Shown here: in pieces, positions 1-64,000 of the stretch
How the letters are laid out: each line of letters opens with the position of its first letter
How positions within the stretch are numbered: the stretch's first letter is position 1
Sequence record: ON075799
Direction: 5' to 3' (one strand)
Length of the DNA stretch: 64,000 nucleotides
DNA from: Escherichia phage vB_EcoM_TH18
The notes under the pieces: model-generated
What the model saw: only the letters and a program-made list of their open reading frames with translations
Databases searched by the model: none
Told to the model about the DNA's origin: nothing
Made by a program: the position numbers and the translations under genes

Positions 1-149
1 AAGGCGATGGAAAGACACAACAAGAGAACAAACAGGATGCTAAGGAACCTTTGAACAGTTCTAACAGCGATATTCCGAATATGGAATCGCCAGCACCTGA
101 GTTTGACTTCGATGACAGCATTCCTTTCTAAAAGTAACATTTGTTAATA

Positions 150-185
150 TAAAAAAGGGAGCTTTTAGCTCCCTTTTCTTTTGCT
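150..185. terminator. Hairpin (gggagcttttagctccc) flanked by A-run and T-run; candidate bidirectional intrinsic terminator
   Basis: GC-rich inverted repeat with T-run on plus strand and A-run upstream, directly 3-prime of minus-strand ORF ending at 187. Confidence 0.5.
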
Positions 186-186
186 A

Positions 187-2154
187 TCACGCCACATTAA
201 TATTAAATTTCGCCAACGGCGATGTAATGTCACCTTTACTGGTTGTTTGAACATATGCAACACCAAATAAAACCGTACCCGCAGCATATCCGTATTGTTT
301 TACTTGATCTGCGTGGGTAAATGTGTAACTATTAGTGGTCAATGTTTGTTGAGATATAACATCCCCTGTCAGGACATCAAAGTTAACAAGGGAGAACTTG
401 TTATAATCTCTGGTATCCCATGACAAAAGAATGTCTTGGTTAGCTTGTCTTACTGCCTTTCCTCCACTAGGAACTTTCATATCCACCCAAGCAGGAGGTG
501 TGCTCGACAAGTCTTCCATGTTAGCCAAGGATATCGCAGCATTCTTATAAATTGTTGGTCGGTACTGTATTCTTAAACCATTACCTGCCCCAGAAACAAC
601 ATAATTGCCATAGTCTTCAGCACCATCAACCCAAGAGCCAATTATAACGTCGCCATTGGAATCTGCCACCAACTGTTGTTGAATATTTCTATAACGATAC
701 CACTCAACACCACCTACCTCAACACTACCATCAAAGCATCTACCAAGAGTCTGCAATACAATCTTGGCTTCTGGGTTTGCAATAGCAGAACGGATATTAT
801 CAAAGATTGCGGTCATAGCAGACTGAAAACGAGCATCATCGCTATGTTTCCCTTCTTCTTTTGCTGCTGCCACCATAGCATCTTGCTCTCCTAACGACCA
901 GAAAACAGCCTTAATTTTATCCTTATAAGGTTTAACCTTCGCAAGGAATTGTGTTAGACATGGACCTGCTGTGGAGGAACTAACGTCATACCAGTAATTT
1001 GTGGCTGGCCCTGTAGAGGAGTTTGCCTGTGCTTCTGCACAAGATGCAATGAATGTGGCATTTATTGGTAATACCTCTGCTGGGTAAAACCCTTTGTGAA
1101 GAGCATACTCATTACGTGCTACGGTTGCACTTTGGCTTGTTTTGTCCCTACCGGAAAAAGAATTAAAATGCGCTGCTGCGTTATCGCCGCCAGCAAAAAC
1201 AAGCACCTCTTTAACAAAAGAGTCGTCAACAGTAACATTATTATTAAAAGCTATAGGTATTGTTTCTGGATTTGATCCTTTGATGTGCACAATAAGATAT
1301 GTAGGGGCAAATCCAAAGATAGGGACTGACTCTGTAACATCAAAGAATACAAATGTGTCTTTGGTTTTCTTACTCCACACAACCTCCATCCCCTCAGAGT
1401 CATAAACCTCTACGGTATAAATATCATCCGAGGAGGGAAATTGAACATCCCACGCTATCTTAATGTCACCATAGCTGTTGGCTACAGCAGTAGGATTTGT
1501 AAGTGCTGGAGCTATATCTACATATACATCGGTAAGTGTCGTTACTATCACATCTCTATAGGTTCCTTTCATACCACAATGCCCGACACCTCTACCAGCA
1601 CATGTAATGATACCACTAGGAGCCAGACTTAATACATCAGGTGTTTCAGAAACTGCGGTGACATAAAAATCATCATCCTCCATAACTTCTGCTGGAGAGA
1701 TGTTAAAGCCAATCATATTCCTATTCGGATTGCCTGGGTCAAAAGACGGGTCGCCTTTATAGACAAACCAGAATCTATCTCCAACACTTCTACTGCCTAT
1801 AGGATCAACATCAATGCGTAATGTGTCAACATGACCATTGATTTGTGCTGTCAAGGTCTTTTCTTCATCTCCTTTACCCGTCTTTGCAGACATTGTAATG
1901 ATAAAATCACCATCTTCAAGAAAAGATACTAACCCTGTAGGGTCAACAGATACAATCGTCGGTTTGTCTGGTGTAAACGTTATATCATGCAAGTCTGCAC
2001 CTTCCGGCACAACAGACCATATTAATTGTGCTTTGCCTCCTTTAAGACACGTACCGAGGGAGGTTAAGGAAACGGAGTTGGCTAGAGGGTTATTGGAAAT
2101 AATGATATAAAAACAAGGAATTGGATACATTACTCCTCCTAAAACAAAGGCCAC
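187..2154 (-). CDS. Tail fiber / tailspike-like protein (655 aa)
   Basis: Long ORF at distal end of tail-fiber gene block; beta-rich composition; no domain confidently recognised. Confidence 0.45.
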   Translation of the reverse strand: MAFVLGGVMYPIPCFYIIISNNPLANSVSLTSLGTCLKGGKAQLIWSVVPEGADLHDITFTPDKPTIVSVDPTGLVSFLEDGDFIITMSAKTGKGDEEKTLTAQINGHVDTLRIDVDPIGSRSVGDRFWFVYKGDPSFDPGNPNRNMIGFNISPAEVMEDDDFYVTAVSETPDVLSLAPSGIITCAGRGVGHCGMKGTYRDVIVTTLTDVYVDIAPALTNPTAVANSYGDIKIAWDVQFPSSDDIYTVEVYDSEGMEVVWSKKTKDTFVFFDVTESVPIFGFAPTYLIVHIKGSNPETIPIAFNNNVTVDDSFVKEVLVFAGGDNAAAHFNSFSGRDKTSQSATVARNEYALHKGFYPAEVLPINATFIASCAEAQANSSTGPATNYWYDVSSSTAGPCLTQFLAKVKPYKDKIKAVFWSLGEQDAMVAAAKEEGKHSDDARFQSAMTAIFDNIRSAIANPEAKIVLQTLGRCFDGSVEVGGVEWYRYRNIQQQLVADSNGDVIIGSWVDGAEDYGNYVVSGAGNGLRIQYRPTIYKNAAISLANMEDLSSTPPAWVDMKVPSGGKAVRQANQDILLSWDTRDYNKFSLVNFDVLTGDVISQQTLTTNSYTFTHADQVKQYGYAAGTVLFGVAYVQTTSKGDITSPLAKFNINVA

Positions 2155-2170
2155 AACTGTGGCCTTTTAT
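2140..2170 (-). terminator. Hairpin ggccacaactgtggcc between two fiber genes
   Basis: Perfect 6-bp GC stem with flanking A/T runs in 17-nt intergenic gap. Confidence 0.4.
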
Positions 2171-2171
2171 A

Positions 2172-3926
2172 TTATGGTTGTGGTCTGCGGACAATAACAG
2201 TGTCAACAACCCCATCTTCAACACCATTAAATGTCAATTGAAGGATGGTAACTGAATTTGCTGCTGTATTAACAGTTTCACTGTTAAGGACAACATAATT
2301 AGGATCCAGAGTTATACTGTGTCCACCTGTGGCATCCTGCGTCAGATAAATCATAGCGGAGAAAGGTTGTTGTGGGTCAGGCCATGCTCCGATTGTCAGA
2401 TTCTTATTCACTGTGACATTATAAATGTTGGATGTGCCACTTGGTGTCCATGTTGCCGTTGGGTCGCCAACTTCTTCCGATTGTAAAGTTAGGAAACCCA
2501 CATTGGTGGAAGAAAGTTGTGTCTGACCGTTAACAAATAACTGATTTGTCGTTACACTATTTTGGGAAGAGAGAGATGCTACGTTAACATTCTGACCTGT
2601 TAAATCAATCGTAATACCGGATACAGTTCCCTTGACAATCAAATTGTTTACTGTCGTTGTGCCAGAAGATCTATTTAAGACTACATCACCATCAGAGACA
2701 ATTTTACCAAGGTTAGAAGTTCCGTTAACCGTCAGATCACCGTCTACAGATCCGTCGCCAGTCGCAGTGAATCCCTCCCCCAAAGTTAATAGCCCTGTGA
2801 CATTACCAGTTGTAGAGGAGAAATCTTTGAGGCTGGCTTGCCCATTAACAACAAGGTTGTTAGTAACTTCTAAGCTCTCACATGTTGTACTGTTGAGATT
2901 GGTATTACCATTGACTTGTAAATCACCACCTACAGTAACCCCTTGTGCCGTTGTTACAGAATTAGGCGAGATATCTTCCCCATTGACAGAAAAAGAAAGT
3001 CCTGTTACAGTACCTGTAATCTTTAAGTTTTCAAGCTCTGTCATCCCAGAAACTTTAAGACGAGCTTCAGAGGGGTCTTTTTTAGAGTTGCCTGTAATAT
3101 AAACATAGTCGAAGGTATTATTACCAAGACCTGTGAAAGACATTGTTGTATTGTCTGCTACTGGCACACCGTTTATAATGATGTCTGTATGTAGCTGATG
3201 TGTCTGCGCTGAGTATGCTTCAAGCCTTGTTTTTATAAACGTCGGGTTAGAATCATCACTGTAGGCAAAAGATAAACTTGAATTATCTTTTGTTAAGATA
3301 AGATTCTGGAATTTTCCTGTTTGATTGTCAGCGTTAACAGGCCCATTAAATGTTGATACACCGCCAACAGAAAGCGTATTAAGACTCGCTAAACCTGTTA
3401 CAGTAAGATCCGCGAATGTACCATTTCCACCCGCAATCCCAGCTAAAGCAGTAGCAATAGCTCTAGTAACGAATTGTGTTGTTGCTAGTGTTGTGCTGTT
3501 ACTATCTGCTGATGGTGTTGGTGCTTGAGGGTTCCCTGTAAAGATAGGACTGTCAATAGGCGCAAATAGTTGCGACATAGATTCTGAATCGTTGTATAAT
3601 CTCCAGTTAACATTGTTGATCGGGTTAGAAGGCAACACCACCGGAGAGCTTTCAGTTGCACCGGGGGCATACCACCATTGGACACCTCTTTCCCCTGTAT
3701 AAGCATACAACTGATTAAATACTGTTGCCTGTTGCCCAGCAACCCACGGCAGTGGAGGTGTTTTAAAGAATAAATTGTCAAAAAATGCTTTTCTGACTGT
3801 AGGTATCAGACTACCATCCTCTGTAACTACAGTTTCAGTTGCTGTTCCATTGACAATTTTATGAAGGCGTTCAGAATCTTCTACAACCTGATCTACCGCC
3901 TGTTCAAATTTAGTCATGTCCGCCAC
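2172..3926 (-). CDS. Tail fiber protein (584 aa) with SPIFTGNPQAPTP motif
   Basis: Motif DSPIFTGNPQAPTP is a recurrent tail-fiber motif (recognised from memory); Asn/Thr/Gly/Val-rich repetitive C-terminal part. Confidence 0.6.
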   Translation of the reverse strand: MADMTKFEQAVDQVVEDSERLHKIVNGTATETVVTEDGSLIPTVRKAFFDNLFFKTPPLPWVAGQQATVFNQLYAYTGERGVQWWYAPGATESSPVVLPSNPINNVNWRLYNDSESMSQLFAPIDSPIFTGNPQAPTPSADSNSTTLATTQFVTRAIATALAGIAGGNGTFADLTVTGLASLNTLSVGGVSTFNGPVNADNQTGKFQNLILTKDNSSLSFAYSDDSNPTFIKTRLEAYSAQTHQLHTDIIINGVPVADNTTMSFTGLGNNTFDYVYITGNSKKDPSEARLKVSGMTELENLKITGTVTGLSFSVNGEDISPNSVTTAQGVTVGGDLQVNGNTNLNSTTCESLEVTNNLVVNGQASLKDFSSTTGNVTGLLTLGEGFTATGDGSVDGDLTVNGTSNLGKIVSDGDVVLNRSSGTTTVNNLIVKGTVSGITIDLTGQNVNVASLSSQNSVTTNQLFVNGQTQLSSTNVGFLTLQSEEVGDPTATWTPSGTSNIYNVTVNKNLTIGAWPDPQQPFSAMIYLTQDATGGHSITLDPNYVVLNSETVNTAANSVTILQLTFNGVEDGVVDTVIVRRPQP

Positions 3927-3936
3927 AAGAATCTCC

Positions 3937-4200
3937 TTATTGGTCTGACTCTTCTCTACGTTGTGATTCTACACCCCAGCGTAGGGATATTAACTTACTT
4001 ATTAACTGTGGAGCAGCCACTGTGGGGGCATACACCCACATATACCACTCCGTTAATGTGCCTTTGAAACCCCAATCTAAAAAAACTGCTGTCATTGCAG
4101 CTAATCCGATATTACTCCAAAATTTAGTGTGGGAGGCCTTTTCTGGATTTACTGGGGATCTGACAAGATCTTTTAAAAATTTCAATATTGATTTTAGCAT
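3937..4200 (-). CDS. Small hypothetical protein, possibly membrane-associated (87 aa)
   Basis: ORF tightly packed between fiber gene and membrane-protein gene; hydrophobic central segment. Confidence 0.3.
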   Translation of the reverse strand: MLKSILKFLKDLVRSPVNPEKASHTKFWSNIGLAAMTAVFLDWGFKGTLTEWYMWVYAPTVAAPQLISKLISLRWGVESQRREESDQ

Positions 4201-4215
4201 AATACATTAGAATCC

Positions 4216-4689
4216 TCAATAATTTACTCCAGGAACAATTCTGGCTATAATTATGAAACCAACAACAACAGAAGTCTCAAGCAATTCTTTTATTGTACCG
4301 CTTTTGTATGCGGCGCATAATAAAAGAACTTCCATAAATGTTGGATATGATGAATTTATCGTGAAGCCTAATGCGTTTGGTAAAATAAATGGGAACTGCA
4401 TAACTAAAATTTGGCAAAACAGAACAGGAAGAGATAGTACAAGCATTAGCTTTTTTCTCCATCCTGTCAAAACACATGCAGTAAAGAAAATCAGAGATAT
4501 ATCAAGGAACCAACAGAAAGTTAGGTAGAGTGACAAGTCAAATGCGTAGATATGGTAACAGAACCACCAGTATAATATATTCTCTGACACGATATGAACC
4601 ATGCCAAATACTGACATGGCTCGGATCCCCTTATCATTATCAAGAAGTAGCACTGCAAAGCATATAAAGTACAGTGCAGAACTTATCAT
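4216..4689 (-). CDS. Multi-pass integral membrane protein (157 aa)
   Basis: Several hydrophobic helices in translation; overlaps upstream ORF by 4 nt (operon coupling). Confidence 0.35.
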   Translation of the reverse strand: MISSALYFICFAVLLLDNDKGIRAMSVFGMVHIVSENILYWWFCYHIYAFDLSLYLTFCWFLDISLIFFTACVLTGWRKKLMLVLSLPVLFCQILVMQFPFILPNALGFTINSSYPTFMEVLLLCAAYKSGTIKELLETSVVVGFIIIARIVPGVNY

Positions 4690-5000
4690 TTCATTTGGCT
4701 CTCTATAAGAATTTTAAGTTGATCTATAAGATCAACTCTCAAACTGCTCACATCCTCTTTTAAATCTTTTCTAAAATCTGAAACATCGTCGCGGACAGCT
4801 TTCAGCTTTTTATCAAGAATCTCATCAAGTTTCTCTTTAGTGACCATCTCTGCCTTAATTCTTATGATGTCCCTATCAAGTTCATCAAGACGTTGTTGTG
4901 TCTTTTTATAGTCTGAGTATGTTAACTTCAGAACACCAACTAAGAAAAACGTCAATACGCCCCATACGGCTTTTAAGATAGCAAATAGGTCAATAGACAT
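4686..5000 (-). CDS. N-terminal transmembrane helix plus coiled-coil protein (104 aa)
   Basis: Hydrophobic N-terminus followed by charged heptad-like region. Confidence 0.35.
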   Translation of the reverse strand: MSIDLFAILKAVWGVLTFFLVGVLKLTYSDYKKTQQRLDELDRDIIRIKAEMVTKEKLDEILDKKLKAVRDDVSDFRKDLKEDVSSLRVDLIDQLKILIESQMK

Positions 5001-5011
5001 TCTTTAGCTCC

Positions 5012-5596
5012 TTAATCAACAGATGGTCTTAGAGGCCACTCTATGTTTGGGGCATCCTCTGTTTTAATGCTTAGTATTTCACAACGATACATCTTCAGTT
5101 TCTTAAGCGTGTCCTCCATGTGTTTCGGTAGTTTTTTACCTGTTACCTGTTCATAGTCCCCATATGTTTGGATATATTGACTTGCCCAAGCAATTTCCTT
5201 ATCCTTGCGGAGTTTTGCTTCCTGTATAGATCGAAAATAGGTATAAGCAAATTCTCCATCTTTAAATGCCACGTCACCGAGGTCATACTCAATGCCTTTA
5301 GGCAAATTTTCTACCGAAACAACGGCTATTTTCCATCCGCTGAAAGGAGTACACCCATCAAAACCTTCATAGCAAACGCAGCAAACCCTATCGTCGAGGT
5401 CCAGCGAAAGAAAGGCATATTTTCCCGGATCTATTTGGGAGTTCAATTCTTCTGCTATTTCATAATAGTCTTTCCCCGTGGATTCTTCGTAGAAAAAAGG
5501 GGCGAAAGGGTTAACTTCCAACAATCTTTTCGTGGCTCCTGTTGCATTATCAGGGAGGGGAGAATAAGGGAAAAATGGTCCAAATATTTTGTTCAT
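5012..5596 (-). CDS. Hypothetical protein (194 aa)
   Basis: ORF in tail fiber block, same strand, short intergenic gaps. Confidence 0.4.
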   Translation of the reverse strand: MNKIFGPFFPYSPLPDNATGATKRLLEVNPFAPFFYEESTGKDYYEIAEELNSQIDPGKYAFLSLDLDDRVCCVCYEGFDGCTPFSGWKIAVVSVENLPKGIEYDLGDVAFKDGEFAYTYFRSIQEAKLRKDKEIAWASQYIQTYGDYEQVTGKKLPKHMEDTLKKLKMYRCEILSIKTEDAPNIEWPLRPSVD

Positions 5597-5613
5597 GCAA
5601 CTCTCCTGAATGA

Positions 5614-6708
5614 TTACACTCTACTTACGTTGTGCCAGACACCATTAACTTGTTTCTGGATGTATGCATAGTAAACCCCACCAATGTTGTCTGCTGAGTT
5701 TTTACCAACATCTTGAGGATAGATACCTGTCATAACTGCACCCGCTGGCGCTTGCCAGTTCCAAGATATTTCGTTACCACCGGGCCAGTACCATGTGTTA
5801 CCTGTTAATCTAACATCTTGAACACCACCTGTTTGGATATTGACATTGCCGTTACCATCTGCACCAACACCATTAACAGATCTTACGATATTTCTCCCAG
5901 CAACTGTAGCAGAGTTATTATTTACAATTAGTGCATTTACGTTTGCTGTCCCATTAACTCTTGCAGATGGTGTTGTTAATGAGCTTGTTGCTACAACAGT
6001 CTGACCTTGAATTTGTCCTGTAGCCGTCAAAGAGGATGTTCTTGTTGTGGTGAATGTTGCATTTGTGCCATTAACATTTGTTCCTTGTACAGTGCCTGTG
6101 GCAACAACATTTCCTGTTACTTTACACAAAGCCGCTGAGGAGCTAATAGCATTAAGCTCCATCATAGTAAACATCCCAGAGTTACCTGAAGGAGAGAATC
6201 GGAAACGTATAGAATCTACACCGTTTGTCCCTGCTGTTCCTGGATTATCTCCAAGAACAAAATCCCAGTACGTCCAGTCAGAAGCTGGATTCGTAGTTGT
6301 GATATACGCAGTATCTGTTTCAGAAGGTTGAAAATTCAATCTCGGCAATGACAAAGCTCCTGTCATTGTATCTCCCGTTACATTCACGTAACGGTTGTCG
6401 GCTTCTGATCTACTCCACACATCAAGGTTGATTCTGGATGTTTCCTTGTCAGCTAAATCAGACAGATTTTCACTTCTTCTTAAAAATCTTGTATCTAATT
6501 CAGGTATCTGATCTCCTGTAACATATTTTATCCAACTTGTCATCATATAAAGAACATAGTTAAATTCTTCACAAGCTGGTTTTTCTCCCATATCCCAACC
6601 TTTTAACCAAAGATCGTCAATAGGTCTTATTTTATTCTCCCCATGAGTATTAGGGAGAATCACATCTCCCGCTGCCCAAATCTCGATTGGTATACTTGGT
6701 ATAGCCAT
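5614..6708 (-). CDS. Tail fiber protein (364 aa)
   Basis: Gly/Thr/Asn/Val-rich repetitive central region typical of fibrous beta-structure. Confidence 0.5.
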   Translation of the reverse strand: MAIPSIPIEIWAAGDVILPNTHGENKIRPIDDLWLKGWDMGEKPACEEFNYVLYMMTSWIKYVTGDQIPELDTRFLRRSENLSDLADKETSRINLDVWSRSEADNRYVNVTGDTMTGALSLPRLNFQPSETDTAYITTTNPASDWTYWDFVLGDNPGTAGTNGVDSIRFRFSPSGNSGMFTMMELNAISSSAALCKVTGNVVATGTVQGTNVNGTNATFTTTRTSSLTATGQIQGQTVVATSSLTTPSARVNGTANVNALIVNNNSATVAGRNIVRSVNGVGADGNGNVNIQTGGVQDVRLTGNTWYWPGGNEISWNWQAPAGAVMTGIYPQDVGKNSADNIGGVYYAYIQKQVNGVWHNVSRV

Positions 6709-6723
6709 AAAAGTATCTCCTTC

Positions 6724-8787
6724 TTAAACTTCTGGTGGGGTATCTTTTAAATACCCTTTCAATGCTGTATGCCCCATATGAAAGACTGCGGATTGAGAGT
6801 TGTGCACTGTTATAGAATCATGCATTACTTGTGGATACGCCCATATGTATTGATAAATATCTGGAAACTTAAACTCATTAAGAACAATGTTCCCTATAAT
6901 CATTTTCCAAAGATATTCTCTATAATTAGAATTAGGGTCAAATCCGTATAATGGTGCTAGCCCTTCGTCTGGAACAAATCCTGCCAGATAATGTATCTTA
7001 TCTTCTTTAAATTTTAAGACATCTCGCGGAATGGTGATGGCCTGGAATGATTTTTCCATTTTTCCTTGAAGTAACCAGTCATAGCACTCGGAGCAATAGA
7101 AATCAAAATTCTCAGGTGTATAACTACCACTAGGGAAATTTATCTTTTCCATAATACCATTACCAATAATGGATGGTAAGAACGGTAAAAGTGTTATTTT
7201 TGCATTAGGATAAGATTTTTTAAGATCAGCACCGAATTTTACCACTCGCTCTCCTAGACACTGTCTTAGAAAATCTACATACTCATCATAGGGCGTTCCG
7301 GTCTTAAAGTCATAAATTGTTCCCATGTCTTGAGCATACAATCCAGTCTCTTCATTAAAACGCGCTTTTGTAGTATAATCATACACACAAGGTAAATTTG
7401 TAGCAGTATTATACCACCACCAAGGTTCCCCTATCTGAATGATAACAACCTGGTTAACTTGTTCGCATGTGGCTGCTATTTTATTTATTACACTTTGGAT
7501 ATATTGCATACCCTCGTTAATATTAGGTGATAATACCCAACTTGGTGGTGTGTATCCTGTTTCAGCTAATGCATCATTCCAGTCGTGCTGAACCCACTCT
7601 GGAGGACAAACTGTACTCATCAACTCAAAACTAATAGAATTGATAACCTTATAACCATTTGCTCGTGTCAGTGCGAAATAGTTATTCATCCATTGTAGGG
7701 TTGCATTATTGACAGGGACATCTTTGTTCAGTTTCCATGCGGAGCTTTCCCAAGAGAACTCGTAATAATGCGACATACCATTATAGTGATTTATCATATC
7801 TCTATAACCGAGTTTTAAGCAGTTATCCACCACTCTCTCCGGTGTAAGATTATACATATCATCATAAGATGTACACATGCGTATATCATGAGCAGGAATT
7901 GTCAAATTATTAACTCTCATCATTGTATAGCCTGTATCAGGCTCTTTAAGAGTTATTTTCAACATAAGATTCTGATTTTCTTTAGGGACAATATCTTCTC
8001 CTTCTGCATACTTCTCAGATATCATAGAAAAGAAAAACTGATCCACTTGAGAGGTATCCACTGCCACGTCCACATCAGGACCAGATTTTAAATTTGAAAA
8101 ATCAAGTTTGATTGTGGCCCTTTTATAATCCTCGCTGATATCTTCAGCATAAGCGTACAGAGGGATATAATGGGTTGCCCCATCTAAAAGTTTAAGAGTT
8201 AATGTTGGGGTCAATTTCTCATTATTGAAATCAGGCATTCCGTCGCCCAACTCTATATCGAACCACAGTTTAGCGTTTCGAAGGTCTGTGTGATCTTGAA
8301 AAGAGATCCCTTTATGATCATACTTATCTTTTGTGCTCCAAATAACCCCTGCCAGACCACTGACAGTTCTATTAGTCATATAAGCTGTAAGTATATTACC
8401 ATTAGATATTATAGAGCAACTTTCTGTGGGTTGAGAATCAATTGTCCAATATTTAGGTAGAAACATTTTCTCTTCTTTTGTTCCCCATCCCAACTCAGAC
8501 ATGTCCTCCTTGGTGCTAATAACACATCTGGAAGCCAGCCTGTCTAGCCTTGCACCAAAAGACGGGTTACTCATTTTTAAAGTAAATTCCCTTGGTAATG
8601 AGTTTTTAGGATGTTGTTTTATCTCCACAGGTATTTGTACAGACTTTTCCCCTTTAGGAATTGTTGCCGTACCTACCTTGGGTGTGTAATCTCTTCCAGC
8701 AATAGCTGTGTTTGATATTGTTTCATAGTCAAAGCTAACAGCTACAGAGTCATCTTCTCTTCTGGCTGTGAAAATAGCCTCTGCCAT
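6724..8787 (-). CDS. Large tail fiber / baseplate-associated protein (687 aa)
   Basis: Position between baseplate genes and distal fibers; no specific motif recognised. Confidence 0.45.
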   Translation of the reverse strand: MAEAIFTARREDDSVAVSFDYETISNTAIAGRDYTPKVGTATIPKGEKSVQIPVEIKQHPKNSLPREFTLKMSNPSFGARLDRLASRCVISTKEDMSELGWGTKEEKMFLPKYWTIDSQPTESCSIISNGNILTAYMTNRTVSGLAGVIWSTKDKYDHKGISFQDHTDLRNAKLWFDIELGDGMPDFNNEKLTPTLTLKLLDGATHYIPLYAYAEDISEDYKRATIKLDFSNLKSGPDVDVAVDTSQVDQFFFSMISEKYAEGEDIVPKENQNLMLKITLKEPDTGYTMMRVNNLTIPAHDIRMCTSYDDMYNLTPERVVDNCLKLGYRDMINHYNGMSHYYEFSWESSAWKLNKDVPVNNATLQWMNNYFALTRANGYKVINSISFELMSTVCPPEWVQHDWNDALAETGYTPPSWVLSPNINEGMQYIQSVINKIAATCEQVNQVVIIQIGEPWWWYNTATNLPCVYDYTTKARFNEETGLYAQDMGTIYDFKTGTPYDEYVDFLRQCLGERVVKFGADLKKSYPNAKITLLPFLPSIIGNGIMEKINFPSGSYTPENFDFYCSECYDWLLQGKMEKSFQAITIPRDVLKFKEDKIHYLAGFVPDEGLAPLYGFDPNSNYREYLWKMIIGNIVLNEFKFPDIYQYIWAYPQVMHDSITVHNSQSAVFHMGHTALKGYLKDTPPEV

Positions 8788-8799
8788 ATGTGGTCTCCT

Positions 8800-9477
8800 C
8801 TACTCTGTTGCATCTACAGAAATATTGTCAACATAAATAAGGATGTCATCCGATGTTCTTGGTGGATCCGGTACGTAAACTAGATGGGCTAAACCACCAT
8901 CACCAGTTCTTGATTTCTCTGTCACAGATCCGAATCCAAGTGCATGTTTGTCATTCTTAAAACCAAACGCTAAACCCACAGACTCTGTTAGTCTAAGATG
9001 CGTTGGTAACGGTAATAGGTCAAGTATCTCATCTATCGCTGCTGCTAAGTCGAAACAGCTTTTTGATACGTTTACGTCAAAGCGATAATTATCCCCTTTG
9101 TATGTTGTAAAATTTCCAGTACCAAACAGTTGATTTAATGTCTCAATAAATTCTGGTCTTGTACCGTGTCTTGCAGATCCAGCAGCCAAGATCATTATTA
9201 TTGCCCGATAAGTGGCATCATCAAGTCCATTTCTCTCAATACCAACTTGATTGCCTATCTCATCAAGATTCAGCCCTGCGGCATTCCTTAATAATCTTCC
9301 TTCTGATAGCTTTACAAGCATCTCATCAATAGCTTTCAATCTTTCAAGGTATATTGTCAGAAATTTTACAAGATTCTTTTTCTCTTTCAGAAAATCACCA
9401 GGGAGATAATCAATACCTCCCTCAACGAAATCTGGCAGTGTGTGTATATGATTTACATCTTTCAAATAGTCTGCCAT
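8800..9477 (-). CDS. Baseplate protein, P2 gpI / Mu gp48-like by position (225 aa)
   Basis: Immediately downstream of baseplate J-like gene in conserved order. Confidence 0.4.
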   Translation of the reverse strand: MADYLKDVNHIHTLPDFVEGGIDYLPGDFLKEKKNLVKFLTIYLERLKAIDEMLVKLSEGRLLRNAAGLNLDEIGNQVGIERNGLDDATYRAIIMILAAGSARHGTRPEFIETLNQLFGTGNFTTYKGDNYRFDVNVSKSCFDLAAAIDEILDLLPLPTHLRLTESVGLAFGFKNDKHALGFGSVTEKSRTGDGGLAHLVYVPDPPRTSDDILIYVDNISVDATE

Positions 9478-9487
9478 AATAATATCC

Positions 9488-10981
9488 TTAAAGAACTTGC
9501 TGGAAAGTTATGTCATTTAACTCCACAGCGAAAACTTCTGTCATAGTAGCAACAATATCGTTATTAGTATACGTACTGTCTGGCTCACCTTTGTTTTTGA
9601 CATCTACAAAAAGTTGAGTAAATCTACCTGATGAGATGGAAGACCCTACAGCAGAAACAAGTTGGATATTGTATAATGTATCTGCAATACTAAGTGGATC
9701 AACAACAGCTTTAAGGGAATCCCTGATCGTGTTCTGTTCTGTAAGGGATAGTAATTTACCTTTATACCTGACACGAATTTCAAGTTGCCTTACTTTTGCC
9801 TTGCTATGATAAATTCTTTCTACTTGGTCATCCTCTGTAGTCACATCATAGAATACATCCCCATAAGTGGCATTAGAGAGTGCTATAGTATTATAAAGCG
9901 CCTTACTAATATCTTCTGTAGCTCCACCATAAACTACTGTCTCAAACTTATACGCTGGGACACCGTACTCGTTTGTCACACCAGTATTGTTGGAGAAAAT
10001 TTTAACCTTACTTACACCCGGCACATTTAAAACAGCAGAAACAATCGCAGGTCGTGTTGCGGCAGCGCCTGCTGATGTAGTGTTTGAAGCCCTCAACTTA
10101 TATTCGGTATCCGTCTCAACATCTGTACCATCACTAAATGCTTCCCTGTTCGTCAAGCTAACAAAACCACTTGGTGTTGGGCTTATGTTGGTAACTGTCT
10201 CTGCTTCTCTAGATATCTCCCCAGCTTCAACAGCGATAACATCCATGGTTATTGTTCTTTGACCAAGTAGAGGTGATGTTCTAAAGTCCACAGGGGCATT
10301 AAGACCAATCATTTTCTTATTTTGATCATAACCTATAAACATACTTCCTGAAGAAGATTCGATGAAGATCTTATCTTCGTTCAGATAAGTTGTATTATCG
10401 ACTATAAACTCTTTCATAGCCATCATAAAAGAGTTTAATTCGGTGCTGTTTGGGGTTTTGTTTTTCAGAGATAGGTTCAGTGTCTTTGTTGTCCCATCAT
10501 TCTGGTTAACTATCTGAATGATGTAGTTACCAAGAACCCAATCTTGATTAGTTATCTGCTGCGCTATGATATTACCAGCAACGGCGGTATCTTCTGTTAA
10601 CACAAAATTTCCACCGTCAATACTGTATGTTGCGGCATCATAAATCATATTATACGGCACTGTGTTATTAATTACCATTTGAACAGTACCGGACCCTTTG
10701 GTTTTTCCTCTACGGAATATCCCACGACGACCAAGAATCTCGTCAAGATATATACCTTCTGCCCCTGCTAGTGTTTGTGCTGCATAAATAGATGCAGCCA
10801 AAAGAATTAATTGATATTCCCTTTCGTTGAAAATAGTAGTGATCTTATCAACAACGGAGTTAGTTTGGGTGTTAAAGTTTTCACCAAAAGCTCTAATAAG
10901 GGATTGCTTAGTATCTGTTATCAAGTCATCAAGGGACGGAATTGAAAAACCGTAGTCATTTAATCCAAATTGAGCAGCCAC
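9488..10981 (-). CDS. Baseplate J-like wedge protein (497 aa)
   Basis: Size and position in TMP-hub-spike-wedge-J-I-fiber order. Confidence 0.5.
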   Translation of the reverse strand: MAAQFGLNDYGFSIPSLDDLITDTKQSLIRAFGENFNTQTNSVVDKITTIFNEREYQLILLAASIYAAQTLAGAEGIYLDEILGRRGIFRRGKTKGSGTVQMVINNTVPYNMIYDAATYSIDGGNFVLTEDTAVAGNIIAQQITNQDWVLGNYIIQIVNQNDGTTKTLNLSLKNKTPNSTELNSFMMAMKEFIVDNTTYLNEDKIFIESSSGSMFIGYDQNKKMIGLNAPVDFRTSPLLGQRTITMDVIAVEAGEISREAETVTNISPTPSGFVSLTNREAFSDGTDVETDTEYKLRASNTTSAGAAATRPAIVSAVLNVPGVSKVKIFSNNTGVTNEYGVPAYKFETVVYGGATEDISKALYNTIALSNATYGDVFYDVTTEDDQVERIYHSKAKVRQLEIRVRYKGKLLSLTEQNTIRDSLKAVVDPLSIADTLYNIQLVSAVGSSISSGRFTQLFVDVKNKGEPDSTYTNNDIVATMTEVFAVELNDITFQQVL

Positions 10982-11039
10982 GATTATGCCTCCTCTTGTA
11001 AATTATTATAAGATGTGGTTATTTTACCACAATATGTCT

Positions 11040-11080
11040 TAATTATAAATAGTAAACACAAATAAAGGGGCATAAGCCCC
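11040..11080 (-). terminator. Hairpin ggggcataagcccc with T-run on minus strand
   Basis: GC stem-loop followed by U-rich tract in minus orientation, just 3-prime of ORF ending 11087. Confidence 0.45.
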
Positions 11081-11086
11081 TTTCCA

Positions 11087-11614
11087 TTATTCATTAGTTG
11101 CCCACTTATTCCACCAAGTTGCGTCGCCTGTACGAGGCAAACGGAAATTGATGAGATAATAGAGTTTGTTAGCCCAAAGTATCCAGCCATCATCATCGCA
11201 AAGGATTGTTGTCCCTGCATCAGCTTCTGGATAATAATACTCATCCTGCCCTATAAAGGCAATCCTAACAACCTCTTGTTCTTTGGTTGTCACTTCAAAA
11301 TATGCTTGATAGCTTCTTGTCCCTGAGTCCATTGTGGAATGAAAATAAGTTATTTCCAAAACGTCCGGTTCCTGCCTCGTCACCTCTTTTATCTTATTAT
11401 CAAGTACAGTCTTCATAACCTTCTTGCTAATATATGTTCGATATGGAAATCCGAATGTCTCATCGAAATACCAGTCTCCTTGCCAGACATTAAACCTTAG
11501 CCACAAACGTTGACGAAGACTAACTTGGTTTGATTCTATCAGTTTAAGACCTTCTGAGACATCGAGATCCCCAGTAACAGGATCCATTAATAAATCAGAA
11601 TAGAGAGTTGCCAT
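11087..11614 (-). CDS. Baseplate assembly protein (175 aa), gp25/W-like by position
   Basis: Position preceding J-like gene; Trp/Tyr-rich. Confidence 0.4.
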   Translation of the reverse strand: MATLYSDLLMDPVTGDLDVSEGLKLIESNQVSLRQRLWLRFNVWQGDWYFDETFGFPYRTYISKKVMKTVLDNKIKEVTRQEPDVLEITYFHSTMDSGTRSYQAYFEVTTKEQEVVRIAFIGQDEYYYPEADAGTTILCDDDGWILWANKLYYLINFRLPRTGDATWWNKWATNE

Positions 11615-11623
11615 TTACACTCC

Positions 11624-12325
11624 TTATTTGTTAGGGACATTTGTGTCACTTTCACCAGATGGGTCTGTCCAAACATAGTGATGTGTGTGTCTTGTAAACC
11701 AGTCGTAGAAATCATTTAGATTCACACCTCTAGCTGTCACAATATTCCCATCTGGTGTCACCTTCGCCCCATTCATCTCTATATTCCCATCGGGCTTCGC
11801 TGTCAATGTCGCAGACCCGTTGGTAAAAGACATTTTGCCATCTTTATCAACAGTAAATGTTCCCACTGGGCCTTTTAATACAAAATCCCCTTCAGGGGCA
11901 AGAGAGAAATGAACTTGATCGTTCCATAATTCCACATTGTTTGGGTCGATAACCATTGCATTCCCATCACTGTGAACACCAATGATTGACCACCCAGGAA
12001 ATAAACCGTGTGTCGTTAAGTCATTAGCATCTGACTCATTTCTCTCTGAAAAAGATAACCCGACAATATCACCTGGTTTAACAGGCAATGTAAGTCTTGC
12101 CTTACCGCCGTTTGCGCTTGGCATCGAAAGCGGCACATCGAAAACAGCAGGATATGCATCTACTGTTCCGTCATCGAAATTAGTGGATGCTAAAGGTTGT
12201 ACAGTTGCTGAGGGTATGCTATAATCAACCTCAACAACCTTCGCCCTTAATCCTGTATGGATGTCTCTAGCTTGTCTCGCAAACCACTGATTCAATGCTG
12301 CGTCCATTCTTTGAATTGCTGCCAT
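11624..12325 (-). CDS. Baseplate spike/central protein candidate (233 aa)
   Basis: Position between hub and wedge genes. Confidence 0.4.
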   Translation of the reverse strand: MAAIQRMDAALNQWFARQARDIHTGLRAKVVEVDYSIPSATVQPLASTNFDDGTVDAYPAVFDVPLSMPSANGGKARLTLPVKPGDIVGLSFSERNESDANDLTTHGLFPGWSIIGVHSDGNAMVIDPNNVELWNDQVHFSLAPEGDFVLKGPVGTFTVDKDGKMSFTNGSATLTAKPDGNIEMNGAKVTPDGNIVTARGVNLNDFYDWFTRHTHHYVWTDPSGESDTNVPNK

Positions 12326-13323
12326 TATTCCTCCACAACACCACCACGGGCTTCAGCAAGGCCAATTTCGGAAATCCAATCTCCACCTTCAAGTTGCCCT
12401 TTGTGTGTCAAATATACTACTTTATAAAAACCTGTATATTTATGACTCTTCAAATAAATTGTGCTCTCAGGAATAATTGCCCCATTAAGCTCTGTGGTCA
12501 CAACCAGCCCAGCGTCCTCTTTTATTCTTGCTCTACTTGGTCTTGTATCCGTGCCAGGTTTAGGTTTCCTTTTTTTCTTTTTGCTTTCTTTCTCAAGTCT
12601 TCTTTTAGCAGGTTCTGGATTCTGTGGGGTTGGAGAATCATGCATCCCAGATTCTGCGCTTATTTCAAAAACAGCGTTCTTAAATCTTTTACCTTGGGTT
12701 GTCCAGTACACAGCGCCGTCTTGGACACTAAATGTGGAACCTGTATTTCTAGCTAATCTCTCAAGATTATTAGCAGCATTCCCTGTGAATGCCATTGATT
12801 GTTGTAGAGTCTTATTCCCGAATTTAACAACTTTTCCGATAGGTAATTTTAAATCGGAAATTAAATCATTAAGGACAGTGTCTAAAGGTGTTCCTTTTTT
12901 ATATGATCTTGCTGTTTTAGCAGTCATAATATTTGTGGTTGCATCACCAAGGATCATTTTTGTTTGGCGAGTATTTCCATCCCATTTATCCTGAACAAAC
13001 TCTACTGTCCCAGAGAATAACATTTGGTTTTCACCATCAAACCCAGCCTCCAACACTATGGCTATAGATTCTCTCTGGTTGGCATCTAAATAGCTAACTG
13101 TTTCATCACTCAAATTGTAAATTGTTACGTAACCTTTGTTAGGGTCTTTTGAGTTGTCTTTTTTAACTTCAAATTCTATATTTGCAGAACCGTACTCATT
13201 ACTTACAACATAAGCATCCTTATTATTCCGATTTGTATAATCTGAAATATTTGTCGGCTTCTCTCCAATATATACTGGTTTACCTATTGTTAGTTTGTAT
13301 GTTCTTGTTCTATAAGATGGCAT
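12325..13323 (-). CDS. Baseplate hub protein candidate (332 aa)
   Basis: Position after tape-measure-proximal genes; Lys-rich basic segment. Confidence 0.4.
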   Translation of the reverse strand: MPSYRTRTYKLTIGKPVYIGEKPTNISDYTNRNNKDAYVVSNEYGSANIEFEVKKDNSKDPNKGYVTIYNLSDETVSYLDANQRESIAIVLEAGFDGENQMLFSGTVEFVQDKWDGNTRQTKMILGDATTNIMTAKTARSYKKGTPLDTVLNDLISDLKLPIGKVVKFGNKTLQQSMAFTGNAANNLERLARNTGSTFSVQDGAVYWTTQGKRFKNAVFEISAESGMHDSPTPQNPEPAKRRLEKESKKKKRKPKPGTDTRPSRARIKEDAGLVVTTELNGAIIPESTIYLKSHKYTGFYKVVYLTHKGQLEGGDWISEIGLAEARGGVVEE

Positions 13324-13328
13324 AATTA

Positions 13329-13679
13329 TTACTCCTCACCTGTTAACTCCTCATCAGGAGATGAATAAAGAAGTTGGAGATCTGCAAGAAATCCGATATT
13401 GTACCTTCCGACACGTTTTGTAGACTGTTTAAAAGAAAAGACCCTTAATTGCCCAGACGGAATATTTTCAAGATACTTGAAAGGCTCGAAGATATCAAAT
13501 ATAGTTGTCAACTTAAAAGAAATTGTTGGTGTTGCTCCAACATCACCAAAATATACCAACCAAGATTCATCTCTCTCATTCCATTGAAATCTAATCTCGT
13601 ATGTTTGGCTGTCCAAGACAACTCTCATTGTTTGATCAGCAAAACCATCTATATCCCACACAAAAGTTATTTTGGACAT
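13329..13679 (-). CDS. Small tail/baseplate assembly protein (116 aa)
   Basis: Compact ORF in baseplate block. Confidence 0.35.
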   Translation of the reverse strand: MSKITFVWDIDGFADQTMRVVLDSQTYEIRFQWNERDESWLVYFGDVGATPTISFKLTTIFDIFEPFKYLENIPSGQLRVFSFKQSTKRVGRYNIGFLADLQLLYSSPDEELTGEE

Positions 13680-13701
13680 ATGTATTCTCCTGTTTGCAAA
13701 A

Positions 13702-14553
13702 TTATTTCATAGGATTACCATCCAAATCCTTCCATTGGCCTGTTGTAGGATTGTATGTACCTGCTTTGCGTAACACTGTCGCACCATCCCAATGCATATC
13801 TTTAGCCATTTGTGCATACGCATCTTTTGTCCAAGGACCATTAAAAATACTTTTATGCACCATGATATCAACTTCTTGTTGTGTAGCAGATGACTGGACA
13901 GCGCCTTTTTGTTTTGTTTTACCTGATTTTTTAGGATCTGTGTAGATAGTAGCTAAAACAGTCTTTCCTAATGTGAATGTACGGAACTCTGTGAACTCTA
14001 ATTGAAAAACTAATGCCGCACCATCTGAATTGCTACGAGATGCCTCCATTGAAGTAAGGATGTAATTATCTAAGATTCTATCCTCTGTCACAAGGGTTAC
14101 AATTTGTCGTTGATCTATGAGACGCTCAAGCACTTCCAGAGCTTTTTCTGGTCTTTTTGAGGCAGCGGGGTTCTGATTATCGGTGTCTTTATCTATATAA
14201 TTAAACTGAATAATTGAAAGTGGTGATGAGCTAACCCTCGCACTAAAAGAGAATTTCCCATCTTCTATTACACCGTGGTCACTGAACTTAACCCTATCTT
14301 CAACTGCATACGAAGTTTTATCCACAGTTCTTGTATAGGAGTGTTCTTCAACAACATCAAAAATTATAGCTAAATCATCTGTATAATTTTTATCTTTCAG
14401 TTCAATATTACGCCCACCATAATTCAAGCCACTTGCGAAAAGTGTATACTTAATGCCGGAACTTGTTTCCTGTGCACTACTCACCTTTCTTTCGACATTT
14501 GCTGTGGCTTTCCCTTGCTGTGGTTTTGACTGGTTATTGGAAACTGAAGCCAT
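13702..14553 (-). CDS. Tail protein immediately distal to tape measure (283 aa)
   Basis: Position only. Confidence 0.4.
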   Translation of the reverse strand: MASVSNNQSKPQQGKATANVERKVSSAQETSSGIKYTLFASGLNYGGRNIELKDKNYTDDLAIIFDVVEEHSYTRTVDKTSYAVEDRVKFSDHGVIEDGKFSFSARVSSSPLSIIQFNYIDKDTDNQNPAASKRPEKALEVLERLIDQRQIVTLVTEDRILDNYILTSMEASRSNSDGAALVFQLEFTEFRTFTLGKTVLATIYTDPKKSGKTKQKGAVQSSATQQEVDIMVHKSIFNGPWTKDAYAQMAKDMHWDGATVLRKAGTYNPTTGQWKDLDGNPMK

Positions 14554-14597
14554 AGAAACCTCACTTGTTATTGTATGATTTTATCATAAATATTTTA

Positions 14598-14627
14598 TTA
14601 AAACAACAAAAAGGGGCAAAAGCCCCT
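14598..14627 (-). terminator. Hairpin ggggcaaaagcccc with U-run on minus strand after tape measure gene
   Basis: GC stem-loop plus T-run in minus orientation directly after stop of 14633..17017. Confidence 0.5.
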
Positions 14628-14632
14628 TCAAA

Positions 14633-17017
14633 TTATTGAGGGACAGCGAGAATAAGATTAATGTTATCCATGTTAGCTGTCTCTATTTGCTGATCAATCA
14701 TATTACGCAATTCTCCAGCATCTATTTTAATTGTTATTTCACCACTGACAGGCTCGGTAGGAATAACCATAGGAGCTACAGTTTGACCTGTAGCAGATCC
14801 GCCAGGCATTAGATTATGGGATTGAAGATAGTTGGCTTTATCCTGCATATGCCCAGCCCATAAACTATCCCACCATTGAGAAAGGCCGCCTGAAATACTC
14901 CTGTTCTTAACAAAATCTTCCTGCATTGATTTTGTAGGTATTTGGTCAGAACTTGGTTCTTCGGAGTCATCAACATCCAAACCTGTTGCTGCTATAGCGG
15001 CTGTTGCTAACAAACCGATCCAACCTTTCCCGCGTCTCAGGAATTTTGGTATTCTTGGTTTTCTTGGATTTTTAGGTTTATCACCTCCAGAGCCGTCACC
15101 ATCACCAAAGATATCCTTCAATACTTTCAATGTTCCAGTTATTCCAGCAATTTTAGCCAAGATTCTGAATACTCTAACCAAGGAAGCCGCGAAGAATAGA
15201 GCACCGAGACCCCAACCTATCCAGTTAGTCGCTTTTTGGAATGTCTCACTCTCTTTTACCCACTGTGGTATAGAATTTTTTATTGCCAGGTTGATAAACA
15301 GAAGTGTATCTACCACCGTTAGGGATATATCCTTAAACCCCTGTATAAATCTTGCAACAAATTCCCCTAAATTAGTGGCTAACTCTCCATTGGTATCCAA
15401 TACGTCAGCTAGGGTATTAAACGTTTTAGTTAATTCATCCCCAAATCCACTTTCAAATATCTTATTTTGAAAGTTCATCCACGTTTGTTGTAAACGCTGC
15501 ATAGCAACACGGTTGCTTTCTTGTGCCTTGGTAAGTGCACCACCTTTTCTTGCGGCCTCGGCATAATACTTAGCGACCAAAGGAAGAATTTCTGAAGCCT
15601 TTAGCTCTCCCTTCTTCATCATATCCATTAATTTTGCAATGTCTATAGATGAATCATTGAATGCTTCTTGTGTGGCTTTAAGGAATACATTAAGAGAACC
15701 TGGAATACCTTCGGAAAGTTGTGATTTTAACTCCTCAGCCATGATCTGACCTTTACCCATCATTTGTTGGATAGCGGTAATACCACGCTGGTATTTTACA
15801 GGATCAACCTGAAGTGCAGTAGCATATTCTGAGAAACCTTTGAATAGTTCGTCATTTTGCGCCTTGCTCAAAACACCATTAGCAGATATAGCCATTTGGG
15901 TATAACCTTGGGCGGCTGTTTTTAAATCCAAACCCAATCTGTAAGATTGCTCCCGAACAAACTGCATTCTTTTCGCAGCTTCTTCTGAATCATCAGAAAC
16001 CATTAACATGGTAGCTTCCATGCCTTGAAAGAATTGCCCTGTTTTCACAACACTCGCGGCAGCATTAAAAGCGCCATAAGCAGCAGAGACACTAATTAAT
16101 GTGCTACGAAGGTTTTTCAACCCTTGGTCAAGAGATAGTGTATTTGCCTTAGCTTTGCGGAGTCCTGTTTCCATTGCTGCCAATTCAGCACGGAAATTAG
16201 AAGCTCTCATAGTCTGGCTTTGCATAAATCTCTTTTCCAGATCATCATAACCTTTAATTTTAGATCTGAAATCGTCACCATACTTAGCACGAAGTCTTAC
16301 AGCAGCGTTAGCAATTGTTGATTGTTTTGCAGCCTTTATCCTTTCTGCTCTTAACGCTTCTCTTTCTTTCTTTTTATTGGCATCTTTTTCTGCCTTAATC
16401 TCATCCGCTGTTTTTTCTTTCGGGATAGATTTATGATAGCGTTCCATAGCAGAGTTCTGAGCAGCCACAAGACTTGGATCGTGACGACTATTAGGATCCC
16501 CAACAATACCAGAGGCCGATCCTGAAGACCTTCTTGCTGCAAGTTCTTGCTGTAATCTTGCTTGACGGGCAGCAGATATTTCTGGATTTGTCCCATATCC
16601 AGAACCTGTTTTTTCCATCTGCTTCAACTTTGATTTTAATGCATTATATTCTTTTTGTTCTTCAGGTGTTCTTCTGTTTGTTAGTCTGGCTACTGCTTGC
16701 TTTCTTCTCGCACTCTCAACTTTAGCTATTTGTTCACGAGCACGAGCTTCCTTTTTTGCCATTGCAATAGCATGTGCTGTAGATTTTGCTTGCTCTGCAC
16801 GTTCAGTTTGGTGTAATCTTTTAGCTACAAGACGAGCCTCTTGCGCGGAACGTTTATAAATTGCTGCCGGATTACTTTTATTAGAAGTGAAAGCTCTGTT
16901 AGTCTTTTCCCATTCACTTTTCAGGGATTTTATAGCTTTCATTGCACGACCGTAACTGGTGCGGTCTACAGACCACTCGACAGTATTTACGGTTTTAGTT
17001 ACTATGATATTCGCCAT
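14633..17017 (-). CDS. Tail tape measure protein (794 aa)
   Basis: Long Ala/Lys/Gln/Glu-rich predicted coiled coil; hydrophobic segment near C-terminal third; located after tube and chaperone genes. Confidence 0.8.
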   Translation of the reverse strand: MANIIVTKTVNTVEWSVDRTSYGRAMKAIKSLKSEWEKTNRAFTSNKSNPAAIYKRSAQEARLVAKRLHQTERAEQAKSTAHAIAMAKKEARAREQIAKVESARRKQAVARLTNRRTPEEQKEYNALKSKLKQMEKTGSGYGTNPEISAARQARLQQELAARRSSGSASGIVGDPNSRHDPSLVAAQNSAMERYHKSIPKEKTADEIKAEKDANKKKEREALRAERIKAAKQSTIANAAVRLRAKYGDDFRSKIKGYDDLEKRFMQSQTMRASNFRAELAAMETGLRKAKANTLSLDQGLKNLRSTLISVSAAYGAFNAAASVVKTGQFFQGMEATMLMVSDDSEEAAKRMQFVREQSYRLGLDLKTAAQGYTQMAISANGVLSKAQNDELFKGFSEYATALQVDPVKYQRGITAIQQMMGKGQIMAEELKSQLSEGIPGSLNVFLKATQEAFNDSSIDIAKLMDMMKKGELKASEILPLVAKYYAEAARKGGALTKAQESNRVAMQRLQQTWMNFQNKIFESGFGDELTKTFNTLADVLDTNGELATNLGEFVARFIQGFKDISLTVVDTLLFINLAIKNSIPQWVKESETFQKATNWIGWGLGALFFAASLVRVFRILAKIAGITGTLKVLKDIFGDGDGSGGDKPKNPRKPRIPKFLRRGKGWIGLLATAAIAATGLDVDDSEEPSSDQIPTKSMQEDFVKNRSISGGLSQWWDSLWAGHMQDKANYLQSHNLMPGGSATGQTVAPMVIPTEPVSGEITIKIDAGELRNMIDQQIETANMDNINLILAVPQ

Positions 17018-17068
17018 AGATTTTCCTCAATAAAAAAGCCAGGTTCCGAGAAGGAACCTGGCTTGAGA

Positions 17069-17311
17069 TTAACCTCTTCTACCTCGGCGCGACCTATTTG
17101 CAGCGGCGGCAGCATTGGCTGCACTTTGTTCCTCTCTCTCCTGTACGTCTTGGATAAACTCTTCAATATCAAGATATTCGTTCAGTTTAAGCAGGTAGGC
17201 CATGTCAGCAGACTCAAGTGAGGAATAAGACTCACCTTTAAAACTCTTCAGAGCACGACACCACAAATAATCGAACCAAGTCAATGAGCTATTTTTTCTT
17301 GCATAATTCAT
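17069..17311 (-). CDS. Tail assembly chaperone, downstream frame (80 aa)
   Basis: Small acidic ORF between chaperone ORF and tape measure; reading frame is -1 relative to 17347..17880. Confidence 0.35.
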   Translation of the reverse strand: MNYARKNSSLTWFDYLWCRALKSFKGESYSSLESADMAYLLKLNEYLDIEEFIQDVQEREEQSAANAAAAANRSRRGRRG

Positions 17312-17346
17312 AGCTCTCAGGACAACTTTCGAAATATTAGACGGTG

Positions 17347-17880
17347 TTACTCCGCTTCCTCTGCCTGATCCATCGTGTTCAGTTGATGGGTCTGACCCAG
17401 GCGTCCCAGAAGATCCTGAAGGTTTGCGAAACCGTCTTTCGTGAAAAAACAGCCGTAGTTAACCTCCAGCACTTTTGCCACGAGTTTGATAAGGTCCATC
17501 ATCTTCCCTTGGAAAATATCATCAATGTCTACCTTACCTGCCATACCATCAACAGACACATCGTCCAGAATTAGCGCAAAAAGTTCTTCAATATTATCTT
17601 GCTCCATCTGGTCAAACAGGTATAATACTGCTGTTGGGATAGCATCAGAAAGATTCTGCCCACCAGACATAAGTGCTCCAGAAATGGATGCCATTGGAAC
17701 AGCAATATAACGTCCTATCTTAGGAATATTTTTAAATGCTTTTGTTGGGGACCAATGTGTAATAACAAAGTTGTGACCCGCCAAGTCAATTTCAGTTGTT
17801 TGTCTGATTTTCATGCACGCTCCTGCGTCTTTAGAAGTTGAACTATCCTTACGTGTATAAAGGCCACATCCATGTGGCAC
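17347..17880 (-). CDS. Tail assembly chaperone (up to 177 aa; true start may be the internal Met near 17814)
   Basis: Canonical position between tube and tape measure; acidic C-terminus. Confidence 0.45.
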   Translation of the reverse strand: MPHGCGLYTRKDSSTSKDAGACMKIRQTTEIDLAGHNFVITHWSPTKAFKNIPKIGRYIAVPMASISGALMSGGQNLSDAIPTAVLYLFDQMEQDNIEELFALILDDVSVDGMAGKVDIDDIFQGKMMDLIKLVAKVLEVNYGCFFTKDGFANLQDLLGRLGQTHQLNTMDQAEEAE

Positions 17881-17889
17881 ACGAAATTA

Positions 17890-18363
17890 TTAAACGATAC
17901 CGGAAAGTCCAGCGAGGCCAAAGCCAACAGAGGACAGAGTATCAGGACTCAACCAAGCATCCAGAATACCAATTTCCCAGTCCATCTGACCAACTTCCGT
18001 TCCATAAGTCAGATCAGGCTGTTTCTGAATCCATCCAATTGTACTCAAACCCATACCTTGAGAACCTTCCAGAAGAACAGGGAAGAAAATAAGGCCAGTT
18101 ACGGATGCTTGTTTTTGCCAGTTTGCTAAATTACCATTCCATGATGCTGTATTCTGAAGAGAAACCGTCATAACACCAGATTGGTTACGGGACAGTGCAG
18201 CAGATAGCTCACCATCAACCCCCATGTGGGGGTTGATATTGTCTTCGTTACGTGACACAACAATTTTCGTGTCCGCTGCGAATCCTGTTACTCTTTGAGT
18301 CATCAGGTACAGTTTTACTTTTTTAGGGTCATATGCATACGGCGTTAGAATAGCTGTATTCAT
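17890..18363 (-). CDS. Tail tube protein (157 aa)
   Basis: Immediately downstream of sheath gene with 3-nt gap; size typical. Confidence 0.65.
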   Translation of the reverse strand: MNTAILTPYAYDPKKVKLYLMTQRVTGFAADTKIVVSRNEDNINPHMGVDGELSAALSRNQSGVMTVSLQNTASWNGNLANWQKQASVTGLIFFPVLLEGSQGMGLSTIGWIQKQPDLTYGTEVGQMDWEIGILDAWLSPDTLSSVGFGLAGLSGIV

Positions 18364-18366
18364 TTA

Positions 18367-19779
18367 TTACACTCCTGCTGTTACTGTCTGTGCGTTACCA
18401 GAATTTGAACCTGTTTTGTCCAGCATGACAGTCATACGGATCTTGACAAAATGTAGCGGTGTGTTGTATACCAGTTCCACTTTCACGTTGTTAAGTGTAC
18501 GTGCTGCCAGATCGTTAGTAGGTATGCTTCCACGCAGAGGGATTGTGATTACAGGGTCGAAGAAGACCTTGTTAACCTCATCATAACCTGTTAAAATAGC
18601 CCCGTTAGAAATACCTACGTTGATAGGGTTATTCATGATGACAGACTTCAGATTAGGAAGGTCATCATCGCTCATTTTAACAGACAGCCCCATGTTGGAT
18701 CTGCGAGACATATATCCGAAAACACTTTCTTCGGTGCGGAACTTAAGCCAGTGACCAAATCTCACAACATCTACATAATTACCAGAAGCGCACTTACCTT
18801 CATAGAAGGAGCCTACACCATTAATCATGCGGTAGAAGTTAAGATTCTTACCCCAGATTGTCATGCGGTCAGTGGCACTCAAGGTAGGTGCAATAACTCC
18901 GTCCATAGTCTTCAGGTGAATAGAATCCCCGTAAGAAGGATCGTTAGATGCCATTGCCCCGATAATTCCTCCTTCTGGGTAGGCGCTGTCTGCCAGCGGA
19001 TCGTACATACCAATAGATGTGTCGTATTGCAGAGCTTTCAGTTCATCTGCAATAGAGTCACTATCGGCAGTTTTAGATTTTTCATCAGCAGTTGAGTAAA
19101 CATGCATCTTGTAATTTGCAGCGGCGAATGCGGCGGCACTTAAGATAGATGTTTTTGTATGTGACTCAGTACTGACAAAATACCAGTTCTCATTTGCGGT
19201 CATAACCTGCGGAAGAACAGAAGAAACTGTCTCATCGGAGGTATTGGTGATGACCATATTTCCGCTATCTTTACCAACACTAAACTTGCCACTGTCTTTT
19301 GGGGCAATTGTTACTTTAGCTTCGCTTGCTGTTGCCGTAAGTACAGTCTTCAGCGTTGTATCCGCATTAATAGCGTCAGCCAGAGATGTGGCGATTGCAG
19401 AAGGCTCTGAAGATACATTTACATTGACAAGTATGCTCTTTTGATAAGCCCCTGTCACAAAGTTTAGAGCTACAGGTGTTTCTGGGTCTGTATTTGTCTG
19501 GTCTGTAAAATCCACAACCGTATTGGTGAAGCCTTGGCGACCAATCATCAAATATTGTGGACGGAATGTTCCAGAAAATGCCTTAGATGCATAATTATAT
19601 GCAGGTGTTCCAACAGCAAATCCATCATCAACTAATTGACTAAGTTCGGTATAAGCACGAACTCTTTCTGGGAAGACATTATGGATCGCAAGGAACAGTG
19701 GGGTTTCAAACCCTTTTGTGTCGATTGGTTGAGTACCAAGTGTGACTGTTACATCAACCACCTTGTCATTATAAGCCAT
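18367..19779 (-). CDS. Contractile tail sheath protein (470 aa)
   Basis: Size, position before tube gene, high-expression codon bias. Confidence 0.8.
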   Translation of the reverse strand: MAYNDKVVDVTVTLGTQPIDTKGFETPLFLAIHNVFPERVRAYTELSQLVDDGFAVGTPAYNYASKAFSGTFRPQYLMIGRQGFTNTVVDFTDQTNTDPETPVALNFVTGAYQKSILVNVNVSSEPSAIATSLADAINADTTLKTVLTATASEAKVTIAPKDSGKFSVGKDSGNMVITNTSDETVSSVLPQVMTANENWYFVSTESHTKTSILSAAAFAAANYKMHVYSTADEKSKTADSDSIADELKALQYDTSIGMYDPLADSAYPEGGIIGAMASNDPSYGDSIHLKTMDGVIAPTLSATDRMTIWGKNLNFYRMINGVGSFYEGKCASGNYVDVVRFGHWLKFRTEESVFGYMSRRSNMGLSVKMSDDDLPNLKSVIMNNPINVGISNGAILTGYDEVNKVFFDPVITIPLRGSIPTNDLAARTLNNVKVELVYNTPLHFVKIRMTVMLDKTGSNSGNAQTVTAGV

Positions 19780-19905
19780 CGATTTCCTCTTTTATTTCTG
19801 TACGTACAGTTATTGACCAGCACTTATTTGTGCTGTGTTATGGGTTATTTCCCCACATCGTGATCACCAATAAGCCAGTGCTTATCAATAACCAAAATAT
19901 TTCTT

Positions 19906-20436
19906 TTAATCCTCTCTCGGAAAATGATATGAAAGTTGCGCATTGAGGGTTTCCAAATCTTCGAAAACTCCAGTGTCTGTTTCTGCAAAGCAAACATTAA
20001 AAGTTATCAGCACTACAGCCCGAGTTTCATATTTTTGGACATTCAAAGGAACTCTCAACCGAGATATTGTTGAAGAGGAGGAATATGCAAAAGGTGAATT
20101 AGTTGGGAAATACTTATCGTATATAAAAGGTAAGTTCATAGCCTGTAGAATACGACTTAGGGCATTTGGTGCTTTACCACGATAAGCAGTCAATGTATAT
20201 ACAACTTCATAGTTATGGACTGTCATCGCTCGACCATCATCAGTAAATCCATCGTCTGATTGCCAGTCAAGCTGATCTACAGCAGTGAGGTCCACTAGAA
20301 TAAACTCACCATCAACTTTAGGTATTTCATCTTCCCCTGCCAGCACGACTTTCCTACCAGTAACTTCTTTACAAAAAGAACCTATTGTTTTCGTCAAGGC
20401 ATCGAAGATTTCATCTGTACTGATAAAATCAGTCAT
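19906..20436 (-). CDS. Head-tail joining / tail completion protein (176 aa)
   Basis: Block of four small co-directional ORFs between head module and sheath. Confidence 0.4.
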   Translation of the reverse strand: MTDFISTDEIFDALTKTIGSFCKEVTGRKVVLAGEDEIPKVDGEFILVDLTAVDQLDWQSDDGFTDDGRAMTVHNYEVVYTLTAYRGKAPNALSRILQAMNLPFIYDKYFPTNSPFAYSSSSTISRLRVPLNVQKYETRAVVLITFNVCFAETDTGVFEDLETLNAQLSYHFPRED

Positions 20437-20870
20437 TAAATACCTCCGTTTGTTCCTTCTGGTATTGCCACCACATAGGCTCTGAACCTAGAGACACCTG
20501 TGGTCTGATACAAATCAGATTTAATAACTGTGAACCACTCCATCTCACCACGAGAGTTCATTAATAGGATCTGATCAGCCATGTTATCAGATCCTTCTAC
20601 TGGGCCTTTTAACATCACAGATGAATACACTGTAAAGGAATCATACTGTCTGCCACCTTCAGGAACTAATTGGGACGTGTAATCCCTAGCTGCTTTACCA
20701 CTAATAGGTTGAACAACACATTCAGGTACATCAAATTCAACATACTCAATATCCAACCCACCATTTTCAAATGGGTTATCTAAGTCTGTCTTTTTGAACT
20801 GTCTGTGTCTACCTTTCATGGTGACTCTGGGTATCAATTTGTTCTTTCCTATAAGTTTGTATCCCGCCAT
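20436..20870 (-). CDS. Head-tail joining protein (144 aa)
   Basis: As above; start overlaps stop of upstream ORF. Confidence 0.4.
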   Translation of the reverse strand: MAGYKLIGKNKLIPRVTMKGRHRQFKKTDLDNPFENGGLDIEYVEFDVPECVVQPISGKAARDYTSQLVPEGGRQYDSFTVYSSVMLKGPVEGSDNMADQILLMNSRGEMEWFTVIKSDLYQTTGVSRFRAYVVAIPEGTNGGI

Positions 20871-20873
20871 AAT

Positions 20874-21350
20874 TTACGCCCCTGAACCTCTTCTGTTCGA
20901 AATTTTATAAGTCGTGGAATCTCTTAAATCCCCATAGTGATACATAGCTGCACTAAAACCTTTGACATCTGCCCATGCATCTGATACAGTATTATGAGGG
21001 AAAAGCCCAGAGTCTATTACAAACTTAATTTTTTCAGCACCTGCTTTACCAATTTTTTTCAGCATTGGGGTTGGATTATTACTTCCAGATACTAACGTGC
21101 CGAATAACTCCTTCTGTAATTTCTCCAAATCCTTTTGAAAGGACACAGCCGCGCTAGTTATGAATGTACGGGCTGGAAGATTATTCCAGCCTTGTTCATG
21201 GATAGCTGCCAGAGTTGCAGTATTCAGTCCTGAATAGTGTGGGTCATCATAATAACCATAAGAGACTTGTTTTTTATCAAGTTGCTGTACAGAATTATAA
21301 AAATTCTCCACAGCACTTAAATCTTGATGAGATTTAAATTTTGTTCTCAT
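20874..21350 (-). CDS. Head-tail joining protein (158 aa)
   Basis: As above. Confidence 0.4.
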   Translation of the reverse strand: MRTKFKSHQDLSAVENFYNSVQQLDKKQVSYGYYDDPHYSGLNTATLAAIHEQGWNNLPARTFITSAAVSFQKDLEKLQKELFGTLVSGSNNPTPMLKKIGKAGAEKIKFVIDSGLFPHNTVSDAWADVKGFSAAMYHYGDLRDSTTYKISNRRGSGA

Positions 21351-21415
21351 GAGAACTCCCGTTAAGGTATTTTACCACATTATTCAAGCAAAATCAATAA
21401 TTAGGAATACGATTG

Positions 21416-21934
21416 TCAATAATACCTGTGTTTTGGGTATCTCCGAGGAATACCGGGGACTCCTGTTTGAGGAACTATACCAGAAACATCAAACGGGCTT
21501 CTGGAGTTTGGATTGTTCTTGACACGCCAAAACTCATCCTGCCGCACACCACCCACAATAATCAAACCAGAGACACCATTCAGACAACTATTGACGTAAT
21601 CAGGGTTTTGCAGTAGCCAGTCCAGAAAATCTTTCCAGTTCTGGTATGACGAGCCACCTTTCACCTGTATTGTCTCATCACCTATCTTTTCCAATCTTTC
21701 TGTGATGGATGCCTCACCAGAATTTATCTCTTGAAGAATTAACCATCTTAACACAGCTACCATTGTGTTATAGACCACTTTCCACATATCGCAGGGCGTA
21801 GATGATGGATTAGGCCAGTTTGCTCTTTTTTTCTCCATCTCAAGGAATGCCATAATAACTTCATCAGGTAATGTCTCTGGGGATATTGACCCGAGCAGGA
21901 GCCTGATGTAATCAACAATTTCTTGGTCTGTCAT
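21416..21934 (-). CDS. Head-tail connector/adaptor candidate (172 aa)
   Basis: As above. Confidence 0.4.
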   Translation of the reverse strand: MTDQEIVDYIRLLLGSISPETLPDEVIMAFLEMEKKRANWPNPSSTPCDMWKVVYNTMVAVLRWLILQEINSGEASITERLEKIGDETIQVKGGSSYQNWKDFLDWLLQNPDYVNSCLNGVSGLIIVGGVRQDEFWRVKNNPNSRSPFDVSGIVPQTGVPGIPRRYPKHRYY

Positions 21935-22006
21935 CTAACTCTCCATTCTATGTTACTTGTTAGTAACTATATTATCACAAAATACAATTTTTGTCATTAA
22001 AAACGC

Positions 22007-22035
22007 TTGACACGAAAAATTCCACAGGTAAGATA
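22007..22035 (+). promoter_or_regulatory. Sigma70-like promoter (TTGACA, 17-nt spacer, AAGATA) for plus-strand moron
   Basis: Consensus -35 hexamer at 22007-22012 with weaker -10, about 25 nt upstream of SD GGAGGA and ATG at 22062. Confidence 0.4.
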
Positions 22036-22061
22036 AGTACAACAATTGCTATGGAGGATTT

Positions 22062-22466
22062 ATGAAAAATATTTTAAAAATTACAATTGGCCTGTGCGTC
22101 TGTGCTGTTATTGCAGCGGGAACTCTCCAATATGTGAAAAAGAACCCAGACATTAATGATTATAAATCTGTCGAGGCAAGTTGGTTGTCGCCAGAAGAAA
22201 AAGATGAGGCAATCAGCCGTATTGTGCAATTATCTTGCGATAAAAGATTCAGAGAAGCATTTAAGCCAGACGTTATTGTTGTGTCATCAGGCTTTGAAGG
22301 CAGGATCGCAGAGCAAGCGGAAGCATATCAATATTTTGATGATGTCGCAATTATCTCAGGAAAACAATCTTACACTGGAAAATACATCTGTACTTTTTAC
22401 AAAGATGGGCGTGAACCGTATATTAATGCAAACTTGAATAAGGGAGTACAAGAACTCCTAAAATAA
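22062..22466 (+). CDS. Secreted or lipoprotein-like protein (134 aa), opposite-strand insert in late module
   Basis: N-terminal signal-peptide-like hydrophobic segment (MKNILKITIGLCVCAVIAAG); own promoter, SD and terminator; only plus-strand gene within about 37 kb of minus-strand genes. Confidence 0.6.
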   Translation: MKNILKITIGLCVCAVIAAGTLQYVKKNPDINDYKSVEASWLSPEEKDEAISRIVQLSCDKRFREAFKPDVIVVSSGFEGRIAEQAEAYQYFDDVAIISGKQSYTGKYICTFYKDGREPYINANLNKGVQELLK

Positions 22467-22492
22467 AAGACCCCGAAGGGTCTTTTTATTAC
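22467..22492. terminator. Bidirectional intrinsic terminator (aagaccccgaagggtcttttt)
   Basis: Perfect GC-rich hairpin flanked by A-run and T-run, between convergent genes. Confidence 0.7.
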
Positions 22493-22746
22493 GACATAAT
22501 ACCAGCGGCTTTCAACTTGGCAAGCAAAGCATTAAAATCACTTACCAACGTAGAGACATCTGAAGCCATAGAATCTGCTTGTGTTTGTGCTTTCTTAACA
22601 CCTCCTAATGCCGATTCCGTAGCCGCTGGAAGAACATAGCTATCTGAGCCTCCAGCAACAATATCTTCGATTTTCACAGATTTTCCAGTTTTTATATCAA
22701 TAAGGCTTGATGCATATACTTTACCAGCCACACCTGTAGTTGCCAT
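22489..22746 (-). CDS. Small fiber-like protein (85 aa) sharing N-terminus with the 416-aa fiber protein
   Basis: N-terminal MATTGVAGKVYASSLIDIKTGK resembles MTATTGVGGLIYGRALVDQKTGK of 25110..26360. Confidence 0.45.
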   Translation of the reverse strand: MATTGVAGKVYASSLIDIKTGKSVKIEDIVAGGSDSYVLPAATESALGGVKKAQTQADSMASDVSTLVSDFNALLAKLKAAGIMS

Positions 22747-22756
22747 AATTATCCCC

Positions 22757-24547
22757 TTAGTTGTTTAGATAAGAATATTGCAAGAAATATTTAAATTCGT
22801 GGACTTGTTCGTCCGCTCCTGCAATAGGAATGATTCCATTAAGTCCTGATAAACCGTCTCCACGAAGAAGTTTAGTTATTACCTTCGTCTTAGGATCAAT
22901 GGTATGCGTAGGGACTGTTGGTAAAATAAGCCATACAGCCACTGTAGGTTGCCCTGATCCGACAACACTTGGATATTCTGCATAGATATCATAATCAAGA
23001 TACGTACCGTCTTCCGTACAAGGTATCTCTGTCAAACGAACATCCACCATAACATCTGTGCTGCCAGCAGGTGATCTGTTCAAATAAACTGTTGTTTTCA
23101 AATATATAGAAGACCCTGATCTTCCTGCTGCGTTTTTCGCTGAAGGTATGTCACTATAATTGAAAGAGAAATTCCCAGATGTTGCTGACAACCTCATAGT
23201 CGGCTGAGGAGAAAATGGGATATTAAAGCTCGCTTGTTGACTTGAATCATCTGTCATTGTAAAAGTTAGTGTAACCTGTTGTGCACTATCTATTTCTTTA
23301 ACAACAGCATTAACAGATTTTATTGTTTGTCCATCAGCACCTTTAGGAATACCTAAGTTAAGAACTTGTGAAGGGGAATCACCAGTTATTGATGCGGTCG
23401 CCTGTTGCCCACTTTGCAAAGAGGAAACTGTGCCGATAGATAGTGAATAGGTGGCAGAACTTCCTCCAAGGTCTACCCAAGAAACAGGGGTACTAGGGTC
23501 TGAGCCTCTAATTGTATACTTAACACTACCATCCGCGCCATAAAACAAGATCAACTTACTTGCCGTTGCTGAAGTTTTATCGTTTTGCCAATTATCTAGC
23601 CATATTATTTCAAATACGCCAGAGTTTGCTGGGGATTGTATATGGGCATAATACCTCCCCGGCATGGTCTGATTGGCAAGAGAAGCGATCTCATCAATGT
23701 TTAGCAACGATAAGGTGACACCATCACTCGCTGCCATACCGTACCCAAAACTTCCCGGTATGGCAGCAACACCAGCCGTGCGATCATGAATATTCGCTTG
23801 TTTGGCAGTTAACAAATCATACCACACTGCTGGGTCACTTAGATTGTTACCACGGATCGTATATTTCATATGACCGTCTTTACCAAAAAAGAGAACCAGC
23901 TTTGTTGCTGTCTGGCTTGTTTTGTCACCCCAGCCATTATCCAGCCAGATAATTTCTGTTATTCCTGTCATTTCCTCCGATTTTGTGGTGAAAGTATAAT
24001 ACCTTCCCGGATGTAAGTTATGGGCAGAACGCGCAACATCACCAAGACTGTTAGCAATAAGTGAAGTTCCTCCAGGATTTGTCATTCCGTAGCCGAAAGC
24101 GCCAGGCAAAGCTGCAACACCAGGTGCAGAATCATAAAGCCATTCTTGCACTTTGGTAGGAGCAACATACAACCCCTCTTCTCCTTCAGAGGTTATATTT
24201 GTTAAAGCGTTTCCTTCTTTAGGAGAAATCGGAATATTTATTTCAGGTGCTGTTACATATAATGCTCCTTGCTTCAACTCCAGCAGGTTATTTGCAGCAG
24301 GACTCACCTTAACAGCTAACCCATTATCTCCAGCTTGGAGAGCATTATTTTCATCTTCTGCCACCACAACAACACCTTTAAGAGGTGTAGCTTCTCCCCC
24401 ATCACCTAATAATTTAAGCGTGAGGGTATCTTCCGTATGCAACTTAAATTTATCTCCGAGTGTACCGCCAGAAGTATCTATACTATAACCGTTAGGTAAG
24501 ATAACTTCAGCATTTACAACTTTATCTTTATAATCCATAACTACCAC
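22757..24547 (-). CDS. Fiber-like protein with internal tandem domain duplication (596 aa)
   Basis: Two consecutive ~90-aa repeats (…PGAFGYGM…PGRYY…EIIWLDN…KYTIRG…); same domain present once in 25110..26360. Confidence 0.5.
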   Translation of the reverse strand: MVVMDYKDKVVNAEVILPNGYSIDTSGGTLGDKFKLHTEDTLTLKLLGDGGEATPLKGVVVVAEDENNALQAGDNGLAVKVSPAANNLLELKQGALYVTAPEINIPISPKEGNALTNITSEGEEGLYVAPTKVQEWLYDSAPGVAALPGAFGYGMTNPGGTSLIANSLGDVARSAHNLHPGRYYTFTTKSEEMTGITEIIWLDNGWGDKTSQTATKLVLFFGKDGHMKYTIRGNNLSDPAVWYDLLTAKQANIHDRTAGVAAIPGSFGYGMAASDGVTLSLLNIDEIASLANQTMPGRYYAHIQSPANSGVFEIIWLDNWQNDKTSATASKLILFYGADGSVKYTIRGSDPSTPVSWVDLGGSSATYSLSIGTVSSLQSGQQATASITGDSPSQVLNLGIPKGADGQTIKSVNAVVKEIDSAQQVTLTFTMTDDSSQQASFNIPFSPQPTMRLSATSGNFSFNYSDIPSAKNAAGRSGSSIYLKTTVYLNRSPAGSTDVMVDVRLTEIPCTEDGTYLDYDIYAEYPSVVGSGQPTVAVWLILPTVPTHTIDPKTKVITKLLRGDGLSGLNGIIPIAGADEQVHEFKYFLQYSYLNN

Positions 24548-25113
24548 CCAACTTTTATCCTTTGTAATTCCTCAACTGTAGAGGCTGAAAGCACTTGGTC
24601 TTTCATTTCTCGTTGCTTAGTGTATATTGAATCATTCTTAGTTGCCAACTCGGAAGACATAGCTACAACAAAATTTTCAAATTCAGAACTACTCATCTCA
24701 ACAGGTTTGTTATCAGCATCTCTCCAAATCACAGCTTGTTTAGCCGGAGATGCTTTTTGTGCTAATAATACTGGATAAATACGACATAAGGTTGCATTAT
24801 CAACATCATACCTTGCACCATTATAAGAAACAATAGTCGTAGAGCTTTCTTCCAGTTTTCTCCACTCTTTTATTTCTGATAACATCTGTTGCTTTAATGC
24901 CTCGATAAATTGAGGGTTTGCTGTATACGGGGCAATCTCTCCAAAACTACCAGATTGTAAGGAATCCCAAACTGCTTTCCCAGTTTCACTATAGTCGTTG
25001 CTAGAAGCGGTGTATGGGAGATAATCAGAAAAACCATTAAAAAGTACCAGACAATCAACGTCACCATTAAGAAGATATTGTGGAGACTTAATATCTTTAA
25101 TATCCAGCATCAT
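24541..25113 (-). CDS. Hypothetical protein (190 aa)
   Basis: ORF overlapping neighbours by a few nt. Confidence 0.4.
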   Translation of the reverse strand: MMLDIKDIKSPQYLLNGDVDCLVLFNGFSDYLPYTASSNDYSETGKAVWDSLQSGSFGEIAPYTANPQFIEALKQQMLSEIKEWRKLEESSTTIVSYNGARYDVDNATLCRIYPVLLAQKASPAKQAVIWRDADNKPVEMSSSEFENFVVAMSSELATKNDSIYTKQREMKDQVLSASTVEELQRIKVGW

Positions 25114-26360
25114 GCGATCCTCATAAAAAGACCAATATAACCTGTATCAGTACCATTTTTATTGCTTGGTGAACCGGATAAGGCTATAAACGTACCTCGC
25201 TGTGTTTCAGTACTGTGTGTAACAGAAACTGGCGTACTTTGAAATGCACCTGTTGTGGAAACCTTACTATAAAGAGTTATACAGCCTATGCGGGAACCTG
25301 GGATGGTCTGACCACGAACAAGTTTTCTGTTTGAATCAGTGTTCGAAGCGCCAAGATACACTCCCAACATCACCCCTCCAACATCAGGACTTCCCCATGT
25401 GTTTCCTACGGTTGATTGTAAATAGGAGAATTGTCCTTTTATATTTACCCAATCACCATCAGCAAAACTGGTTAGTAAGCGATAATAATACAATTCACCA
25501 TTTATGCCATAAAAATAGGCATGTTTACTATTTTTTGCTGCTTGCTCTGCATTCTCTGCTGGATATGGTGACAATACCTCAACCATACCTTTAAAAGTAA
25601 TCCCTTCAATAATACGTGTGTCACCTGAAGATAAATCTTGGTGAACAAGGTAACGACCAGGTTGTGCACTTCTCAACCAAGAAACCCATTCCTCTGGCCC
25701 ATTCTTCTCTTGAAAAACAACTTCTTTCTCGGCAGGGATAAACGCCCCAAAACCAAATGCCCCTGGTAAAGATACTACCCCATCTGTGGCATCATAGATA
25801 TCGTTTTGTACACCTTTTGTGGCAGCGGTTTTTATACCCAAGTAATCAAGAACCCCAGTTTTTGAATCTTGCCCTATGATAACTCGACCAACAGCAGAGA
25901 GATTTGCCAAAGCCATTACGTTTTTATCACTGAAATAAGCTAATTTATTTCCAGCAGTAATCAATCCTGACAAAGATGTCAGTATTTCACTCAACGGTTG
26001 TTTACCAGCAAGAGCGTTAGTGATTGTTGTTGCAAAGTTCGGGTCATCGCCTAATGCCTTCGCTAATTCATTGAGAGTATCTAATGTTTCAGGCGCTGAG
26101 TCAGCCAATTTTGCAATTAAACCCTTCACATATTCTACATTAGCTATTTCCTTTCCAATAGCATCATCCAACGGTGTTGGTGCTTGAGGGTTCCCTGTAA
26201 AGATAGGACTGTCTAAAGGAGCTTTGGATGCAATAAGATCCGTTATATCTTCTGGAATATTCCCACCACCCAACTCATCAAAATTTATTTTCTTTCCTGT
26301 TTTCTGGTCAACCAATGCACGACCATAAATTAAACCACCAACACCTGTTGTTGCTGTCAT
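25110..26360 (-). CDS. Fiber protein with SPIFTGNPQAPTP motif (416 aa)
   Basis: Same motif and identical 41-bp nucleotide stretch as tail fiber gene 2172..3926; shares C-terminal domain with 22757..24547. Confidence 0.55.
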   Translation of the reverse strand: MTATTGVGGLIYGRALVDQKTGKKINFDELGGGNIPEDITDLIASKAPLDSPIFTGNPQAPTPLDDAIGKEIANVEYVKGLIAKLADSAPETLDTLNELAKALGDDPNFATTITNALAGKQPLSEILTSLSGLITAGNKLAYFSDKNVMALANLSAVGRVIIGQDSKTGVLDYLGIKTAATKGVQNDIYDATDGVVSLPGAFGFGAFIPAEKEVVFQEKNGPEEWVSWLRSAQPGRYLVHQDLSSGDTRIIEGITFKGMVEVLSPYPAENAEQAAKNSKHAYFYGINGELYYYRLLTSFADGDWVNIKGQFSYLQSTVGNTWGSPDVGGVMLGVYLGASNTDSNRKLVRGQTIPGSRIGCITLYSKVSTTGAFQSTPVSVTHSTETQRGTFIALSGSPSNKNGTDTGYIGLFMRIA

Positions 26361-26389
26361 TGCTTAACTCCTTGAAAAAAAAAAACATT

Positions 26390-26899
26390 TTATGATGCTT
26401 CTAATTCAGATTTAAGATCAGCAATCATCTTTTCAAAGGATTTGTTTTTAGTTAGTGTAACACCTTTAGAAAGTGCAAACTCAACTAATCTATCTTTACT
26501 ACCTTTTTTATCAGCTTCATCATTCAGAGACATTGCTTCCTCTAAAATCAGATCAATAGATAGATTTTCTTTATCAGCCTTTTTATCTTGCACTTCTACA
26601 ATCTTGGCATCAACTACCTTACCCAAGTTTTTCGGACTAGGGATATCTTTGTTGAAGAACACGATATAAGATCCCATACGAATAGTAGAGTGCTGTGCAT
26701 CAACATCTAAACCAGACAGCTCTGCAAGAGCAGTGAAAAACTCAACAGTGTTTCTGAATGCTTTGTGTTGTGTTCCCACACATAAACCGTTCAAAGGTAG
26801 TCTTGCTGAGACCGCTGCATTTAATTGCGGGGCGTATGCACCAAAAAACTTAAATAATTCCACCTTATTAGGGAAAATACGATAATTTTGATTCGCCAT
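26390..26899 (-). CDS. Hypothetical protein (169 aa)
   Basis: ORF downstream of major capsid gene. Confidence 0.4.
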   Translation of the reverse strand: MANQNYRIFPNKVELFKFFGAYAPQLNAAVSARLPLNGLCVGTQHKAFRNTVEFFTALAELSGLDVDAQHSTIRMGSYIVFFNKDIPSPKNLGKVVDAKIVEVQDKKADKENLSIDLILEEAMSLNDEADKKGSKDRLVEFALSKGVTLTKNKSFEKMIADLKSELEAS

Positions 26900-27030
26900 A
26901 AAATCTCCTTTTATTCCTTAGTAAAAACCACTTCACACCACAGGATAAGCGGCTATTATTAAGGCCGGAATGTGAAAAAAGGGGAGGTGATAATTCACCT
27001 CCCCTCATTAGAGGTAGCATTTAAGCTATC

Positions 27031-28044
27031 TTATTCGAAAGTACCAGTAGAACGTACAACCAGTTCAGGACGGGTGTTAACCGTCAAGAAGGAAGTTTCA
27101 GATTCAACTTTCTCTTCACGCAGATATGCAGAAGATTTGTACCACAGATACAGTTCTTCAGCTACAGTGTTTGCTTCACGAGCATCATCTGCCGGAGCAT
27201 AATGGATCTGGAACATATCATCAATACCTTGCGGCAGGATGTATGCTTCACCATCTGGGATATATCCAGAGATGTCTTCAATGTAGGTTACGTTCTTGTG
27301 AACAAACATACGGTTGTTGGCATTCTCAGAACCCATACCCAGACGACGACGCAGCGGCTCTTGGGTAGAAGAATAATACTGGTATGCATTCATGATCAGC
27401 GGATGGGCGATCAGAGCAGAGAACCATTTACGAGAAGCCAGAACAATGATATTGTAGTTATTACCGTTATCACCTGCATTGTCGATGATGTATGCGCGAG
27501 CGTCTTTCTCAATCAGGTCAGACGGGTCAACCGCAACATCTGTGAAGTTGATATTGGCAGTGTGCTGGGTAACTCCCCACTCAGTAAAGTAGTTGTACTG
27601 TGCGGTAGGATCTTGTGGAGACCATGATTTACCCATGATTGCCTGAACCATTGCTTTTTCTTTCAGTTGTTCATGAGAAACGCGAATACGCTTAACTACG
27701 CGAGCAACTACGTCTTCAACAGTTCTAGGAGCGTCCGTAGTGAAGTATTTACGGAAGTTCTGAACATCTGCCGCAGTGATCTGACGATCCAGAGGGAAGA
27801 ACGGAATGTTGAAGTTCTTGATTTGGGCTTTTTCACTACCAACATAGTTACGTTCTCCACCACGACGACGTGCAGGAATATCCGCAACAATTTCGTCAAC
27901 ACGCTCAACACGAGCAATTGTGGTTTCACCATGATAAGCGGTGAACAGATCCATGTTGGTAATCAGGCGATACTGACGTGGAACAAGTTCCAGTGCTGCG
28001 CCAAGGTTTACGATTTGAAAGTCGTTAGTCTGTACTGCTGCCAT
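27031..28044 (-). CDS. Major capsid protein (337 aa)
   Basis: Position after scaffold and decoration genes; markedly different high-expression codon usage. Confidence 0.7.
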   Translation of the reverse strand: MAAVQTNDFQIVNLGAALELVPRQYRLITNMDLFTAYHGETTIARVERVDEIVADIPARRRGGERNYVGSEKAQIKNFNIPFFPLDRQITAADVQNFRKYFTTDAPRTVEDVVARVVKRIRVSHEQLKEKAMVQAIMGKSWSPQDPTAQYNYFTEWGVTQHTANINFTDVAVDPSDLIEKDARAYIIDNAGDNGNNYNIIVLASRKWFSALIAHPLIMNAYQYYSSTQEPLRRRLGMGSENANNRMFVHKNVTYIEDISGYIPDGEAYILPQGIDDMFQIHYAPADDAREANTVAEELYLWYKSSAYLREEKVESETSFLTVNTRPELVVRSTGTFE

Positions 28045-28067
28045 TTATAAATTCTCCTTGATGCAAA

Positions 28068-28490
28068 TTAGCTGATAGCCGTTACTTTAATATCTTCAGA
28101 ACCATCGTAATATTTATCGGTGATTTTCAGACCTCTTGCCTCAAGAGCTTTAATAGCAGTCTCGTCAATTCCAGTAGAACCATCAGAGAACACAATCTTG
28201 GACTTATTCAGAGTAAGGCCACGAACAGCAACAACAAAATTATATTTAGTTCCTACTTGGAACGGGGTAACAGGTTCGTATGCAGGTACAAGGTCATGGT
28301 CAACCAGAACACCATAAGCCTGAGCAGCATCACCAGATGCAGCCAGAGTACCGTCTTCTTTAACGATCATACCAGCTTTCATACCTGCTGCGTACTGAAT
28401 CTCCATTTCCTTGAAGCTATAGCCTTGGTCAGAAGAATCAACTTTACCCAGTACAATGTCAGAGTAGAAACCTTGAATTGGATTAGCCAT
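28068..28490 (-). CDS. Head decoration / minor capsid protein candidate (140 aa)
   Basis: Position between scaffold and capsid; high-expression codon usage. Confidence 0.45.
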   Translation of the reverse strand: MANPIQGFYSDIVLGKVDSSDQGYSFKEMEIQYAAGMKAGMIVKEDGTLAASGDAAQAYGVLVDHDLVPAYEPVTPFQVGTKYNFVVAVRGLTLNKSKIVFSDGSTGIDETAIKALEARGLKITDKYYDGSEDIKVTAIS

Positions 28491-28508
28491 TTATTTAATC
28501 TCCTCGAA

Positions 28509-29510
28509 TTACGCGTTCATTGCAGCCGCTTCGCGTGCACGGGCGCGAGCTTTTTCTACGTTGGCTTTCAGAATATCTTCAGCAGACTTATTAATATCGT
28601 CTGTAGTAGCTTCAGCACCGGAACCATGTTCAGCAGTAGCAAATTCTTTTTTCACAGTTTCAACTTCTTCTTCAAGCTCTTTAATACGAGCTTGTGCTTT
28701 TTCCAGAATAGCCACCATGGGTGCATTAGCTTTCTCGATAATGAAATTAGCCAGTGCTTCATGATCAGAGTCAGCAGCGAAAGTGAAAGTTTTTGCTTTA
28801 TTCAGAGCTTCTTTCTTTTCCACTTCAACAGCAGCTTTGATAATTTCATCAGCTTTAGCAGCTTTGGCTTCAGCTTCTTCTAATTTTTTAACCAGATCCA
28901 GATATTCCTGAGATTTGGTCACATCAACATTATTAGACACTGAGGTCTCCTCTTTTTTCTTGGATTTATCAACTACAGGATTTGAACCTGCTTCTTTGAC
29001 GACCCCAGTCACCTGGAGATCTTTATCATCACCCTCTACGAAAGTGATTCCTAATTCTGCAACACCTTTTTCAAACAATTGTTGTAATTTTAACAACTCA
29101 TATTGCTTAGCGAGATCTAATTCTTTACCTTCGTGAGCAGCTTTAGCAATTGTTATTGCTTGCACGCGTTCTTCAAGAAATTCTTGATGTTGTGCATTCC
29201 ACGCCACAATAAATTCATCATCAGGGTTTTGCGCCGCATCGTATTCAAGTTCAGTTTCAAAACCAAGAAGTTTTGCCAGCAGTTCTGCATCATCATGCCA
29301 CATGTAGAAGAATCTACGCAGAAATTCTTCAAAGCTCATGGTAACAGTTACTTGCTGTAGGGCTTTGATAACGTCTTTAGTAAGCTGCTCTGGTTTAAGA
29401 TCAGACTTCATAAGAAGTGACACTGGTCTTAAATTAGCAGAATACCCTTGAAGCTCATGACACAGTGCAATACCCTTCTCCTTAATGGCTTTGGCCTTTA
29501 CAATTGTCAT
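28509..29510 (-). CDS. Scaffolding protein (333 aa)
   Basis: Highly charged Ala/Glu/Lys-rich helical sequence; upstream of capsid gene. Confidence 0.6.
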   Translation of the reverse strand: MTIVKAKAIKEKGIALCHELQGYSANLRPVSLLMKSDLKPEQLTKDVIKALQQVTVTMSFEEFLRRFFYMWHDDAELLAKLLGFETELEYDAAQNPDDEFIVAWNAQHQEFLEERVQAITIAKAAHEGKELDLAKQYELLKLQQLFEKGVAELGITFVEGDDKDLQVTGVVKEAGSNPVVDKSKKKEETSVSNNVDVTKSQEYLDLVKKLEEAEAKAAKADEIIKAAVEVEKKEALNKAKTFTFAADSDHEALANFIIEKANAPMVAILEKAQARIKELEEEVETVKKEFATAEHGSGAEATTDDINKSAEDILKANVEKARARAREAAAMNA

Positions 29511-30196
29511 TCGTCCTCTTCCTCTGTTTCATCTAGATAACCCAGACATTCGATACCGAAATCAACATCTGTTATTTCTCCTGTTGCTGTGTCCACACGC
29601 CCAGAGCACTGGATGCTTAAACCACCAACAACATTTGCTTTTTTCAAATTCCACAAATCAGGATCATTATACTTAACCTTGGCTACCCATGTTCCTGCTT
29701 TAATTATCTGTTCCGTCCCAATGACCACAACATCCAGTTCTTCTTGAATCCAAGTTTTTTCAATAGTGAATGCATCAGTCTCGCTAAGATGGAATAAATT
29801 TTCTTTCACCAAACCAGCAGCGAGTGCCTTATCGTAGGATTCTTTTGCCTTTACTATCGTTTCAGGAGACATCCACTCTCCATGGGCATCCTTAGTATTT
29901 GGCTCATAAATAACCTCATAAGAGATCATTTGTTCCGCATCTTTTTGGATATTAACTACAGATGTTTCTTTATTAAGACTCTTTTTAATATTTAGAGATA
30001 AAACTCTCTCAGAAGCCTTTTCTACAGAGATTCCTGGAGAATGGCCTGAAGCAATCAGGCCATTAGCGATATTCAGTATCTTGCTCTTTTGAACAAGAGA
30101 CAGATCAGATACTGATGAAGGAAGGTCTTTAATGCTTTTAAATTTCATTATTTCCCCATTAACAGTTATTTTAACATCGTTCTTTTTCTTTTGCAA
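29507..30196 (-). CDS. Prohead protease-like / head maturation protein (229 aa)
   Basis: Position between portal and scaffold; acidic C-terminal tail; function by position only. Confidence 0.35.
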   Translation of the reverse strand: MQKKKNDVKITVNGEIMKFKSIKDLPSSVSDLSLVQKSKILNIANGLIASGHSPGISVEKASERVLSLNIKKSLNKETSVVNIQKDAEQMISYEVIYEPNTKDAHGEWMSPETIVKAKESYDKALAAGLVKENLFHLSETDAFTIEKTWIQEELDVVVIGTEQIIKAGTWVAKVKYNDPDLWNLKKANVVGGLSIQCSGRVDTATGEITDVDFGIECLGYLDETEEEDE

Positions 30197-30217
30197 GTTA
30201 TTTCAGAAGGTTGGGTG

Positions 30218-31759
30218 TTAATTCTCTAAATTAGAAACAGAATTATCCCTCACTGTTGATATTTTTGATGTTCCGTTACCTGTTGACCCCGGAGTCATCC
30301 CATCCCCAGAACGACTTACATCCTGACCAAGAATTTGCAACAACTCCTCAAGATCCATATCTTCTGGGATTTCTTCGTCAAAACCACCAACCTCAAGAAT
30401 TTTATTAATAACTGTAGGTGTTTTAGGCAAATATCCAACAGCACCGATACGCTGAACAAATTTAGAGAATCCTTCCATATCAACTTCTTGAATAAGCCCA
30501 GGTTTTAATCTTGGCATATCTTCGTCAGATAATCTTATATCATTCAAAGCAAGAAGTTGGGGTATTAAGTTCTTATTGAACGCCTCGGTAATAATATCAA
30601 TATCTCTCTGGACAAAATGACCATGGATAGTTTGTTTTGATTCTGAAAGATTATAAGATCCCTGCCCGTCGTTACCTAAGTTAATAAACCCAGCACCAAA
30701 GCGATCAAGAATAGCCTTCTTACGAGAATTAACAAGCTCTTGAGTGCTGTATTGTTTACCTGCCCCATCTATCCCTTTGAGAGACATTTCATATTGTTTA
30801 CCACCTTGGTTATTGAGATCAGATGGTAAAATAAAGTAGGCTTGTTCTCCAGCATGTGCGTTAGCAGCATCTGCCATTAGTCCTTGCACCATAGCAGCTT
30901 CTGGTGATGTTGGGTCTATTGCTGCTTTATTAAGGATCTGGGAAGGTATTTTAAGTTCTATGATGCCACCAAGATCTTTAGATGCCCCAATAGTCTCCAA
31001 ATTTTCTATAAGGATCTTCTCTCGGAATGCCCTATAACAACCTACTAACGGTGATACCCCAGCCGGGTTGGATTCCGTACCTCCCAAACTCATTATCATC
31101 AACTTATTAACTGGAATAAAAACATCATCACCATTAGTTAATTTACGGATAATGCTTAAAGTGTCACCTAGCATTCCGTTTTGTAAATTAGAGAAAGCCA
31201 AACTGCTTTGGTTAATGCCCTTCAGCGTCTTGCCATCGGCATCAAATACCCAAGGCTTTGATCTGGAAAGACTGCACTGCGGCCTGAATGCAATTTTATC
31301 AATCGTAATATACCCAGCATACCTTGAAGTATCTGGCTCAGTACGATAAACTTTTTCAAATATCGAAAACCCATACTCATTGAACGTTGCTGCGCTTCTG
31401 GCTATATCACGCAGAGTTTGTTGATTAGCAAGATTCTTCAGTGCATACTCCACAAACTCAGCAGCTTTCTTAGATTTTCTGCTATCTCTGTTATACAAGA
31501 TTTTAAAATCATTGAATGCTTTGGTTACAAAGACATATTTTGTATCAAGGGCTGTGGAAACTGTGTGGTCTTGCTTCATGGCTTCAACAGTGGCGATGAA
31601 ATTAGGCCATCTCAACTCCTTAACTTTCATAATCTCTGATTCAGCCCTAAGTTGAGAAAGAGCACCAGAGCCTAACTCCCCAGTGCGAAGACGACTAACA
31701 GCAAGTCTCTCATTACCTGCTTTAGAAATCTCTTCTTGTTGTGCAAATCTTGTTGACAC
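30218..31759 (-). CDS. Portal protein (513 aa)
   Basis: Size and position immediately downstream of large terminase. Confidence 0.6.
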   Translation of the reverse strand: MSTRFAQQEEISKAGNERLAVSRLRTGELGSGALSQLRAESEIMKVKELRWPNFIATVEAMKQDHTVSTALDTKYVFVTKAFNDFKILYNRDSRKSKKAAEFVEYALKNLANQQTLRDIARSAATFNEYGFSIFEKVYRTEPDTSRYAGYITIDKIAFRPQCSLSRSKPWVFDADGKTLKGINQSSLAFSNLQNGMLGDTLSIIRKLTNGDDVFIPVNKLMIMSLGGTESNPAGVSPLVGCYRAFREKILIENLETIGASKDLGGIIELKIPSQILNKAAIDPTSPEAAMVQGLMADAANAHAGEQAYFILPSDLNNQGGKQYEMSLKGIDGAGKQYSTQELVNSRKKAILDRFGAGFINLGNDGQGSYNLSESKQTIHGHFVQRDIDIITEAFNKNLIPQLLALNDIRLSDEDMPRLKPGLIQEVDMEGFSKFVQRIGAVGYLPKTPTVINKILEVGGFDEEIPEDMDLEELLQILGQDVSRSGDGMTPGSTGNGTSKISTVRDNSVSNLEN

Positions 31760-31774
31760 GAATTATCCCCTCTG

Positions 31775-32560
31775 TTATATTCTTTTATACAAGGTAGGAG
31801 CTACAATTTTTGGAATAACAACAGGTTTGACTATTTCTTCTTTTTCAAGATAATTTATCCCAGAAGAAATGGCGTCGACCCAATCGTCTTTTCTTGTCGT
31901 TGTACTCCTTTCCCCATTGAACTTTTCAAGCTCTGTCATAAGGGCTTCATAAGTTTTAGGATCAAAACTATCACGAACTATTCTCACCATACCTGCTTGA
32001 GCAAGTTTTGCAAAAGGTGTAAATCTTGTTAATTTTGATTTATTGGTTGGTGTAGGATCTTTTTCTACTGTAAATCCTTCCGCTATTAGTTCACGAGAGC
32101 TTGTTAAAAATTCACTTATTCCTGCTTGTCCTGGGTCAACACTGAAAATTATGGTAACATCATCACCATCAAAATAAGCCTGTTTCTTAATGATAACATC
32201 ACGTTCCCCAGCTTTTTTACAGAATCTCCCCTGCGTTTGAGTTGAATATCTACCATCATCAAAAAATTCAGGACAATAATCACCAGACAAATAGTAAAAG
32301 CCATCATTGTCTTTACTTACCTTAACAGATGCTGTAAAGTCAGGATATCTGTTTCCAGATGTTCTTTCTGTACCTGCTTTATCATACGGACGAACAGATA
32401 CAACACCGAGAGGTAAGCAGGGAACCTCTTTTAAATAAGATCTCTGGAAATAGTTTGCCCCTTCAGGTCTTGCGTTCCAGTTTCCATGCAATAACTGGGC
32501 TTTTTCTACCTCTGGAAGACCTTCAAGGAATGCTAGATAATCTGGGTTATTCTCCAGCAT
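31775..32560 (-). CDS. terL: Terminase large subunit, exon 3 (nuclease domain; 5-prime boundary approximate)
   Basis: Open frame continues upstream of the listed Met; acidic motif KDDWVDA near C-terminus; preceded by group I intron core. Confidence 0.6.
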   Translation of the reverse strand: MLENNPDYLAFLEGLPEVEKAQLLHGNWNARPEGANYFQRSYLKEVPCLPLGVVSVRPYDKAGTERTSGNRYPDFTASVKVSKDNDGFYYLSGDYCPEFFDDGRYSTQTQGRFCKKAGERDVIIKKQAYFDGDDVTIIFSVDPGQAGISEFLTSSRELIAEGFTVEKDPTPTNKSKLTRFTPFAKLAQAGMVRIVRDSFDPKTYEALMTELEKFNGERSTTTRKDDWVDAISSGINYLEKEEIVKPVVIPKIVAPTLYKRI

Positions 32561-33575
32561 GGGAGGATTATCGAATCCTTGTATTCAAGGTTGGACGCAA
32601 CGCCAACCCCCGCACCACTACGTGCTGCTGCATGTCACCATGCAGAGTAGACTATATCACCACCCACACATAATGGGTGCTTCGCTTTTCGAACGCCATT
32701 AGCTTGCGATCTACTCCCTTGCGGGATAGTCGTTGAACTACATTACCATTCATAGTTGTTTGAGATATAGATGTAAGTTTTTCTATCTTTTATTCTTCTA
32801 ACAAGATTAAAACTAACACCCCATTTTTTAGATATCTTATTAATGCTTAGGATACCGTCTCTCAGATCTTCACATATCCCTATAACTTTGGATTCACTAA
32901 TTCTGTTGGAAGAAGGAACCATCCTGAAATTAAACTCTTTAGAAATGTCTGGGTAGACTCTCCCAGCTTTGATACTACTAACCACAGTCTGCCCAATACC
33001 AAACATCTCACTGATATCCTTTACTCTAGCACCCTGCTCAAGTAATCTGCATATCTCAAGGGCAGTGTTATCATCAAGAGGCCTGTAACTGTTTACATAA
33101 GACTTCTTAAGCCCTATTTCATGTGCGTGATGTGTGCTTTCCTTTGCAGTTGTCCACTCAAGATTCCACGCTGCGTTATTAAGTTTGTTTCCATCTAAAT
33201 GGTTCACTTGAGTTTTTGTATCAGGGCTATCATTCTCGACAAAAGCAAAAGCAATAACCCTATGGACAAGAACTTGAAACTTTTTACCATCCTCACACAA
33301 CGTTAACATTGCATAGCCAGTTTTCTTATGGACATTAGGATGTAAAAATTTGTGGGAATACAAACTATAAATTCTTCCATCATACGTCGCACAATAATGG
33401 GAATACCCTAAAAATCCTAAATTTTTCATCTCAAACATTCTCCCTACTACAGTTTCGGAAAAGTAATTATAGCTGCTGATTGCCCTTATACAAAGGGTTT
33501 CCCAGCAATTAACGAAGTTATTCGACATGCATTACTGCATGAAGCCACTATTCTTTTAATGGTTGCGGAAATGAA
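32561..33575 (-). mobile_element. Group I intron 2 carrying an HNH homing endonuclease ORF (boundaries approximate)
   Basis: Minus-strand reading shows P-like AAUUGCUGGGAAA, P5 hairpin, Q-like AAUCAGCAGC upstream of ORF, and R-like GUUCAACGACUAUC plus S-like GAUAUAGUCU downstream, giving P7 pairing GACUA/UAGUC. Confidence 0.65.
32743..33438 (-). CDS. HNH homing endonuclease (232 aa from MFEMKNLGF…)
   Basis: Typical N-terminus (KNLGFLGY…YDGRIYS) and HNH motif VNHLDGNKLNNAAWNLEW; SD AGGGAGA upstream of Met; lies inside intron between P/Q and R/S elements. Confidence 0.75.
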   Translation of the reverse strand: MFEMKNLGFLGYSHYCATYDGRIYSLYSHKFLHPNVHKKTGYAMLTLCEDGKKFQVLVHRVIAFAFVENDSPDTKTQVNHLDGNKLNNAAWNLEWTTAKESTHHAHEIGLKKSYVNSYRPLDDNTALEICRLLEQGARVKDISEMFGIGQTVVSSIKAGRVYPDISKEFNFRMVPSSNRISESKVIGICEDLRDGILSINKISKKWGVSFNLVRRIKDRKTYIYISNNYEW

Positions 33576-33914
33576 GGAAAATGAAAGCGGTTTAGGCTTT
33601 CTTTTCTCATCCTTGCCATCCCAATACTTTTCAATTAATTCTTGCTCTGAGTCACCCCAGATAAATTCTCCGTCACGTCTTATAAACCATCTAATCACCC
33701 CATCTCGTTCAGGTATAGGATATCCCTCATCGTCTAAATACCAAGAAATCAACTCCTTAATCTTATGATCTGGATCAGGGTTACAAGAGATAACCATCCT
33801 GCTCGGATATTTAGAGTTTGAACGTAGACGAGATATCAGATAATCTATCTGTGACCATGTGAATTGTGTTCCCTCATCAAAGCCGATGAAGGTATACTGC
33901 AACTTATTGTCCCC
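33572..33914 (-). CDS. terL: Terminase large subunit, exon 2 (Walker B region; boundaries approximate)
   Basis: Hydrophobic stretch ending in FIGFDEGT (Walker B-like), then ISCNP (coupling-motif-like); no ATG start; flanked by intron cores. Confidence 0.6.
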
Positions 33915-34141
33915 TCAGTTCGCTACACTGAGGCGGTGTGCCAAGACACCCGCCACATGTTTCCATGTGGAACAGACTATATCTTCCATCCTTGGCGTGC
34001 CGTTTGGATCACCAATCGCTTGTGATTCTACTCTCCTACACTCATCGGAGATAGTCGTTACACCCAGATTTTATATTTCCATATTCTGTGGCACGGTATT
34101 TTCCCATAGGGAGTTCCACCGTTATAGGCACGAAGGGCAAG
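33903..34141 (-). mobile_element. Group I intron 1, ORF-less (boundaries approximate)
   Basis: Minus-strand reading contains R-like GUGUAACGACUAUC and S-like AAGAUAUAGUCU (near-consensus), several hairpins, no ORF; separates Walker A and Walker B coding segments. Confidence 0.6.
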
Positions 34142-35512
34142 CTATTCACCCTGATGATCTAATTTGTTATTCTCATACTCCATGTGTCTCCACAACACCT
34201 TTGCCCCAGATGGGAAAATTGCTTCCAGAGCTTTCTCCCTGAACTTCGGCTTCCATTCCTTATCGAGTTGCAAATAAATACTTTTTGCTGTATCAAAAAG
34301 CCCACCTGCACCTGTCAATTGAGGTGTTGTCCTACGAAACATTATACATGCTGTCTGCGGGTCATCGACATAAGCAAGCGGCATCAATTGTAGGAGATAT
34401 GATTTTCCACTATTCCCAGTGACAACCACACAATCTTCTAGTCTGGTAACAAAGAAACCTGTTTGTGTTACAAAGCAGTATTTAAACCCATCCGTAGGTA
34501 TAAACTCTTTAAACTCAGCTTTTCTGTCTTTATTAGCCAGTGACCTTAATCCTTTTCCTCTAGCCATAATATTAACAGTATAACTGTCCTTTCCACTTCT
34601 TGTATCATGGTTTATGGTGGTATTATAACCAAGAGAAGATCCTACAAACTGAACAAAATCAGCGTTCATCTTATGGACAGTAAAATATCTACCTGTAAAG
34701 CTGTTATGTGTTTTACCGCCATATGGCTTACAAAAAGAACCATCCCAATGAAAAATCTCATCAAGTATTATCTCCAGTTGTTCATTTGAACACTGATAGT
34801 ATTTCTCTGTAAATTTTTTATCAGGATATTTAGGCCATACAATAACCTCGTACTGTTCCCCAGTGGTATATCTTTCACTGGGTTTTGATCCTCTATCTTC
34901 ATATCTTAATCCAAACTTTTTACAAAGTTCGATTAAGCGGTCATATTTACGCTTTTTAGCAAAGCGCATCTGTGTATAATTATCTTTCCCTTCTTTAACA
35001 ACTCTCCCATCAGCCATGACAGCAACCTGAAGCCGTAATTCCCCTTCTGTCATGTCTATCCCAGGACCATCATAGTTAAATGTAGTTATGAACTTACCTG
35101 TCCAACCTTTTTTAACAGAGTTGTTATGTCTTTCTGCCACTTCAGAAAAAGAAAGTGTTCTTGGCTGTGATTTATAGTCTGGTTTATAAATCACAGTATG
35201 TTCGTCAGATAGCTCTTGACAAATGCCATTACCTTCTATTCTTGTAAGTTTTTCGCAAGGGAGTTTAACAAACTCTAAAGGGGGGATAAATTTAGCCTCC
35301 CCAGTGGCTTTGTCATATTGCAGAATGTCCTGCCCTGACCATTCTGATATCTTAATCCAGCCAGATGGTGTCAACACCTCGTGGTCTTTAGACAAACACC
35401 CGGCGGCCCCACCAATTATTAGAATTTGGGCTTTACTCTCCAAAATCATTTTTTGCTTAGGACTGGCAGGTCCAAATACTTTACTCAAAAGACCTCCATA
35501 TTTTCTATTCAT
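34142..35512 (-). CDS. terL: Terminase large subunit, exon 1 (N-terminal ATPase segment including in-frame intein)
   Basis: N-extein ends IIGGAAG; C-extein resumes SGKSYLL, restoring Walker A GGAAGSGKS. Confidence 0.7.
   Translation of the reverse strand: MNRKYGGLLSKVFGPASPKQKMILESKAQILIIGGAAGCLSKDHEVLTPSGWIKISEWSGQDILQYDKATGEAKFIPPLEFVKLPCEKLTRIEGNGICQELSDEHTVIYKPDYKSQPRTLSFSEVAERHNNSVKKGWTGKFITTFNYDGPGIDMTEGELRLQVAVMADGRVVKEGKDNYTQMRFAKKRKYDRLIELCKKFGLRYEDRGSKPSERYTTGEQYEVIVWPKYPDKKFTEKYYQCSNEQLEIILDEIFHWDGSFCKPYGGKTHNSFTGRYFTVHKMNADFVQFVGSSLGYNTTINHDTRSGKDSYTVNIMARGKGLRSLANKDRKAEFKEFIPTDGFKYCFVTQTGFFVTRLEDCVVVTGNSGKSYLLQLMPLAYVDDPQTACIMFRRTTPQLTGAGGLFDTAKSIYLQLDKEWKPKFREKALEAIFPSGAKVLWRHMEYENNKLDHQGE
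34412..35398 (-). mobile_element. Intein (about 329 aa) inserted in the terminase Walker A P-loop
   Basis: Begins CLSKDHEVLTPSGWIKISEW (intein block A-like), ends …VVTGN followed by Ser; size suggests nested endonuclease, with weak LAGLIDADG-like segments (AVMADGRV, ILDEIFHWDGS). Confidence 0.65.
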
Positions 35513-35583
35513 ACCATAGAGGGTAGTTTACCACGAATAACGATAAAAATAAAGCCCTTATCATTAAATAAGGGCATTGTCAA

Positions 35584-35877
35584 CTATTTATCTGAAGTAA
35601 ATATTGTCTTTACATACTGTTGTAGCGTTCTTAATTTCATACGATCTTCAGCAGCCTTAATGTTGTTTTTCTTGATCACCTCTATAGCATCCGCATTACT
35701 AAGACCACCTGGCAATTTTTCAGGTTCTTTCGGTGGTATCATAGCTTCAGCGGGTGGTCTTGCTAAGATATCGCTTATTATGATCTCTTTTGCAACAGGA
35801 ACAACTCTCTCAGGCGGTGAAGTGCACCCTGTTAACATCAATAATAGAAAAGGAACCATGATGACACACTTTTTCAT
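35584..35877 (-). CDS. o-spanin-like outer-membrane lipoprotein (97 aa)
   Basis: Signal peptide with lipobox-like LTGC, Pro-rich mature part; starts 4 nt inside upstream i-spanin-like gene. Confidence 0.55.
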   Translation of the reverse strand: MKKCVIMVPFLLLMLTGCTSPPERVVPVAKEIIISDILARPPAEAMIPPKEPEKLPGGLSNADAIEVIKKNNIKAAEDRMKLRTLQQYVKTIFTSDK

Positions 35878-36275
35878 TTCACCCCCAGACTATCGTTATA
35901 AATATCAACAAACTGGTTATCTAGGCAAACCTGTTTTCCTGCTTGTGTTTTGCTATAACTTTTAACCTTTTTATCAAGGTCTTCTTTCAGTTGGTTATTA
36001 ATTTCTCTCTCTTTCACCAACATGGTTGACAACTCATCGATCTTATCCTGCTGTTGTTTTTTAAAAGCGTTGTTGTGATCTCTAACTTGCTGGTTAATCC
36101 TCTCCCATTTAAGGTCAGTATCGCTGACACCTGCGTTGTAGGATGATGTTAACTGGTCATTATACCAATGCTTTATCTCCACAACACCCCAAACGAGCAT
36201 CACACAACACAAAACGACACCTATCTGTTTTATGTTCTTAGAAAAGAAAGTTAACAGCGTTTTAAACCATATCAT
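35874..36275 (-). CDS. i-spanin-like protein (133 aa)
   Basis: N-terminal transmembrane helix followed by charged coiled-coil region. Confidence 0.5.
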   Translation of the reverse strand: MIWFKTLLTFFSKNIKQIGVVLCCVMLVWGVVEIKHWYNDQLTSSYNAGVSDTDLKWERINQQVRDHNNAFKKQQQDKIDELSTMLVKEREINNQLKEDLDKKVKSYSKTQAGKQVCLDNQFVDIYNDSLGVK

Positions 36276-37609
36276 GATATATCACCATCACACTCAATAA
36301 TATTTTCAATCTTCAACGTTGTTTTTCTGTTTTCAGAAATACACAGACTATTAAAATTGCTAATATCGTACTGGATCTTAGATGTATCGCTTACAGAAAC
36401 CTCTAACAGAACTGCTCCAGGCTGATATATTGTAAACCCATAACTATCTCCCTCCCCGTTCTCACACAGAATTTTGTACTCTCCTCTTGCCTCCGCTTCA
36501 TCAACATAAAGTCTGAGAGTTGGAAAATTATTTGCTATATCTTCTTTGTGAAGCCCAACATGATGTTTATCTTTTGTTGGCATCATGAGATAGAAAACTT
36601 CCGCAGGACAAACTCCATATAGTTTTGTAAAATATTTCCTACCTGTTGCTTTTCTTAATCTTTGGAAAATACTGAACATATTAACTTTAGATACATCATT
36701 AAACGGCAACGGTTGCACAGGGGTAACATTTTTGTCTACCTGCTGGCAACAAGATTCTAATCTGTCTAGGAACTCAACCAAAGAATCAAGTGAAAACTGT
36801 TTTGTCTCATCAAAGATATCTGACAGTTTCATTCCGTACATCCCGCTAAGATGTGACTTTGCCGATTCCCAACTTTCTATCTGAAGGCTGGCAATAGCCA
36901 TAGCCAGTTTCATTGTCTCTTTTTTCGAAATTGTATAGCCACGAGATTTGTATTTTTCAGATCTCAAAAGTGATATAATCGGGTATTCAGTCTTATGATT
37001 TACAACTAAGACTCTTTGAGCAATATGTTTTAAGAAATTGCTATCAAATTCCCACACACCATCCTTGAAGTTAAAAGCGCCCATGTTGATTGTAAAATCA
37101 ACTTTGCTAAAGATATCTTCTGTTGTTTTGAACACATCCACAGCAACACACTGTAATACAGGATCCTGCCCAAAGTACAGCGTTACGCTCTTATCTGTCA
37201 CACCAACTCTGGTAAGATTTGGGAGATCATCTTCTTCAAGATGAAAATTTTCACATCTGGACAAAGGGTCTGTGAAACATAAATGCGTATCCTGCCCATT
37301 ATCAAGGTTATAAAAATACCTAAAAGTTCTTTTTTGATTTTCCCATCCGTTTGTCTGTGCGGTTAAATCATACTTTCCACTTAAAAGATTTTTATCCATC
37401 ATGTACGCAATGAATATCTCAAGATTTTCCCAAGATGGGAAATACAAATCAAGATCGTTGACTTTACTATTAGAGAACAAAGAGGTTATTGCCCCGCCAG
37501 CTATCTTAACATCCAGCTTCGACAATAAATCATAAACACCTTTTGGTATAAAAGAGCACAAAATGTCGTACTCTCTTTGAAAATCTTCTTTTTTGAAAAC
37601 ATGCAACAT
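36272..37609 (-). CDS. Pol-beta-superfamily nucleotidyltransferase-motif protein (about 445 aa from MLHVFKK…)
   Basis: Motif GGAITSLFSNSKVNDLDLY has the same G-G-x12-D-x-D spacing as the CCA-adding enzyme head-domain signature GGAVRD…DRD. Confidence 0.5.
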   Translation of the reverse strand: MLHVFKKEDFQREYDILCSFIPKGVYDLLSKLDVKIAGGAITSLFSNSKVNDLDLYFPSWENLEIFIAYMMDKNLLSGKYDLTAQTNGWENQKRTFRYFYNLDNGQDTHLCFTDPLSRCENFHLEEDDLPNLTRVGVTDKSVTLYFGQDPVLQCVAVDVFKTTEDIFSKVDFTINMGAFNFKDGVWEFDSNFLKHIAQRVLVVNHKTEYPIISLLRSEKYKSRGYTISKKETMKLAMAIASLQIESWESAKSHLSGMYGMKLSDIFDETKQFSLDSLVEFLDRLESCCQQVDKNVTPVQPLPFNDVSKVNMFSIFQRLRKATGRKYFTKLYGVCPAEVFYLMMPTKDKHHVGLHKEDIANNFPTLRLYVDEAEARGEYKILCENGEGDSYGFTIYQPGAVLLEVSVSDTSKIQYDISNFNSLCISENRKTTLKIENIIECDGDIS

Positions 37610-37814
37610 CTTAGCTATCCTTAAGTACAAAACAAGATGCGTAGAGACTAGCACATAAAGAAAAACCCCGCAAGAGGCGGGGTTAGGCATAGGAGAGGAG
37701 ATTGATTGGATTATTATTATAGTTATTTGAGAAAAGTGGCGAAGGAACCTTTACATGTCGAGAGTGTCTTACCGTTTACTCAGCCACGACCCTCCTTAGT
37801 GTCCACTTTAATTC

Positions 37815-37893
37815 TGGTTGCGAGTATTGGAATCGAACCTGCAATCTTCAGGGTATGAACCTAACATGGTAAATCCATTTCCACCAATCTGCA
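37815..37893 (-). tRNA. tRNA-like element, degenerate (possible anticodon CAU); likely pseudo-tRNA
   Basis: T-loop-like GGUUCGAUUCC and D-arm found, but acceptor and T stems pair poorly in hand fold. Confidence 0.25.
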
Positions 37894-37899
37894 ATAATT

Positions 37900-37975
37900 T
37901 GGTGTGACGGACAGGATTCGAACCTGTGACCACCTAGTCTTCAGCAAGGCACTCTACCAACTGAGTTACCGTCAC
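37900..37975 (-). tRNA. tRNA-Phe (anticodon GAA)
   Basis: Hand-folded cloverleaf: acceptor GUGACGG/CCGUCAC, T-arm ACAGG-UUCGAAU-CCUGU, anticodon loop CUGAAGA, CCA encoded. Confidence 0.75.
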
Positions 37976-37980
37976 ATAAT

Positions 37981-38057
37981 TGGTGGGCGATGAGGGACTC
38001 GAACCCCCAAAATTCAGGTTCTAAGCCTGACATGTATACCAATTCCATCAATCGCCC
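37981..38057 (-). tRNA. tRNA with anticodon UAG (Leu by anticodon) but class I architecture
   Basis: Acceptor GGGCGAU/AUCGCCC, anticodon arm UCAGG-CUUAGAA-CCUGA, 5-nt variable loop, A73, CCA encoded. Confidence 0.6.
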
Positions 38058-38305
38058 ATCTATATTAACAGTTATGGTTTTCCACGATACACAGAAATAG
38101 TTTTCCCATTAGCATTGATAACATAAGCGGTCTGATCCTCAGACAAAAACACTTTTTGATCAATGCCGGAAATAGCTATAGACTTTTGATGAGCACAATA
38201 CCCAACAATTTTCCCACAAAAAATTTGTTCATCATTTGGAGAGACGACTTTAACTGTTAACATGGTATCCTCTGTACATTTCTGCTTTGATATGTTTATG
38301 TTTGT

Positions 38306-38383
38306 TGGTCTGTCCGGTTGGATTTGAACCAACGACCTGGTCATCCCAAGTGACCCGCGCTACCCAAGCTGCGCTACGGACAG
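38306..38383 (-). tRNA. tRNA-Pro (anticodon UGG)
   Basis: Acceptor CUGUCCG/CGGACAG, anticodon loop CUUGGGA, T-arm GUUGG-UUCAAAU-CCAAC. Confidence 0.75.
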
Positions 38384-38467
38384 AGAAATGTAGATTTTAA
38401 TTGTCCCAGAATCTACTAACTGGTATCGCTGGCTAGGTGATATCTGTGACTTGATTAAGTCAAGAAT

Positions 38468-38559
38468 TGGCGGTTCCTGAAGGATTCGAACCTTCGGTGG
38501 GGAGATTCATTCCCAACGGCTTAACAGGCCGTCACCATCGACCACTCGGTCAAAGAACC
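38468..38559 (-). tRNA. Class II (long variable arm) tRNA with anticodon GUU (Asn by anticodon)
   Basis: 92 nt; acceptor GGUUCUU/AGGAACC, D-arm with CCGAGUGG, anticodon arm ACGGC-CUGUUAA-GCCGU, 20-nt variable arm, T-arm GAAGG-UUCGAAU-CCUUC, G73, CCA. Confidence 0.6.
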
Positions 38560-38568
38560 TGAATATTT

Positions 38569-38645
38569 TGGTGGATCTGGTTGGGGTCGAACCAACAATC
38601 TCTCGATTAAAAGTCGAGTGACTTAAACCATTTGGCTACAAATCC
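38569..38645 (-). tRNA. tRNA-Lys (anticodon UUU)
   Basis: Acceptor GGAUUUG/CAGAUCC, anticodon arm CUCGA-CUUUUAA-UCGAG. Confidence 0.75.
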
Positions 38646-38878
38646 GTTAAATTATCTTTAAAATAGCTAATTACTCGCACATAATTAGCTATACGCAACA
38701 ACTCTCCAAGGAGAGCACACTAATGATCGATTACGATTATATGACTAAATTTAGACCATCATAAGTGTTTGGCTTACGCCAGTAAAGAGCGGACTGCTCT
38801 GGGGTATCGGTAAGATGGTTGCAGCCATCTACCGAAAAATCACACCAAGCAACTAAACAAGCTACATTAAAGATAACT

Positions 38879-38967
38879 TGGAGGAGGCTGACAGAATCGA
38901 ACTGTCACCATATCTCTACAGCGGGACTGGGTTCAAACCAGCTTGTGCACCATGCACCCCAGCCTCC
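38879..38967 (-). tRNA. tRNA-Ser (anticodon UGA), class II
   Basis: Acceptor GGAGGCU/AGCCUCC, anticodon arm GCUGG-UUUGAAC-CCAGU, long variable arm, T-arm GACAG-UUCGAUU-CUGUC. Confidence 0.7.
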
Positions 38968-39038
38968 AAAGATAGCCTCTGCCGAGGATATACACCCAAC
39001 AAAGGAGGCGCTCAGGTCAGAAGAAATCTGAGCCTTAA

Positions 39039-39132
39039 TGGAGGAAGATGCCAGACTTGAACTGGCACACCCATTTCTGGGTTACTATCTCCTTAGCAGG
39101 GAGATCCCTTACCAAATTAGGGTTAATCTTCC
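39039..39132 (-). tRNA. tRNA-Ser (anticodon GCU), class II
   Basis: Acceptor GGAAGAU/AUCUUCC, anticodon arm UCUCC-CUGCUAA-GGAGA, long variable arm, T-arm GCCAG-UUCAAGU-CUGGC. Confidence 0.7.
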
Positions 39133-39153
39133 AATACCTTAGTAATTAAAAAC

Positions 39154-39243
39154 TGGTGGAGAAGGAGAGAATCGAACTCTCAAGCCGTTTTACCAGTCAG
39201 CACATTTCCAATGTGCTTTCGTCGCCAATCGATTTGCTTCTCC
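39154..39243 (-). tRNA. tRNA-Ser (anticodon GGA), class II
   Basis: Acceptor GGAGAAG/CUUCUCC, anticodon arm GCACA-UUGGAAA-UGUGC, T-arm GAGAG-UUCGAUU-CUCUC; D-arm irregular. Confidence 0.65.
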
Positions 39244-39252
39244 GTTTTAACT

Positions 39253-39328
39253 TGGCAGGGGATGGTTGATTCGAACAACCGATCACGGGGTCAAAGCCCG
39301 TTGCATTAGGCCACTATGCTAATCCCCT
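39253..39328 (-). tRNA. tRNA-Gln (anticodon UUG)
   Basis: Acceptor AGGGGAU/AUCCCCU, D-stem GCAU/AUGC, anticodon arm ACGGG-CUUUGAC-CCCGU. Confidence 0.75.
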
Positions 39329-39331
39329 TTT

Positions 39332-39409
39332 GCACGAGAGTGAGGAATAGAACCTCTTAGTCACTGGTTTTGGAGGCCAGCCTTCACCCAGTGAAGTTAC
39401 GCTACTCTC
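39332..39409 (-). tRNA. tRNA-like remnant (probable pseudo-tRNA)
   Basis: Acceptor-like GAGAGU/ACUCUC and T-arm-like GAGG-UUCUAUU-CCUC, but no canonical anticodon arm. Confidence 0.2.
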
Positions 39410-39417
39410 ATTAAAAA

Positions 39418-39975
39418 CTATTTTCGAAAAGGACTTATGAAAAATGCCAACATCACTCTCTCTCTTGAAAAAGCTCTGTCTTCAGGAACCACACTCTTCA
39501 GTTTCCAACCGACATAAATTCGCCAGTAAAATTGTTTTCCAAACAATCTAAAAGACGGGACAAACGCGAATACACCCCACGCATTGTCATTCCACATCAA
39601 CAAATAGCCTTGTTGGTTATCCTCCACATCAGAGCTTACATGGAGGTTTCCTTTCCACTTTGTCACAGATGTGATTTCACGTCCAAGTACGTGATAGGAG
39701 AAATTGTAGGCTTTATTTCTCCACAACCAAGCAACTCGTTGTAGGTAAACACCAAAACTTCCTATTTTACGGACTTCTTCCCATCTCTCTATGTGTCCTC
39801 TATCACCGTCTATAGGATTATCATATGTCTCCATCCACCTGAAAATATAAGGCAGATGCCCTGTCTTCTCATTATAGAACGGAACAACAAAAGGAGCCAG
39901 AATAACACAGAGAACCGACATAACTGGGTCAAGAGGTGCTAACAGGATCCACGATAAATATTTTAAGTATCTCAT
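39418..39975 (-). CDS. Hypothetical membrane-associated protein (185 aa) embedded in tRNA cluster
   Basis: Hydrophobic N-terminal helix; Trp-rich. Confidence 0.35.
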   Translation of the reverse strand: MRYLKYLSWILLAPLDPVMSVLCVILAPFVVPFYNEKTGHLPYIFRWMETYDNPIDGDRGHIERWEEVRKIGSFGVYLQRVAWLWRNKAYNFSYHVLGREITSVTKWKGNLHVSSDVEDNQQGYLLMWNDNAWGVFAFVPSFRLFGKQFYWRIYVGWKLKSVVPEDRAFSRERVMLAFFISPFRK

Positions 39976-40327
39976 GCAGGATCAAGCCTAGATATAATGT
40001 ACTGGTTTAAATCTGAATATGGGAAGATACTTTCAAAGATAACCTGTTTAAATCTGAAGCCGCACAAACCGAAAAGTACCTTCTGACACTCACCAAAAGA
40101 GCAATCTTTACCAACTTTTATCACAACCGTATCGGCAATCTGCACACTTTCTATCTCTTTAGATTCATGATGCCGTACTATGATTACTTTAGAAACCATC
40201 ATACTCGTCCATATTAAAGCCTTCTACTAAAGATAGTAGATGTCTAGGGTTGGACCGCAAACGCAACCCCATGGAATTTGTTACGGTCTTCAGTTGACCC
40301 AAGCGGATTTCATTGACATCTTTTAAC

Positions 40328-40402
40328 TGGAGCATCCAGAGGGTATCGAACCCTCGACTTCAGCTTGGAAGGCTGTAGTTTTCCCAATTAAACTATGGAT
40401 GC
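40328..40402 (-). tRNA. tRNA-Gly (anticodon UCC)
   Basis: Acceptor GCAUCCA/UGGAUGC, anticodon loop CUUCCAA, T-arm GAGGG-UUCGAUA-CCCUC. Confidence 0.7.
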
Positions 40403-40407
40403 ATATT

Positions 40408-40483
40408 TGGTGGGAGTGGTAGGCTCTGCCCCTACGTCCTCTCGATTATCGGTCGAGCGATCTACTAACTGATCTACACTCCC
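40408..40483 (-). tRNA. tRNA-shaped gene, anticodon GAU (Ile by anticodon), with non-canonical D-, anticodon- and T-loops
   Basis: All four stems perfectly paired, but T-loop is GGCAGAG (no UUC), D-loop AGUUAGUA lacks GG, anticodon loop CCGAUAA has C33. Confidence 0.55.
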
Positions 40484-40551
40484 AAACTGTACTGGCCCAA
40501 CAACCACGATTGGAGGGTATCGTCACACATCAAAGCCAGTACAGTTTTAGT

Positions 40552-40641
40552 TGGTGTGCCGTGATAGAGTCGAACTACCCGAGTCCCTTTCGAGACAGGA
40601 GATTTACAGTCTCCCCCGCTACCCCTACGGTCTAACGACAC
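40552..40641 (-). tRNA. tRNA-Tyr (anticodon GUA), class II
   Basis: Acceptor GUGUCGU/ACGGCAC, anticodon arm GGAGA-CUGUAAA-UCUCC, long variable arm, A73. Confidence 0.7.
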
Positions 40642-40642
40642 A

Positions 40643-40990
40643 TTAACCTTGTTTGAATTGAACAATATCCGTCGAGAACGGTTTAGCTGCCTTAATAGGT
40701 GCTTTTTCTGAGTTATCTTTTTCGAGTAACTCTTCGTTTTCCTCATCAAAGTAATCAGAAAGCATCTGCTCACCTTTCTCAATAACATAACGAGCTATAT
40801 TTTCTCTGATATTGTCTTTTGTATTCACATTCTTCATCAAATCCCTAAGAACCTGATGAGCTTCAGGAATCATTGCAATCAGATTCGTTTTTAAATCTAG
40901 GATATTTTTCTCTAACTGAATTGCATTAGATTCCTCTTTCAGAGGACGACCTTTTCCTCTTCTACGTTTTGTAAGCTGCTTAGTAGCCAT
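40643..40990 (-). CDS. Hypothetical basic/acidic protein (115 aa from MATKQL…)
   Basis: ORF trimmed to Met downstream of a consensus sigma70 promoter; longer listed ORF would overlap tRNA-Cys. Confidence 0.4.
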   Translation of the reverse strand: MATKQLTKRRRGKGRPLKEESNAIQLEKNILDLKTNLIAMIPEAHQVLRDLMKNVNTKDNIRENIARYVIEKGEQMLSDYFDEENEELLEKDNSEKAPIKAAKPFSTDIVQFKQG

Positions 40991-41009
40991 TTTAAAACCC
41001 CACTTAATG

Positions 41010-41038
41010 ATATTATCAAATAAAAACATATCTGTCAA
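41010..41038 (-). promoter_or_regulatory. Consensus sigma70-like promoter on minus strand (TTGACA, 17-nt spacer, TAATAT)
   Basis: Minus-strand reading TTGACAgatatgtttttatttgaTAATAT, about 20 nt upstream of ATG at 40990. Confidence 0.55.
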
Positions 41039-41075
41039 GTGGTATTTTAACATATTTACCAAGAAATTGAAAGTT

Positions 41076-41152
41076 TGGAGCACGGTGTCGGACTTGAACC
41101 GACATATATCTGTTTTGCAGACAGATCCGTAACCAAATTCCAGCAACCGTGC
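41076..41152 (-). tRNA. tRNA-Cys (anticodon GCA)
   Basis: Acceptor GCACGGU/ACCGUGC, anticodon arm UCUGU-CUGCAAA-ACAGA, T-arm GUCGG-UUCAAGU-CCGAC. Confidence 0.7.
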
Positions 41153-41228
41153 AATAAGTACCCCAGGTAGAGAACCTATAGAGTGGGTCTTACGAGCCGC
41201 GCTGACGATTCTCAAGTTGGGGTTAATC

Positions 41229-41305
41229 TGGTCGAGGAGACAGGATTCGAACCTGTGACCTACGGCTTAGAAGGCCGCTGCTCTATCCAACTGAGCTACA
41301 CCCCG
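41229..41305 (-). tRNA. tRNA-Arg (anticodon UCU)
   Basis: D-arm GCUC-AGUUGGAUA-GAGC, anticodon arm GCGGC-CUUCUAA-GCCGU, T-arm ACAGG-UUCGAAU-CCUGU; acceptor has one U-U mismatch. Confidence 0.7.
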
Positions 41306-41505
41306 AAAATAAGAATGCTTTATAGTGTATGGTTACTCAACCTCACTCCAACTTCCACAGTTGGTGCTCTACGAGCATGACTACGTTTGAAATCAACGTT
41401 GCGCACCGATAGCTTTCTCACGCATTGTATGCCTCATTCCCAACAAATGCTGATCAGACATTTATATCGAATAATATAAGCTAATACACTATAAAACAAA
41501 CTTGT

Positions 41506-41602
41506 GGCTGGGTGATGGAATCGAACCACCTATGTATTCAACGGCTTCCCCGTCTATTTTCAGGATTATAAATCCTCGCCCTTGCCAAAGGGCTTACCCA
41601 GC
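41506..41602 (-). tRNA. Atypical 97-nt tRNA-like gene (possible anticodon UAU) with about 30-nt extra segment
   Basis: Canonical acceptor GCUGGGU/ACCCAGC, D-arm GCCC-UUUGGCAA-GGGC, T-arm GGUGG-UUCGAUU-CCAUC; anticodon region is a 4-bp stem with loop UUUAUAA followed by 30 extra nt; CCA not encoded. Confidence 0.35.
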
Positions 41603-41604
41603 AT

Positions 41605-41679
41605 TGGTGCTCGCAGCAGGTTTCGAACCTGCAACCCCCTGCTTACAAGGCAGGTGCTCTACCGTTGAGCTATACGAGC
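41605..41679 (-). tRNA. tRNA-Thr (anticodon UGU)
   Basis: Acceptor GCUCGUA/UGCGAGC, anticodon arm CCUGC-CUUGUAA-GCAGG, T-arm GCAGG-UUCGAAA-CCUGC. Confidence 0.75.
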
Positions 41680-42044
41680 AATAAGACATTGCTTCCGATT
41701 AACAGCCTTGAGGCTTTACAGACCATATCTTGTGAGCCATAACCTGTGCCAAGGATTTCAGATGATAAACGAAATTTTATCTTTCAAGAGTCAACTTTCA
41801 AGTTTCATCTTTTACATTTAACCATTGACCTTTATTGTATGAACTTTTACTTAGTGGAAACAACAAGGCATCTTCGTGTGCCTCGCTGCATCTATGTCCT
41901 GTATTATCCTCATACATATACGATACATGGTGGGGGATATTTAACCTCCAACCCCCAGGAGGCAAGATGATGTAAACTTCGTTAATCAAAAGCAATGTTT
42001 TAAATTTCAAAACAAAGGAACGATAATGATATTATCAGAGCCTT

Positions 42045-42692
42045 TTAGAGAGAGTGCTCAATCTCAATTTCTGTCTTAGCGTTTGACTCAGACAACGCAA
42101 AATCAACGTTAGACAAGAAATCTTCAATCTCTTCTTCAAGAGAACGAATCTTAGAAGCCAGTTCAAGAGGATCCACAACCGATGGTGTGTTCATCATTCG
42201 AATAGGAGCTTCCACAGTCTTAATCTGCTCTGCATCTGGCGCTTTATCACGTTGGATATATGGCGCTCTTGCATTTTCAAGTTTATCTTCCAGAGATTTT
42301 TCTTCTTTTGCCAGAAGAAGCTGTGCAGAAGCACGCTGTGCACAAAGTTTGTTTAACAACTCTTGTTTAAAGCAAATCGTCCGTTTGCGTTCGATTGCCT
42401 CAGCAACTGTCATAGACACATTACCAATTTTGACAATTGTCTCAGCATTAGACTTAACAATTTTTGCTTTCAGTTCATCACGCACTGCCAAGAGGTCTTG
42501 CAGACTTTGATAGTCGTTGATCGCAGATTTCTTAAAATCATCAACAGAGCCGATATAACCCGGAATCTTACAATTATTCTCAGTTCCTTTTGCAATCTTA
42601 ATACAATCAAGATTGTAGATACGCTTATTGATCTTATCTTCAATTTTAGAGATAGAAGCAAGTGCACGAGTTACGGAAATCTTAGTAGACAT
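42045..42692 (-). CDS. Hypothetical protein (215 aa)
   Basis: ORF with coiled-coil-like charged regions. Confidence 0.4.
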   Translation of the reverse strand: MSTKISVTRALASISKIEDKINKRIYNLDCIKIAKGTENNCKIPGYIGSVDDFKKSAINDYQSLQDLLAVRDELKAKIVKSNAETIVKIGNVSMTVAEAIERKRTICFKQELLNKLCAQRASAQLLLAKEEKSLEDKLENARAPYIQRDKAPDAEQIKTVEAPIRMMNTPSVVDPLELASKIRSLEEEIEDFLSNVDFALSESNAKTEIEIEHSL

Positions 42693-43033
42693 GCGATCTC
42701 TCCTATGTAAATCAGCTTTGATAAAGTAACTATCCAGAAAAACAAAAACTATGTCAAGAAAAATTTTAATCTTTTACAGCATCTTTTATAGAATCACAAA
42801 GATCTTGAACAACATCAGATGTCGGTGACAAAATCATCTCGTCGGCTGCTGCTATAGCATCTGATGCTAAATCAACAAACGGAGTTGTTACCGCAGAAGT
42901 CACTTCAACAGCCGTTATTGTTACTTCGCTTGCAATCTTAAGCAAAGATCCTATCATAATCTCAACCCTCCTGAATATCCGTGATTCCCTTTATTTAACG
43001 ACGCTGGCTCACGGTGGCACTCTCGTCAATAAA

Positions 43034-43357
43034 CTATTTTTTAGTTTTCTTACCGTTTTCTACAGAAATGCTTGTTTTCTGTTTCGCTTCTCGTTCGCGC
43101 TTTGTTTTCCCAGTGCGAATACGATATGAAGCAGAAATAACTTCACCACCAATGACACGAGACACAGATTCGTAATACATTTCAGTATTACCGTCTTCAT
43201 CTTTGCGTTTTTTCAGAACTGCTACAGTTTGCGTTTTACCACCAAGGCGCACATCGTGCGGTGCAGAATGTGTCTGCGTGGATTTTGATCCAAACTGAAA
43301 AGGTTGCTTTATCGCCTCGATAGCTGACACCTTTTTAGCAGACTGTTTCTTAGCCAT
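43034..43357 (-). CDS. Hypothetical basic protein (about 107 aa from MAKKQSAKK…)
   Basis: Lys/Arg-rich small protein. Confidence 0.4.
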   Translation of the reverse strand: MAKKQSAKKVSAIEAIKQPFQFGSKSTQTHSAPHDVRLGGKTQTVAVLKKRKDEDGNTEMYYESVSRVIGGEVISASYRIRTGKTKREREAKQKTSISVENGKKTKK

Positions 43358-43409
43358 TAAGTTTTCTCCTCCGAAAACAATAAACATAGTTTATTTCGTG
43401 TGCCACATT

Positions 43410-43486
43410 TGGTGGCCCCTGCTGGACTTGAACCAGCGACCAAGCGATTATGAGTCACCTGCTCTATCCAACTGAGCTAAGGGGCC
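43410..43486 (-). tRNA. tRNA-Met (anticodon CAU; elongator-type or lysidine-modified Ile2 not distinguishable)
   Basis: Acceptor GGCCCCU/AGGGGCC with G1-C72, anticodon loop CUCAUAA, T-arm GCUGG-UUCAAGU-CCAGC. Confidence 0.75.
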
Positions 43487-43818
43487 GAATCTCTTAATAT
43501 GAGATGATATTATCCTGTATGATCTACATTGTCAAGAGATATTTTAAAATTTTATACATCCCAGTTTTCTTCTTGATAACAACCTTCCCCGAATCCAACT
43601 TCTTTTTCAAAATCAATACCTTTTTTCATACATTCCTCACATTAACAGATATTGTTTTCAAACTCAAAACGTAAAATACGAACTCTGTCAATACACTGCT
43701 GTAATCTACAAAGCAACAACTCAACTTGTTTATGCGTCTCTTCAGTATACGTTTTGGTCATCTTGCTTTTCTCCGTGATCTTTTCATTGCAGCTTCTGCA
43801 CGTCTTTGTTTACGATTT

Positions 43819-44067
43819 TTAGATGGTTGTTCTAAGGATCCTGATAACGTACTTTGTTGTGCTAATCCCTTCGATGGGGTAGAAATAATATAATCCCCCT
43901 TCTTCACCGAACGATGCAATATATTTCCAGGATTCAATTCCAAAACCAGTTGTAGAAAAAGCGACATCATCCGCTTCTTCAAGCGCATCATCATGTGTTT
44001 TATGGAAAGACTCATGTTCTACGTACTCCCCGTTATCAGACTTAAGAACCATTTTTAATTTAAACAT
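43819..44067 (-). CDS. Hypothetical small protein (82 aa)
   Basis: Preferred over overlapping alternative-frame ORF 43758..44015 on composition. Confidence 0.3.
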   Translation of the reverse strand: MFKLKMVLKSDNGEYVEHESFHKTHDDALEEADDVAFSTTGFGIESWKYIASFGEEGGLYYFYPIEGISTTKYVIRILRTTI

Positions 44068-44135
44068 AACAAATCACCACTAATTTTATTTTTATCTTGT
44101 TATTAGATCTTATCAGTGGTGTTTATTTTTGTCAA

Positions 44136-44342
44136 TTAAACTATTCCAAAAGCCTTGACACCACGCTCGTATTCTGCTACTGCAAGCTCATGAGGAGAAA
44201 GGTCACATGAGGCATCCTTGCAAAGACCGACTTCGATGTAATGTTCTTCTAGTCCATCAAGGATATCTGGCTCCCACGCTTTTTTCATGTCTGGATGGAC
44301 TGATGCACGATTTCTATCGTACTTCGCTACGAGATTTCTCAA
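44136..44342 (-). CDS. Hypothetical small protein (68 aa)
   Basis: ORF with plausible SD. Confidence 0.35.
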   Translation of the reverse strand: MRNLVAKYDRNRASVHPDMKKAWEPDILDGLEEHYIEVGLCKDASCDLSPHELAVAEYERGVKAFGIV

Positions 44343-44395
44343 AACATTCTCCTCAAAATAAAAACCCCTCCATGTGGAGGGGAATGATTATGGTG

Positions 44396-46111
44396 TTAAA
44401 GCTGTGATAAGGCTCTTTGGCGAATTTCTTCAAGATCCTCATCCACAAGCAGCTTACCATTAACAAAAACTGTTCTAAGCTCGTTATCATGGTCAGATAC
44501 TTGGTTAATACCAAGATTATCTACCAGCTTCAACTCGCCATCATCACCACGAATAACTTTAACAAAACCTTTCGCAGATTTCTTCCCAAGATCAGTCTTA
44601 GGCTCTTTTACGACCATTACTTGTCTGCCATCAATCACAGCACCAGTAGCTTTTACAGCCATCCCAAGAGAATCACGGGTTGTATATTGCGTTGTATAAG
44701 ACCCTACACCAAACACAATGTTACTGGAAGCAAACCCTCGTTCTTCAAGGCGCTCAAAGATCTCTTTAGCACGGGAGATTGTGATAGAGTCTCCGTAGAT
44801 TAAACCAACATGGCTATCAAGAACTTTGTAACCCAAAGAGTTTACACTACCACCAAAGATTTCCCACAAGCATTGTACAGCACCCTTAACTTCCTCTTTT
44901 GTCAGATAATTTGTAAATTCATCACCTGTCAAAGATTTCCAATCTACGAGGTTGCCTTCCGAATCTCGCATCCATGAAGTGTCTCTGGACATCTCGTATA
45001 AAGTGACATATTTGCCATTTTTAAACAGCACAGCATCCATGTCACAGCACTGCCCCGTTGCCCATTCTTCCTGAGAGCACACGCGATAACCAGCAATGAT
45101 GTGCTCTGGGATCCCACTGTCAGGTCGGAAGACCAGCTTGCCATCACGAGACATAATCTCATCTTTCAGGATTTTTGCTGCCTGTGTAATGATTGCCCAA
45201 AAATCATAGCTGTCAGCGACGTATGAAGCATAACCTGATGGGAAAATCTCTGTCACATAACGCTTTAAGAACTCAACTTCAGCACGAAAACGTGCTTCAT
45301 CAAGCGGCATATCAGGATTTTCCTGCTGGATACGCTCAACAATAAAACCAATGTTCGTTGTCGCTACGCTATGCTCAGATGCGGGAATAGACCCAGCAAC
45401 AAAGCGACCTTTCATGTTGTAATAGCGATTTGCGTAAACAATCGCTGGAATTGTATCTGTGCCCATTGAGCTAATCAGTTGCCCAAATTCGCTCTGTGCT
45501 GCGTCATGTGTTCCAGCTTCACCACGGTATGCAAAACAATGGTTCTGGAAAGGAACATGATCGTTGTTATCACATGTTTTCTTTGCCCACAGTTCTGATA
45601 GTTTACGGTATTGCCAGAAAGTCGTTGCCGTGGTAATTGTCTTCCAAGTCTCCGATGAGATCACGCTCTCAAGGAAGTTCGGCAGCCAGTAAAAATCAGG
45701 ATGCGTGTTCTGAATCGTGAACATGGGAACCTGAACAGGAACAAGAGTTCCTTCAGGCAAAGCCCTAATTTCAATTGGGAGATAACCAAGGTCATGCAAT
45801 TTCTCAAAACCCCAAGTTTCAACAGCATCCTTCCCAATGCTCAAATCACAAATCTCTTTGTAATCCTGAATCGCCTTTTCTTTCGGTAAAGCGAAGAAAT
45901 TATTATTAAACATGTCGATCAGGAACCACTTGATAAATCCCTGAAGACCTGCAAACATCACACGATGGTCATCATCTGCAAAGTGTACAAAGTGTTTCAC
46001 ATTGCGTGGGGTCATGTTGTCTTGAACAAACTGTGAACGTCTATCGTACATCGAGATGTGACTTGGTTTATAAAAATCTGCGAACAGCAATGGACTTTCT
46101 TTGTGAAGCAT
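44396..46111 (-). CDS. Nicotinamide phosphoribosyltransferase-like protein (NAMPT family; possible Namat-type) (571 aa)
   Basis: Family assignment by overall recognition and size, not by a single diagnostic motif; immediately downstream of and co-oriented with PRPS-like gene. Confidence 0.6.
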   Translation of the reverse strand: MLHKESPLLFADFYKPSHISMYDRRSQFVQDNMTPRNVKHFVHFADDDHRVMFAGLQGFIKWFLIDMFNNNFFALPKEKAIQDYKEICDLSIGKDAVETWGFEKLHDLGYLPIEIRALPEGTLVPVQVPMFTIQNTHPDFYWLPNFLESVISSETWKTITTATTFWQYRKLSELWAKKTCDNNDHVPFQNHCFAYRGEAGTHDAAQSEFGQLISSMGTDTIPAIVYANRYYNMKGRFVAGSIPASEHSVATTNIGFIVERIQQENPDMPLDEARFRAEVEFLKRYVTEIFPSGYASYVADSYDFWAIITQAAKILKDEIMSRDGKLVFRPDSGIPEHIIAGYRVCSQEEWATGQCCDMDAVLFKNGKYVTLYEMSRDTSWMRDSEGNLVDWKSLTGDEFTNYLTKEEVKGAVQCLWEIFGGSVNSLGYKVLDSHVGLIYGDSITISRAKEIFERLEERGFASSNIVFGVGSYTTQYTTRDSLGMAVKATGAVIDGRQVMVVKEPKTDLGKKSAKGFVKVIRGDDGELKLVDNLGINQVSDHDNELRTVFVNGKLLVDEDLEEIRQRALSQL

Positions 46112-46174
46112 GATCTCAACCCTCCAACCTAAAAGCGTATTTTTTCACTAAAACGTATCTTTGTCAAGATGTAA

Positions 46175-46984
46175 TTAAAAATTTTCTGTCCAGTCGTAGT
46201 ACGCATAGATTTCGTCAACGCCACCGTTGAGAATAAATTCTTTCCCACGAGAGAAAATCCCATGCGTGACATACAAGATAACACGTTTAGCACCAGCAGC
46301 TTTCAAGGCTTGAGCTAAGTTTGTAAACGTAAACCCACCATCGCAGATATCATCAACAATCAGGCACATCTTCCCATCGACATCACCAAACACTGTTGTG
46401 CCTGTGATTGCCCCTGTTCCCACATCACGGATTTTACCAGCTTCAACCACAGATAGTTCCAAGGCATCAGCTACCTTCTGGGTCTTCTTGCGTGCACCTG
46501 CATCTGGAGCAACCAACACAAGCGATTCGTCCGTAAGCAGATCAAAATCAAACTTCATGTTCAAGAACAATTCAGTCTGAGAACGAATTTTCACGTTATC
46601 AAGCAGTGCTGCGGATACGTCACTGTGTGGGTCATCGACGATGACTTTGTGGAAACCCAGCGAGTTAATCATTGTGGCAAAGACTTTCACCGACAGAGCT
46701 TCACCAGGGTTCATAACTCGGTCTTGTCGAGCATACGGGATGTACGGCAGGTGTAAAACCTTTTCCACACCAACATCCAAATTGCCAAGACGATTGACTG
46801 CATCAACAAGCAACGCAAGACACATCACATCTTGGGAGTGCTTAATGCGAGCGAAGATATCCACAAAACCAATCGAACCCTTAGGGATATAGTGCATATC
46901 GATCTTCACCTGCTCCTCACCACCACTGAAGGTAAAATGGTCAACTGGAACATGCAACTTGTTCAAACTCAAACGAATATTCAT
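46175..46984 (-). CDS. Ribose-phosphate pyrophosphokinase-like protein (PRPP synthetase family; possible Adps-type) (269 aa)
   Basis: PRPS signatures PYIPYARQDR, VLVAPDAGARKK and PRPP-binding loop LIVDDICDGGFT. Confidence 0.75.
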   Translation of the reverse strand: MNIRLSLNKLHVPVDHFTFSGGEEQVKIDMHYIPKGSIGFVDIFARIKHSQDVMCLALLVDAVNRLGNLDVGVEKVLHLPYIPYARQDRVMNPGEALSVKVFATMINSLGFHKVIVDDPHSDVSAALLDNVKIRSQTELFLNMKFDFDLLTDESLVLVAPDAGARKKTQKVADALELSVVEAGKIRDVGTGAITGTTVFGDVDGKMCLIVDDICDGGFTFTNLAQALKAAGAKRVILYVTHGIFSRGKEFILNGGVDEIYAYYDWTENF

Positions 46985-47382
46985 GATTTATCTCCTCTAG
47001 CACGATTGACGATAATATAATTTCTTGGTTTCACGTTACCATCAGAATCCTGAAATCCTGATCTGACACGCCTGACATAACCAAAGCTCTCCATCCGAGA
47101 CAGAAATTCAGACACTTTGGTTCGTGAGTTTTCGTTCCACCCCAACAGACCACACAAGGATTGCTGTGACGGAAAGAATACCAGTTCCCCACCCAAGGGG
47201 TTCCGACTCTTGAAATACTCGTATCTCCACAACAAGCGTATCAGTCTTTGCAGATCGCTTGGTGATAACCGTTCATCAAAAACCCACTCTGTCGGCACAG
47301 CGATGTACGACCCAGCTTTCGGATTTACATGGAAACCCCCAACATTCGATTTCAAGGCAAACTCCGGTGTGTAATTCAACAC
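46981..47382 (-). CDS. Hypothetical protein (133 aa), first gene of the leftward unit
   Basis: ORF overlapping PRPS-like start by 4 nt. Confidence 0.4.
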   Translation of the reverse strand: MLNYTPEFALKSNVGGFHVNPKAGSYIAVPTEWVFDERLSPSDLQRLIRLLWRYEYFKSRNPLGGELVFFPSQQSLCGLLGWNENSRTKVSEFLSRMESFGYVRRVRSGFQDSDGNVKPRNYIIVNRARGDKS

Positions 47383-47451
47383 CGAGAATGCTACTCATAA
47401 CACCACACAATGTCAACCCCTCCCATATGTCCCCATTTCAGGGACATTATG

Positions 47452-47549
47452 ATCTAATATAATATATATTATATAATATAATTTAATATAATACTACGTA
47501 TTATATATATTATAATATATATATATAATTTATATAAAATACACTAAGT
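47452..47549. repeat. AT-only low-complexity (TA-rich) palindromic tract at the strand-switch region
   Basis: About 100 bp of only A/T with alternating TA runs and a central TACGTA palindrome. Confidence 0.8.
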
Positions 47550-47976
47550 CTTGAAGAATGTCAAGACTTGATTTTAAATATTTTTGTTGATATGATTCGA
47601 TTGAGTCGAATCGTATGGTTCGATGATTTCGAATCATAGAGTTCATGTTGTTTTGCCTGAAATCGTGAGTCGATGAGACTCTTCAGGCAATACGTGAGTG
47701 TGTAAGATGCTCACTGCGCTGATAGCTTGTGATCATCTAACCCTCATGAGCCATTCTGAGATAAACCCACATCAACAAACCCCACAGGTTTGTCTCTGTG
47801 TGTTAATCTCAATCATGGATTCGGGTTGTCACAAGTCACTATGTGACTCTGTGTGGGGATTTCGAATGTGTACCGGAGCATGGCGCACAGGACTGGTTCA
47901 TCTGTCCGTCTCAACTGGGGCGCGGCGGGGGTTAAGGTTTAGTTTTACGTTTTGTGTGGGTGTGGAGGAGAGTTTT

Positions 47977-48255
47977 ATGGCCTACGATGAAAATTCTATC
48001 CGGGTGCTGTCACCTGATGATATCAAACAACGATTTGACTGGGTACGCATCGGGGATTTGGTTCACGAATATAACTTACCTGTGGATTGGGTCAGACGTG
48101 GCTTTGAAGCGTGCTGGAGGTTAAACATCGAGCCTGATTATTTTATCAACAAGTACATCCTCAAGCAGGATGTTGAACCTGTACCTGATTTCGAGGTTGT
48201 TTTTAAAGAGATTGTTATGGAGTCTCGATTCAAGGATCAGGTATGCTCCAGGTAG
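47977..48255 (+). CDS. Early protein (92 aa from MAYDENS…)
   Basis: SD GGAGGAG 6 nt upstream; first plus-strand gene after AT-rich switch. Confidence 0.5.
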   Translation: MAYDENSIRVLSPDDIKQRFDWVRIGDLVHEYNLPVDWVRRGFEACWRLNIEPDYFINKYILKQDVEPVPDFEVVFKEIVMESRFKDQVCSR

Positions 48256-48373
48256 TCTCAAAAACGCACCTGTGAATCAGATTTGCAAATGTAGTCCACA
48301 GATAGGTAAAAACATCAACGCAAATCGATTCTCCGCTGGATCTACAGAGTAAATTTTCAATTTTCGGAGAAAA

Positions 48374-48748
48374 ATGATGAAACGTACCATGACAGACAAA
48401 GAGCGCGAAATTGCCCTCCAGTTAGCAAGAGAAAAAAGAGAGCAACAAAAGCGAGAATGGGCTGCGCTGGCAGAAGCGGGAAAAATACGCCAACATTTCG
48501 CTGACGCTAATCACTGGGCAAGGCTCCGTAGTCAATACGGGATTACATCTCCGTACAAATTAGCTCCGGCAGAAAGTGATCATGGCATGAAAATTCTTAG
48601 ACGAACGATCAGACTGACCGGAGGATTCGAGTGGTTCAATGAGTCTTTCGGTATGGACATCAAGCAGTTTGTCAGAATGAACCCTACGTGGTCTGCATAC
48701 GCTATTCAGGGGGTAATCCTTGAAGAGTGGGATGATTATCAGAATTGA
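48374..48748 (+). CDS. Early hypothetical protein (124 aa)
   Basis: SD GGAGA upstream. Confidence 0.5.
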   Translation: MMKRTMTDKEREIALQLAREKREQQKREWAALAEAGKIRQHFADANHWARLRSQYGITSPYKLAPAESDHGMKILRRTIRLTGGFEWFNESFGMDIKQFVRMNPTWSAYAIQGVILEEWDDYQN

Positions 48749-48841
48749 TTTTTGTTGTGTTTCTGGTAATCAACTGGTATGTTTATTACAGGGAGTGATA
48801 ACCACTCCCGTGTTACTTGTTTTATACAGGAGTATTAATAT

Positions 48842-49465
48842 ATGTCTTGGCCTTTTTTGATTTATCTTATTGATGTTCTTAGCACAGACGGGAAGTATGA
48901 AGGTTGGGGATTCTTGTTGTTTCTGTGTGTTATTGTATACATGCTGATGCGTATTCTTCCAAAGATCCTCGAAGAACCTAAGCTGGATATCTATCCAGGA
49001 CAAAACCTTGTTTTAGCACAAGACTGGTCACGATTTAAAGCCGGAGATGTTCTTGTTGTGAAGGATACTGCGGGTGGTGATGTTCTTCTTCGCCACGGGG
49101 AGGAATCACTTGGTTCTTGGGTGAGTAAGAGCATTTTACGAAAAGTGTGTAAACTTGATGAAAAACAAGGATATATCCCACAGCAAGATGCGATGGAAAC
49201 ACCGCGAAAGTTAACTGTGATTGCTATGGTTGTCTGTGTGATGGGTATTCTATACGCCAACTTCATGCCGCAGAAAGAGACTTCTTACAAGATGCTTGCT
49301 GCGTATGTTGGTCAAAACATTGTAGAATCTCCAAGGACTCAACAACTTGCGGATAGCACAATCAAGTATCTGGATGCCCAAATCAAGAAGTACACTCAAG
49401 AATTAGGTGATACTTCAGGAGTGGCGAGTAAGGATTCTAAGCCTGGTGAGAAGGTGAAAGAGTGA
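48842..49465 (+). CDS. Early membrane protein (207 aa)
   Basis: Two to three hydrophobic helices; SD AGGAG upstream. Confidence 0.5.
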   Translation: MSWPFLIYLIDVLSTDGKYEGWGFLLFLCVIVYMLMRILPKILEEPKLDIYPGQNLVLAQDWSRFKAGDVLVVKDTAGGDVLLRHGEESLGSWVSKSILRKVCKLDEKQGYIPQQDAMETPRKLTVIAMVVCVMGILYANFMPQKETSYKMLAAYVGQNIVESPRTQQLADSTIKYLDAQIKKYTQELGDTSGVASKDSKPGEKVKE

Positions 49466-49827
49466 TGGGAAAGTCATTTGAAACAAAACGAATAGCGTTG
49501 GACTTTGATGATACTTTCACGCTAGAGCCTGAGAGATGGTCACAATTTGTTGCTCTATTTGCAGCAAAGGATTCAGGTTGGTGTGTTAAATTTGTTACTT
49601 ATCGCTTCGATTCAGATGATAACTCTGATATCCAGTTTTGGGCTGAAAAACTAGGTATCGGAATAATTTATTGCAATGGTGTCCAGAAAGCACAAGTTTG
49701 TGCGGAACTTGGCTGGATCCCAGATGTGTGGATAGACGATTTTCCTGTTCTCATCCCTGTGAAACAACAACTACAGGGTATGCTTTTAGGGATAGAAAAT
49801 AACGAAGAAAAACATAATGTTAAGTAG
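49462..49827 (+). CDS. Early hypothetical protein (121 aa)
   Basis: Start overlaps upstream stop. Confidence 0.45.
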   Translation: MMGKSFETKRIALDFDDTFTLEPERWSQFVALFAAKDSGWCVKFVTYRFDSDDNSDIQFWAEKLGIGIIYCNGVQKAQVCAELGWIPDVWIDDFPVLIPVKQQLQGMLLGIENNEEKHNVK

Positions 49828-50064
49828 TTTAAGGGGGAGTGTTGAGAAGCATTGCGTATTACAAATTCAAATGTTGGGAGAAACTCTATGATTTGAGCTA
49901 CCTTATTTTTGGGAATCTCCCTGTCACTGAAGACATTAAACACAAAATGTATCTTTCATACATGAAATACCGTCTCCACGAAAGAAAGAGTGGTTGATGA
50001 GAATGTTATAATGCCCTGTAGAGAGTGTCTACAGGGCTTTAATGCTTAATCACAGGACTTACCA

Positions 50065-50895
50065 ATGACAAGTATTTTACACACGACAGGTATTTTACCA
50101 CACTATCAGAAGGAATATTCTTTCCCTGATTTATCTGGGGATATGTTGCAAATATACGACAAAGTGCAAGGCGAAGTGTCGGAGCTACAATTTAGTTCAG
50201 ACCCTGATGATGAGCAAGAGTTTGATAAACAGATTTGTCGTGTAGAAAACGAGCTTATAGAGCTACAATCATTAGCCAAATCAACAGATATCGAAGACTT
50301 AAGGCGACACGTTGAGAATCTTGAAAATTTAGTGTTCGGGCTTTCGCAAGCTATTATAAACATTGGTGAAATTGCTAAAATTGCCTCTGACAAGTTGCCA
50401 GACAACACAGAAGATATTGAAGAAGCGTTGCAGAATATCTGCTATGAAGGAAGTTCTGCTCTCGGTTGTGAATGTAATCTAGGAAATGCTCTTGAAGAGC
50501 GTGGGTGGAACCTGTTCCAAAAAACTTTTGTTTATCGTGTTATTGGTGGTGAGTTTCCTCGGCTCATACAACTTAATGCCCTTTTTGGAAACAGCCAGGG
50601 TGATAATATTGCATTAGGTATTGATGGCTGGTTCTGTTTAAGAGGTAAAGAATTAGCATTTTGTTGTGGCGATGATGTGTTAATTCTCAATGCTTATAAA
50701 CCAGGTGTTGAAATAACAACAAAATTAAATGGTAAGTCCACTAAATTTCACACCAGAGAGTTGGAAGATATTTTCATGGACATATTTGATCCTACAGAAG
50801 ACGAAATTCTTATGTATGAAATGACCAGTGGAAAAAGATATGATATTTTGTCGTGGAGAAATATTTTTGGCAAGAAGAGAAAGCCTGTAGCGTGA
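50065..50895 (+). CDS. Early hypothetical protein (276 aa)
   Basis: Long ORF followed by hairpin ccctgtga…tcacaggg. Confidence 0.5.
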   Translation: MTSILHTTGILPHYQKEYSFPDLSGDMLQIYDKVQGEVSELQFSSDPDDEQEFDKQICRVENELIELQSLAKSTDIEDLRRHVENLENLVFGLSQAIINIGEIAKIASDKLPDNTEDIEEALQNICYEGSSALGCECNLGNALEERGWNLFQKTFVYRVIGGEFPRLIQLNALFGNSQGDNIALGIDGWFCLRGKELAFCCGDDVLILNAYKPGVEITTKLNGKSTKFHTRELEDIFMDIFDPTEDEILMYEMTSGKRYDILSWRNIFGKKRKPVA

Positions 50896-51158
50896 TATTT
50901 TATCACTGATATTTGTTTTCCCTGTGATATTTTTGTCACAGGGAAAGTTTCAATAGTGGATATTTTCTTGATACTTTAAATTCCTACCAGAAATTTAAAT
51001 TCTGTAAATTTAGAAAACTATTACTTATAGGCGTTTCGACACAATTTTGTTATGAAAGCCTTGTTTTTATATAAAAACCTGTTTTAGCATGGGTGGTAGG
51101 ATCACACTCCATACTACCTTTATTCCTACAGATGAGCATCTCCATGTTCGAAAACTCG

Positions 51159-51340
51159 GTTCTCGATCGAAAATTCATTTTCCAGATCGTATTTGCTCCT
51201 TACGGAGAAAATTTTTTAGGGCTACAAGTTTCAGTTCTCGATCGGTTTTTCGATTTCAAAATCGTATTTGTTTTTTCTTGCGAAATTTTTCGCACGCTCA
51301 GTTCTCGATCGAGTTTTCAAAATCGAAATCGTATTTGCTC
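51159..51340. repeat. Three tandem direct repeats (about 67-75 bp), each containing GTTCTCGATCG and AATCGTATTTG
   Basis: Repeat units begin at 51159, 51234 and 51301; each includes a GATC site; no ORF. Confidence 0.8.
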
Positions 51341-51742
51341 TATAGTGCGAAAAAATTTTTATGGGTATCATAATTCTATCACACACTTAAACGCAAAGCA
51401 ACATAAAAATTTTTGTTGAATGATAATCATTCTCATTTGCAGAATGACAGGTAGGATCAGTGTCTTATCCTCCCCCGTTGACCATCGTCGCCGTAGTTTG
51501 AAGTTTATAGCCGTTCTCGGCTTATCTCTTTGTTAGAGATAGATTACCATAATTGATAAAGAAAGCAAGCGTTAATTGTAATCTTTACGTTTCTTTACAA
51601 ATTTATTTTAGACAAACTACCGGCGATCGACCTTCCAACCAGCGCCCTGGTATGTTAGCCCCGCCTTTACGCCGTGGGGATGGCGTTGCCTCTTCTGTAT
51701 GTTAGGCATTATAAGCCCAATCCCTGGGCTTGTCAAACATTT

Positions 51743-52006
51743 TTATTTATTTTCTTGCCAGGTTAGGACACCTAACCAGAAATGGCAATCACCTTTCGCC
51801 CATTGTGGTATATTGCTTTCTTTCCCACCTTCCCGCGCCCAGGAATAACCGCCCGTGTAACTTTGTAATTGATAACTATCCTCGACCTTATAATCTGACA
51901 GGTTGAGAACTGTTTCTACCTTTAAGCCTGTTGCGCTCGCTACCTGGTGGATAGTTCCCCCTTGCCAGCCTAACGCGTGCATAAGGTGCATTGTGGTAGT
52001 GGTCAT
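51743..52006 (-). CDS. Hypothetical small protein (87 aa), lone minus-strand gene in early region
   Basis: ORF divergent from 52186 gene. Confidence 0.4.
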   Translation of the reverse strand: MTTTTMHLMHALGWQGGTIHQVASATGLKVETVLNLSDYKVEDSYQLQSYTGGYSWAREGGKESNIPQWAKGDCHFWLGVLTWQENK

Positions 52007-52102
52007 TTTTTCTATTCCTCTGTTAGTTGGTTGTCAGAATTGTATCTATAACCAACCAGGTTAGCAAGATAAATAAAAGAGAAAAATTTTTTAAAAATAC
52101 TA

Positions 52103-52131
52103 TTGACAGCTAGATAGTATAGGTCTACTAT
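52103..52131 (+). promoter_or_regulatory. Sigma70-like promoter (TTGACA, 17 nt, TACTAT)
   Basis: Consensus hexamers upstream of gene at 52186. Confidence 0.5.
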
Positions 52132-52185
52132 GTGCACATCAAGGCGATACACCGCCACCAACCAACCTAAAAGGGGTAAATCAAT

Positions 52186-52809
52186 ATGAAAACCATTGTT
52201 AACGCTGAGAATGTATCTTTCGATAAGTTGAACGACGCACAAAAAGAAAAAGCCATTGATCTTATTCGTGAGCGTGAAAGAGAAAGCGCCGATAATTTCT
52301 TTGCGGATAGTGTCATTGAAGACTATAAGAATGACATTTTACCAGAGTACGGGATCGATGACGCGGTTATCTATTGGTCAGGATTCTGGTCGCAAGGCGA
52401 CGGCGCATCTATCAGCACTGATCGCGTGGATATTGAAAAATTTTTAAGAAAAGTTAAATCTTTAACAAAATTTAGAGGTATCCGCAAACTATTTGATCTT
52501 GGTGAATATAGTCAGTTATACGCAAGCATTGAGCGGGATAATTACAGCCGCTACCATCATGAAAATACTGTTTCCGGTTACGTTGAAACTATGTATTGTG
52601 GTGATTTAACGGCAAAACAGGAAGATCTAGCCAATCAGCTTGAAAACTTGTTAACTGAAACGATCCGCGATCTGTCTTGTAAACTTTACAGAGATTTAGA
52701 ATCAGCCTATGATGACCAGTTTACAGATGAAGCCATCACCGAATCAATTGAAGCCAATGATTATCGTTTTGATATTGATGAAGATGGAGAAGTTTACGCT
52801 ATCGCTTAA
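52186..52809 (+). CDS. Early hypothetical protein (207 aa)
   Basis: SD AAAGGGGT upstream. Confidence 0.5.
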   Translation: MKTIVNAENVSFDKLNDAQKEKAIDLIRERERESADNFFADSVIEDYKNDILPEYGIDDAVIYWSGFWSQGDGASISTDRVDIEKFLRKVKSLTKFRGIRKLFDLGEYSQLYASIERDNYSRYHHENTVSGYVETMYCGDLTAKQEDLANQLENLLTETIRDLSCKLYRDLESAYDDQFTDEAITESIEANDYRFDIDEDGEVYAIA

Positions 52810-52896
52810 AAGTACTTGCATTCAGTTTTAAAATAGTATTATACTACTAAAACAGGACGGGGAACTGCTCCCCGTCACATTCAGGAGATCATCAAA

Positions 52897-53109
52897 ATGG
52901 CTAATATTCGCACCTTGTTAAAAAATGCAAAGCAAGTTTTATTTTCCGATCACGATTATTTCAATAAAGACATTACAGGCGTAAAGAATATCAAAGACGT
53001 AAAAAATGTCATGGGTATCTATTGCAATATGAAGCGAGTAGGCACATTTGGCAATAAAGTATTATATCAGGCAGGTGACTATAATTTTACTTTGACAATT
53101 ATTTCATAA
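52897..53109 (+). CDS. Early small protein (70 aa)
   Basis: SD AGGAGA upstream; preceded by hairpin gacggggaactgctccccgtc. Confidence 0.45.
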   Translation: MANIRTLLKNAKQVLFSDHDYFNKDITGVKNIKDVKNVMGIYCNMKRVGTFGNKVLYQAGDYNFTLTIIS

Positions 53110-53174
53110 AACCACTTGCAAAGTTATATAGCTCTGTTATACTACCAACATTGACAAACGAGAGGTAAATAAAA

Positions 53175-53531
53175 ATGGCAATCCAGGCAATCATGTTAGA
53201 ACTTACAGATTTCCGTAATACTGTAAAAAATTTATCTAAGAAACAGGTTGACAATATCATCAACGGATACCGTAGCAAGATTAAAGATCTTCCGCTTAAA
53301 CGCGATCAACATGCGGCTAATATGATGTTTAATGCTATGATTAAAAAGATGATCCAATGTGATCTTTCTCTGGCTTATGAATACGCTGGCGATCTCTTTG
53401 CAACGTATAACAAGCCCGTGCTAGGTATGAGCACCACGGAAGAATTACACGCCTTAAATCTGCGGCAAGATGCTTGGGATAATATGCACCGCGTTATGGT
53501 GTGGGTAGAAAGCGGTAAAATTTATCAATAA
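53175..53531 (+). CDS. Early hypothetical protein (118 aa)
   Basis: SD GAGAGGT upstream; promoter-like TTGCAA…TATACT upstream. Confidence 0.5.
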   Translation: MAIQAIMLELTDFRNTVKNLSKKQVDNIINGYRSKIKDLPLKRDQHAANMMFNAMIKKMIQCDLSLAYEYAGDLFATYNKPVLGMSTTEELHALNLRQDAWDNMHRVMVWVESGKIYQ

Positions 53532-53537
53532 AAGTAG

Positions 53538-53574
53538 TTGACTTTTAGTTATGCCGTGATAGAATACACGGCAT
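53538..53574 (+). promoter_or_regulatory. Promoter (TTGACT, 16-17 nt, TAGAAT) with -10 inside 8-bp inverted repeat ATGCCGTG/CACGGCAT
   Basis: Consensus -35 and -10 with the -10 hexamer in the loop of a perfect palindrome; duplicated at 57772-57808. Confidence 0.5.
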
Positions 53575-53607
53575 AGATAAGAGAAACTACTTATCAGAGT
53601 TTAAAAG

Positions 53608-53826
53608 ATGAAAAATATTACGGGTAAAACCGAACTATTAAAGGCGCTTTCTGTTGGTGAGTCAGCTTTATGGGTATGTGAAAAAGATCGCCTACCATCG
53701 CGAGAGATGGCCTTATTTAAGGCTTTATCTCTGAAGCTGAAAATTAAATTATCCCAAAAATTAGCGGTTGTTGCCGCACCGAGGGAAACCGCTTTCAGTG
53801 TTGTAATGGTTAAACGGTTGGAGTAG
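53608..53826 (+). CDS. Early small protein (72 aa)
   Basis: ORF downstream of palindromic promoter. Confidence 0.4.
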   Translation: MKNITGKTELLKALSVGESALWVCEKDRLPSREMALFKALSLKLKIKLSQKLAVVAAPRETAFSVVMVKRLE

Positions 53827-53912
53827 AAAAAAATTAAAAATTATCTTGACAAGCAAAACAGCAAAAATTAAACTTACACACAGTTAAACAAACAATATTG
53901 ACGAGGTAAATC

Positions 53913-54284
53913 ATGAAACAGTTAACCGCTTCCCAAAAAACAATGATCCGTGAGTATGTTTTAAATTCTCTTTCTTTTGATCTTGAATCTGATCTCAAAC
54001 AAGATCAGATTCAAGAATTAAAAAACCGCTTTGAATCTGAATACTGGTACGATAGCAACAAGAAACGCTATCAAAATGATAAAGTACAAGGCCTTAAAAA
54101 CTGGCTACAAGGCTTGCCAAGCGGTGTTGATATTGATTTCACTTATTACGATATTGAGCAACGCCTTAAGGATTTTGGAATCATCACCGACACGACCAGA
54201 GAAAGCACCATTGAAAAATATGTTTCTGAGTGGTGGGATCTAGTAGCGCCGTTTTATGTGGGTCTGATCGTAAACTTAAAATAA
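53913..54284 (+). CDS. Early hypothetical protein (123 aa)
   Basis: SD GAGGT upstream; TTGACA…TAAACT promoter-like upstream. Confidence 0.5.
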   Translation: MKQLTASQKTMIREYVLNSLSFDLESDLKQDQIQELKNRFESEYWYDSNKKRYQNDKVQGLKNWLQGLPSGVDIDFTYYDIEQRLKDFGIITDTTRESTIEKYVSEWWDLVAPFYVGLIVNLK

Positions 54285-54361
54285 TTCTTGAAAACTGTTT
54301 TAAATTGGCTTAAATTAAAGGGGTGAATTTAATCACCCCCAACATGAAAGAGGTTAATCAA

Positions 54362-54673
54362 ATGAATACTTATTTTTCTACTCGTTCACTTGCACGCATT
54401 GCAGCGAAAGAAACAGGCGGTAAAGTTTTAGACAATGGCAAAGATTCACCGATCGGTAAACGTTGGCAGGTTATCCCCGGTTATGTTGTCGAAGCCTCCC
54501 AGGATACAGCAAAACAACGCGCGGAGATGGAAAATAAACCAGTAGTTACCTTATCCATCGGCAAGCGTAGCAATGTAGCGAATAAAGCCCGTAAGGCGCT
54601 TTATTACGCCATCAATTACGCAAGAAATAATAAAACTGTACCAGTTTATCATAAGCGTTCATTTAAGAAATAA
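54362..54673 (+). CDS. Early hypothetical basic protein (103 aa from MNTYFS…)
   Basis: SD AAAGAGGT upstream of this Met; upstream hairpin ggggtgaatttaatcaccccc. Confidence 0.45.
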   Translation: MNTYFSTRSLARIAAKETGGKVLDNGKDSPIGKRWQVIPGYVVEASQDTAKQRAEMENKPVVTLSIGKRSNVANKARKALYYAINYARNNKTVPVYHKRSFKK

Positions 54674-54743
54674 TTTTTAATTAGATAAAAAAGCGCCCTA
54701 GGAAATGGGCGCTAAACAAAAACACTTAAAGAGGTAAATTATT

Positions 54744-55094
54744 ATGACTAATATTGCAGAAGCTTTTCAAAAAGCTATCGAAAATAAAAACGCTGAGTTG
54801 TCTTTAACTTCTCTGGATTTTACGGATGTGTACGGTAACACTTATTTTGTTTATGAGCTTGCTTTTACTTGTCCTGAGTTAAAAACATGGGAAACGTTGC
54901 ATAAATCTCGCGAGCTGCAATATGGTTATGGCGATCATGTTCTTCATGTTGCAATGAAAGACCTTTCAACTATCGCCGAGGTAAAATCTGAGGCCGCATA
55001 TATTACCCGTTGGGCGCATGACAACGGCTTAAAAATTAGTGTCAACAAGCGCACCAATTGCCGGAAAAAAGATTTAAAACAGTTTATCGCTTGA
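54744..55094 (+). CDS. Early hypothetical protein (116 aa)
   Basis: SD AAAGAGGTAAAT upstream. Confidence 0.5.
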
Positions 55095-55119
55095 TCCTGT
55101 TAATCATCTTGGTGGTTGT

Positions 55120-55470
55120 ATGATTCAGTTTTATATAATCATCGCGGCGCTTGCAATTTACTTAGGATTGCACAAAAAAGTATTCAGGTTAATTCTCTGG
55201 TTTTATTACGAGTACAGGATCAGAATGGTTTTCCATTATATTGAATACTCTTTCCACGGTGAGAGATACCACACAAGGAGATCCGGCCCATTAAATGATC
55301 TTGAGGGAAACGGTTTAATCTGTGAGGTTAAAAAGCGTGGCGGGAAAATTCTTTACCACAAAGAGGGCACTTTTGATTATATTGATGAGGTGATTAATTT
55401 TAGGCAACAAGCCGTAAAAGATCACGCAAGCAAAATAATCAACGGCAGCTATAAACGCAAAGCGGGGTAA
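55120..55470 (+). CDS. Early membrane-anchored protein (116 aa)
   Basis: N-terminal hydrophobic helix. Confidence 0.4.
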   Translation: MIQFYIIIAALAIYLGLHKKVFRLILWFYYEYRIRMVFHYIEYSFHGERYHTRRSGPLNDLEGNGLICEVKKRGGKILYHKEGTFDYIDEVINFRQQAVKDHASKIINGSYKRKAG

Positions 55471-55471
55471 T

Positions 55472-55654
55472 ATGCGGAATTTTGAAAAAATTGTTAAAGC
55501 TAATCGCCTGGAATACGGGGAAACAGACGAAAAACGGGAACGGGTAGGCAAACGCCACAAGCCTAAAAAGGTTCCTAAATTGTGGTGCCCTGATAAATAC
55601 GACCACAAATTAAAACAACGCATCGCTGAAAAACAGCGATTAAATGCAAGATAA
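55472..55654 (+). CDS. Early small basic protein (60 aa)
   Basis: Lys/Arg-rich; followed by terminator. Confidence 0.4.
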   Translation: MRNFEKIVKANRLEYGETDEKRERVGKRHKPKKVPKLWCPDKYDHKLKQRIAEKQRLNAR

Positions 55655-55660
55655 CAGACA

Positions 55661-55686
55661 AGGCCGGAACTATCCGGCCTTTTTAG
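55661..55686 (+). terminator. Intrinsic terminator (aaggccggaactatccggccttttt)
   Basis: GC hairpin plus T-run. Confidence 0.65.
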
Positions 55687-55873
55687 CACCTAGTAGCGCC
55701 TGTAACGATTAAAAAGGCCAACGGTGGCATGATGCACCACAAAATAAAATAGCTCGTTAGAGAGTGTTTTAGAGGCCTTAAAATCGATCCGAAAAATATC
55801 TATAAAAATGCTTGCAATGCTTTCCCGCTATCGTTATAGTGTTCCCAACAAGCAAGCAAACGAGGTAACGGCA

Positions 55874-56011
55874 ATGATTGAGATTCTTAAAAATCCTATT
55901 TTGTGTGGTATGGTTGTTTCTGTGTCACTTCCGATCGTGCTGTTAGTCGTTAGCGAAATAGATGATTTTATTTTCAATAAAAGACTTGCCAACAAGTCAA
56001 AAACAAATTAA
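55874..56011 (+). CDS. Small hydrophobic peptide (45 aa)
   Basis: SD GAGGT upstream; single predicted transmembrane helix; promoter-like TTGCAA…TATAGT upstream. Confidence 0.35.
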   Translation: MIEILKNPILCGMVVSVSLPIVLLVVSEIDDFIFNKRLANKSKTN

Positions 56012-56048
56012 TATAGTACCAACATACTAACTAGCGAGGTGATTTAAT

Positions 56049-56267
56049 ATGTTTGGTTTTATTGTTCTATCTTGTTCTCTTTCTGTTACTGCTGCAAAGG
56101 TAGAATGTAACTACACTGTAAAAGAGACTTTTAATGATGAAAAGTCTTGCAATGTATACGAAAATAATTATAAACTAGGAGACGGGGAGCAGTTCGGGAT
56201 CTGTGATGAATTAAAGGACGGTATCAAGAAAGGCGATAAGCGCCCGATCTTGGTCCTGAAAAAATAA
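56049..56267 (+). CDS. Early small secreted protein (72 aa)
   Basis: N-terminal signal-peptide-like segment; SD GAGGTGA upstream. Confidence 0.45.
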   Translation: MFGFIVLSCSLSVTAAKVECNYTVKETFNDEKSCNVYENNYKLGDGEQFGICDELKDGIKKGDKRPILVLKK

Positions 56268-56308
56268 TTTTTCTAATCATGTTGATCAATTTTTAAGAGG
56301 TGAATAAA

Positions 56309-56596
56309 ATGTTTGAAGTTTTCGCGGGTATGTGTTTTTATACAGCTTTGGCAATTCGTCAGTGTGATGATTATATCGTTGAATCATACGATGATCAGCT
56401 GACTTGCGAAATAGTCGCTAATGACTACGGCAAAAAAGATCGCTGGATTAATCCGGCTTGCATACCATCCCCAGAGGTAGAAGCCATGCCGGAAGGGGAA
56501 GAGGTATCAGATCCAGTTGTGGCGGTATCCTCCTTTTTCGTTGACAACCTGGACGCCCAAGAATTGATCGACATGTATGTAAAAAATCAAAAATAA
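56309..56596 (+). CDS. Early hypothetical acidic protein (95 aa from MFEVFAG…)
   Basis: SD AAGAGGTGA upstream of this Met. Confidence 0.45.
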   Translation: MFEVFAGMCFYTALAIRQCDDYIVESYDDQLTCEIVANDYGKKDRWINPACIPSPEVEAMPEGEEVSDPVVAVSSFFVDNLDAQELIDMYVKNQK

Positions 56597-56599
56597 CGC

Positions 56600-56635
56600 T
56601 TGACGTTGATTTGTGCCGCTTTATAATAGGCGGCA
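56600..56635 (+). promoter_or_regulatory. Promoter (TTGACG, 16-17 nt, TATAAT) with -10 inside inverted repeat TGCCGC/GCGGCA
   Basis: Consensus hexamers; palindrome arms flank the -10. Confidence 0.5.
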
Positions 56636-56686
56636 TAGGCAAGCGAAAGCGGATATAAATCTTAAACAAGTTAAGAGAGGTAAATC

Positions 56687-57007
56687 ATGGAACAAGCGAA
56701 TAAATTTTTCTTTCTGGCTGGGATCGTGGATAATGTGAAATGTGATTTCAAGCGTGAAAATGATAAGACGTTACTCACTTTCTGCGATATGCTTGATCAT
56801 GAGAATGCCGACACGTTACGAATCGAGATCCGCACGATAACCAATATCGACAATTTAAGCCGTTTAATTTATAAATCTCATTCTATAGCCTACAACCTGG
56901 AAACATCAACAAGCTGCCTCCAACAAGGAGAGAGCTTGCCCATTCTAAATAGTGCCGATGTATTTGGCGCGGTTGTTGCAATTGTAAATGATGTTTTTTC
57001 TCGTTGA
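56687..57007 (+). CDS. Early hypothetical protein (106 aa)
   Basis: SD AGAGAGGT upstream. Confidence 0.5.
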   Translation: MEQANKFFFLAGIVDNVKCDFKRENDKTLLTFCDMLDHENADTLRIEIRTITNIDNLSRLIYKSHSIAYNLETSTSCLQQGESLPILNSADVFGAVVAIVNDVFSR

Positions 57008-57223
57008 TTGGTGTTAATATTATGTTAGAGAATATTGTGTTCTTGTGTGGTGTCGTTCTTGCTGTTGTGGTTGGCCTCCTGGCGACGATGGCGAATATTG
57101 TGATCTCAAACAACCTGGCAGGGTAAAAATTTTTAAAAATAGTATTGACATACTTGCGGCATATGGTATTATTTACCACATGAAGGGGCAAGATTGACTT
57201 GCCTCACTAACGAAAGGTAAATA

Positions 57224-57493
57224 ATGATGAACATTTCTAAAACTACTTTTAACTTTGCTAAAAAGCGCGGTATTGAGCTTGAGCTGATCGAAGCGGATGA
57301 TCGCTTGGTCCTGGCTTTTTATGAGGCTAAAAATGAATGTGAATGGATGTTCTCTTATAATGTTAATCATGATTGCCTAACATGGCGCGGCAATATCTAT
57401 CTTTCAAACGAAGTAAAAGAGGAGTTACCCGCCACGATCACGACTGAGAAAAAACTACGTGAGGTTATTGATTTCATCTCTAAAAATATCTAA
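57224..57493 (+). CDS. Early hypothetical protein (89 aa)
   Basis: SD AAAGGT upstream; promoter-like TTGACA upstream at about 57144. Confidence 0.45.
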   Translation: MMNISKTTFNFAKKRGIELELIEADDRLVLAFYEAKNECEWMFSYNVNHDCLTWRGNIYLSNEVKEELPATITTEKKLREVIDFISKNI

Positions 57494-57540
57494 GATTACA
57501 TGAAAAGGGGCGAAAGCCCCTACCGAAGAAGGTAATAAAA

Positions 57541-57765
57541 ATGGATAAAGTAACAAAGATTGAGCATGAGGTAATTGACTTGGCACGGGCCAACAAGCCA
57601 TTTGATAAGATTTATTCTAAGGAGAATAAAGAGATCTTGAAAGACCTAACGCAAGGTCAAAAAGATGGCTTGCGCCGCTTATATCGTGAGGCGTATGACT
57701 ATTTTCGTTGGTGGGAAATAGAAGAGGCTAACGCGAAAATAGAAGGCCTAGAAAATTTAGTATAA
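57541..57765 (+). CDS. Early small protein (74 aa)
   Basis: SD AAGGT upstream. Confidence 0.45.
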   Translation: MDKVTKIEHEVIDLARANKPFDKIYSKENKEILKDLTQGQKDGLRRLYREAYDYFRWWEIEEANAKIEGLENLV

Positions 57766-57771
57766 AAGTAG

Positions 57772-57808
57772 TTGACTTTTAGTTATGCCGTGATAGAATG
57801 CACGGCAT
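57772..57808 (+). promoter_or_regulatory. Second copy of palindrome-embedded promoter (TTGACT…ATGCCGTGATAGAATGCACGGCAT)
   Basis: Near-identical to 53538-53574 (one mismatch in the loop). Confidence 0.5.
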
Positions 57809-57860
57809 AGATAAGAGAGACGGCACAAGCCATTGATTAAACTTAAAGAGGTAAATTATT

Positions 57861-58262
57861 ATGAATACTTACAAAACTGTTTTTAATTTCGACAATTTCA
57901 AAGCTATCTGCGACGACCAGATCGGCAAGTGCCGTAAAGAAAAAGGATTCTATAAATCTTATAAGTTGATTGCGGTTGTTGATGAAGAGATCACCGAAGT
58001 GGCAACGCTCAACCTGTACCACACTAACGCTACTAATTACGCTTGCTTATGGATGCACTGGGCCAATATTAAAGGTTGGGATCATGGCTATGTTGGCGGG
58101 AAAGCAAGCGGATACGGTTACAACAGGGAGGAGGCCGCGATCCATGTCGCAGCTAATAAACTCGGTATCACTGGCAACTGGTTTAACGGTGAACAATTGT
58201 TAGATGCAATGGCACGTAATTTTGATATGAAAGGCGCGAAGGTTATCTGCTGCAACGCGTGA
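57861..58262 (+). CDS. Early hypothetical protein (133 aa)
   Basis: SD AAAGAGGTAAAT upstream; followed by perfect palindrome agcggggaatattccccgct. Confidence 0.5.
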   Translation: MNTYKTVFNFDNFKAICDDQIGKCRKEKGFYKSYKLIAVVDEEITEVATLNLYHTNATNYACLWMHWANIKGWDHGYVGGKASGYGYNREEAAIHVAANKLGITGNWFNGEQLLDAMARNFDMKGAKVICCNA

Positions 58263-58309
58263 TCACTCAATAGCGGGGAATATTCCCCGCTTATAGATAG
58301 GGCATAATC

Positions 58310-58768
58310 ATGATTTACGATCTTAAATATTACGACGAATTGAGTATTGCAGCACAATTAACCGCCCGTGTCAATATTATAGCAGACCTGGAAAATCACC
58401 ATAGAAAGCGCATAGTCCAGACTATAGCCAGTTTTAAAAATGATCCTCATAAAGTGATTAATGACACGAAGCACATTCAACGCCTCATAAACGGCGCAAA
58501 GACGCTTTATAGTGTACGTCATTACGGGGATGATTACCTTATAAAGTTTATTCGTGATAATCGTTTGATCTTTACCCCTGGTGGTAGCTATATAACCTAT
58601 AGCGACGGCTTTATGATGATTATTGGAGGTAAGGAATACACCCCCACGGCCTCACAACAAAAAGCATTGAGAGAGCTTTATATAGCCATTAATGAGCGTG
58701 GTCAATCATATCATGATTGGTTATATAGAATGCACCACAAAATAAAAATTTTTATGATTCCCGCTTGA
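58310..58768 (+). CDS. Early hypothetical protein (152 aa)
   Basis: ORF. Confidence 0.45.
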   Translation: MIYDLKYYDELSIAAQLTARVNIIADLENHHRKRIVQTIASFKNDPHKVINDTKHIQRLINGAKTLYSVRHYGDDYLIKFIRDNRLIFTPGGSYITYSDGFMMIIGGKEYTPTASQQKALRELYIAINERGQSYHDWLYRMHHKIKIFMIPA

Positions 58769-58793
58769 CACCTACATAAAAACGCCTTATTAT
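58765..58793 (+). promoter_or_regulatory. Sigma70-like promoter (TTGACA, 17 nt, TATTAT)
   Basis: Consensus hexamers followed by shared TATTATCTATCT element and 5-prime UTR hairpin ggcggggagcggttccccgcc. Confidence 0.5.
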
Positions 58794-58846
58794 CTATCTC
58801 ATAAGGCGGGGAGCGGTTCCCCGCCACACTTAAGAGGTAAATAATC

Positions 58847-59236
58847 ATGCGTAACCTGGTTCATGTTTCCAACGTTGAAAAATTCCAATCTTTACAGGCT
58901 ATCGTAAACGATACAGCGCCTTTTATCGTTAAAGGCTTGATTGCCAGAATGCAACAGAAAAAACCTGAAATCTGGGCTAATTATTGCCTTGATAATGATG
59001 ATCAGGCTGCCGCTTTCATGGTTGGCGAACTGCTGGGAAGTGTAGGGAACATGCTACCGGAAAACATCGCAGAAGAGATCACCTACCGTTATAATATGGC
59101 GATAACTTATCAGGAAGTCGCACAATTTAACCTGATGGATGACGACGAACAACAGGATCAGGAAATTTTCTGGGAGTATGCCGACCGCCAAGCCGTTTTT
59201 GATGAGCGGTTAGAGATGTACTATAACGAATGGTAA
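58847..59236 (+). CDS. Early acidic protein (129 aa)
   Basis: SD AAGAGGTAAAT upstream. Confidence 0.5.
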   Translation: MRNLVHVSNVEKFQSLQAIVNDTAPFIVKGLIARMQQKKPEIWANYCLDNDDQAAAFMVGELLGSVGNMLPENIAEEITYRYNMAITYQEVAQFNLMDDDEQQDQEIFWEYADRQAVFDERLEMYYNEW

Positions 59237-59239
59237 TAA

Positions 59240-59270
59240 ACAGGCCGCTAATATGCGGCCTTTAATTTTT
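59240..59270 (+). terminator. Intrinsic terminator (aggccgctaatatgcggcctttaattttt)
   Basis: GC hairpin plus T-rich tract. Confidence 0.6.
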
Positions 59271-59868
59271 CTATTGACAATATCGCACTAACCTTTAAAA
59301 TGTTCTTTGTTAAGTATCTTTAAAGGTGTAACATGTTCCAATCAATCATTGATATTCTATCAGTCGCTAATAACGTGATGAACGTAATTACAATGATTAA
59401 ACTTGTTGCGTGGTTTGTTTCCGGGGATTATCGCTATATTAAATGGCGCAAGCCAACCATAAAAGACGTAGTGAAGATCTCATTTGAAGCAATGACAGAA
59501 TATTATCTATAACGATTATTTTTTGTTGACATCCAAAAGATTTTTCAATACCATTGATCACATAAGGGCGGCAATGATGCTGCCCACAACTGAAAGAGAA
59601 ATCACCATGGCGCTTAAAAAACTAACAAGTAATACACGTTGGGATGAAATCGGCGGGGAAGTATACATTTTTACCCGTAAACCAGGTGACCAAAAATGAT
59701 CAAAGGCTTTTACTTGCCACCCTGCAACCATAGACCTGATAAAAAGGGAAGGTTTACGCGAAGCAGTAGCAAGAAGTTTACTGATCCCTTATAAAAAATA
59801 GTTTGAAATTAATTTCACTATTGATAAAATATTATATAAAACTTTAACCTAAAAAGGGGTAAATTAAT

Positions 59869-60069
59869 ATGAAACGTTTTACTTATGGTGTGGTTGATGG
59901 TTATGTATCTAACCGTTTTTACAATACCGAGCGTGGTGCTAAAAATGCGGCTACCCGTGAACATGGCAATAGTGTAAATTTACAAGTTGGCTATATTAGC
60001 AAAATTAGCGGTATGTTTATTCCGGTTGCTCAACGCGGCATGTATTGCATAAACTGGATGCCAATGTAA
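59869..60069 (+). CDS. Early small protein (66 aa)
   Basis: SD AAAGGGGT upstream. Confidence 0.45.
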   Translation: MKRFTYGVVDGYVSNRFYNTERGAKNAATREHGNSVNLQVGYISKISGMFIPVAQRGMYCINWMPM

Positions 60070-60084
60070 AAAGGAGTAATAAAA

Positions 60085-60276
60085 ATGGATGTATCACAAG
60101 TTAGAAAGGTATTAGCAGCGTTACGCTATCACAATCATAGCAAGGTGAAGAATGATCCTGATTATGTTGATTCAAGTCTGGAGGAAGACACCTTGCAAGC
60201 TATAAGCCATATGCAGGAATTGCTTAAGCGTATGACAGAGAAGAACAGATCTGACTATATAGGTGACGAGATCTAA
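60085..60276 (+). CDS. Early small acidic protein (63 aa)
   Basis: SD AAGGAG upstream. Confidence 0.45.
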   Translation: MDVSQVRKVLAALRYHNHSKVKNDPDYVDSSLEEDTLQAISHMQELLKRMTEKNRSDYIGDEI

Positions 60277-60294
60277 TCTTTACAATCTCGCCTA

Positions 60295-60323
60295 TTGACA
60301 CCGGATCACGCTTACATTATTAT
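60295..60323 (+). promoter_or_regulatory. Sigma70-like promoter (TTGACA, 17 nt, TATTAT)
   Basis: Consensus hexamers; same TATTATCTATCT element as the 58765 promoter. Confidence 0.5.
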
Positions 60324-60372
60324 CTATCTTGTAGGGCAAGCAATACCGCAAGCCCACAAAGAGGACAATAAA

Positions 60373-60741
60373 ATGAGCAAATCAGCAATTAAAGCACTTG
60401 AAAAAGCGCAAAAAGTGATCGCTACTTCCACCACTGGCGCAAGTATTAATCTGATCGCTTACTTGGAAGATGAAACTATCCGTAAAAATTGGCGTAATAC
60501 TGATTTGCTGGCTTGCTTATTGATTAATAGTGTTGCTAATGCTTTCCAGTGTGAAACAGCCGAGAGCCTGGAAGAAAACTTGTTTGACAATATGGATCAA
60601 GCCATTGAAACCTATATCCAATCAAATCTGGATAGCTGGAACAGTAAAACATGGCCCGACAGCTTACGCGATACAACTGACCAACTGATCCGCCTTGCGG
60701 TGATGGTTGAACGCGATAACGTTTACAGCCGCACAAAGTAA
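60373..60741 (+). CDS. Early hypothetical protein (122 aa from MSKSAIKAL…)
   Basis: SD AAAGAGGA upstream of this Met; followed by terminator. Confidence 0.5.
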   Translation: MSKSAIKALEKAQKVIATSTTGASINLIAYLEDETIRKNWRNTDLLACLLINSVANAFQCETAESLEENLFDNMDQAIETYIQSNLDSWNSKTWPDSLRDTTDQLIRLAVMVERDNVYSRTK

Positions 60742-60772
60742 GATAGTACAAAGGGCGCTTAATGCGCCCTTT
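60742..60772 (+). terminator. Intrinsic terminator (aagggcgcttaatgcgccctttcttttt)
   Basis: GC hairpin plus T-run; last plus-strand signal before the repeat-rich region. Confidence 0.7.
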
Positions 60773-60779
60773 CTTTTTG

Positions 60780-62600
60780 CCCTAACAAACATGATAAGTT
60801 TTATCTATCAAAACACCACACAGAAAGAAAGTGAATAAAACGCGGTATCGAGCTAAACGAGGGTGGGCAATACAACGGCAAGGCTAAACAATTAAGGCTG
60901 TTATAACGCGATTTAGGCCGCTTAAAATCGATCCCCACCACAAACAACACCCACAAAATGACCAAAACGACACAACATGACTTAAATGATAACCATTCCC
61001 AACAACATAAGCATTTTTATGCAATTTGAGTGAATATCTATTTAAATGATAATGACTCTCAACAACAAACTAACACGACCGAAGCGATTCAATCGCCTAC
61101 CACAAAATTAATCACTTGTAAAGAGTAATTTGAAAAAAGCTGCGTAGGTGGCGCGACCGTAGGGAGCGACACAATAACGCAGTAGTAGCCCCTCACCCCT
61201 CCTTCCAGTCGCCCCCGGTATCGGGGCAGCGTTATTGTGTCGCTAAGCGACAACGCGTTAACAATTTTGCAAGATTTTATTAATACTTTAACTGTTATAA
61301 TTTTATTGCAAAATTGTTAACCTACTGCGTTATTGTGTCACGTAGTGATTAGTTACATATGTAACTAACAGCTATCACTGCAAAATTGTGTCACGTAGTG
61401 ATTAGCTGAGAATCAGCTAACCCGTAAAACGGGCTAAATTGTGTCCGGTACGGATGAGATAATCTCTCATTAATCCCCGATTATTACGCAGTAAATCACC
61501 ATGAATCACCTGTTTTTAACCCTGTTATTGTGTTCTTGCCCAGGGATAACCGCTTACTATGCGGTTAAATGCTGTATAGTCGCTACGCGATTAAGCGCGA
61601 TGCGCTTAACCTGCAAAGCAGGCTTCTAAGTGCCTGAAATGCCAGATCAATTTGGTCACTGCGTGATCATGATTGCGACAATAATTTGCTTATGATTTGC
61701 TATTTATTTGTTTGTAGTTGGTTATAGTTGTTATGGTTTGTTTGTTAATAGTTGCTATAATTTTGCTTTATTTGATTTTATTTGTTAAACACCCTTTTAT
61801 CATTCCTCTTACATTTTCGCAATATTTATTTTTGTTATCGTTTTCCCTCATTTCATTTCGTTATTGAAAACAAGAATTATTATCAATGCGCCTTAACAGG
61901 CTGACAGGTCTGTTAGTGGGCTAGCTCTCTGTGTGGTTATGTGTCGGCTGTTATTGTTAGCTTGCTTATTGTTGTGTGGTGTATGTACCAGTTAACTAGT
62001 ACATTGTGTGGTGCGCATAACGTGTATTATGTTAAATCGCTAAGCCCACAAATCAGGTGACTTGTCAATAACAATAAGTGCTGTGTGCGGTAGGTCTGAC
62101 CTATCAGTGTGCCCCTTTGTTGTGTGGTGCTTCCAATGGCTGGTCTGCCTGCTGTCTGTGCTGCGTCAGGAATCGAGGGGACTCGATCGCAATAGCTGTA
62201 AGATATTTTGTAAAGATTCGTAGTTTTTCTTGACACCCACAATCGTCTGCCTAACCCTTCAGAGATAAATACTTCAGAGATTTATCTGGGCTTTTTACCC
62301 TTCAGGTATAGAGACGTGTGTTTTATCCCTCACTTCTGAGATAAAGCCGTAGATATTTTCACTCTTCACATCATGTGCAAGTTAATACATGTATGTCTTT
62401 ACAGACGGGGTGGGGTAACAATCAGGAAGTGGTCTGGCAGTGATAACGCACTGGATAAAAGCTCTGTGTGGATTGTCGATGATATTTGTGTGTGTGGGAA
62501 ATGCTGATAGGCAAGAGATAAGACACTTGTCTCCGGCAGGGGTGGGGTGTGGAAAAGAAATGGGCCTGTCCGACCCATTGTGTTACAGAGATGAAACGCC
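60780..62600. other. About 1.8-kb repeat-rich non-coding region (nested inverted repeats, direct repeats, GT-rich tract, TTGTGTGGTG motif family)
   Basis: No ORF with SD; 15-bp inverted repeat GCGACACAATAACGC/GCGTTATTGTGTCGC; 16-bp inverted repeat GTTAACAATTTTGCAA/TTGCAAAATTGTTAAC; direct repeat ATTGTGTCACGTAGTGATTAG x2; perfect palindrome AGTTACATATGTAACT. Confidence 0.7.
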
Positions 62601-62604
62601 TATC

Positions 62605-62856
62605 TCACCATTGACCAGGTAAGCCAATATCAAGGCCAAATTCGTGACATTCATCCCAGTCAAGACTTTGATTCCAGTTTGTAACTGTTTGCTCTGTGTG
62701 GTGGGTGTGTGATGCTCTCTGTGACTGCTTGGGCATCTTTTTTGTCTGGGATTTCCCGAAGAGAGGTGTGTTGTCATTAAGTCTTCCGGCAGCCTTTTCA
62801 CCCTTTTTGACTTGTCTCCCACGGGCATTCCACTGCTCCAGTGTCCTGTAACACAT
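62605..62856 (-). CDS. Hypothetical small basic protein (83 aa)
   Basis: SD AGGAGA 8 nt upstream of ATG on minus strand. Confidence 0.4.
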   Translation of the reverse strand: MCYRTLEQWNARGRQVKKGEKAAGRLNDNTPLFGKSQTKKMPKQSQRASHTHHTEQTVTNWNQSLDWDECHEFGLDIGLPGQW

Positions 62857-63247
62857 AAAATGATTCTCCTGTAATATCTGGTGTGGGAATGATAGTGGAG
62901 AATGTCAGTCGTGTCAAGTAGGTTGCTCAGAGGCGCTATTATAAAAATTTTTTGGTGGCTTTCTGGGGCTTGTTGTGGGACTGTAAACAAGCTGTGGAGC
63001 CAGATGTGACGGGGCTTTCAGCCATGTTGTGTGTTGATAGCAAATAAGGATAAAATAATCAATATAAATGCGGATAAATGTTGTTTTATTGCGGTTGTGT
63101 GACTAGTGTGTCAATTCTTGATAGGCTATGTCTTGTACATATTTTGTACAATTGTGTGGTGTGTGGAGTTTGGGTGGCAATTCCCCAGACGGGGTAGGGT
63201 AGGTTATGGTGGGGAGCAGGGGCATGGTTAGCCCCATATGATCAGGG

Positions 63248-63565
63248 TTATGCGTCTGTTTGTTTGAACTGGTCTTTTGAACGTATTATATAGCTGCATC
63301 CGTATTTTCTTAGCCAGACAAGTTCCCATGGACTATCACTCAGGTTCTTCCTGTTTATCTCTTTTAGCTGGGCAACCGCATCGTCCCATGATGTGACTTC
63401 GAGATAACCGATAAGACAGTCCTCTCCAAAATCTCCGTAATCAAATGTGCATCTGACCTTGGCGATAAACTCTGTTTGTGGGCTTGTTGGTTTTACAAAA
63501 GCCCGGTGAAAGATTTGTTCTGTGCAGTGCTCATTAACCCATCTGATTTGTGTGGTCATAATCAC
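63248..63565 (-). CDS. Hypothetical protein (105 aa)
   Basis: ORF, co-oriented with downstream genes. Confidence 0.4.
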   Translation of the reverse strand: MIMTTQIRWVNEHCTEQIFHRAFVKPTSPQTEFIAKVRCTFDYGDFGEDCLIGYLEVTSWDDAVAQLKEINRKNLSDSPWELVWLRKYGCSYIIRSKDQFKQTDA

Positions 63566-63568
63566 CCC

Positions 63569-63772
63569 TCATCGTATAATTTCGCCTCGGAAAACTGTCT
63601 CTTGCTCCTGAAGATGCCTTGTCATGTAGTCTTTGATCCGATCATCAACCCATTTAATACGTTCTGGGTTGGTGTGGCAATTAGCGTTGGTACTTTCCAA
63701 CCAGTAAGCCGCCTGGTCCGTGGCGAATGGAAAATTCAATGGACGACCCGCAGCTACGAATTGTGCTTGCAT
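63569..63772 (-). CDS. Hypothetical protein (67 aa from first Met; frame may extend upstream)
   Basis: ORF adjacent to 63248..63565. Confidence 0.3.
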   Translation of the reverse strand: MQAQFVAAGRPLNFPFATDQAAYWLESTNANCHTNPERIKWVDDRIKDYMTRHLQEQETVFRGEIIR

Positions 63773-64000
63773 CTCCCGAAGTAAGTTATCCCTTTCTCGC
63801 CATGACCAGCGCCATTCTGCATAAGCCTTCAGATTGTTTTTCAGGCCTGTCTGTGTTGAAAACTTATACCCTAAATATTTGTCAGGGTCATTAAGCCATT
63901 TCTGGTAAGCCGTGTAAAACTCATACAGTTTTTCACTTGAAACTTTTATCTTTGTTGCCTGTGTGGGTGGCAGAGGCAGATATCTCCAGTGTGTTGGTTC

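Follow-up and report, generated by a model that had tools for sequence, protein, structure and literature searches.

The large-terminase gene (TerL) of Escherichia phage vB_EcoM_TH18 is interrupted at 33558..32577 by a sequence that very probably is a self-splicing group I intron of the subgroup IA type, orthologous to the second of the introns in the terminase gene of phage rV5. Coordinates refer to the window, the whole stretch of 64,000 nucleotides analysed here (sequence record ON075799). The reading as an intron is supported by the sequence elements, an exact junction, a covarying fold, the family of the encoded endonuclease and a presence/absence polymorphism; we infer catalysis by the intron, the target and cleavage mode of its HNH protein, and homing. 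An earlier sequence-only reading had proposed just such a second group I intron with an HNH gene in TerL. That proposal was upheld by the exact junction, by covariation, by ORF-less orthologues scoring above the Rfam threshold and by the existence of intron-less alleles. The range that it had given, 32561-33575, encloses the intron but also covers exon sequence, 17 nt from exon 2 and 16 nt from exon 3; the true bounds are 32577..33558.

Organization of the terminase gene

TerL and all relevant genes lie on the minus strand. The gene was divided as follows (here and below, a slash within a sequence marks a junction).

34148..35512, minus strand: TerL exon 1, which carries the intein and ends ...DHQG; placed by alignment with the TerL of GAP31, SSE121 and FV3
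34412..35398, minus strand: 329-aa intein in Walker A (GGAAG/C...VVVTGN/SGKS)
33903..34147, minus strand: ORF-less group I intron 1 of 245 nt, inserted at DHQG/LQYTF
33559..33902, minus strand: TerL exon 2 (LQYTFIGFDEG...SFSFISAT-I), with Walker B; placed by Pfam Terminase_6N and alignment
33558..32577, minus strand: group I intron 2, 982 nt, interrupting TerL
33429..32743, minus strand: gene for an I-HmuI-like HNH homing endonuclease of 228 aa, stop codon included in the range, within the P6 loop of intron 2
31775..32576, minus strand: TerL exon 3 ((I)FDNPPMLENNPDYL... to stop), nuclease domain; placed by Pfam Terminase_6C and alignment

Removal of the intein and both introns yields a mature TerL of 507 aa. 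This protein matched Pfam Terminase_6N (positions 1-213/215, 87.5 bits, compared with 38.8 bits for exon 2 alone) as well as Terminase_6C. A phmmer search of mature TerL against PDB sequences gave no match, and the insertion site of intron 2 was therefore placed relative to the Pfam domains alone: the junction falls at codon 241 of mature TerL, in the C-terminal part of the Terminase_6N match.

Excision of the intein restores IIGGAAGSGKSYLLQ (GGAAGSGKS), identical to the sequence in GAP31. The intein runs from C39 to N367 and is followed by S; its penultimate residue is Gly, the usual residue at this position in inteins being His. Inserts carried by the primase/helicase and RtcB genes of further phages share 31-43% identity with the element, whose best PHROG match was phrog_32482, labelled PhoH-like (E 1.2e-25). 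A Pfam search of the exon 1 insert returned no intein domain match.

Intron 1 matched Rfam RF00028 at 34203..33953 (34.1 bits, E 3.6e-6), and its P1, read from the sequence, pairs AGGGU with GCCCU. The P1 assignment by Rfam would put the splice site after AKV-L; this was ruled out by the GAP31 alignment, in which exon 1 runs to ...DHQG. The intron 1 site (DHQG/LQYTF) is empty in Av-05, rV5 and RudolfGeigy, and no close relative of intron 1 was found among 50,697 phage records. Exon skipping has been reported for the TerL of SIOphi (PMC11878797). Here, joining the 5' site of intron 1 to the 3' site of intron 2 gives ...GGT ATT CGA TAA, which terminates, so that a functional alternative TerL product is unlikely.

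Splice junctions of intron 2

The 5' splice site lies after U33559, which forms the U·G pair of P1, and the 3' splice site after the terminal G32577, a G in all seven aligned orthologues. P1 consists of CCAU/UA with UAGUGG, and its U·G pair is invariant (seven of seven sequences). Ligation of exons 2 and 3 across the intron gives GCA ACC AT/A TTC GAT AAT, read as ...SFSFISATIFDNPPMLENNPDYL...; the predicted ligated exons, SFSFISATIFDNPPML, agree in full with TerL of GAP31 and SSE121, where the gene is uninterrupted, and match that of FV3. The frame is thereby restored to ...SFSFISATI/FDNPPML..., towards the C-terminus of the ATPase domain. In a multiple alignment of spliced TerL with the proteins of GAP31, SSE121 and FV3, the junction showed neither a gap nor a surplus residue. 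A query of 169 aa placed across it aligned in a single piece with the TerL of GAP31 (89.9%) and SSE121 (88.8%), and at ∼ 72% with the uninterrupted TerL of FV3, LL12 and APECc02. Comparison with the intron-less terminase alleles of related phages, a check put forward together with the sequence-only reading, thus fixed the insertion site at SATI/FDNP. The S-like element had been placed about 65 nt before the downstream terminase segment; this figure was incorrect, as the measured gap to exon 3 is 72 nt.

Conserved elements and fold of the ribozyme

The P, Q, R and S elements announced by the earlier reading, with an HNH ORF between them, are all present on the minus strand and in the correct order. 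The P...Q pattern (AATTGCTGGGAAA...AATCAGCAGC) lies at 33510..33472 and the R...S pattern (GTTCAACGACTATC...GATATAGTCT) at 32738..32649, both on the minus strand. Each occurs once in the window, whereas 100 shuffles of the window produced neither. When the flanks of R...S were relaxed, exactly two occurrences were obtained in the 64 kb, one in intron 2 and the other in the upstream intron 1.

At gathering thresholds, an Rfam search of the whole window returned 13 tRNAs and nothing else. A permissive scan of 31700..35600 gave three RF00028 matches. Two of these belong to intron 2: the 5' half matched at 33568..33361 (21.4 bits, E 0.022) and the 3' half at 32819..32628 (31.6 bits, E 1.9e-5). The half-matches are collinear with the ORF between them, and no single match reached the RF00028 gathering score of 50 bits. 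It is likely that intron 2 matches only as halves because P6 accommodates an ORF segment of 693 nt, counted from the ATG of MFEM through the stop codon. Orthologues that occupy the same insertion site and are devoid of the ORF scored 95.6 bits (RudolfGeigy) and 71.2 bits (Av-05, where the match ends at the edge of the stretch searched). The outcome of the Infernal/Rfam scan recommended earlier is thus a pair of collinear half-matches below the gathering score for the window copy, and matches above it for ORF-less orthologues.

To evaluate the fold, we aligned seven sequences: those of the window, rV5 and UAB_1 with the ORF removed, those of WM, RudolfGeigy and C9 as they are, and a reconstructed Av-05 sequence. 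The model comprised P1, P2, P3, P4, P5, P6, P7, P7.1, P7.2, P8, P9, P9.1 and P9.2. Its parts in the window are listed here, all on the minus strand.

33470..33562: 5' ribozyme half, from the RF00028 half-match of 21.4 bits and pair counts
33562..33545: P1, which takes in 4 exon nt
33541..33526: P2
33517..33512: P3, 5' strand
33507..33474: P4-P5-P4'
33473..33470: P6, 5' strand (GCUA)
32577..32742: 3' ribozyme half, from the RF00028 half-match of 31.6 bits and pair counts; includes P8, P9, P9.1 and P9.2
32740..32737: P6, 3' strand (UAGU)
32731..32727 with 32654..32650: P7, pseudoknotted with P3
32725..32716: P7.1
32711..32691: P7.2, with two compensatory pairs
32685..32680: P3, 3' strand

Across the seven orthologues, 97.5% of the cells were paired and 19 of the 70 pairs had changed on both sides. 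Sliding the 3' partner by 1-3 columns as a control lowered the pairing to 33-47%, with 0-6 pairs changed on both sides, and none of 500 shuffles equalled the observed pairing and covariation. Compensatory changes were found in P2, P3, P5, P6, P7.2, P8, P9, P9.1 and P9.2; P1, P4 and P7 were invariant. The window copy of P7.2 contains one U-U mismatch. All features of a group I core that we looked for (P3-P8, the P/Q/R/S elements and the P3/P7 pseudoknot) are present and all helices pair.

Hairpins P7.1 and P7.2 are the hallmark of subgroup IA, the class defined by the T4 td, nrdB and nrdD introns. Their presence between P7 and the 3' strand of P3 places intron 2, as judged from its sequence, in this subgroup. 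The 94% identity to T4 td over 36 nt around the S element, described below, is in keeping with this. Within subgroup IA, intron 2 would presumably fall into IA2, to which the T4 introns belong.

The HNH homing-endonuclease gene

The translation of the ORF in the P6 loop contains VNHLDGNKLNNAAWNLEW and matched Pfam HNH_3 with 28.0 bits (cut-off 24.8). Residues 8-101 aligned with the homing endonuclease I-HmuI (PDB 1U3E; E 3e-10), including the His and Asn of VNHLDGNKLNNAAWNLEW, and the ORF matched phrog_59, 'HNH endonuclease', with E 1.1e-46. Matches to HTH DNA-binding modules were weak and below the Pfam cut-offs. The protein is 82% identical in amino acids to rV5 ORF65 and 65% to UAB_1 gp127, and close orthologues (at least 60% identity) were present in 27 phage records. 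In other phages, its relatives reside in a variety of genes and carry the annotation of homing endonuclease.

The ORF probably starts at its second ATG, 33429 (MKNLGF). We favour this start because it is annotated in an identical GenBank record and is common to the UAB_1 orthologue. A GGGAG sequence lies 10 nt upstream of the MKNLGF ATG as against 1 nt from the first ATG (MFEM...). The ORF had been described as having its own Shine-Dalgarno sequence, and a putative ribosome-binding site (GGGAG) is present; what probably changes is the start codon, from the first ATG to that of MKNLGF. A scan of the minus strand for sigma-70 promoters did not reveal an internal promoter for the ORF. For each of the three orthologues with the ORF, a hairpin that would sequester the ribosome-binding site was predicted; it contains one compensatory change and showed no excess stability over shuffled sequence (z 0.24, 0.17 and -0.61). 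Sequestration of this site as in the T4 introns is offered as a suggestion only.

In comparison with the rV5 copy, 120 of the 176 nucleotide differences in the HNH gene fall on the third base of a codon; pN is 0.11 and pS is 0.85. The raw values are given instead of NG86 dN/dS because synonymous sites are saturated. The third-position bias and the low pN relative to pS indicate that the HNH protein is under purifying selection and is not decaying.

A model for splicing and homing

The TerL pre-mRNA would fold into P1-P9.2, whereupon exogenous guanosine would attack after U33559, the U of the P1 U·G wobble. The freed exon 2 would then attack after the terminal G32577 and the exons would be ligated to ACC AU/A UUC GAU, encoding ...SATIFDNP.... 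The P6 loop would meanwhile supply the gene for the 228-aa HNH endonuclease, equipped with a ribosome-binding site of its own. At the intron 2 site, alleles that lack the intron have the sequence GCN ACN ATC TTY GAT AAY, the probable target of the enzyme. In a mixed infection, the HNH enzyme would be expected to nick or cut intron-less TerL alleles around it, and repair from the intron-bearing allele would copy the intron into the recipient (homing).

Relatives and history of the insertion site

The region 31700..35600 is 100% identical to the corresponding sequence of Escherichia phages 18-1-2, 19-1-2 and 24-2-1 (Vequintavirinae, Avunavirus); the record of 18-1-2 gives the respiratory tract of a marmot as its source. 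As all three of these GenBank entries are 'partial genome' scaffolds, viability of this exact allele is assumed. The 18-1-2 record lists three separate 'terminase large subunit' CDSs and an 'HNH homing endonuclease'. In the records of rV5 and of RudolfGeigy (BASEL collection), TerL is annotated as a three-piece join. Among the relatives, the intron 2 site was found in three states.

Intron with HNH gene: the window phage, rV5 and about 15 rV5-like genomes, and the phi92-like UAB_1
Intron without ORF: Av-05, RudolfGeigy, WM and C9
No intron: FV3, LL12, GAP31 and SSE121

Three allele states at one TerL site, as deduced from these sequences, would fit a homing cycle. UAB_1 belongs to a different subfamily (Stephanstirmvirinae), and the TerL of its genus is ∼ 39% identical to that of the window. 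That an orthologous intron and HNH gene occupy the same codon in so distant a TerL argues for horizontal spread. Between the window and rV5, the HNH gene is 82% identical in amino acids and 74% in nucleotides, and the TerL exons are 72-78% identical in amino acids; the similar divergence of intron, HNH gene and exons fits long co-descent. As a separate observation, the Av-05 record appears to show an inversion of the exon 2/intron 2 segment of TerL, which may be an assembly artefact.

Other readings of the locus

Intron 2 could splice and its HNH gene nevertheless be inactive as a homing enzyme, a relic or a gene with another role, the whole being inherited only vertically. We regard this as rather unlikely. 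Such a history would agree with the exon-like divergence from rV5, which fits vertical co-descent and not recent transfer, and with repeated loss of the ORF in the close relatives Av-05, RudolfGeigy, WM and C9. A relic would not be expected to show the strong purifying selection seen in the ORF (pN 0.11 versus pS 0.85), nor to keep both its HNH_3 match and the His/Asn motif aligned with I-HmuI. Exclusively vertical inheritance is also contradicted by UAB_1, where an intron and HNH gene at the same site imply transfer between lineages, and intron-less targets still circulate (FV3, GAP31).

A role of the HNH protein in packaging instead of selfish homing seems highly improbable. HK97-type HNH proteins are packaging cofactors according to Kala et al. 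(2014) as cited in PMC7344957, the HNH gene does sit inside a terminase gene, and the possibility was raised by the authors of the CB7 study (PMC7344957). The ORF is absent, however, from Av-05, in which the intron flanks are 96-98% identical, and from RudolfGeigy and FV3. Since these relatives have the same TerL and lack the ORF, packaging cannot depend on the HNH protein. The nearest relative with a solved structure, moreover, is the intron-encoded nicking endonuclease I-HmuI, and the annotation of its homologues as homing endonucleases in varied genes points the same way.

TerL might instead be genuinely split, its three fragments being translated separately and assembling as subunits with the RNA left unspliced, as reportedly happens with the fragments of Aeh1 NrdA, which is split by mobE. 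The identical GenBank records do list three separate 'terminase large subunit' CDSs, and one HNH-associated intervening sequence in the CB7 study did not splice (PMC7344957). We give this arrangement very little credence, because it leaves unexplained a complete ribozyme core with covariation support, canonical splice sites and an exact restoration of the frame at a junction that lies inside a codon (AT/A). No Shine-Dalgarno sequence precedes the first ATG of exon 3 (CCUCCC AUG), and the first codon of exon 2 is UUG; exon 3 being thus without a ribosome-binding site, independent translation of the fragments is unlikely. The curators of rV5 and RudolfGeigy likewise chose a three-piece join. Splicing of intron 2 is therefore the reading that we retain.

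Introns 1 and 2 compared

From the R and S cores shared by the two introns, the sequence-only reading had suggested a related origin. R and S are indeed similar, but global alignment of the introns gave 53% identity, local similarity was confined to R, P7.2 and S/P9, and the elements concerned are class-wide. T4 td, too, is 94% identical to intron 2 over 36 nt, and we rejected a common origin of introns 1 and 2 as unsupported. As R, P7.2 and S/P9 are core elements of many phage group I introns, their likeness shows that the introns are of one structural class and is no sign of a specific shared descent. The P9 hairpins of introns 1 and 2 are near-identical palindromes.

The claim that three selfish interruptions make an unusual density for one essential gene stands in part: the intein and both introns are real and densely placed, but multi-intron TerL genes have already been published. 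Judging from the sequences compared, it is conceivable, though we hold it doubtful, that the present allele is the most heavily invaded in the Vequintavirinae and that the ATPase domain of the subfamily has no fewer than three sites for introns and one for an intein, with independent turnover. Were this so, the allele series could offer a natural setting in which to follow how adjacent selfish elements compete and are co-converted, and could be used to test whether P9 palindromes in a pair of introns of the same gene give rise to real inversions.

Relation to known systems

The identical GenBank records list unjoined fragments; our coordinates allow them to be replaced by one spliced, intein-containing CDS that yields the 507-aa mature TerL. 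Such models matter for taxonomy and for prediction of the packaging mechanism because Vequintavirinae are studied for biocontrol and therapy. The locus adds to the cases in which homing elements cluster in conserved ATPase motifs of phage genes that are essential, and intron 2 leaves current understanding unchanged.

Like intron 2, the td, nrdB and nrdD (sunY) introns of T4 possess P7.1 and P7.2 and have an endonuclease ORF looped out of the core, and the 94% identity of td to intron 2 over 36 nt is centred around the S element. The T4 intron endonucleases are GIY-YIG enzymes (I-TevI, I-TevII) or defective, and their host genes function in nucleotide metabolism, unlike terminase. I-HmuI, encoded by the group I intron in the DNA polymerase gene of Bacillus phage SPO1, has the H...N...N catalytic motif in common with the HNH ORF; the C-terminal half, with two HTH-like modules, and the target gene differ.

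The nearest well-described counterpart is the second TerL intron of rV5 (DQ832317), which is at the same site, SATI/FDNP, and carries its HNH gene (ORF65) in the P6 loop. Over the intron and flanking exons, rV5 and the window are ∼ 75% identical in nucleotides, and 86-88% in the ribozyme halves. The two phages belong to different genera (rV5 is Vequintavirus V5, the window phage an Avunavirus) and differ in the site of the upstream intron, which is DHQG/LQYTF in the window and FDEG/T in rV5; exon 1 of the window also contains the intein. RudolfGeigy, VB-EcoM-WM, 'Campylobacter phage C9' and Av-05 share site and ribozyme with the window, but in these ORF-less orthologues P6 is closed by a short hairpin instead of carrying the HNH ORF.

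The division of rV5 TerL into three segments, one with a homing endonuclease, was described in a section entitled 'Introns in terminase' (Kropinski et al. 2013, PMC3606486). For CB7, also of the Vequintavirinae, splicing of an HNH-carrying TerL intron was demonstrated by RT-PCR and cDNA sequencing (Buttimer et al. 2020, PMC7344957). Two or three group I introns likewise split TerL in Bastillevirinae, where splicing was shown in vitro and in vivo (PMC11878797), and in Jug phages, where it was seen in metatranscriptomes (PMC12880540). Lactobacillus phage LL-H, Pectobacterium phage CB7/phiTE (Certrevirus), the Bastillevirinae and the Jug phages all have TerL group I introns, often with HNH genes, but these differ from intron 2 in insertion site or are unrelated to it in sequence. 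Intron 2 is accordingly already known in kind, site and lineage; only the window allele has so far lacked a joined annotation.

Relatives of intron 2

The 982-nt group I intron 2 of TerL (33558..32577, minus strand), which carries an HNH gene in its P6 loop, has an orthologue in Salmonella phage UAB_1 (OL656106.1, 691..1681). There the intron and its HNH gene interrupt TerL at the same codon as in the window, and the two HNH proteins share 65% amino acid identity. UAB_1 is a phi92-like phage (Justusliebigvirus). TerL proteins of Justusliebigvirus are only ≈ 39% identical to that of the window. The downstream TerL exon of UAB_1 is annotated as 'hypothetical protein'.

Part of intron 2 also resembles introns in another gene. 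Over 75 nt, its S/P9/P9.1 part (32584..32658, minus strand) shares 86.7% identity with an nrdD intron of phi92-like phages, located as follows:

phi92 FR775895.2, 119746..119819: match to intron 2 S/P9/P9.1, in the intron of nrdD (anaerobic ribonucleotide reductase)

Phage 24-2-1 gave a further match to this part of intron 2, in the nrdD region of a different scaffold (OK181862.1, 22067..22128; 90.5% identity over 63 nt). Hence 24-2-1, one of the three phages identical to the window, probably carries a related intron outside the window.

The same TerL introns occur in many UNVERIFIED 'Campylobacter phage' records (GenBank MG0656xx, e.g. MG065661.1), for which the host is given as Campylobacter jejuni. 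These genomes are of the rV5-like or phi92-like coliphage type, and their Campylobacter host labels look doubtful.

Other elements of the TerL region

Intron 1 and the intein lie upstream of intron 2 in TerL. The lysis/terminase block is itself preceded by tRNA genes, as it is in rV5 and FV3:

33903..34147, minus strand: intron 1 (245 nt, no ORF), inserted at DHQG|LQYTF
34412..35398, minus strand: intein (329 aa) in the TerL Walker A motif
37903..43486, minus strand: 13 clustered tRNA genes that precede the lysis/terminase block

The insertion site of intron 1 differs from that of intron 1 in rV5, RudolfGeigy and Av-05 (FDEG|T), being located ≈ 10 codons farther upstream; at the window's site, TerL of Av-05 is continuous (CAGGGTTTGCAGTAT). 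A sensitive BLAST search of 50,697 phage records yielded no close relative of intron 1 beyond the three identical genomes (phages 18-1-2, 19-1-2 and 24-2-1), only partial matches in the phiEco32-like phages XT18/XT73 and in PhiPA3. Intron 1 is more novel than intron 2 in both sequence and insertion site.

The intein begins with CLSKDH and ends with VVVTGN, followed by Ser; in the penultimate position it has Gly, where His is usual. A Pfam search of the intein gave no match to an intein or endonuclease domain, and its top PHROG match was a family labelled PhoH-like. Av-05 matches both flanks of the intein at 96–98%, whereas its middle part is ≈ 260 nt shorter; the Av-05 endonuclease domain is therefore probably different or deleted.

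In the Av-05 record (KM190144.1, around the junction 120938|1), exon 2 and most of the ORF-less intron 2 have the opposite orientation to their counterparts in the window. The inversion is bounded by the near-identical palindromic P9 hairpins (CTGCATGG..CATGCAG) of both introns and begins at the circularisation point of the record. If true, it would break TerL. Most likely, it is an assembly artefact.

Possible expression signals of the HNH gene

In the three ORF-bearing orthologues (window, rV5 and UAB_1), a TATAAT box (GCTATAATTAC; 33462..33470, minus strand) overlaps the 5' strand of P6; the ORF-less orthologues have no such box there. A promoter scan at this position detected no promoter. 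Just downstream lies a small hairpin (UUUUCC...GGAGAA; 33429..33460, minus strand), which shows one compensatory change, in UAB_1. This hairpin could sequester the HNH ribosome-binding site, but its stability does not exceed that of shuffled sequence. By analogy, the candidate arrangement of TATAAT box and hairpin would resemble the control of endonuclease expression in T4 introns.

Follow-up and report, generated by a model that had tools for sequence, protein, structure and literature searches.

Interrupted layout of the terminase large subunit gene

The gene for the large terminase subunit (TerL) on the minus strand of the 64-kb window (the whole stretch of 64,000 nucleotides of phage DNA that was analyzed) is broken between its Walker A and Walker B segments, which raises the question of whether the intervening DNA is a spacer between two genes or an intron within one. 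An original prediction, made from the sequence alone, had favored a self-splicing group I intron, and the ORF-less gap on which it was built is present as described. The upstream terminase ORF terminates at TAG (34144-34142) and the Walker B segment begins at 33902, with Walker A (GGAAG...SGKS, which is interrupted in its turn by an intein-like insert) lying upstream and Walker B (FIGFDE) downstream.

In a 3.9-kb region surrounding this gap (31700-35600), the window shows 100% identity with Escherichia phages 18-1-2, 19-1-2, and 24-2-1, members of Avunavirus within the Vequintavirinae. The GenBank records of these three phages split TerL into three CDSs, each called "terminase large subunit," next to an "HNH homing endonuclease," and none of them annotates an intron in TerL.

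Three minus-strand exons were delineated. Exon 1 (34148-35512), which includes a 329-amino acid intein-like insert, and exon 2 (33559-33902), which reads LQYTFIGFDEG...SATI and contains Walker B, were assigned from translations and from colinearity with TerL of the Salmonella phage PVP-SE1. Exon 3 (32576-31775) was assigned from the ORF listing and its translation. A second interruption, containing an HNH ORF, separates exon 2 from exon 3; the exon 2 ORF continues into this second intron, where it terminates in non-homologous residues. Removal of the intein-like insert and both introns yields a TerL product of 507 amino acids, which gave a single continuous Terminase_6N match (residues 32-289, profile positions 1-213 of 215) and a Terminase_6C match as well. 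A search of PDB sequences with the spliced TerL as query returned nothing at E values up to 0.01.

In the Rfam run at gathering thresholds, a cluster of 13 tRNA genes was observed upstream of the terminase region (37903-43486, minus strand). Annotated tRNA genes occupy the same position in phage rV5, upstream of its spanin and terminase genes.

Boundaries of the 245-nucleotide element

The extent of the element is given by Av-05, the type phage of Avunavirus, in which the same site is empty. The Av-05 sequence aligns (98.4%) up to position 34148 and resumes at 33902, such that exactly 245 nucleotides (34147-33903, minus strand) are missing, and its reading frame runs uninterrupted across the empty site (...KLDHQG/LQYTFIGFDEG, KLDHQGLQYTFIGFDEG; here and below, a slash within a peptide marks an intron site). 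The boundary cannot slide because the flanking bases differ from the terminal bases of the intron, which places the 5′ splice site between 34148 and 34147 and the intron-terminal G at 33903. This comparison demonstrates, at the level of sequence, both the boundaries of the element and its presence/absence polymorphism. The extent originally proposed, ∼240 nucleotides at 33903-34141, was thus correct at its 33903 end, but the element starts six bases earlier, at 34147.

The insertion splits TerL after the Gly codon of ...LDHQG and before the Leu codon of LQYTFIGFDEG, at a distance of seven codons from the Walker B aspartate, which lies downstream. Removal of the 245 nucleotides joins the exons in frame and restores the conserved TerL sequence; the in-frame GAA TAG that follows the 5′ splice site is intron sequence rather than exon. 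All 499 residues of the intron-free PVP-SE1 TerL are colinear with the phage protein in four blocks, with residues 118/119 falling at HQG/LQY. Of the 1307 phage records that contain a homologue of the junction region, 1175 match 80% or more of the query at a single location.

The element encodes no homing endonuclease. The only same-strand ORF of at least 30 amino acids that overlaps it (34042-34149, 35 amino acids, GTG start) was not read as a gene because its start lies in exon 1, from where it runs across the 5′ splice site into the core helices.

These boundaries bear directly on the alternative of a truly split terminase, in which a Walker A fragment would end at TAG 34142, a Walker B fragment would start at TTG 33902, and the 245 nucleotides would be a spacer. 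Such an arrangement corresponds to the three separate "terminase large subunit" CDSs in GenBank, whose annotators chose the TTG that opens the Walker B segment as a start, and this codon is preceded by a Shine-Dalgarno-like GAGGGG 8 nucleotides upstream. However, in homologues without the interruption this TTG corresponds to a conserved Leu codon, that of LQYTF, and the GAGGGG bases form the 3′ side of the P9.2 stem described below. The absence of the element from Av-05 is exact and in frame, the exon 2 ORF extends into intron 2 with a non-homologous end, and the supposed spacer is a complete group I core (E ∼5e-37 by an independent model). Taken together, a split terminase is judged extremely unlikely. 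The earlier statement that the Walker B segment lacks a start codon needs correction, the TTG at 33902 being a possible start.

Predicted fold of the intron

The element can be folded into a group I structure, in which intron base 1 corresponds to 34147 and all features lie on the minus strand. The minimum free energy (MFE) of the 245-nucleotide RNA is −78.5 kcal/mol (z = −2.9; 0 of 200 shuffled sequences were as stable), in keeping with the several stable hairpins noted at the outset, and the MFE fold recovers P3, P4, P5, P6, P7.1, P7.2, P9, P9.1, and P9.2.

P1, read from the sequence, consists of 5 bp between the end of the 5′ exon, AGGGU (34148-34152), and an internal guide, GCCCU (34134-34138), located nine bases into the intron. 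The last U of the exon pairs with the G of the guide, giving a U·G wobble at the 5′ splice site. P2 is absent, P3 starting one base after P1. The 5′ strand of P3, CGUGCC (34127-34132, intron 16-21), pairs with GGCACG (34001-33996, intron 147-152). In the MFE fold, P4 (ACGGUG/UACCGU, intron 26-31/50-55) encloses P5 (UCCC/GGGA with a UAU loop, intron 36-39/43-46), both within 34093-34122, and is followed by a P6, P6a, and P6b hairpin with a GAAA loop (34062-34092, intron 56-86).

The R and S elements quoted in the original prediction were both recovered as given. The R element, GUGUAACGACUAUC (34063-34050), comprises J6/7 and the 5′ strand of P7 and is invariant in nine related introns, and the S element, AAGAUAUAGUCU (33985-33974), comprises J8/7 and the 3′ strand of P7. 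Within them, GACUA (34056-34052) is complementary to UAGUC (33979-33975), forming P7 (intron 92-96/169-173) as had been proposed. Two copies of the pattern AACGACTA-N50-80-GATATAGTC are present in the 64-kb window, each within a terminase interruption, and none appeared in 100 dinucleotide-preserving shuffles.

Two additional hairpins lie between P7 and the 3′ strand of P3. P7.1 (CUCC/GGAG, 34033-34050, intron 98-115) is replaced by CCCC/GGGG or ACCG/CGGU in relatives, and P7.2 (GAAUCAC/GUGAUCC with loop AAGCGAUUG, 34006-34028, intron 120-142) contains one A·C mismatch. Extra hairpins P7.1 and P7.2 are a hallmark of T4-type phage introns. P8 is minimal, with 3 bp (CCA/UGG) and a 4-nucleotide loop (33986-33995, intron 153-162). 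The 3′ part of the MFE fold consists of P9 with a GAAA loop (intron 178-195), P9.1 (intron 196-214), and P9.2 (intron 215-235), which together span 33913-33970 and are followed by a 10-nucleotide tail, GGACAAUAAG. P10 is weak, only ∼2 bp being found on inspection by eye. In a helix table compiled by hand, all helices of the window intron are canonical save for the single A·C in P7.2.

Covariance models and comparative support

The Rfam covariance search that had been put forward as a check did not pass its curated threshold. At the gathering threshold, Rfam reported only the 13 tRNAs and no match at the 245-nucleotide element; in E-value mode, RF00028 (Intron_gpI) matched at 34.5 bits (E = 1.4e-6), compared with a curated threshold of 50, and no other Rfam family matched the element. 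The RF00028 alignment forces P1/P2 into the exon and treats P7.1/P7.2 as a 50-nucleotide insertion. Similar scores were obtained for HNH-containing introns, namely 35.2 bits for that of rV5 and 31.6 bits for the one in this window. The threshold is a database cut-off and not a biological criterion, and compact phage introns of this type are missed by the general Rfam model when it is applied.

A dedicated covariance model (R1) served as an independent measure. R1 derives from an alignment of eight relatives, namely the introns of XT18 and of five IMG/VR contigs, the HY03 nrdD intron, and rV5 intron 1, with endonuclease ORFs located in P6 removed and the window sequence left out. It matched the window at 33951-34136 with 131.6 bits (E = 4.9e-37), over the full length of the model and with every modelled helix paired.

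Covariation was assessed in alignments of these introns. When nine introns were aligned with MAFFT (A2), variation in P8 length caused the 3′ strand of the window intron's P3 to be misplaced; the hand helix table and a model-guided alignment of five ORF-free cores (A5) were therefore used. In A5, which is fitted to the model and so favors the model's structure, 89.4% of cells pair, as compared with 33-38% when partners are slid by 1-3 columns, and 28 pairs are changed on both sides; the observed values were reached in 0 of 500 shuffles. Among the five introns, P3, P4, P5, and P9 are 100% paired; both partners differ in four of the six pairs of P3 and in six of the seven pairs of P9, and P4 and P5 show compensatory changes. 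Pairing in P7.2 is 96.7%. Both P7.1 and P7.2 covary across relatives. The hand helix table, which is independent of A5, contains seven different complementary P3 sequences among nine introns. P7 (GACUA/UAGUC) is invariant in the relatives and is thus supported by conservation rather than covariation, and P6a, which is 46.7% paired across relatives, is a single-sequence fold with no comparative support. Overall, nine helices are supported by covariation.

Some other type of insertion (a miniature transposable element, a group II intron, or a repeat, for example) might resemble a group I intron by chance, but beyond the sub-threshold Rfam score nothing specific recommends this idea. Chance alone would not be expected to produce the R/S pair, the element matched no Rfam family other than RF00028, and the R1 match and the covariation in nine helices effectively refute the idea, to which we attach a negligible probability. 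The element instead displays a P3-P8/P4-P6 core, a P7 pseudoknot formed from R and S, a U·G at the 5′ site, a terminal G, and a restored frame, and these comparisons of sequences demonstrate its fold and its membership of the group I family. Together with the empty site in Av-05, the P3-P9 core, and the R1 match, they bear out the group I reading with which the analysis began.

Relationship to known phage introns

A blastn search with the intron as query gave partial matches to the T4-like nrdD intron of many phages and to an intron in the primase/helicase gene of the Kuravirus phages vB-EcoP-XT18 (XT18) and XT73, the latter being the closest sequence relative found. The XT18 intron is 74% identical to the window intron over 116 nucleotides (the P7-P9 core) and 75.5% identical over a 49-nucleotide 5′ part (P1-P5), and it shares a GGGU/...GCCC P1 and a short P5 with a UAU loop. 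It differs in residing in another gene of another phage family and in carrying an HNH ORF of ∼500 nucleotides in the P6 loop; the corresponding part of the window intron is a 24-nucleotide hairpin. The T4-like HY03 nrdD (sunY) intron has a homologous P7, P7.1, P7.2, P3′, P8, and P9 core (72% identity over 105 nucleotides) and, like the other aligned relatives, lacks P2, but it interrupts an anaerobic ribonucleotide reductase gene and carries its endonuclease ORF downstream of P9. On this evidence from sequence, the window intron is placed in the phage lineage that includes the T4-type nrdD (sunY) intron. With P7.1/P7.2 and core homology to an accepted member, it has the features of the IA2 type, the formal subgroup label resting on the literature.

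Within terminase genes, the most instructive comparison is with rV5, whose terminase gene was reported in 2013 to carry introns (Kropinski et al., PMC3606486) and is given in GenBank as a join of three pieces. The gene and the subfamily (Vequintavirinae) are the same as here, as are a core with P7.1/P7.2 and an identical GACUA/UAGUC P7, and the first rV5 intron is likewise ORF-less and without P2. That intron, however, follows FDEG/, at a site 33 nucleotides (11 codons) further downstream; its P5 bears a long extension, only the conserved core blocks are common to it and the window intron, and megablast detected no similarity between the two.

Group I introns interrupt terminase genes more widely, as in Lactobacillus phage LL-H. 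TerL of the related Pectobacterium phage CB7 contains an HNH-carrying group I intron, the splicing of which was shown by RT-PCR (PMC7344957), and Bastillevirinae TerL genes can contain two or three introns with experimentally shown splicing (PMC11878797). This kind of element, and introns in rV5-like terminase genes, are thus already known; what is new is the insertion site HQG/LQY, the occurrence of this intron lineage in TerL, and its unannotated status.

Predicted splicing of the TerL message

TerL is essential. Because it must be intact, we infer that the RNA is spliced, and the minus-strand element at 34147-33903 is very probably an ORF-less 245-nucleotide group I intron that is removed from the TerL pre-mRNA. 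In the proposed mechanism, P1 would arise through pairing of the guide GCCCU with AGGGU at the end of the exon and would place the U·G wobble at the cleavage site, and the core of P3-P9 with P7.1/P7.2 and without P2 would bind guanosine at P7. Self-splicing would then follow the standard guanosine-initiated pathway, in which two transesterifications would release an intron ending in G at 33903 and the exons would be ligated as CAUCAGGGU/UUGCAGUAU (predicted junction, also written CATCAGGGT/TTGCAGTAT). Only the spliced message would encode an intact packaging ATPase, for which a junction-spanning tryptic peptide, LDHQGLQYTFIGFDEGTQFTWSQIDYLISR, is predicted; translation of the unspliced message would terminate at the TAG, two codons beyond the 5′ splice site.

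A group I intron by descent could also have decayed or become dependent on protein, such that self-splicing is lost and the gene is either defective or in need of help. The minimal P8, weak P10, absent P2, and low Rfam score are all compatible with such decay. So is the report that some Bastillevirinae group I introns are spliced only in vivo (PMC11878797), for which reason self-splicing in vitro is not guaranteed here either. In opposition to this, all core helices are intact, as are the invariant P7, J6/7, and J8/7, and P2 is likewise missing from the aligned relatives, including HY03 nrdD. Moreover, the intron has been kept within an essential gene in three isolates and in a metagenome contig (L061), the changes in the latter being confined to loops or a bulge. 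A decayed or factor-dependent intron is accordingly considered very unlikely, and an active self-splicing intron remains the preferred reading.

Intein-like insert and second TerL intron

Two other interruptions of the same gene were observed. The 329-amino acid intein-like insert lies in the Walker A loop (34412-35398, minus strand; GGAAG/CLSKDHEV...VVVTGN/SGKS) and contains two LAGLIDADG-like motifs. Neither its sole Pfam match (LAGLIDADG_3, E = 0.068) nor its best intein match in a PDB search (E = 0.38) was significant, and its central part could not be aligned with the shorter insert present at the same site in Av-05 and L061. Inteins are already known in TerL (PMC7886860).

The second group I intron is 982 nucleotides long (32577-33558, minus strand) and separates ...SATI from FDNPP.... 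Its 5′ splice site follows CCAU, which is paired with GUGG, and its terminal G is at 32577. The endonuclease ORF within it (33429-32743) combines HNH_3 with a helix-turn-helix, the 3′ part of its core scored 83 bits with model R1, and the intron is homologous to intron 2 of rV5.

Site occupancy and independent occurrence

Three intron sites (HQG/LQY, FDEG/, and ATI/F) were compared among five TerL genes. In this phage, HQG/LQY is occupied, FDEG/ is empty, and ATI/F is occupied by the intron with an HNH ORF. L061 has introns at HQG/LQY and FDEG/ and an empty ATI/F site. HQG/LQY is empty in both Av-05 and rV5, which have FDEG/ and ATI/F occupied, the latter without an ORF in Av-05 and with an HNH ORF in rV5. 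All three sites are empty in PVP-SE1.

L061, a metagenome contig of 20.5 kb identified by a pattern scan of contigs, contains the same intron at the same site with 98.8% identity, its three substitutions being placed by eye in the P6a bulge and the P9.1 loop. A group I intron of the Av-05/rV5 type follows after FDEG/, 33 nucleotides downstream of the first, and the 33-nucleotide micro-exon between the two encodes LQYTFIGFDEG, the Walker B motif; this arrangement occupies 6500-7260 (minus strand) of the contig. The neighbors of the 245-nucleotide element differ in L061; the element is therefore a discrete unit whose presence is independent of them. As judged from these sequences, the intron behaves as though gained and lost independently of the neighboring intein and introns.

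As the intron encodes no endonuclease, it would presumably spread when co-infecting phages recombine or undergo co-conversion, perhaps with help from an endonuclease supplied in trans. Dependence on the HNH endonuclease of intron 2 for co-conversion was considered and is not obligatory, since L061 has the intron without intron 2. In Av-05, identity is lower in the 32 nucleotides between the alternative intron sites (87.5%) than in the upstream exon (98.4%), a pattern that fits an exchange of short flanking tracts without amounting to proof of it.

Several further observations were made on related loci. The Av-05 record (NC_025830; loci L003 and L004) has, near its ends, exon 2 and the intron 2 core inverted relative to exons 1 and 3, with breakpoints at palindromic P9 hairpins common to both introns; the arrangement stems either from an assembly error or from a genuine inversion, which would disrupt the TerL gene. 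Intron 2 of Av-05 lacks an HNH ORF. Five separate intron-model matches fall within ∼2.2 kb of contig L009 (IMGVR_UViG_3300028603_000078, 3015-5171), which suggests several group I introns tightly packed in one region. In contig L027 (2556-3844), a TerL relative with 52% identity matches only to about residue 133 of the query and is directly followed by two intron-model matches, an indication that this terminase family has a further intron site. Metagenome contig L044 (1-1370) matches intron nucleotides 1-80 exactly and then continues into an opposite-strand ORF of 309 amino acids, which appears hydrolase-like by eye (GGFSAGG motif); it was judged probably to be a chimeric assembly and was not used. 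TerL relatives in IMG/VR amounted to only 10 loci, two of which are Av-05 itself, too few for a survey of occupancy.

A more speculative reading is that the Walker B stretch of Avunavirus is a contested landing zone, in which two unrelated ORF-less introns 33 nucleotides apart, alternative or stacked, act as "immunity" insertions against homing endonucleases. We regard this as unlikely. If true, the 33-nucleotide micro-exon with the catalytic motif in the stacked form must be spliced twice, and splicing efficiency or exon skipping could gate the production of active terminase late in infection.

Under the preferred reading of a group I intron in TerL, one essential gene has been split into three CDSs in three GenBank phage genomes, and the true 507-amino acid TerL appears only after removal of the intein-like insert and two introns. 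HQG/LQY is an additional intron site in a gene family already known for introns. The resulting allele series, in which Av-05 and PVP-SE1 have a vacant site, this phage carries the intron, and L061 carries it beside a second intron, may be used to study the spread and persistence of endonuclease-free introns in lytic phages.

Follow-up and report, generated by a model that had tools for sequence, protein, structure and literature searches.

In an Avunavirus-type E. coli phage, the 987-nucleotide segment that interrupts the Walker A motif of the gene for the large terminase subunit (TerL) is very probably a bona fide and active intein carrying a nested LAGLIDADG homing endonuclease with two motifs. 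Inteins of this kind are already well known, and those in terminase P-loops in general are well documented; what is new here is an unannotated member that domain libraries miss and whose catalytic make-up is unusual.

Boundaries of the insert

The host gene is an ORF of 456 aa on the minus strand (35512..34142) of the window, that is, the whole stretch of 64,000 nucleotides analyzed. In its translation, ...AQILIIGGAAG(38) is followed by C39LSKDHEVLTPSGWIKISEW... at the upstream junction, and ...CVVVTGN367 by S368GKSYLLQ at the downstream junction. An earlier note on this DNA had placed an insert of about 329 residues at 34412-35398, within the TerL Walker A motif; both claims proved exact, with the insert spanning ORF residues C39-N367 (window 35398..34412), or 329 codons, and splitting the motif as GGAAG/SGKS. 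As the note had also stated, deleting the 329 codons in silico re-forms the Walker A sequence GGAAGSGKS, and this sequence is contiguous in intein-less homologues. Empty alleles reading IIGGAAGSGKS without interruption are found in Cronobacter phage Csp-D17, Klebsiella phage P8734 and rV5, with identities of up to 84% (Csp-D17 TerL, the closest).

The Pfam Terminase_6N match picks up again exactly at S368, which serves as Ser+1 (codon AGT, 34411..34409) and supplies the GKS half of Walker A. On TerL freed of the insert and of two introns, Terminase_6N matches at full length (profile 1-213 of 215, 87.5 bits, E = 1.3e-24), and the spliced 507-aa protein also matches Terminase_6C. The reading frame is open across all 329 codons, and a tblastn search of the intein against the 64-kb window found no second copy. 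Judged on these sequence features and on the 2330 related protein clusters described below, the pattern of the insert is far beyond chance. At the start of the N-extein the residues YGGLLSK are conserved in Csp-D17; an alternative TerL start, TTG at 35488 with GGAGG upstream, is the one chosen by GenBank.

Table 1. Features of the TerL gene in window coordinates
Feature	Position	Strand	Basis or remarks
N-extein of TerL, M1-G38	35399..35512	-	β-strand and first half of Walker A
Intein, 329 aa (C1...N329, intein numbering)	34412..35398	-	Junctions, empty alleles, relatives, fold
N-terminal splicing (HINT) subdomain, intein residues 1-109	35072..35398	-	AceL NrdHF profile match; DSSP strands
Block A, CLSKDHEVLTPSG	35398..35360	-	Within the N-terminal HINT subdomain
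Block B, GICQELSDEHTVIY	35227..35186	-	Ser B:7, His B:10, Val B:12
LAGLIDADG homing-endonuclease domain, residues ~110-290	34529..35071	-	Two motifs; fold
LAGLIDADG motif 1, GELRLQVAVMADGRV, residues 119-133	35044..35000	-	Asp130
LAGLIDADG motif 2, EQLEIILDEIFHWDGSF, residues 206-222	34783..34733	-	Asp219
C-terminal splicing subdomain, residues 291-329	34412..34528	-	Blocks F and G
Block F, GFKYCFVTQTGFFVTR	34489..34442	-	Cys308 = F:4 (in KYCF); Arg319 invariant
Block G, CVVVTGN	34432..34412	-	Thr327 = G:5, Gly328 = G:6, Asn329 = G:7
C-extein, remainder of TerL exon 1 (S+1 GKSYLLQ...KLDHQG)	34148..34411	-	Terminase_6N resumes at 368
Group I intron 1, 245 nt, no ORF	33903..34147	-	Between codons HQG and LQY
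TerL exon 2 (LQYTFIGFDEG... Walker B ...SFISAT + AU)	33559..33902	-	Coding sequence, Pfam match
Group I intron 2, 982 nt	32577..33558	-	Contains HNH homing-endonuclease ORF 33528..32743
TerL exon 3 (nuclease domain, Terminase_6C), with stop codon	31775..32576	-	Pfam match

Two group I introns, which the earlier note did not mention, nor the minus strand, also interrupt the gene. Both combine a match to the group I core with a 5' U.G pair, a G as the last nucleotide and a precise gap against intron-less homologues; they were detected in E-value mode only, Rfam at gathering thresholds yielding just tRNAs. The scores with RF00028, all under the gathering score of 50, were 34.1 bits (E = 3.9e-6) for intron 1 and 31.6 (E = 2e-5) and 21.4 bits for intron 2. 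Intron 1 ends in G and has its U.G pair in P1 at the splice site, where Av-05, Csp-D17 and P8734 are contiguous (HQGLQYTF); intron-less homologues are likewise contiguous at the site of intron 2 (SATIFDNPPML). The ORF within intron 2 matches Pfam HNH_3 (E = 2e-6). An HNH intron occupies the same site in rV5 (ORF64ABC/ORF65), which is annotated with a three-piece joined CDS and an HNH gene in the arrangement found here, and the terminase HNH intron of Pectobacterium phage CB7 splices by RT-PCR (PMC7344957). These Vequintavirinae introns act at the RNA level, distinct from the intein, and no TerL intein is reported for rV5 or CB7.

Three deposited phage genomes (OK136180 and two others) contain the identical sequence; all come from marmot samples and are 'partial genome' scaffolds, so that the viability of a phage with precisely this allele is an assumption. 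The records of this phage and of Av-05 show at least three separate 'terminase large subunit' fragments with no intein annotated, and our literature searches found no TerL intein in Av-05 or Avunavirus. The actual product would be a single 507-aa TerL, assembled by removing two introns from the RNA and one intein from the protein.

A family of P-loop inteins missed by curated profiles

The structure model of the insert predicts a HINT fold, with DSSP strands across residues 7-104, and a central domain with the α-β-β-α-β-β-α fold of LAGLIDADG endonucleases that matches I-DmoI and I-Tsp061I. The LAGLIDADG helices are LRLQVAVMADG (ending in Asp130) and LEIILDEIFHWDG (ending in Asp219), and helices at 118-130 and 205-218 are seen in the model. 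The motifs and the modeled fold bear out the nested homing endonuclease that the earlier note had proposed. Its description of the LAGLIDADG-like segments as weak was right about their presence and too cautious about their strength; 161 of the 164 relatives retain the acidic residue at each of the two sites.

An intein HMM scan, the check suggested in the earlier note, matched no intein model: Pfam (Intein_splicing and Hint models) and NCBIfam intein families gave nothing at E ≤ 10 for either the insert or the whole ORF. The sole Pfam or NCBIfam match of the intein was a weak one to LAGLIDADG_3 (PF14528; 13.9 bits, E = 0.068, under the cut-off of 22.5). Among 55 relatives, 11 matched PF14528 at E ≤ 0.001 (best 1.3e-10) and just two matched PF14890. 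The failure of the curated intein HMMs reflects the divergence of the family, not a missing fold. Single-sequence phmmer against the PDB returned non-significant matches only, so that a family profile was required; with it we found the AceL NrdHF intein (6zgq, E = 3.2e-8), which is nearest among solved inteins in both profile and fold comparisons. A profile built on full proteins (A2) retrieved mainly DnaB and T7 gp4 helicases, through their exteins. The C-terminal 50 residues matched coronavirus proteases in the PDB, which we discarded as chance matches; blocks F and G are therefore not alignable to 6zgq by sequence, and their residues are numbered by analogy with PMC2807308 and PMC7891396. 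Routine pipelines will count too few inteins in phage ATPases, because the intein models of Pfam and NCBIfam overlook this family of over 2000 clusters.

In a library of 1.84 billion proteins, 2330 protein clusters are related to the insert, which begins at offsets of 31-668 in host proteins with DnaB_C, Toprim, AAA_30, Terminase_6N, SNF2 and PIF1 domains. By tblastn, full-length relatives (residues 1-329, 25-43% identity) lie in primase/helicase, RtcB, RecD-like, PhoH-like and RNR genes of unrelated phages, one of them annotated 'intein-containing topoisomerase primase', and the inteins of a mycobacteriophage primase and PhoH-like protein match at 26% identity. The flanks of full-length relatives in DnaB, primase-helicase, RecD/PhoH, SNF2 and TerL almost always read G/[SCT]GK[ST], and this one shared P-loop position points to extein switching by way of the nucleotide-binding motif. 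The presence of relatives in unrelated proteins, the empty alleles, the restored Terminase_6N match and the modeled HINT fold together support the earlier note's reading of the insert as an intein.

The catalytic positions are strongly conserved across the 164 relatives. Cys1, Ser64-x-x-His67, Asn329 and Ser+1 are all present in the TerL intein and each is kept in at least 162 relatives: Cys1 in 162, His B:10 in 163, Asn G:7 in 163, and Ser, Cys or Thr at +1 in 163 (Ser or Thr in 105). Cys F:4 equals Cys1 at 162, and G:5 is Thr in 147 and Ser in 15, making 162. At B:12, where the TerL intein has Val69 next to a Thr at B:11, the relatives have Val, Ile, Phe, Met or Leu and none has Trp. The downstream junction reads TGN/S, and the earlier note was correct that the penultimate His is absent; 156 of the 164 relatives also have Gly at G:6, so that a penultimate Gly is the family norm rather than a lesion. 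Neither TGN as a family trait nor the block F Cys had been remarked on in the earlier note. Two residues usual in class 1 inteins, Asp F:4 and His G:6, are absent.

Splicing chemistry, class and rival explanations

We propose that both group I introns leave the mRNA first, and that the precursor is then translated and the intein excises itself, which would join G38 to S368 and restore the ATP-binding loop. The ligated protein would yield the tryptic junction peptide AQILIIGGAAGSGK. TerL is essential, and it would be non-functional until the intein is excised. The most likely chemistry would be an N-S acyl shift at Cys1, transfer to Ser+1 and cyclization of Asn329, and we infer that Cys1 is the initiating nucleophile, as in class 1. 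The putative active site is atypical (Ser B:7, His B:10, Cys F:4, Thr G:5, Gly G:6), from which we propose that Asn cyclization proceeds without a penultimate His, as in AceL NrdHF and a mycobacteriophage RDF intein.

Both comparisons bear on this point. AceL NrdHF (Hoffmann et al. 2020, PMC7891396, the source of the residue identities compared here) shares the TGN end (T144-G145-N146), and its G145H mutation abolishes activity. AceL NrdHF occurs naturally in two pieces in an RNR beta (NrdHF) gene, and its GIY-YIG nuclease is free-standing; the TerL intein, in one piece and starting with Cys1, lies in the TerL P-loop and has its LAGLIDADG endonuclease in frame. At B:11, AceL NrdHF has an Arg that aids Asn cyclization and compensates, in contrast to Thr in the TerL intein. 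The Bethlehem gp51 RDF intein, one of the phage class 1 inteins that do without a penultimate His, splices efficiently and is slowed by changing its penultimate Gly to His (PMC5050341); compared by description, it resembles the TerL intein in Cys1, penultimate Gly, LAGLIDADG-type nuclease and size (317 aa), and differs in host protein and insertion site. The family is a candidate source of fast, His-independent splicing tools.

The mechanistic class is left in doubt by the equal conservation of the block F Cys and Cys1. Cys308 at F:4 and Thr327 at G:5 fit the definition of class 3 (PMC2807308), whereas Val69 in place of Trp at B:12 and the presence of Cys1 as a nucleophile do not. We consider it possible, though doubtful, that a class 3-type route operates, in which Cys308 would attack the N-terminal scissile bond or accept the acyl group from Cys1, forming a block F branched thioester that is passed to Ser+1; the family would then be related to the AceL NrdHF class 3 lineage, or resemble its ancestral state, while still retaining Cys1. 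The matching conservation of Cys F:4 and Cys1, the Thr or Ser at G:5 and the frequent Ser or Thr at +1 are consistent with such a route, as is one relative (P0124) that has Gly1 yet retains Cys F:4 and TGN. Canonical WCT class 3 inteins (MP-Be DnaB, Msm/Mch DnaB-1; PMC2807308, PMC7664689) share Cys F:4 and Thr G:5, prefer Ser or Thr at +1, occupy helicase and terminase P-loop sites and have a phage link; the host genes and P-loop site fit the class 3 bias in PMC2807308, where a few WCT inteins start with Ser or Cys. AceL NrdHF is a proven class 3 intein with Ala1, despite having Met and not Trp at B:12 (PMC7891396). However, the near-invariance of Cys1 argues that it is needed, and Trp B:12 is missing throughout the relatives. 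Class 1 inteins with Cys F:4 also exist and are polyphyletic, according to passages of PMC3196547 and PMC4031507 that cite Tori and Perler 2011, and Thr G:5 is found in the class 1 gp41-1 intein too (PMC7664689).

We would advance only tentatively the broader idea of a very large phage clade (more than 2000 clusters) specialized on Walker A and defined by two active-site Cys (Cys1 and Cys F:4), Thr G:5 and TGN. In its members the N-extein would be carried by a branched thioester at Cys F:4, which would either follow the Cys1 thioester or replace it; the clade would be a living intermediate between classes 1 and 3 from which AceL NrdHF derived by loss of Cys1, independently of the WCT lineage. 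Conserved Cys1 and Cys F:4, the TGN end and kinship with AceL make the family a tractable system for the origin of class 3 splicing.

Two further explanations would remove splicing from the picture. The missing penultimate His, the silence of curated HMMs and the partial-genome records could suggest a decayed, non-splicing intein, with TerL a pseudogene in the scaffolds or packaging provided by a helper phage. We find this very unlikely: every position conserved across the 164 relatives is intact in a frame open for 329 codons, Gly G:6 is normal for the family, and the same catalytic residues are found in a 98% identical copy (P0001) and in three copies at 76-77% identity (P0002-P0004). A truly decayed relative (P0066) presents a contrasting picture, with Cys1, His B:10, Cys F:4 and Asn G:7 all missing. 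Alternatively, the insert might be an accessory domain particular to this lineage and permanently retained in TerL, with ATP bound by VTGNSGKS, given that its end and the C-extein resemble a β-strand followed by a P-loop and that RRNGxIFxTGNSGxGKS of the family profile aligns with T7 gp4 ARGGEVIMVTSGSGMGKST. This is extremely improbable, as the module is absent from homologues at 84% identity and recurs in unrelated proteins, the splice-junction residues are conserved and the modeled fold is HINT plus LAGLIDADG. Moreover, the first Gly/Ala of GxxxxGK[ST] is missing from VTGNSGKS, and the true N-terminal half, GGAAG, lies 329 residues upstream. The refutation envisaged in the earlier note, an ordinary terminase domain with Walker A located elsewhere, fails against close TerL homologues in which GGAAGSGKS is contiguous without the insert. 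We therefore rejected both readings: that the insert is a native part of the terminase supplying a Walker A of its own, and that it is a decayed intein.

For an active intein, homing would follow from cleavage of intein-less P-loop alleles during co-infection, upon which the element would be copied in; in empty TerL alleles, the stretch that encodes the P-loop is the candidate target. We propose that the family has spread through many ATPase genes because the endonuclease targets this conserved sequence. The endonuclease-bearing inteins PI-SceI, TliVMA, PI-PfuI and PI-PkoII are only 11-15% identical to the TerL intein, with matched chains of 366-537 residues versus 329 in our model. The mycobacteriophage TerL1-a and TerL1-b inteins (Kelley et al. 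2016, PMC5050341), compared by description, also bear endonucleases within the TerL Walker A motif and follow the same logic, TerL being inactive before splicing. The TerL1-b intein (BAKA gp6) and three other TerL-family inteins splice, and TerL1-b and TerL1-c cut intein-less alleles (PMC5050341). Their hosts are Terminase_1 proteins, as opposed to Terminase_6 here, and TerL1-a is inserted between Lys and Thr (GK/T), whereas the TerL intein lies two residues earlier (G/SGKS).

Interruptions of the terminase gene

The first open reading frame (ORF) of the large terminase (TerL) gene encodes 456 residues beginning MNRKYGGLLSKVFGPASPKQKMILESKAQILIIGGAAG; its sequence, which holds the insert (C39-N367), continues CLSKDHEVLTPSGWIKISEW... 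and, 329 residues on, reaches the junction ...LEDCVVVTGN/SGKSYLLQLMPL..., giving Thr-Gly-Asn/Ser as the C-terminal splice junction. The limits of C39-N367 coincide exactly with the coordinates in the earlier note, which had placed an intein in the Walker A P-loop. That placement holds, as taking the insert out yields GGAAGSGKS, alleles that lack it are uninterrupted, and the full Terminase_6N match is restored. Residues upstream of TTG 35488, the GenBank start (4 nt past GGAGG), are kept in Cronobacter phage Csp-D17, which favors ATG 35512 as the putative start even though it has no clear Shine-Dalgarno sequence.

Features of the TerL region and their coordinates
Feature	Coordinates	Strand
tRNA cluster	37815..43486	minus
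Terminator-like hairpin region	35574..35486	minus
TerL first ORF	35512..34142	minus
Intein insert, 987 nt	35398..34412	minus
Intein center (endonuclease core)	35212..34493	minus
Last intein strand and C-extein	34432..34400	minus
Ser+1 codon	34411..34409	minus
Group I core, first	34203..33953	
Intron 1, 245 nt	34147..33903	minus
ORF with second Terminase_6N match	33902..33486	
Additional group I piece	33568..33361	
Intron 2, 982 nt	33558..32577	minus
HNH_3 endonuclease ORF (Pfam), in intron 2	33528..32743	minus
Group I core, second	32819..32628	
ORF with Terminase_6C	32560..31775	

Escherichia phages 18-1-2, 19-1-2 and 24-2-1 (Vequintavirinae, Avunavirus), whose records are partial genomes from marmot samples, match this region at 100% identity, and rV5-like phages match its downstream part at ~75%. 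In GenBank the region is entered as three separate 'terminase large subunit' CDSs along with an HNH gene, and the intein is unannotated. We found TerL to be broken three times, by the intein and by two group I introns. In Pfam, Terminase_6N starts in the first ORF only at residue 368 and is seen again in the next ORF, and the HNH_3 ORF separates the latter from Terminase_6C. A permissive Rfam scan located two group I cores (34.1 bits, E=3.9e-6, RF00028; and 31.6 bits) and an additional piece, all below the gathering score; intron boundaries were set by sequence inspection and intron-less homologues.

Intron 1, which has no ORF, lies between codons HQG and LQY. Its P1 pairs AGGGU of the 5' exon end (...CAGGGU) with GCCCU, placing a U.G pair at the splice site, and its 3' end (...AAUAAG) has a terminal G. 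It is absent from Av-05, rV5, Csp-D17 and Klebsiella phage P8734; TerL of rV5 and Av-05 breaks 12 codons downstream of its site, after FDEG. Intron 2 lies between SATI and FDNPP (P1 CCAU/GUGG; 3' end ...ACAAGG), the same site as in the ORF64/ORF65 arrangement of rV5, where the terminase is entered as a join of three pieces plus an HNH gene. In the related phage CB7, RT-PCR has demonstrated splicing of an HNH intron that interrupts the terminase gene (PMC7344957).

Once the exons were joined and the insert deleted, the resulting 507-aa protein aligned with positions 1-213 of the 215-position Terminase_6N profile (87.5 bits, E=1.3e-24), with a match to Terminase_6C as well. The same protein is uninterrupted in Csp-D17 (84% identity across the first 280 residues) and P8734, which read IIGGAAGSGKSYLLQ, HQGLQYTF and SATIFDNPPML, and GGAAG/SGKS of rV5 is uninterrupted at the DNA level. 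Ser+1 is encoded by AGT in the intein-bearing phage and by TCA or TCT in the three intein-less alleles, and flanking synonymous sites are also unlike; these differences could be co-conversion tracts or target-site differences. Around the gene, a hairpin (GCCCTTA-N8-TAAGGGC) with a T run follows the upstream gene, and 16 tRNA genes (Met x2, Phe, Leu, Pro, Asn, Lys, Ser x3, Gln, Gly, Tyr, Cys, Arg, Thr) are clustered upstream of the packaging genes.

A mobile intein family

The insert is a mobile element and not a terminase domain; its full-length relatives inside unrelated genes make a resident domain very unlikely. In a tblastn search of the 329-aa insert against 50,697 phage records, matches over residues 1-329 at 25-43% identity fell within primase/helicase genes of Pseudomonas KIL phages, RtcB of Bacillus and Corynebacterium phages, RecD-like and PhoH-like proteins of Vibrio, Acinetobacter and Mycobacterium phages, RNR subunits, and a mycobacteriophage gene annotated 'intein-containing topoisomerase primase'. 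Scanning 1.84 billion cluster representatives in full with HMMER gave 2330 clusters at E<=1e-3, of which 327 reached E<=1e-30; nearly all of the best 150 of the 2330 align over 1-329, with offsets from 31 to 668 in proteins 336-1319 aa long. Host domains among 55 sampled relatives were DnaB_C (15), Toprim_2 (11), AAA_30/AAA_19 (7/6), Terminase_6N (6) and SNF2 (4), with PIF1, ResIII and KaiC-like domains as well. Nucleotide-binding motifs have been proposed as extein-switching routes.

An AlphaFold2 model from an 18-sequence alignment (mean pLDDT 90, pTM 0.89) matched the TliVMA intein (E=5e-14), PI-SceI (3e-12) and PI-PfuI (1e-10) by Foldseek against the PDB, and its central domain matched I-Tsp061I and I-DmoI (~1e-5 to 1e-6). 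[quoted passage not shown] With this fold, mobile relatives in unrelated genes and retained catalytic residues, the intein reading is supported. The intein HMM scan that had been proposed as a check returned no intein model from Pfam, where the only match was LAGLIDADG_3 (E=0.068), and zero matches from NCBIfam; PHROGs matches were confined to intein-containing families named for their exteins.

Inteins in TerL ATPase domains, Walker A included, are well documented, in line with the earlier note, and TerL is the commonest intein host in actinobacteriophages (PMC5050341; bioRxiv 10.1101/2025.01.02.630785). The insertion point here, G/SGKS in a Terminase_6-type TerL, differs from the sites of mycobacteriophage TerL1-a and TerL1-b. 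We found no description of an Avunavirus intein in literature or annotation, and therefore regard this as a new, unannotated one of an already known sort. Its interest is at the family level, moderate and specialist, and lies in four traits: a dual-Cys active site, the terminal TGN, the relationship to AceL NrdHF and the failure of Pfam and NCBIfam to detect the family. TerL genes of phAPEC8-like phages (Phapecoctavirus-type) match only intein residues 1-71, at 42% identity, and so may hold a different intein, or a chimeric one, at this TerL site.

Catalytic residues and the probable route of splicing

In an alignment of 164 full-length relatives, each extended by six residues on either side, the window intein carries all consensus residues of the family.

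Residues at intein block positions among the 164 relatives
Position	Window intein	Relatives
1	Cys	Cys 162
B:7	Ser64	Ser 130, Cys 17, Thr 16
B:10	His67	His 163
B:12	Val69	Val 107, Ile 21, Phe 15, Met 8, Leu 7, Trp 0
F:3	Tyr307	Tyr 163
F:4	Cys308	Cys 162
Between F and G	Arg319	Arg 163
G:5	Thr327	Thr 147, Ser 15
G:6	Gly328	Gly 156, His 4
G:7	Asn329	Asn 163
+1	Ser	Ser 85, Cys 58, Thr 20

The flanks (-1 Gly in 144, +2 Gly in 149, +3 Lys in 146, +4 Ser/Thr in 139) place nearly all members at one Walker A position, G/[SCT]GK[ST]. Cys1, His B:10, Asn329, Ser+1 and a HINT fold give the window intein the requirements for protein splicing, and since 329 residues in the P-loop would bar TerL from binding ATP, we infer that splicing is necessary in a viable phage.

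The penultimate His is absent, as the earlier note had observed, and Gly in its place is the family norm rather than a defect. AceL NrdHF ends T144-G145-N146 and also lacks His at F:13; there, G145H kills activity and Arg B:11 aids Asn cyclization (PMC7891396). A mycobacteriophage RDF intein with penultimate Gly splices efficiently, and more slowly when Gly is changed to His (PMC5050341). B:11 is Thr in the window intein in contrast to the Arg of AceL NrdHF, and the invariant Arg319 is a candidate helper of Asn cyclization.

Splicing probably starts at Cys1. The defining residues of class 3 inteins are Trp B:12, Cys F:4 and Thr G:5; these inteins mostly lack an N-terminal nucleophile, usually have Ser or Thr at +1, and are concentrated in P-loops of helicases and phage terminases (PMC2807308). 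The family shares this Cys, this Thr and the P-loop, helicase and terminase bias, and its nearest characterized relative, AceL NrdHF, is a proven class 3 intein, so that splicing through a Cys308 branched thioester is a possible but distinctly less likely route. However, Cys1 is nearly invariant in the family, Trp B:12 occurs in none of the 164 relatives, Thr G:5 is also present in the class 1 gp41-1 intein (PMC7664689), and some class 1 inteins have Cys at F:4 (PMC3196547). Set against the class 3 likenesses, the Cys1 and B:12 evidence and these class 1 precedents therefore lead us to prefer initiation at Cys1.

P0066, a free-standing relative of 336 aa, shows genuine decay: Cys1, His B:10, Cys F:4 and Asn G:7 are all gone together, and this protein could be a nuclease that was domesticated or has decayed. 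Another relative (P0124) has Gly1, yet retains Cys F:4 and TGN, and P0130, alone in having Ser at F:4, carries His at G:6. The last intein strand and C-extein (consensus RRNGxIFxTGN/SGxGKS) align to the beta-1 strand and P-loop of T7 gp4 (ARGGEVIMVTSGSGMGKST); block G thus mimics the strand usually found ahead of Walker A, which may be coincidence or tied to the site preference of the family.

Endonuclease module and the Av-05 mosaic

The nuclease domain looks intact, and Asp130 and Asp219, the two acidic residues of the LAGLIDADG motifs, are conserved in 161 of the 164 relatives apiece. Compared with Av-05 (locus L003), the exteins and the first ~200 nt and last ~90 nt of the intein are 97-100% identical in nucleotide sequence, and the intein center is diverged or deleted, which makes a sharp mosaic. 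The Av-05 intein is ~80 aa shorter (first-exon product of 376 aa versus 456 aa), its first LAGLIDADG half is gone and its second motif lacks the Asp (WDG to QGG). This truncated architecture recurs in another TerL lineage (relative P0016 versus P0002). The mosaic is consistent with an endonuclease module that was exchanged or has decayed inside a resident intein, as a homing cycle would predict. In the Av-05 record KM190144 (loci L003 and L006), the TerL exon-2 segment (residues 126-241) is antisense to exons 1 and 3 and adjoins the ends of the record, and this opposite-strand placement is probably an assembly artifact or an inversion.

Follow-up and report, generated by a model that had tools for sequence, protein, structure and literature searches.

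A predicted Gad2-family nucleotidyltransferase encoded behind the tRNA array of an Avunavirus genome

Gad2 and its homologue in the Avunavirus genome

Few anti-phage systems are as common in bacteria as Gabija. Knockout of Gad2 in the Bacillus phage SPbetaL7 turns it into a Gabija-sensitive phage, a Gad2 homologue of a B. laterosporus prophage likewise blocks Gabija, and AlphaFold pointed to a nucleotidyltransferase domain in Gad2 (bioRxiv 10.1101/2023.05.01.538930), the mechanism of which was still given as unknown in a review of February 2026 (PMC12904381). Vequintavirinae-like Erwinia phages have already been scored as gad2-positive, and gad2 and NARP2 showed perfect co-occurrence in that survey (PMC13480210). 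The 64,000 nucleotides analyzed here (the window) come from an Avunavirus (Vequintavirinae) phage of Escherichia coli and encode a homologue of these phage proteins that abolish the immunity conferred by GajA and GajB. The region is 100% identical to that of phage 18-1-2 and 87% identical to that of phage Av-05, and in both records the gene is labelled “hypothetical protein”. Judged by its sequence, the 445-aa product adds to the known Gad2 family a member that had not been annotated before.

PF26128.2 is annotated in the identical protein P0001 and in each of the 75 homologues from the homologue search, the accession PF26128 being Gad2 (Gabija anti-defence 2) by name; this assignment stems from precomputed annotation, the Pfam copy searched directly having no PF26128 model. 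Direct sequence searches of Pfam, NCBIfam, PADLOC, and PDB, both with the single sequence and with the family profile, returned nothing. Compared with the annotated Gad2 of SPbetaL7 (WIT28108.1), BLASTP gave an E-value of 1e-30 with 37% identity over 167 aa, with motif A aligned separately at 42%, and the family profile aligned to the same protein with an hhalign probability of 100%. The B. laterosporus prophage homologue QDX94674.1 was matched at 36% identity (phmmer E 2e-32, BLASTP 1e-30), and it hits the same set of PHROGs as the window protein, namely families of unknown function and one marginal “nucleotidyltransferase” match. In an exhaustive profile search the Gad2 family comprised 5,709 cluster representatives. 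Full-length homologues of the window protein are confined to Vequintavirinae, always with spanins alongside, and demonstrable homology to validated Gad2 is limited to the N-terminal ~290 aa. On these matches we place the window protein in the Gad2 (PF26128) family. One E. coli-like PcnB variant (P0218) carries precomputed PF26128 and PF01743 together, which lends faint independent support to a kinship of the Gad2 and PolyA_pol models.

The gene and its surroundings

The Gad2-family gene occupies positions 36272..37609 of the minus strand, stop codon included, and runs in the ORF listing from an ATG at 37609 to a TGA at 36272-36274; its product of 445 aa is identical (100%) to P0001, GenBank UDW09836.1. 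A longer ORF of 472 aa with an upstream ATG at 37690 was dropped, as its first codons make up the hairpin of an intrinsic terminator (37664..37684, minus strand), which the terminator scan describes as an 8-bp stem with six GC pairs followed by TTTCTTT. Since the ATG at 37690 falls within this hairpin (37684-37664) and an AAGGA Shine-Dalgarno sequence lies 5' of the ATG at 37609, the 445-aa start can be taken as correct.

On the other side of the terminator lies a tRNA array (37815..43486, minus strand; ARAGORN, Rfam) with 16 tRNAs found by ARAGORN and further tRNA-like elements. As both are minus-strand features, with the higher coordinates belonging to the tRNAs (37815-43486), the gene is located downstream of the array with the terminator in between, and not directly upstream of it as an earlier note made from the sequence had it. 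The CCA end is encoded in 16 of the 16 ARAGORN tRNAs as well as in an additional Rfam tRNA that ARAGORN missed (40411-40483, minus strand, 53 bits). The same note had stated that at least one tRNA-like gene here lacks CCA, which does not apply to these 17 tRNAs, but is correct for two marginal elements of the minus strand that ARAGORN likewise missed, a weak one of 33 bits with a long internal insert and a UAU-like anticodon loop (41506-41602) and a sub-threshold one (39336-39407). Within the array there are also a gene for a DUF7338 protein (39418-39975, minus strand; 7e-65) and several small ORFs.

The order of array and gene is found in nine of 80 viral loci, all of them Vequintavirinae-like, with protein identities of 37-50% and with 13-23 tRNAs immediately preceding the gene, except for the truncated locus L008, which has only two. 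Of the 71 other (non-Vequintavirinae) viral loci, 63 have no tRNA within 6 kb, so that an association with tRNAs was ruled out as a trait of the whole family: tRNA adjacency is an architecture of the Vequintavirinae clade. The array is regarded here only as context of the Gad2-like gene.

Downstream, the stop codon of the Gad2-like gene overlaps with the ATG of an i-spanin gene (35874..36275, minus strand; PHROG Rz-like spanin, 1.8e-47), and this ATGA overlap suggests translational coupling of the two. The operon continues with an o-spanin gene encoding a lipoprotein signal (35584..35877 in the ORF listing, minus strand; PHROG Rz-like spanin, 1e-21) and then with the gene for the large terminase. 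The latter (34142-35512, minus strand, with more pieces at 32743-33902) has an intein-like insertion in the Walker A loop, the junctions of which, marked by slashes, read GGAAG/CLSKDHEVLT...VVVTGN/SGKSYLL; the first terminase piece gave no match in Pfam. In Av-05 the insertion is shorter, about 80 central residues being missing. The terminase of the window is further split downstream by an HNH homing-endonuclease ORF. On the far side of the array, 7-9 kb from the Gad2-like gene, are genes for a nicotinamide phosphoribosyltransferase (NAMPT; 44396-46111, minus strand; NAPRTase family, 2e-28) and a ribose-phosphate pyrophosphokinase-like protein (Prs; 46175-46984, minus strand), i.e., counter-defence genes of the NAD+-reconstitution type.

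Gad2 genes elsewhere have other neighbors. In the B. laterosporus prophage, an RlaP nucleotidyltransferase (PF10127) and an entire CCA-adding enzyme of class II are encoded immediately before the Gad2 homologue (L167 4939-8185), and an RNA ligase 3 kb downstream of it (L167 11261-12169). RlaP also adjoins Gad2 in the contigs L003 (8001-10658), L018, and L047. Together, RNA-repair neighbors occur at ~6 of the ~74 non-Vequintavirinae loci, which is a raw count without background control. RlaP and DUF5662 recur beside Gad2 in unrelated contigs, counted likewise without a background rate.

A CCA-enzyme-like catalytic half and a different C-terminal domain

The N-terminal part of the protein (~aa 1-290; 36740..37609, minus strand) is predicted to form a head/neck domain like that of class II nucleotidyltransferases. 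It contains motif A with the catalytic DxD site (G38 G39 ... D52 x D54), FDFTINMGA with D171, YPIISLLRSEKYKSRGY, and SGMYG, and it has a clade-specific insertion of about 75 aa after motif A (~aa 60-132). Motif A covers aa 38-54, its codons GGAITSLFSNSKVNDLD lie at 37448..37498 of the minus strand, and it was recognized from a regex match at 37498 together with its conservation. The Pol-beta peptide that the earlier note had pointed out, GGAITSLFSNSKVNDLDLY, is indeed found in the 445-aa protein, and its comparison with the CCA head domain is correct with respect to spacing, as 12 residues separate GG and DxD like in E. coli Cca (GGAVRDALLGLPVKDRD). Among the 27,280 residues of stop-free segments in the window, the Pol-beta regex G[GS]x9-13 D-h-[DE]-h matched solely this motif A. 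G38, G39, D52, and D54 are conserved to at least 90% and D171 is invariant in the Gad2 family alignments A1 and A3, and all family-invariant residues are kept in the window protein; the Pol-beta motif GG-x12-DLD is kept throughout more than 5,000 clusters of homologues. In a profile-profile alignment, motifs A, B, and D line up with those of class II enzymes. The window protein is assigned to the Pol-beta superfamily of nucleotidyltransferases, as originally proposed.

The AF2 model (pLDDT 85) matches class II CCA-adding enzymes, the poly(A) polymerase I of E. coli, and FAM46, with Foldseek E-values down to 4e-6. A Cca/PcnB profile aligned to the Gad2 family profile with an hhalign E-value of 9.8e-5 and a probability of 58%, with motif A, the DFTIN core of motif B, and the helix of motif D in register. 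The mapping of motifs onto class II enzymes is based on this alignment, and the class II profile was built via a genome scan for Cca, as the PcnB-seeded search gave only near-identical enterobacterial PcnB. Motif A (GGxVRD...DxD) has its counterpart in GGAITS-x8-DLD with the same 12-residue spacing. The RRD of motif B, which serves ribose recognition, is replaced by KVD in the window protein and by xFD in the family (x[F/V]D taken together), so that nothing but the D and the FTIN behind it is left. EDxxR of motif D, the amino-acid template for C and A, is aligned with the segment EYPIISLLR (YP..S in place of the template), and nothing in the Gad2 family consensus corresponds to its E, D, and R in the hhalign alignment. 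Since the residues selecting CTP or ATP and ribose are gone, the window protein is not expected to add CCA. Furthermore, the HMM search that had been suggested for the CCA-adding and poly(A) polymerase families gave zero matches to PF01743, PF12627, or any CCA or PAP model or chain at E-values up to 10 (Pfam, NCBIfam, PDB; phmmer/hmmsearch). The RNA-binding body and tail domains of class II enzymes are absent, and an ADP-ribosyltransferase (ART)-like domain is predicted in their place. The best homology is to Gad2 (PF26128), a different nucleotidyltransferase family without body and tail, which is defined by inhibiting Gabija, a system that senses DNA ends; this is an outcome that the earlier note itself had named as telling against its reading. 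The catalytic half is therewith a pared-down relative of tRNA CCA-adding enzymes. CD-NTases or cGAS-like enzymes, raised before as an alternative, were not the best match in fold or sequence, and both these and toxins of the MenT/AbiEii type were discarded owing to weak fold scores and an empty PADLOC search.

The C-terminal domain (~aa 306-445; 36275..36694, minus strand) is beta-rich, ends in a clade-conserved GDIS tail, and in the model adopts an ART-like fold, with the RNA 2'-phosphotransferase KptA/Tpt1 among its fold matches. For the B. laterosporus homologue of Gad2, a model with pLDDT 88 has the same two sets of structural neighbors, class II enzymes and the ART fold. The C-terminal domains of the clade and of the rest of the family showed no significant likeness in sequence, the HMM search giving just four close outliers and hhalign a probability of 7.5%, and the common architecture is therefore deduced from the two structure predictions. 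The family consensus LYK..GLYF..LLE is similar to a K-Y-E arrangement; the E position is occupied by E in 62% of members and by K in 22%, and the first position is G in the clade of the window protein. The candidate positions for ART catalysis are thus poorly conserved, and the domain is probably a binding module.

Tails like the C-terminal tip of SSB are present in 22 of 211 Gad2-family proteins (~10%), ranging from P0035 to P0188, e.g., P0062 (...EDDDLPF), P0107 (...EDIPF), and P0134 (...EGIPF). Both tip types occur, D-D-L-P-F of Firmicutes and D-I-P-F of proteobacteria, whereas proteins of the Vequintavirinae clade have a conserved G-[DE]-[ILF]-[ST] at this end instead. By their sequence the tails suggest that their bearers are recruited to SSB-binding proteins or compete for them, and point to partners in DNA replication or repair, which is consistent with the reported action of Gabija at DNA ends.

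Proposed role and comparison with known systems

Taken together, we consider it likely that the window gene encodes a Gad2-family counter-defence enzyme that acts by nucleotidyl transfer through its DxD centre. The predicted build, in which an ART-like domain comes after a class-II-type head and neck that has kept its GG...DxD...D centre intact, fits this role, and the counter-defence function already considered in the earlier note is likely as well, with systems of the Gabija type as the most likely target. During infection, a nucleotide would be attached by the DxD centre to a hydroxyl group of its target. The most probable target is a nucleic-acid 3' end; the Gabija proteins or a small molecule are less probable ones. 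The C-terminal domain may stand in for the tRNA-binding body and tail and provide the binding of target or ligand, the enzyme would not be CCA-adding, and as an outcome the host OLD-family nuclease/helicase system would either not be triggered or be unable to act on phage DNA ends. The transfer step is inferred, since no substrate or product of Gad2 is known (PMC12904381).

Some observations stand against this assignment. A terminator precedes the gene, and spanin and terminase genes are coupled to it, which is untypical compared to the early position of anti-defence genes, and the clade has a C-terminal domain without significant similarity to validated Gad2 as well as the 75-aa insertion. 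With respect to specificity, the validated Gad2 cases concern the Gabija of Bacillus and not that of E. coli, and an Oad2 homologue at 54% identity fails to inhibit OLD, i.e., anti-defence specificity can vanish above the 36-37% identity found here.

Among the other readings, an enzyme modifying RNA or tRNA ends, which is not CCA-specific and counters an activity of OLD-family nucleases (Gabija-like, OLD, PARIS) directed at tRNA within an RNA-repair/tRNA module of the phage, survives best, although we regard it as unlikely. To our knowledge, all characterized members of the class II fold act on RNA 3' ends, and fold matches of this kind were obtained for the window protein, while those of its ART-like domain include KptA/Tpt1; RlaP, the CCA-adding enzyme, and the RNA ligase next to Gad2 elsewhere and the tRNA array in the window point in the same direction. 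As cleavage of tRNA occurs among the OLD-family relatives of GajA, and one resistant tRNA can defeat OLD, an RNA-directed mechanism keeps a low probability. However, Gabija has been described as a system acting on DNA ends and nicking DNA and not on tRNA, the RNA-repair neighbors are restricted to the few loci counted above without background control, and the SSB-like tails in a tenth of the family argue for partners in DNA replication or repair. In its widest form, this reading would make Gad2 enzymes descendants of class II CCA enzymes turned into RNA/tRNA-end modifiers with a Tpt1-like ART module, which defeat Gabija and perhaps other OLD-family nucleases via tRNA or RNA instead of DNA or defence proteins, and which in Vequintavirinae form one counter-defence unit with the tRNA array. 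We hold this to be quite unlikely; if true, there would be an unrecognized RNA component in Gabija immunity.

A further reading is that defence proteins are neutralized directly by nucleotidylylation, e.g., AMPylation of GajA or GajB, or that a nucleotide-derived ligand holds the ATP-gated GajA off. MntA antitoxins, which AMPylate HEPN toxins, provide the model for it, and an enzyme with a conserved active site that inhibits a large protein complex and has an attached ART-like domain, of a type binding NAD or ADP-ribose, would agree with it. On the other side, the fold matches are led by a wide margin by RNA-end transferases, neck domain included, and the ART triad is poorly conserved, with its variable E position and the clade-specific G. 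Binding of Gad2 to GajAB is also not mentioned in PMC10781630. This reading appears decidedly improbable. Finally, a genuine tRNA nucleotidyltransferase, which would add or repair CCA and so mature or repair the tRNAs of the array or of the host, is most improbable, since fold, motif A spacing, the conserved position behind the array, and one weak tRNA-like element without CCA are outweighed by the missing RRD and EDxxR residues and sequence-model matches, by the CCA encoded in the tRNAs, by the cca gene of the host E. coli itself, by the loci without nearby tRNAs, and by the complete separate CCA-adding enzyme adjoining Gad2 in the B. laterosporus prophage, which implies that the two are not redundant.

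On the preferred reading as a Gad2-type counter-defence enzyme, the window gene shows Gad2 to belong firmly to the genome plan of rV5-like phages (Vequintavirinae) of E. coli, Salmonella, Klebsiella, Cronobacter, and Erwinia. Several of the rV5-like groups are being considered for phage therapy, and the gene is thus relevant when the host range on Gabija-positive strains is to be predicted. Clues to the mechanism of Gad2 are its head and neck of the CCA-enzyme type without nucleotide-templating residues and the ART-like domain predicted in both proteins, and further ones are the SSB-like tails and the tRNA arrays, CCA-adding enzyme, RlaP, and RNA ligase near some Gad2 genes.

Among the described proteins compared, the FAM46/TENT5 non-canonical poly(A) polymerases differ in being eukaryotic, without sequence similarity, and without an ART-like domain. 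ART-fold proteins (BC2332-like, KptA/Tpt1, Arr) resemble the predicted C-terminal domain in fold, but their H-Y-E or R-S-E residues are poorly kept in it, and no sequence model matches. With class II CCA-adding enzymes and PAP I (PF01743; T. maritima 3h37, E. coli 3aql), the Gad2-like protein shares the GG-x12-DxD spacing, the motif B core DFTIN(A/M), and, in register, the motif D helix L-R-x-x-(R/K)-(F/Y) (hhalign E ~1e-4). It differs from them by the loss of RR from RRD and of E, D, and R from EDxxR, by a different C-terminal domain instead of body/tail or HD domain, and by the lack of a sequence-model match. Closest are the Gad2 proteins of SPbetaL7 (WIT28108.1) and B. laterosporus (QDX94674.1), which are phage-encoded as well and homologous over the N-terminal ~290 aa with 36-37% identity, the latter also with the same predicted two-domain architecture. 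The window protein deviates from known Gad2 in the 75-aa insertion after motif A, in a C-terminal domain that is not alignable by sequence, in its tail GDIS, and in a G where 75% of the family has K. Unlike in the anti-Gabija locus of SPbeta, the window gene comes after a tRNA array and shows coupling to spanin genes.
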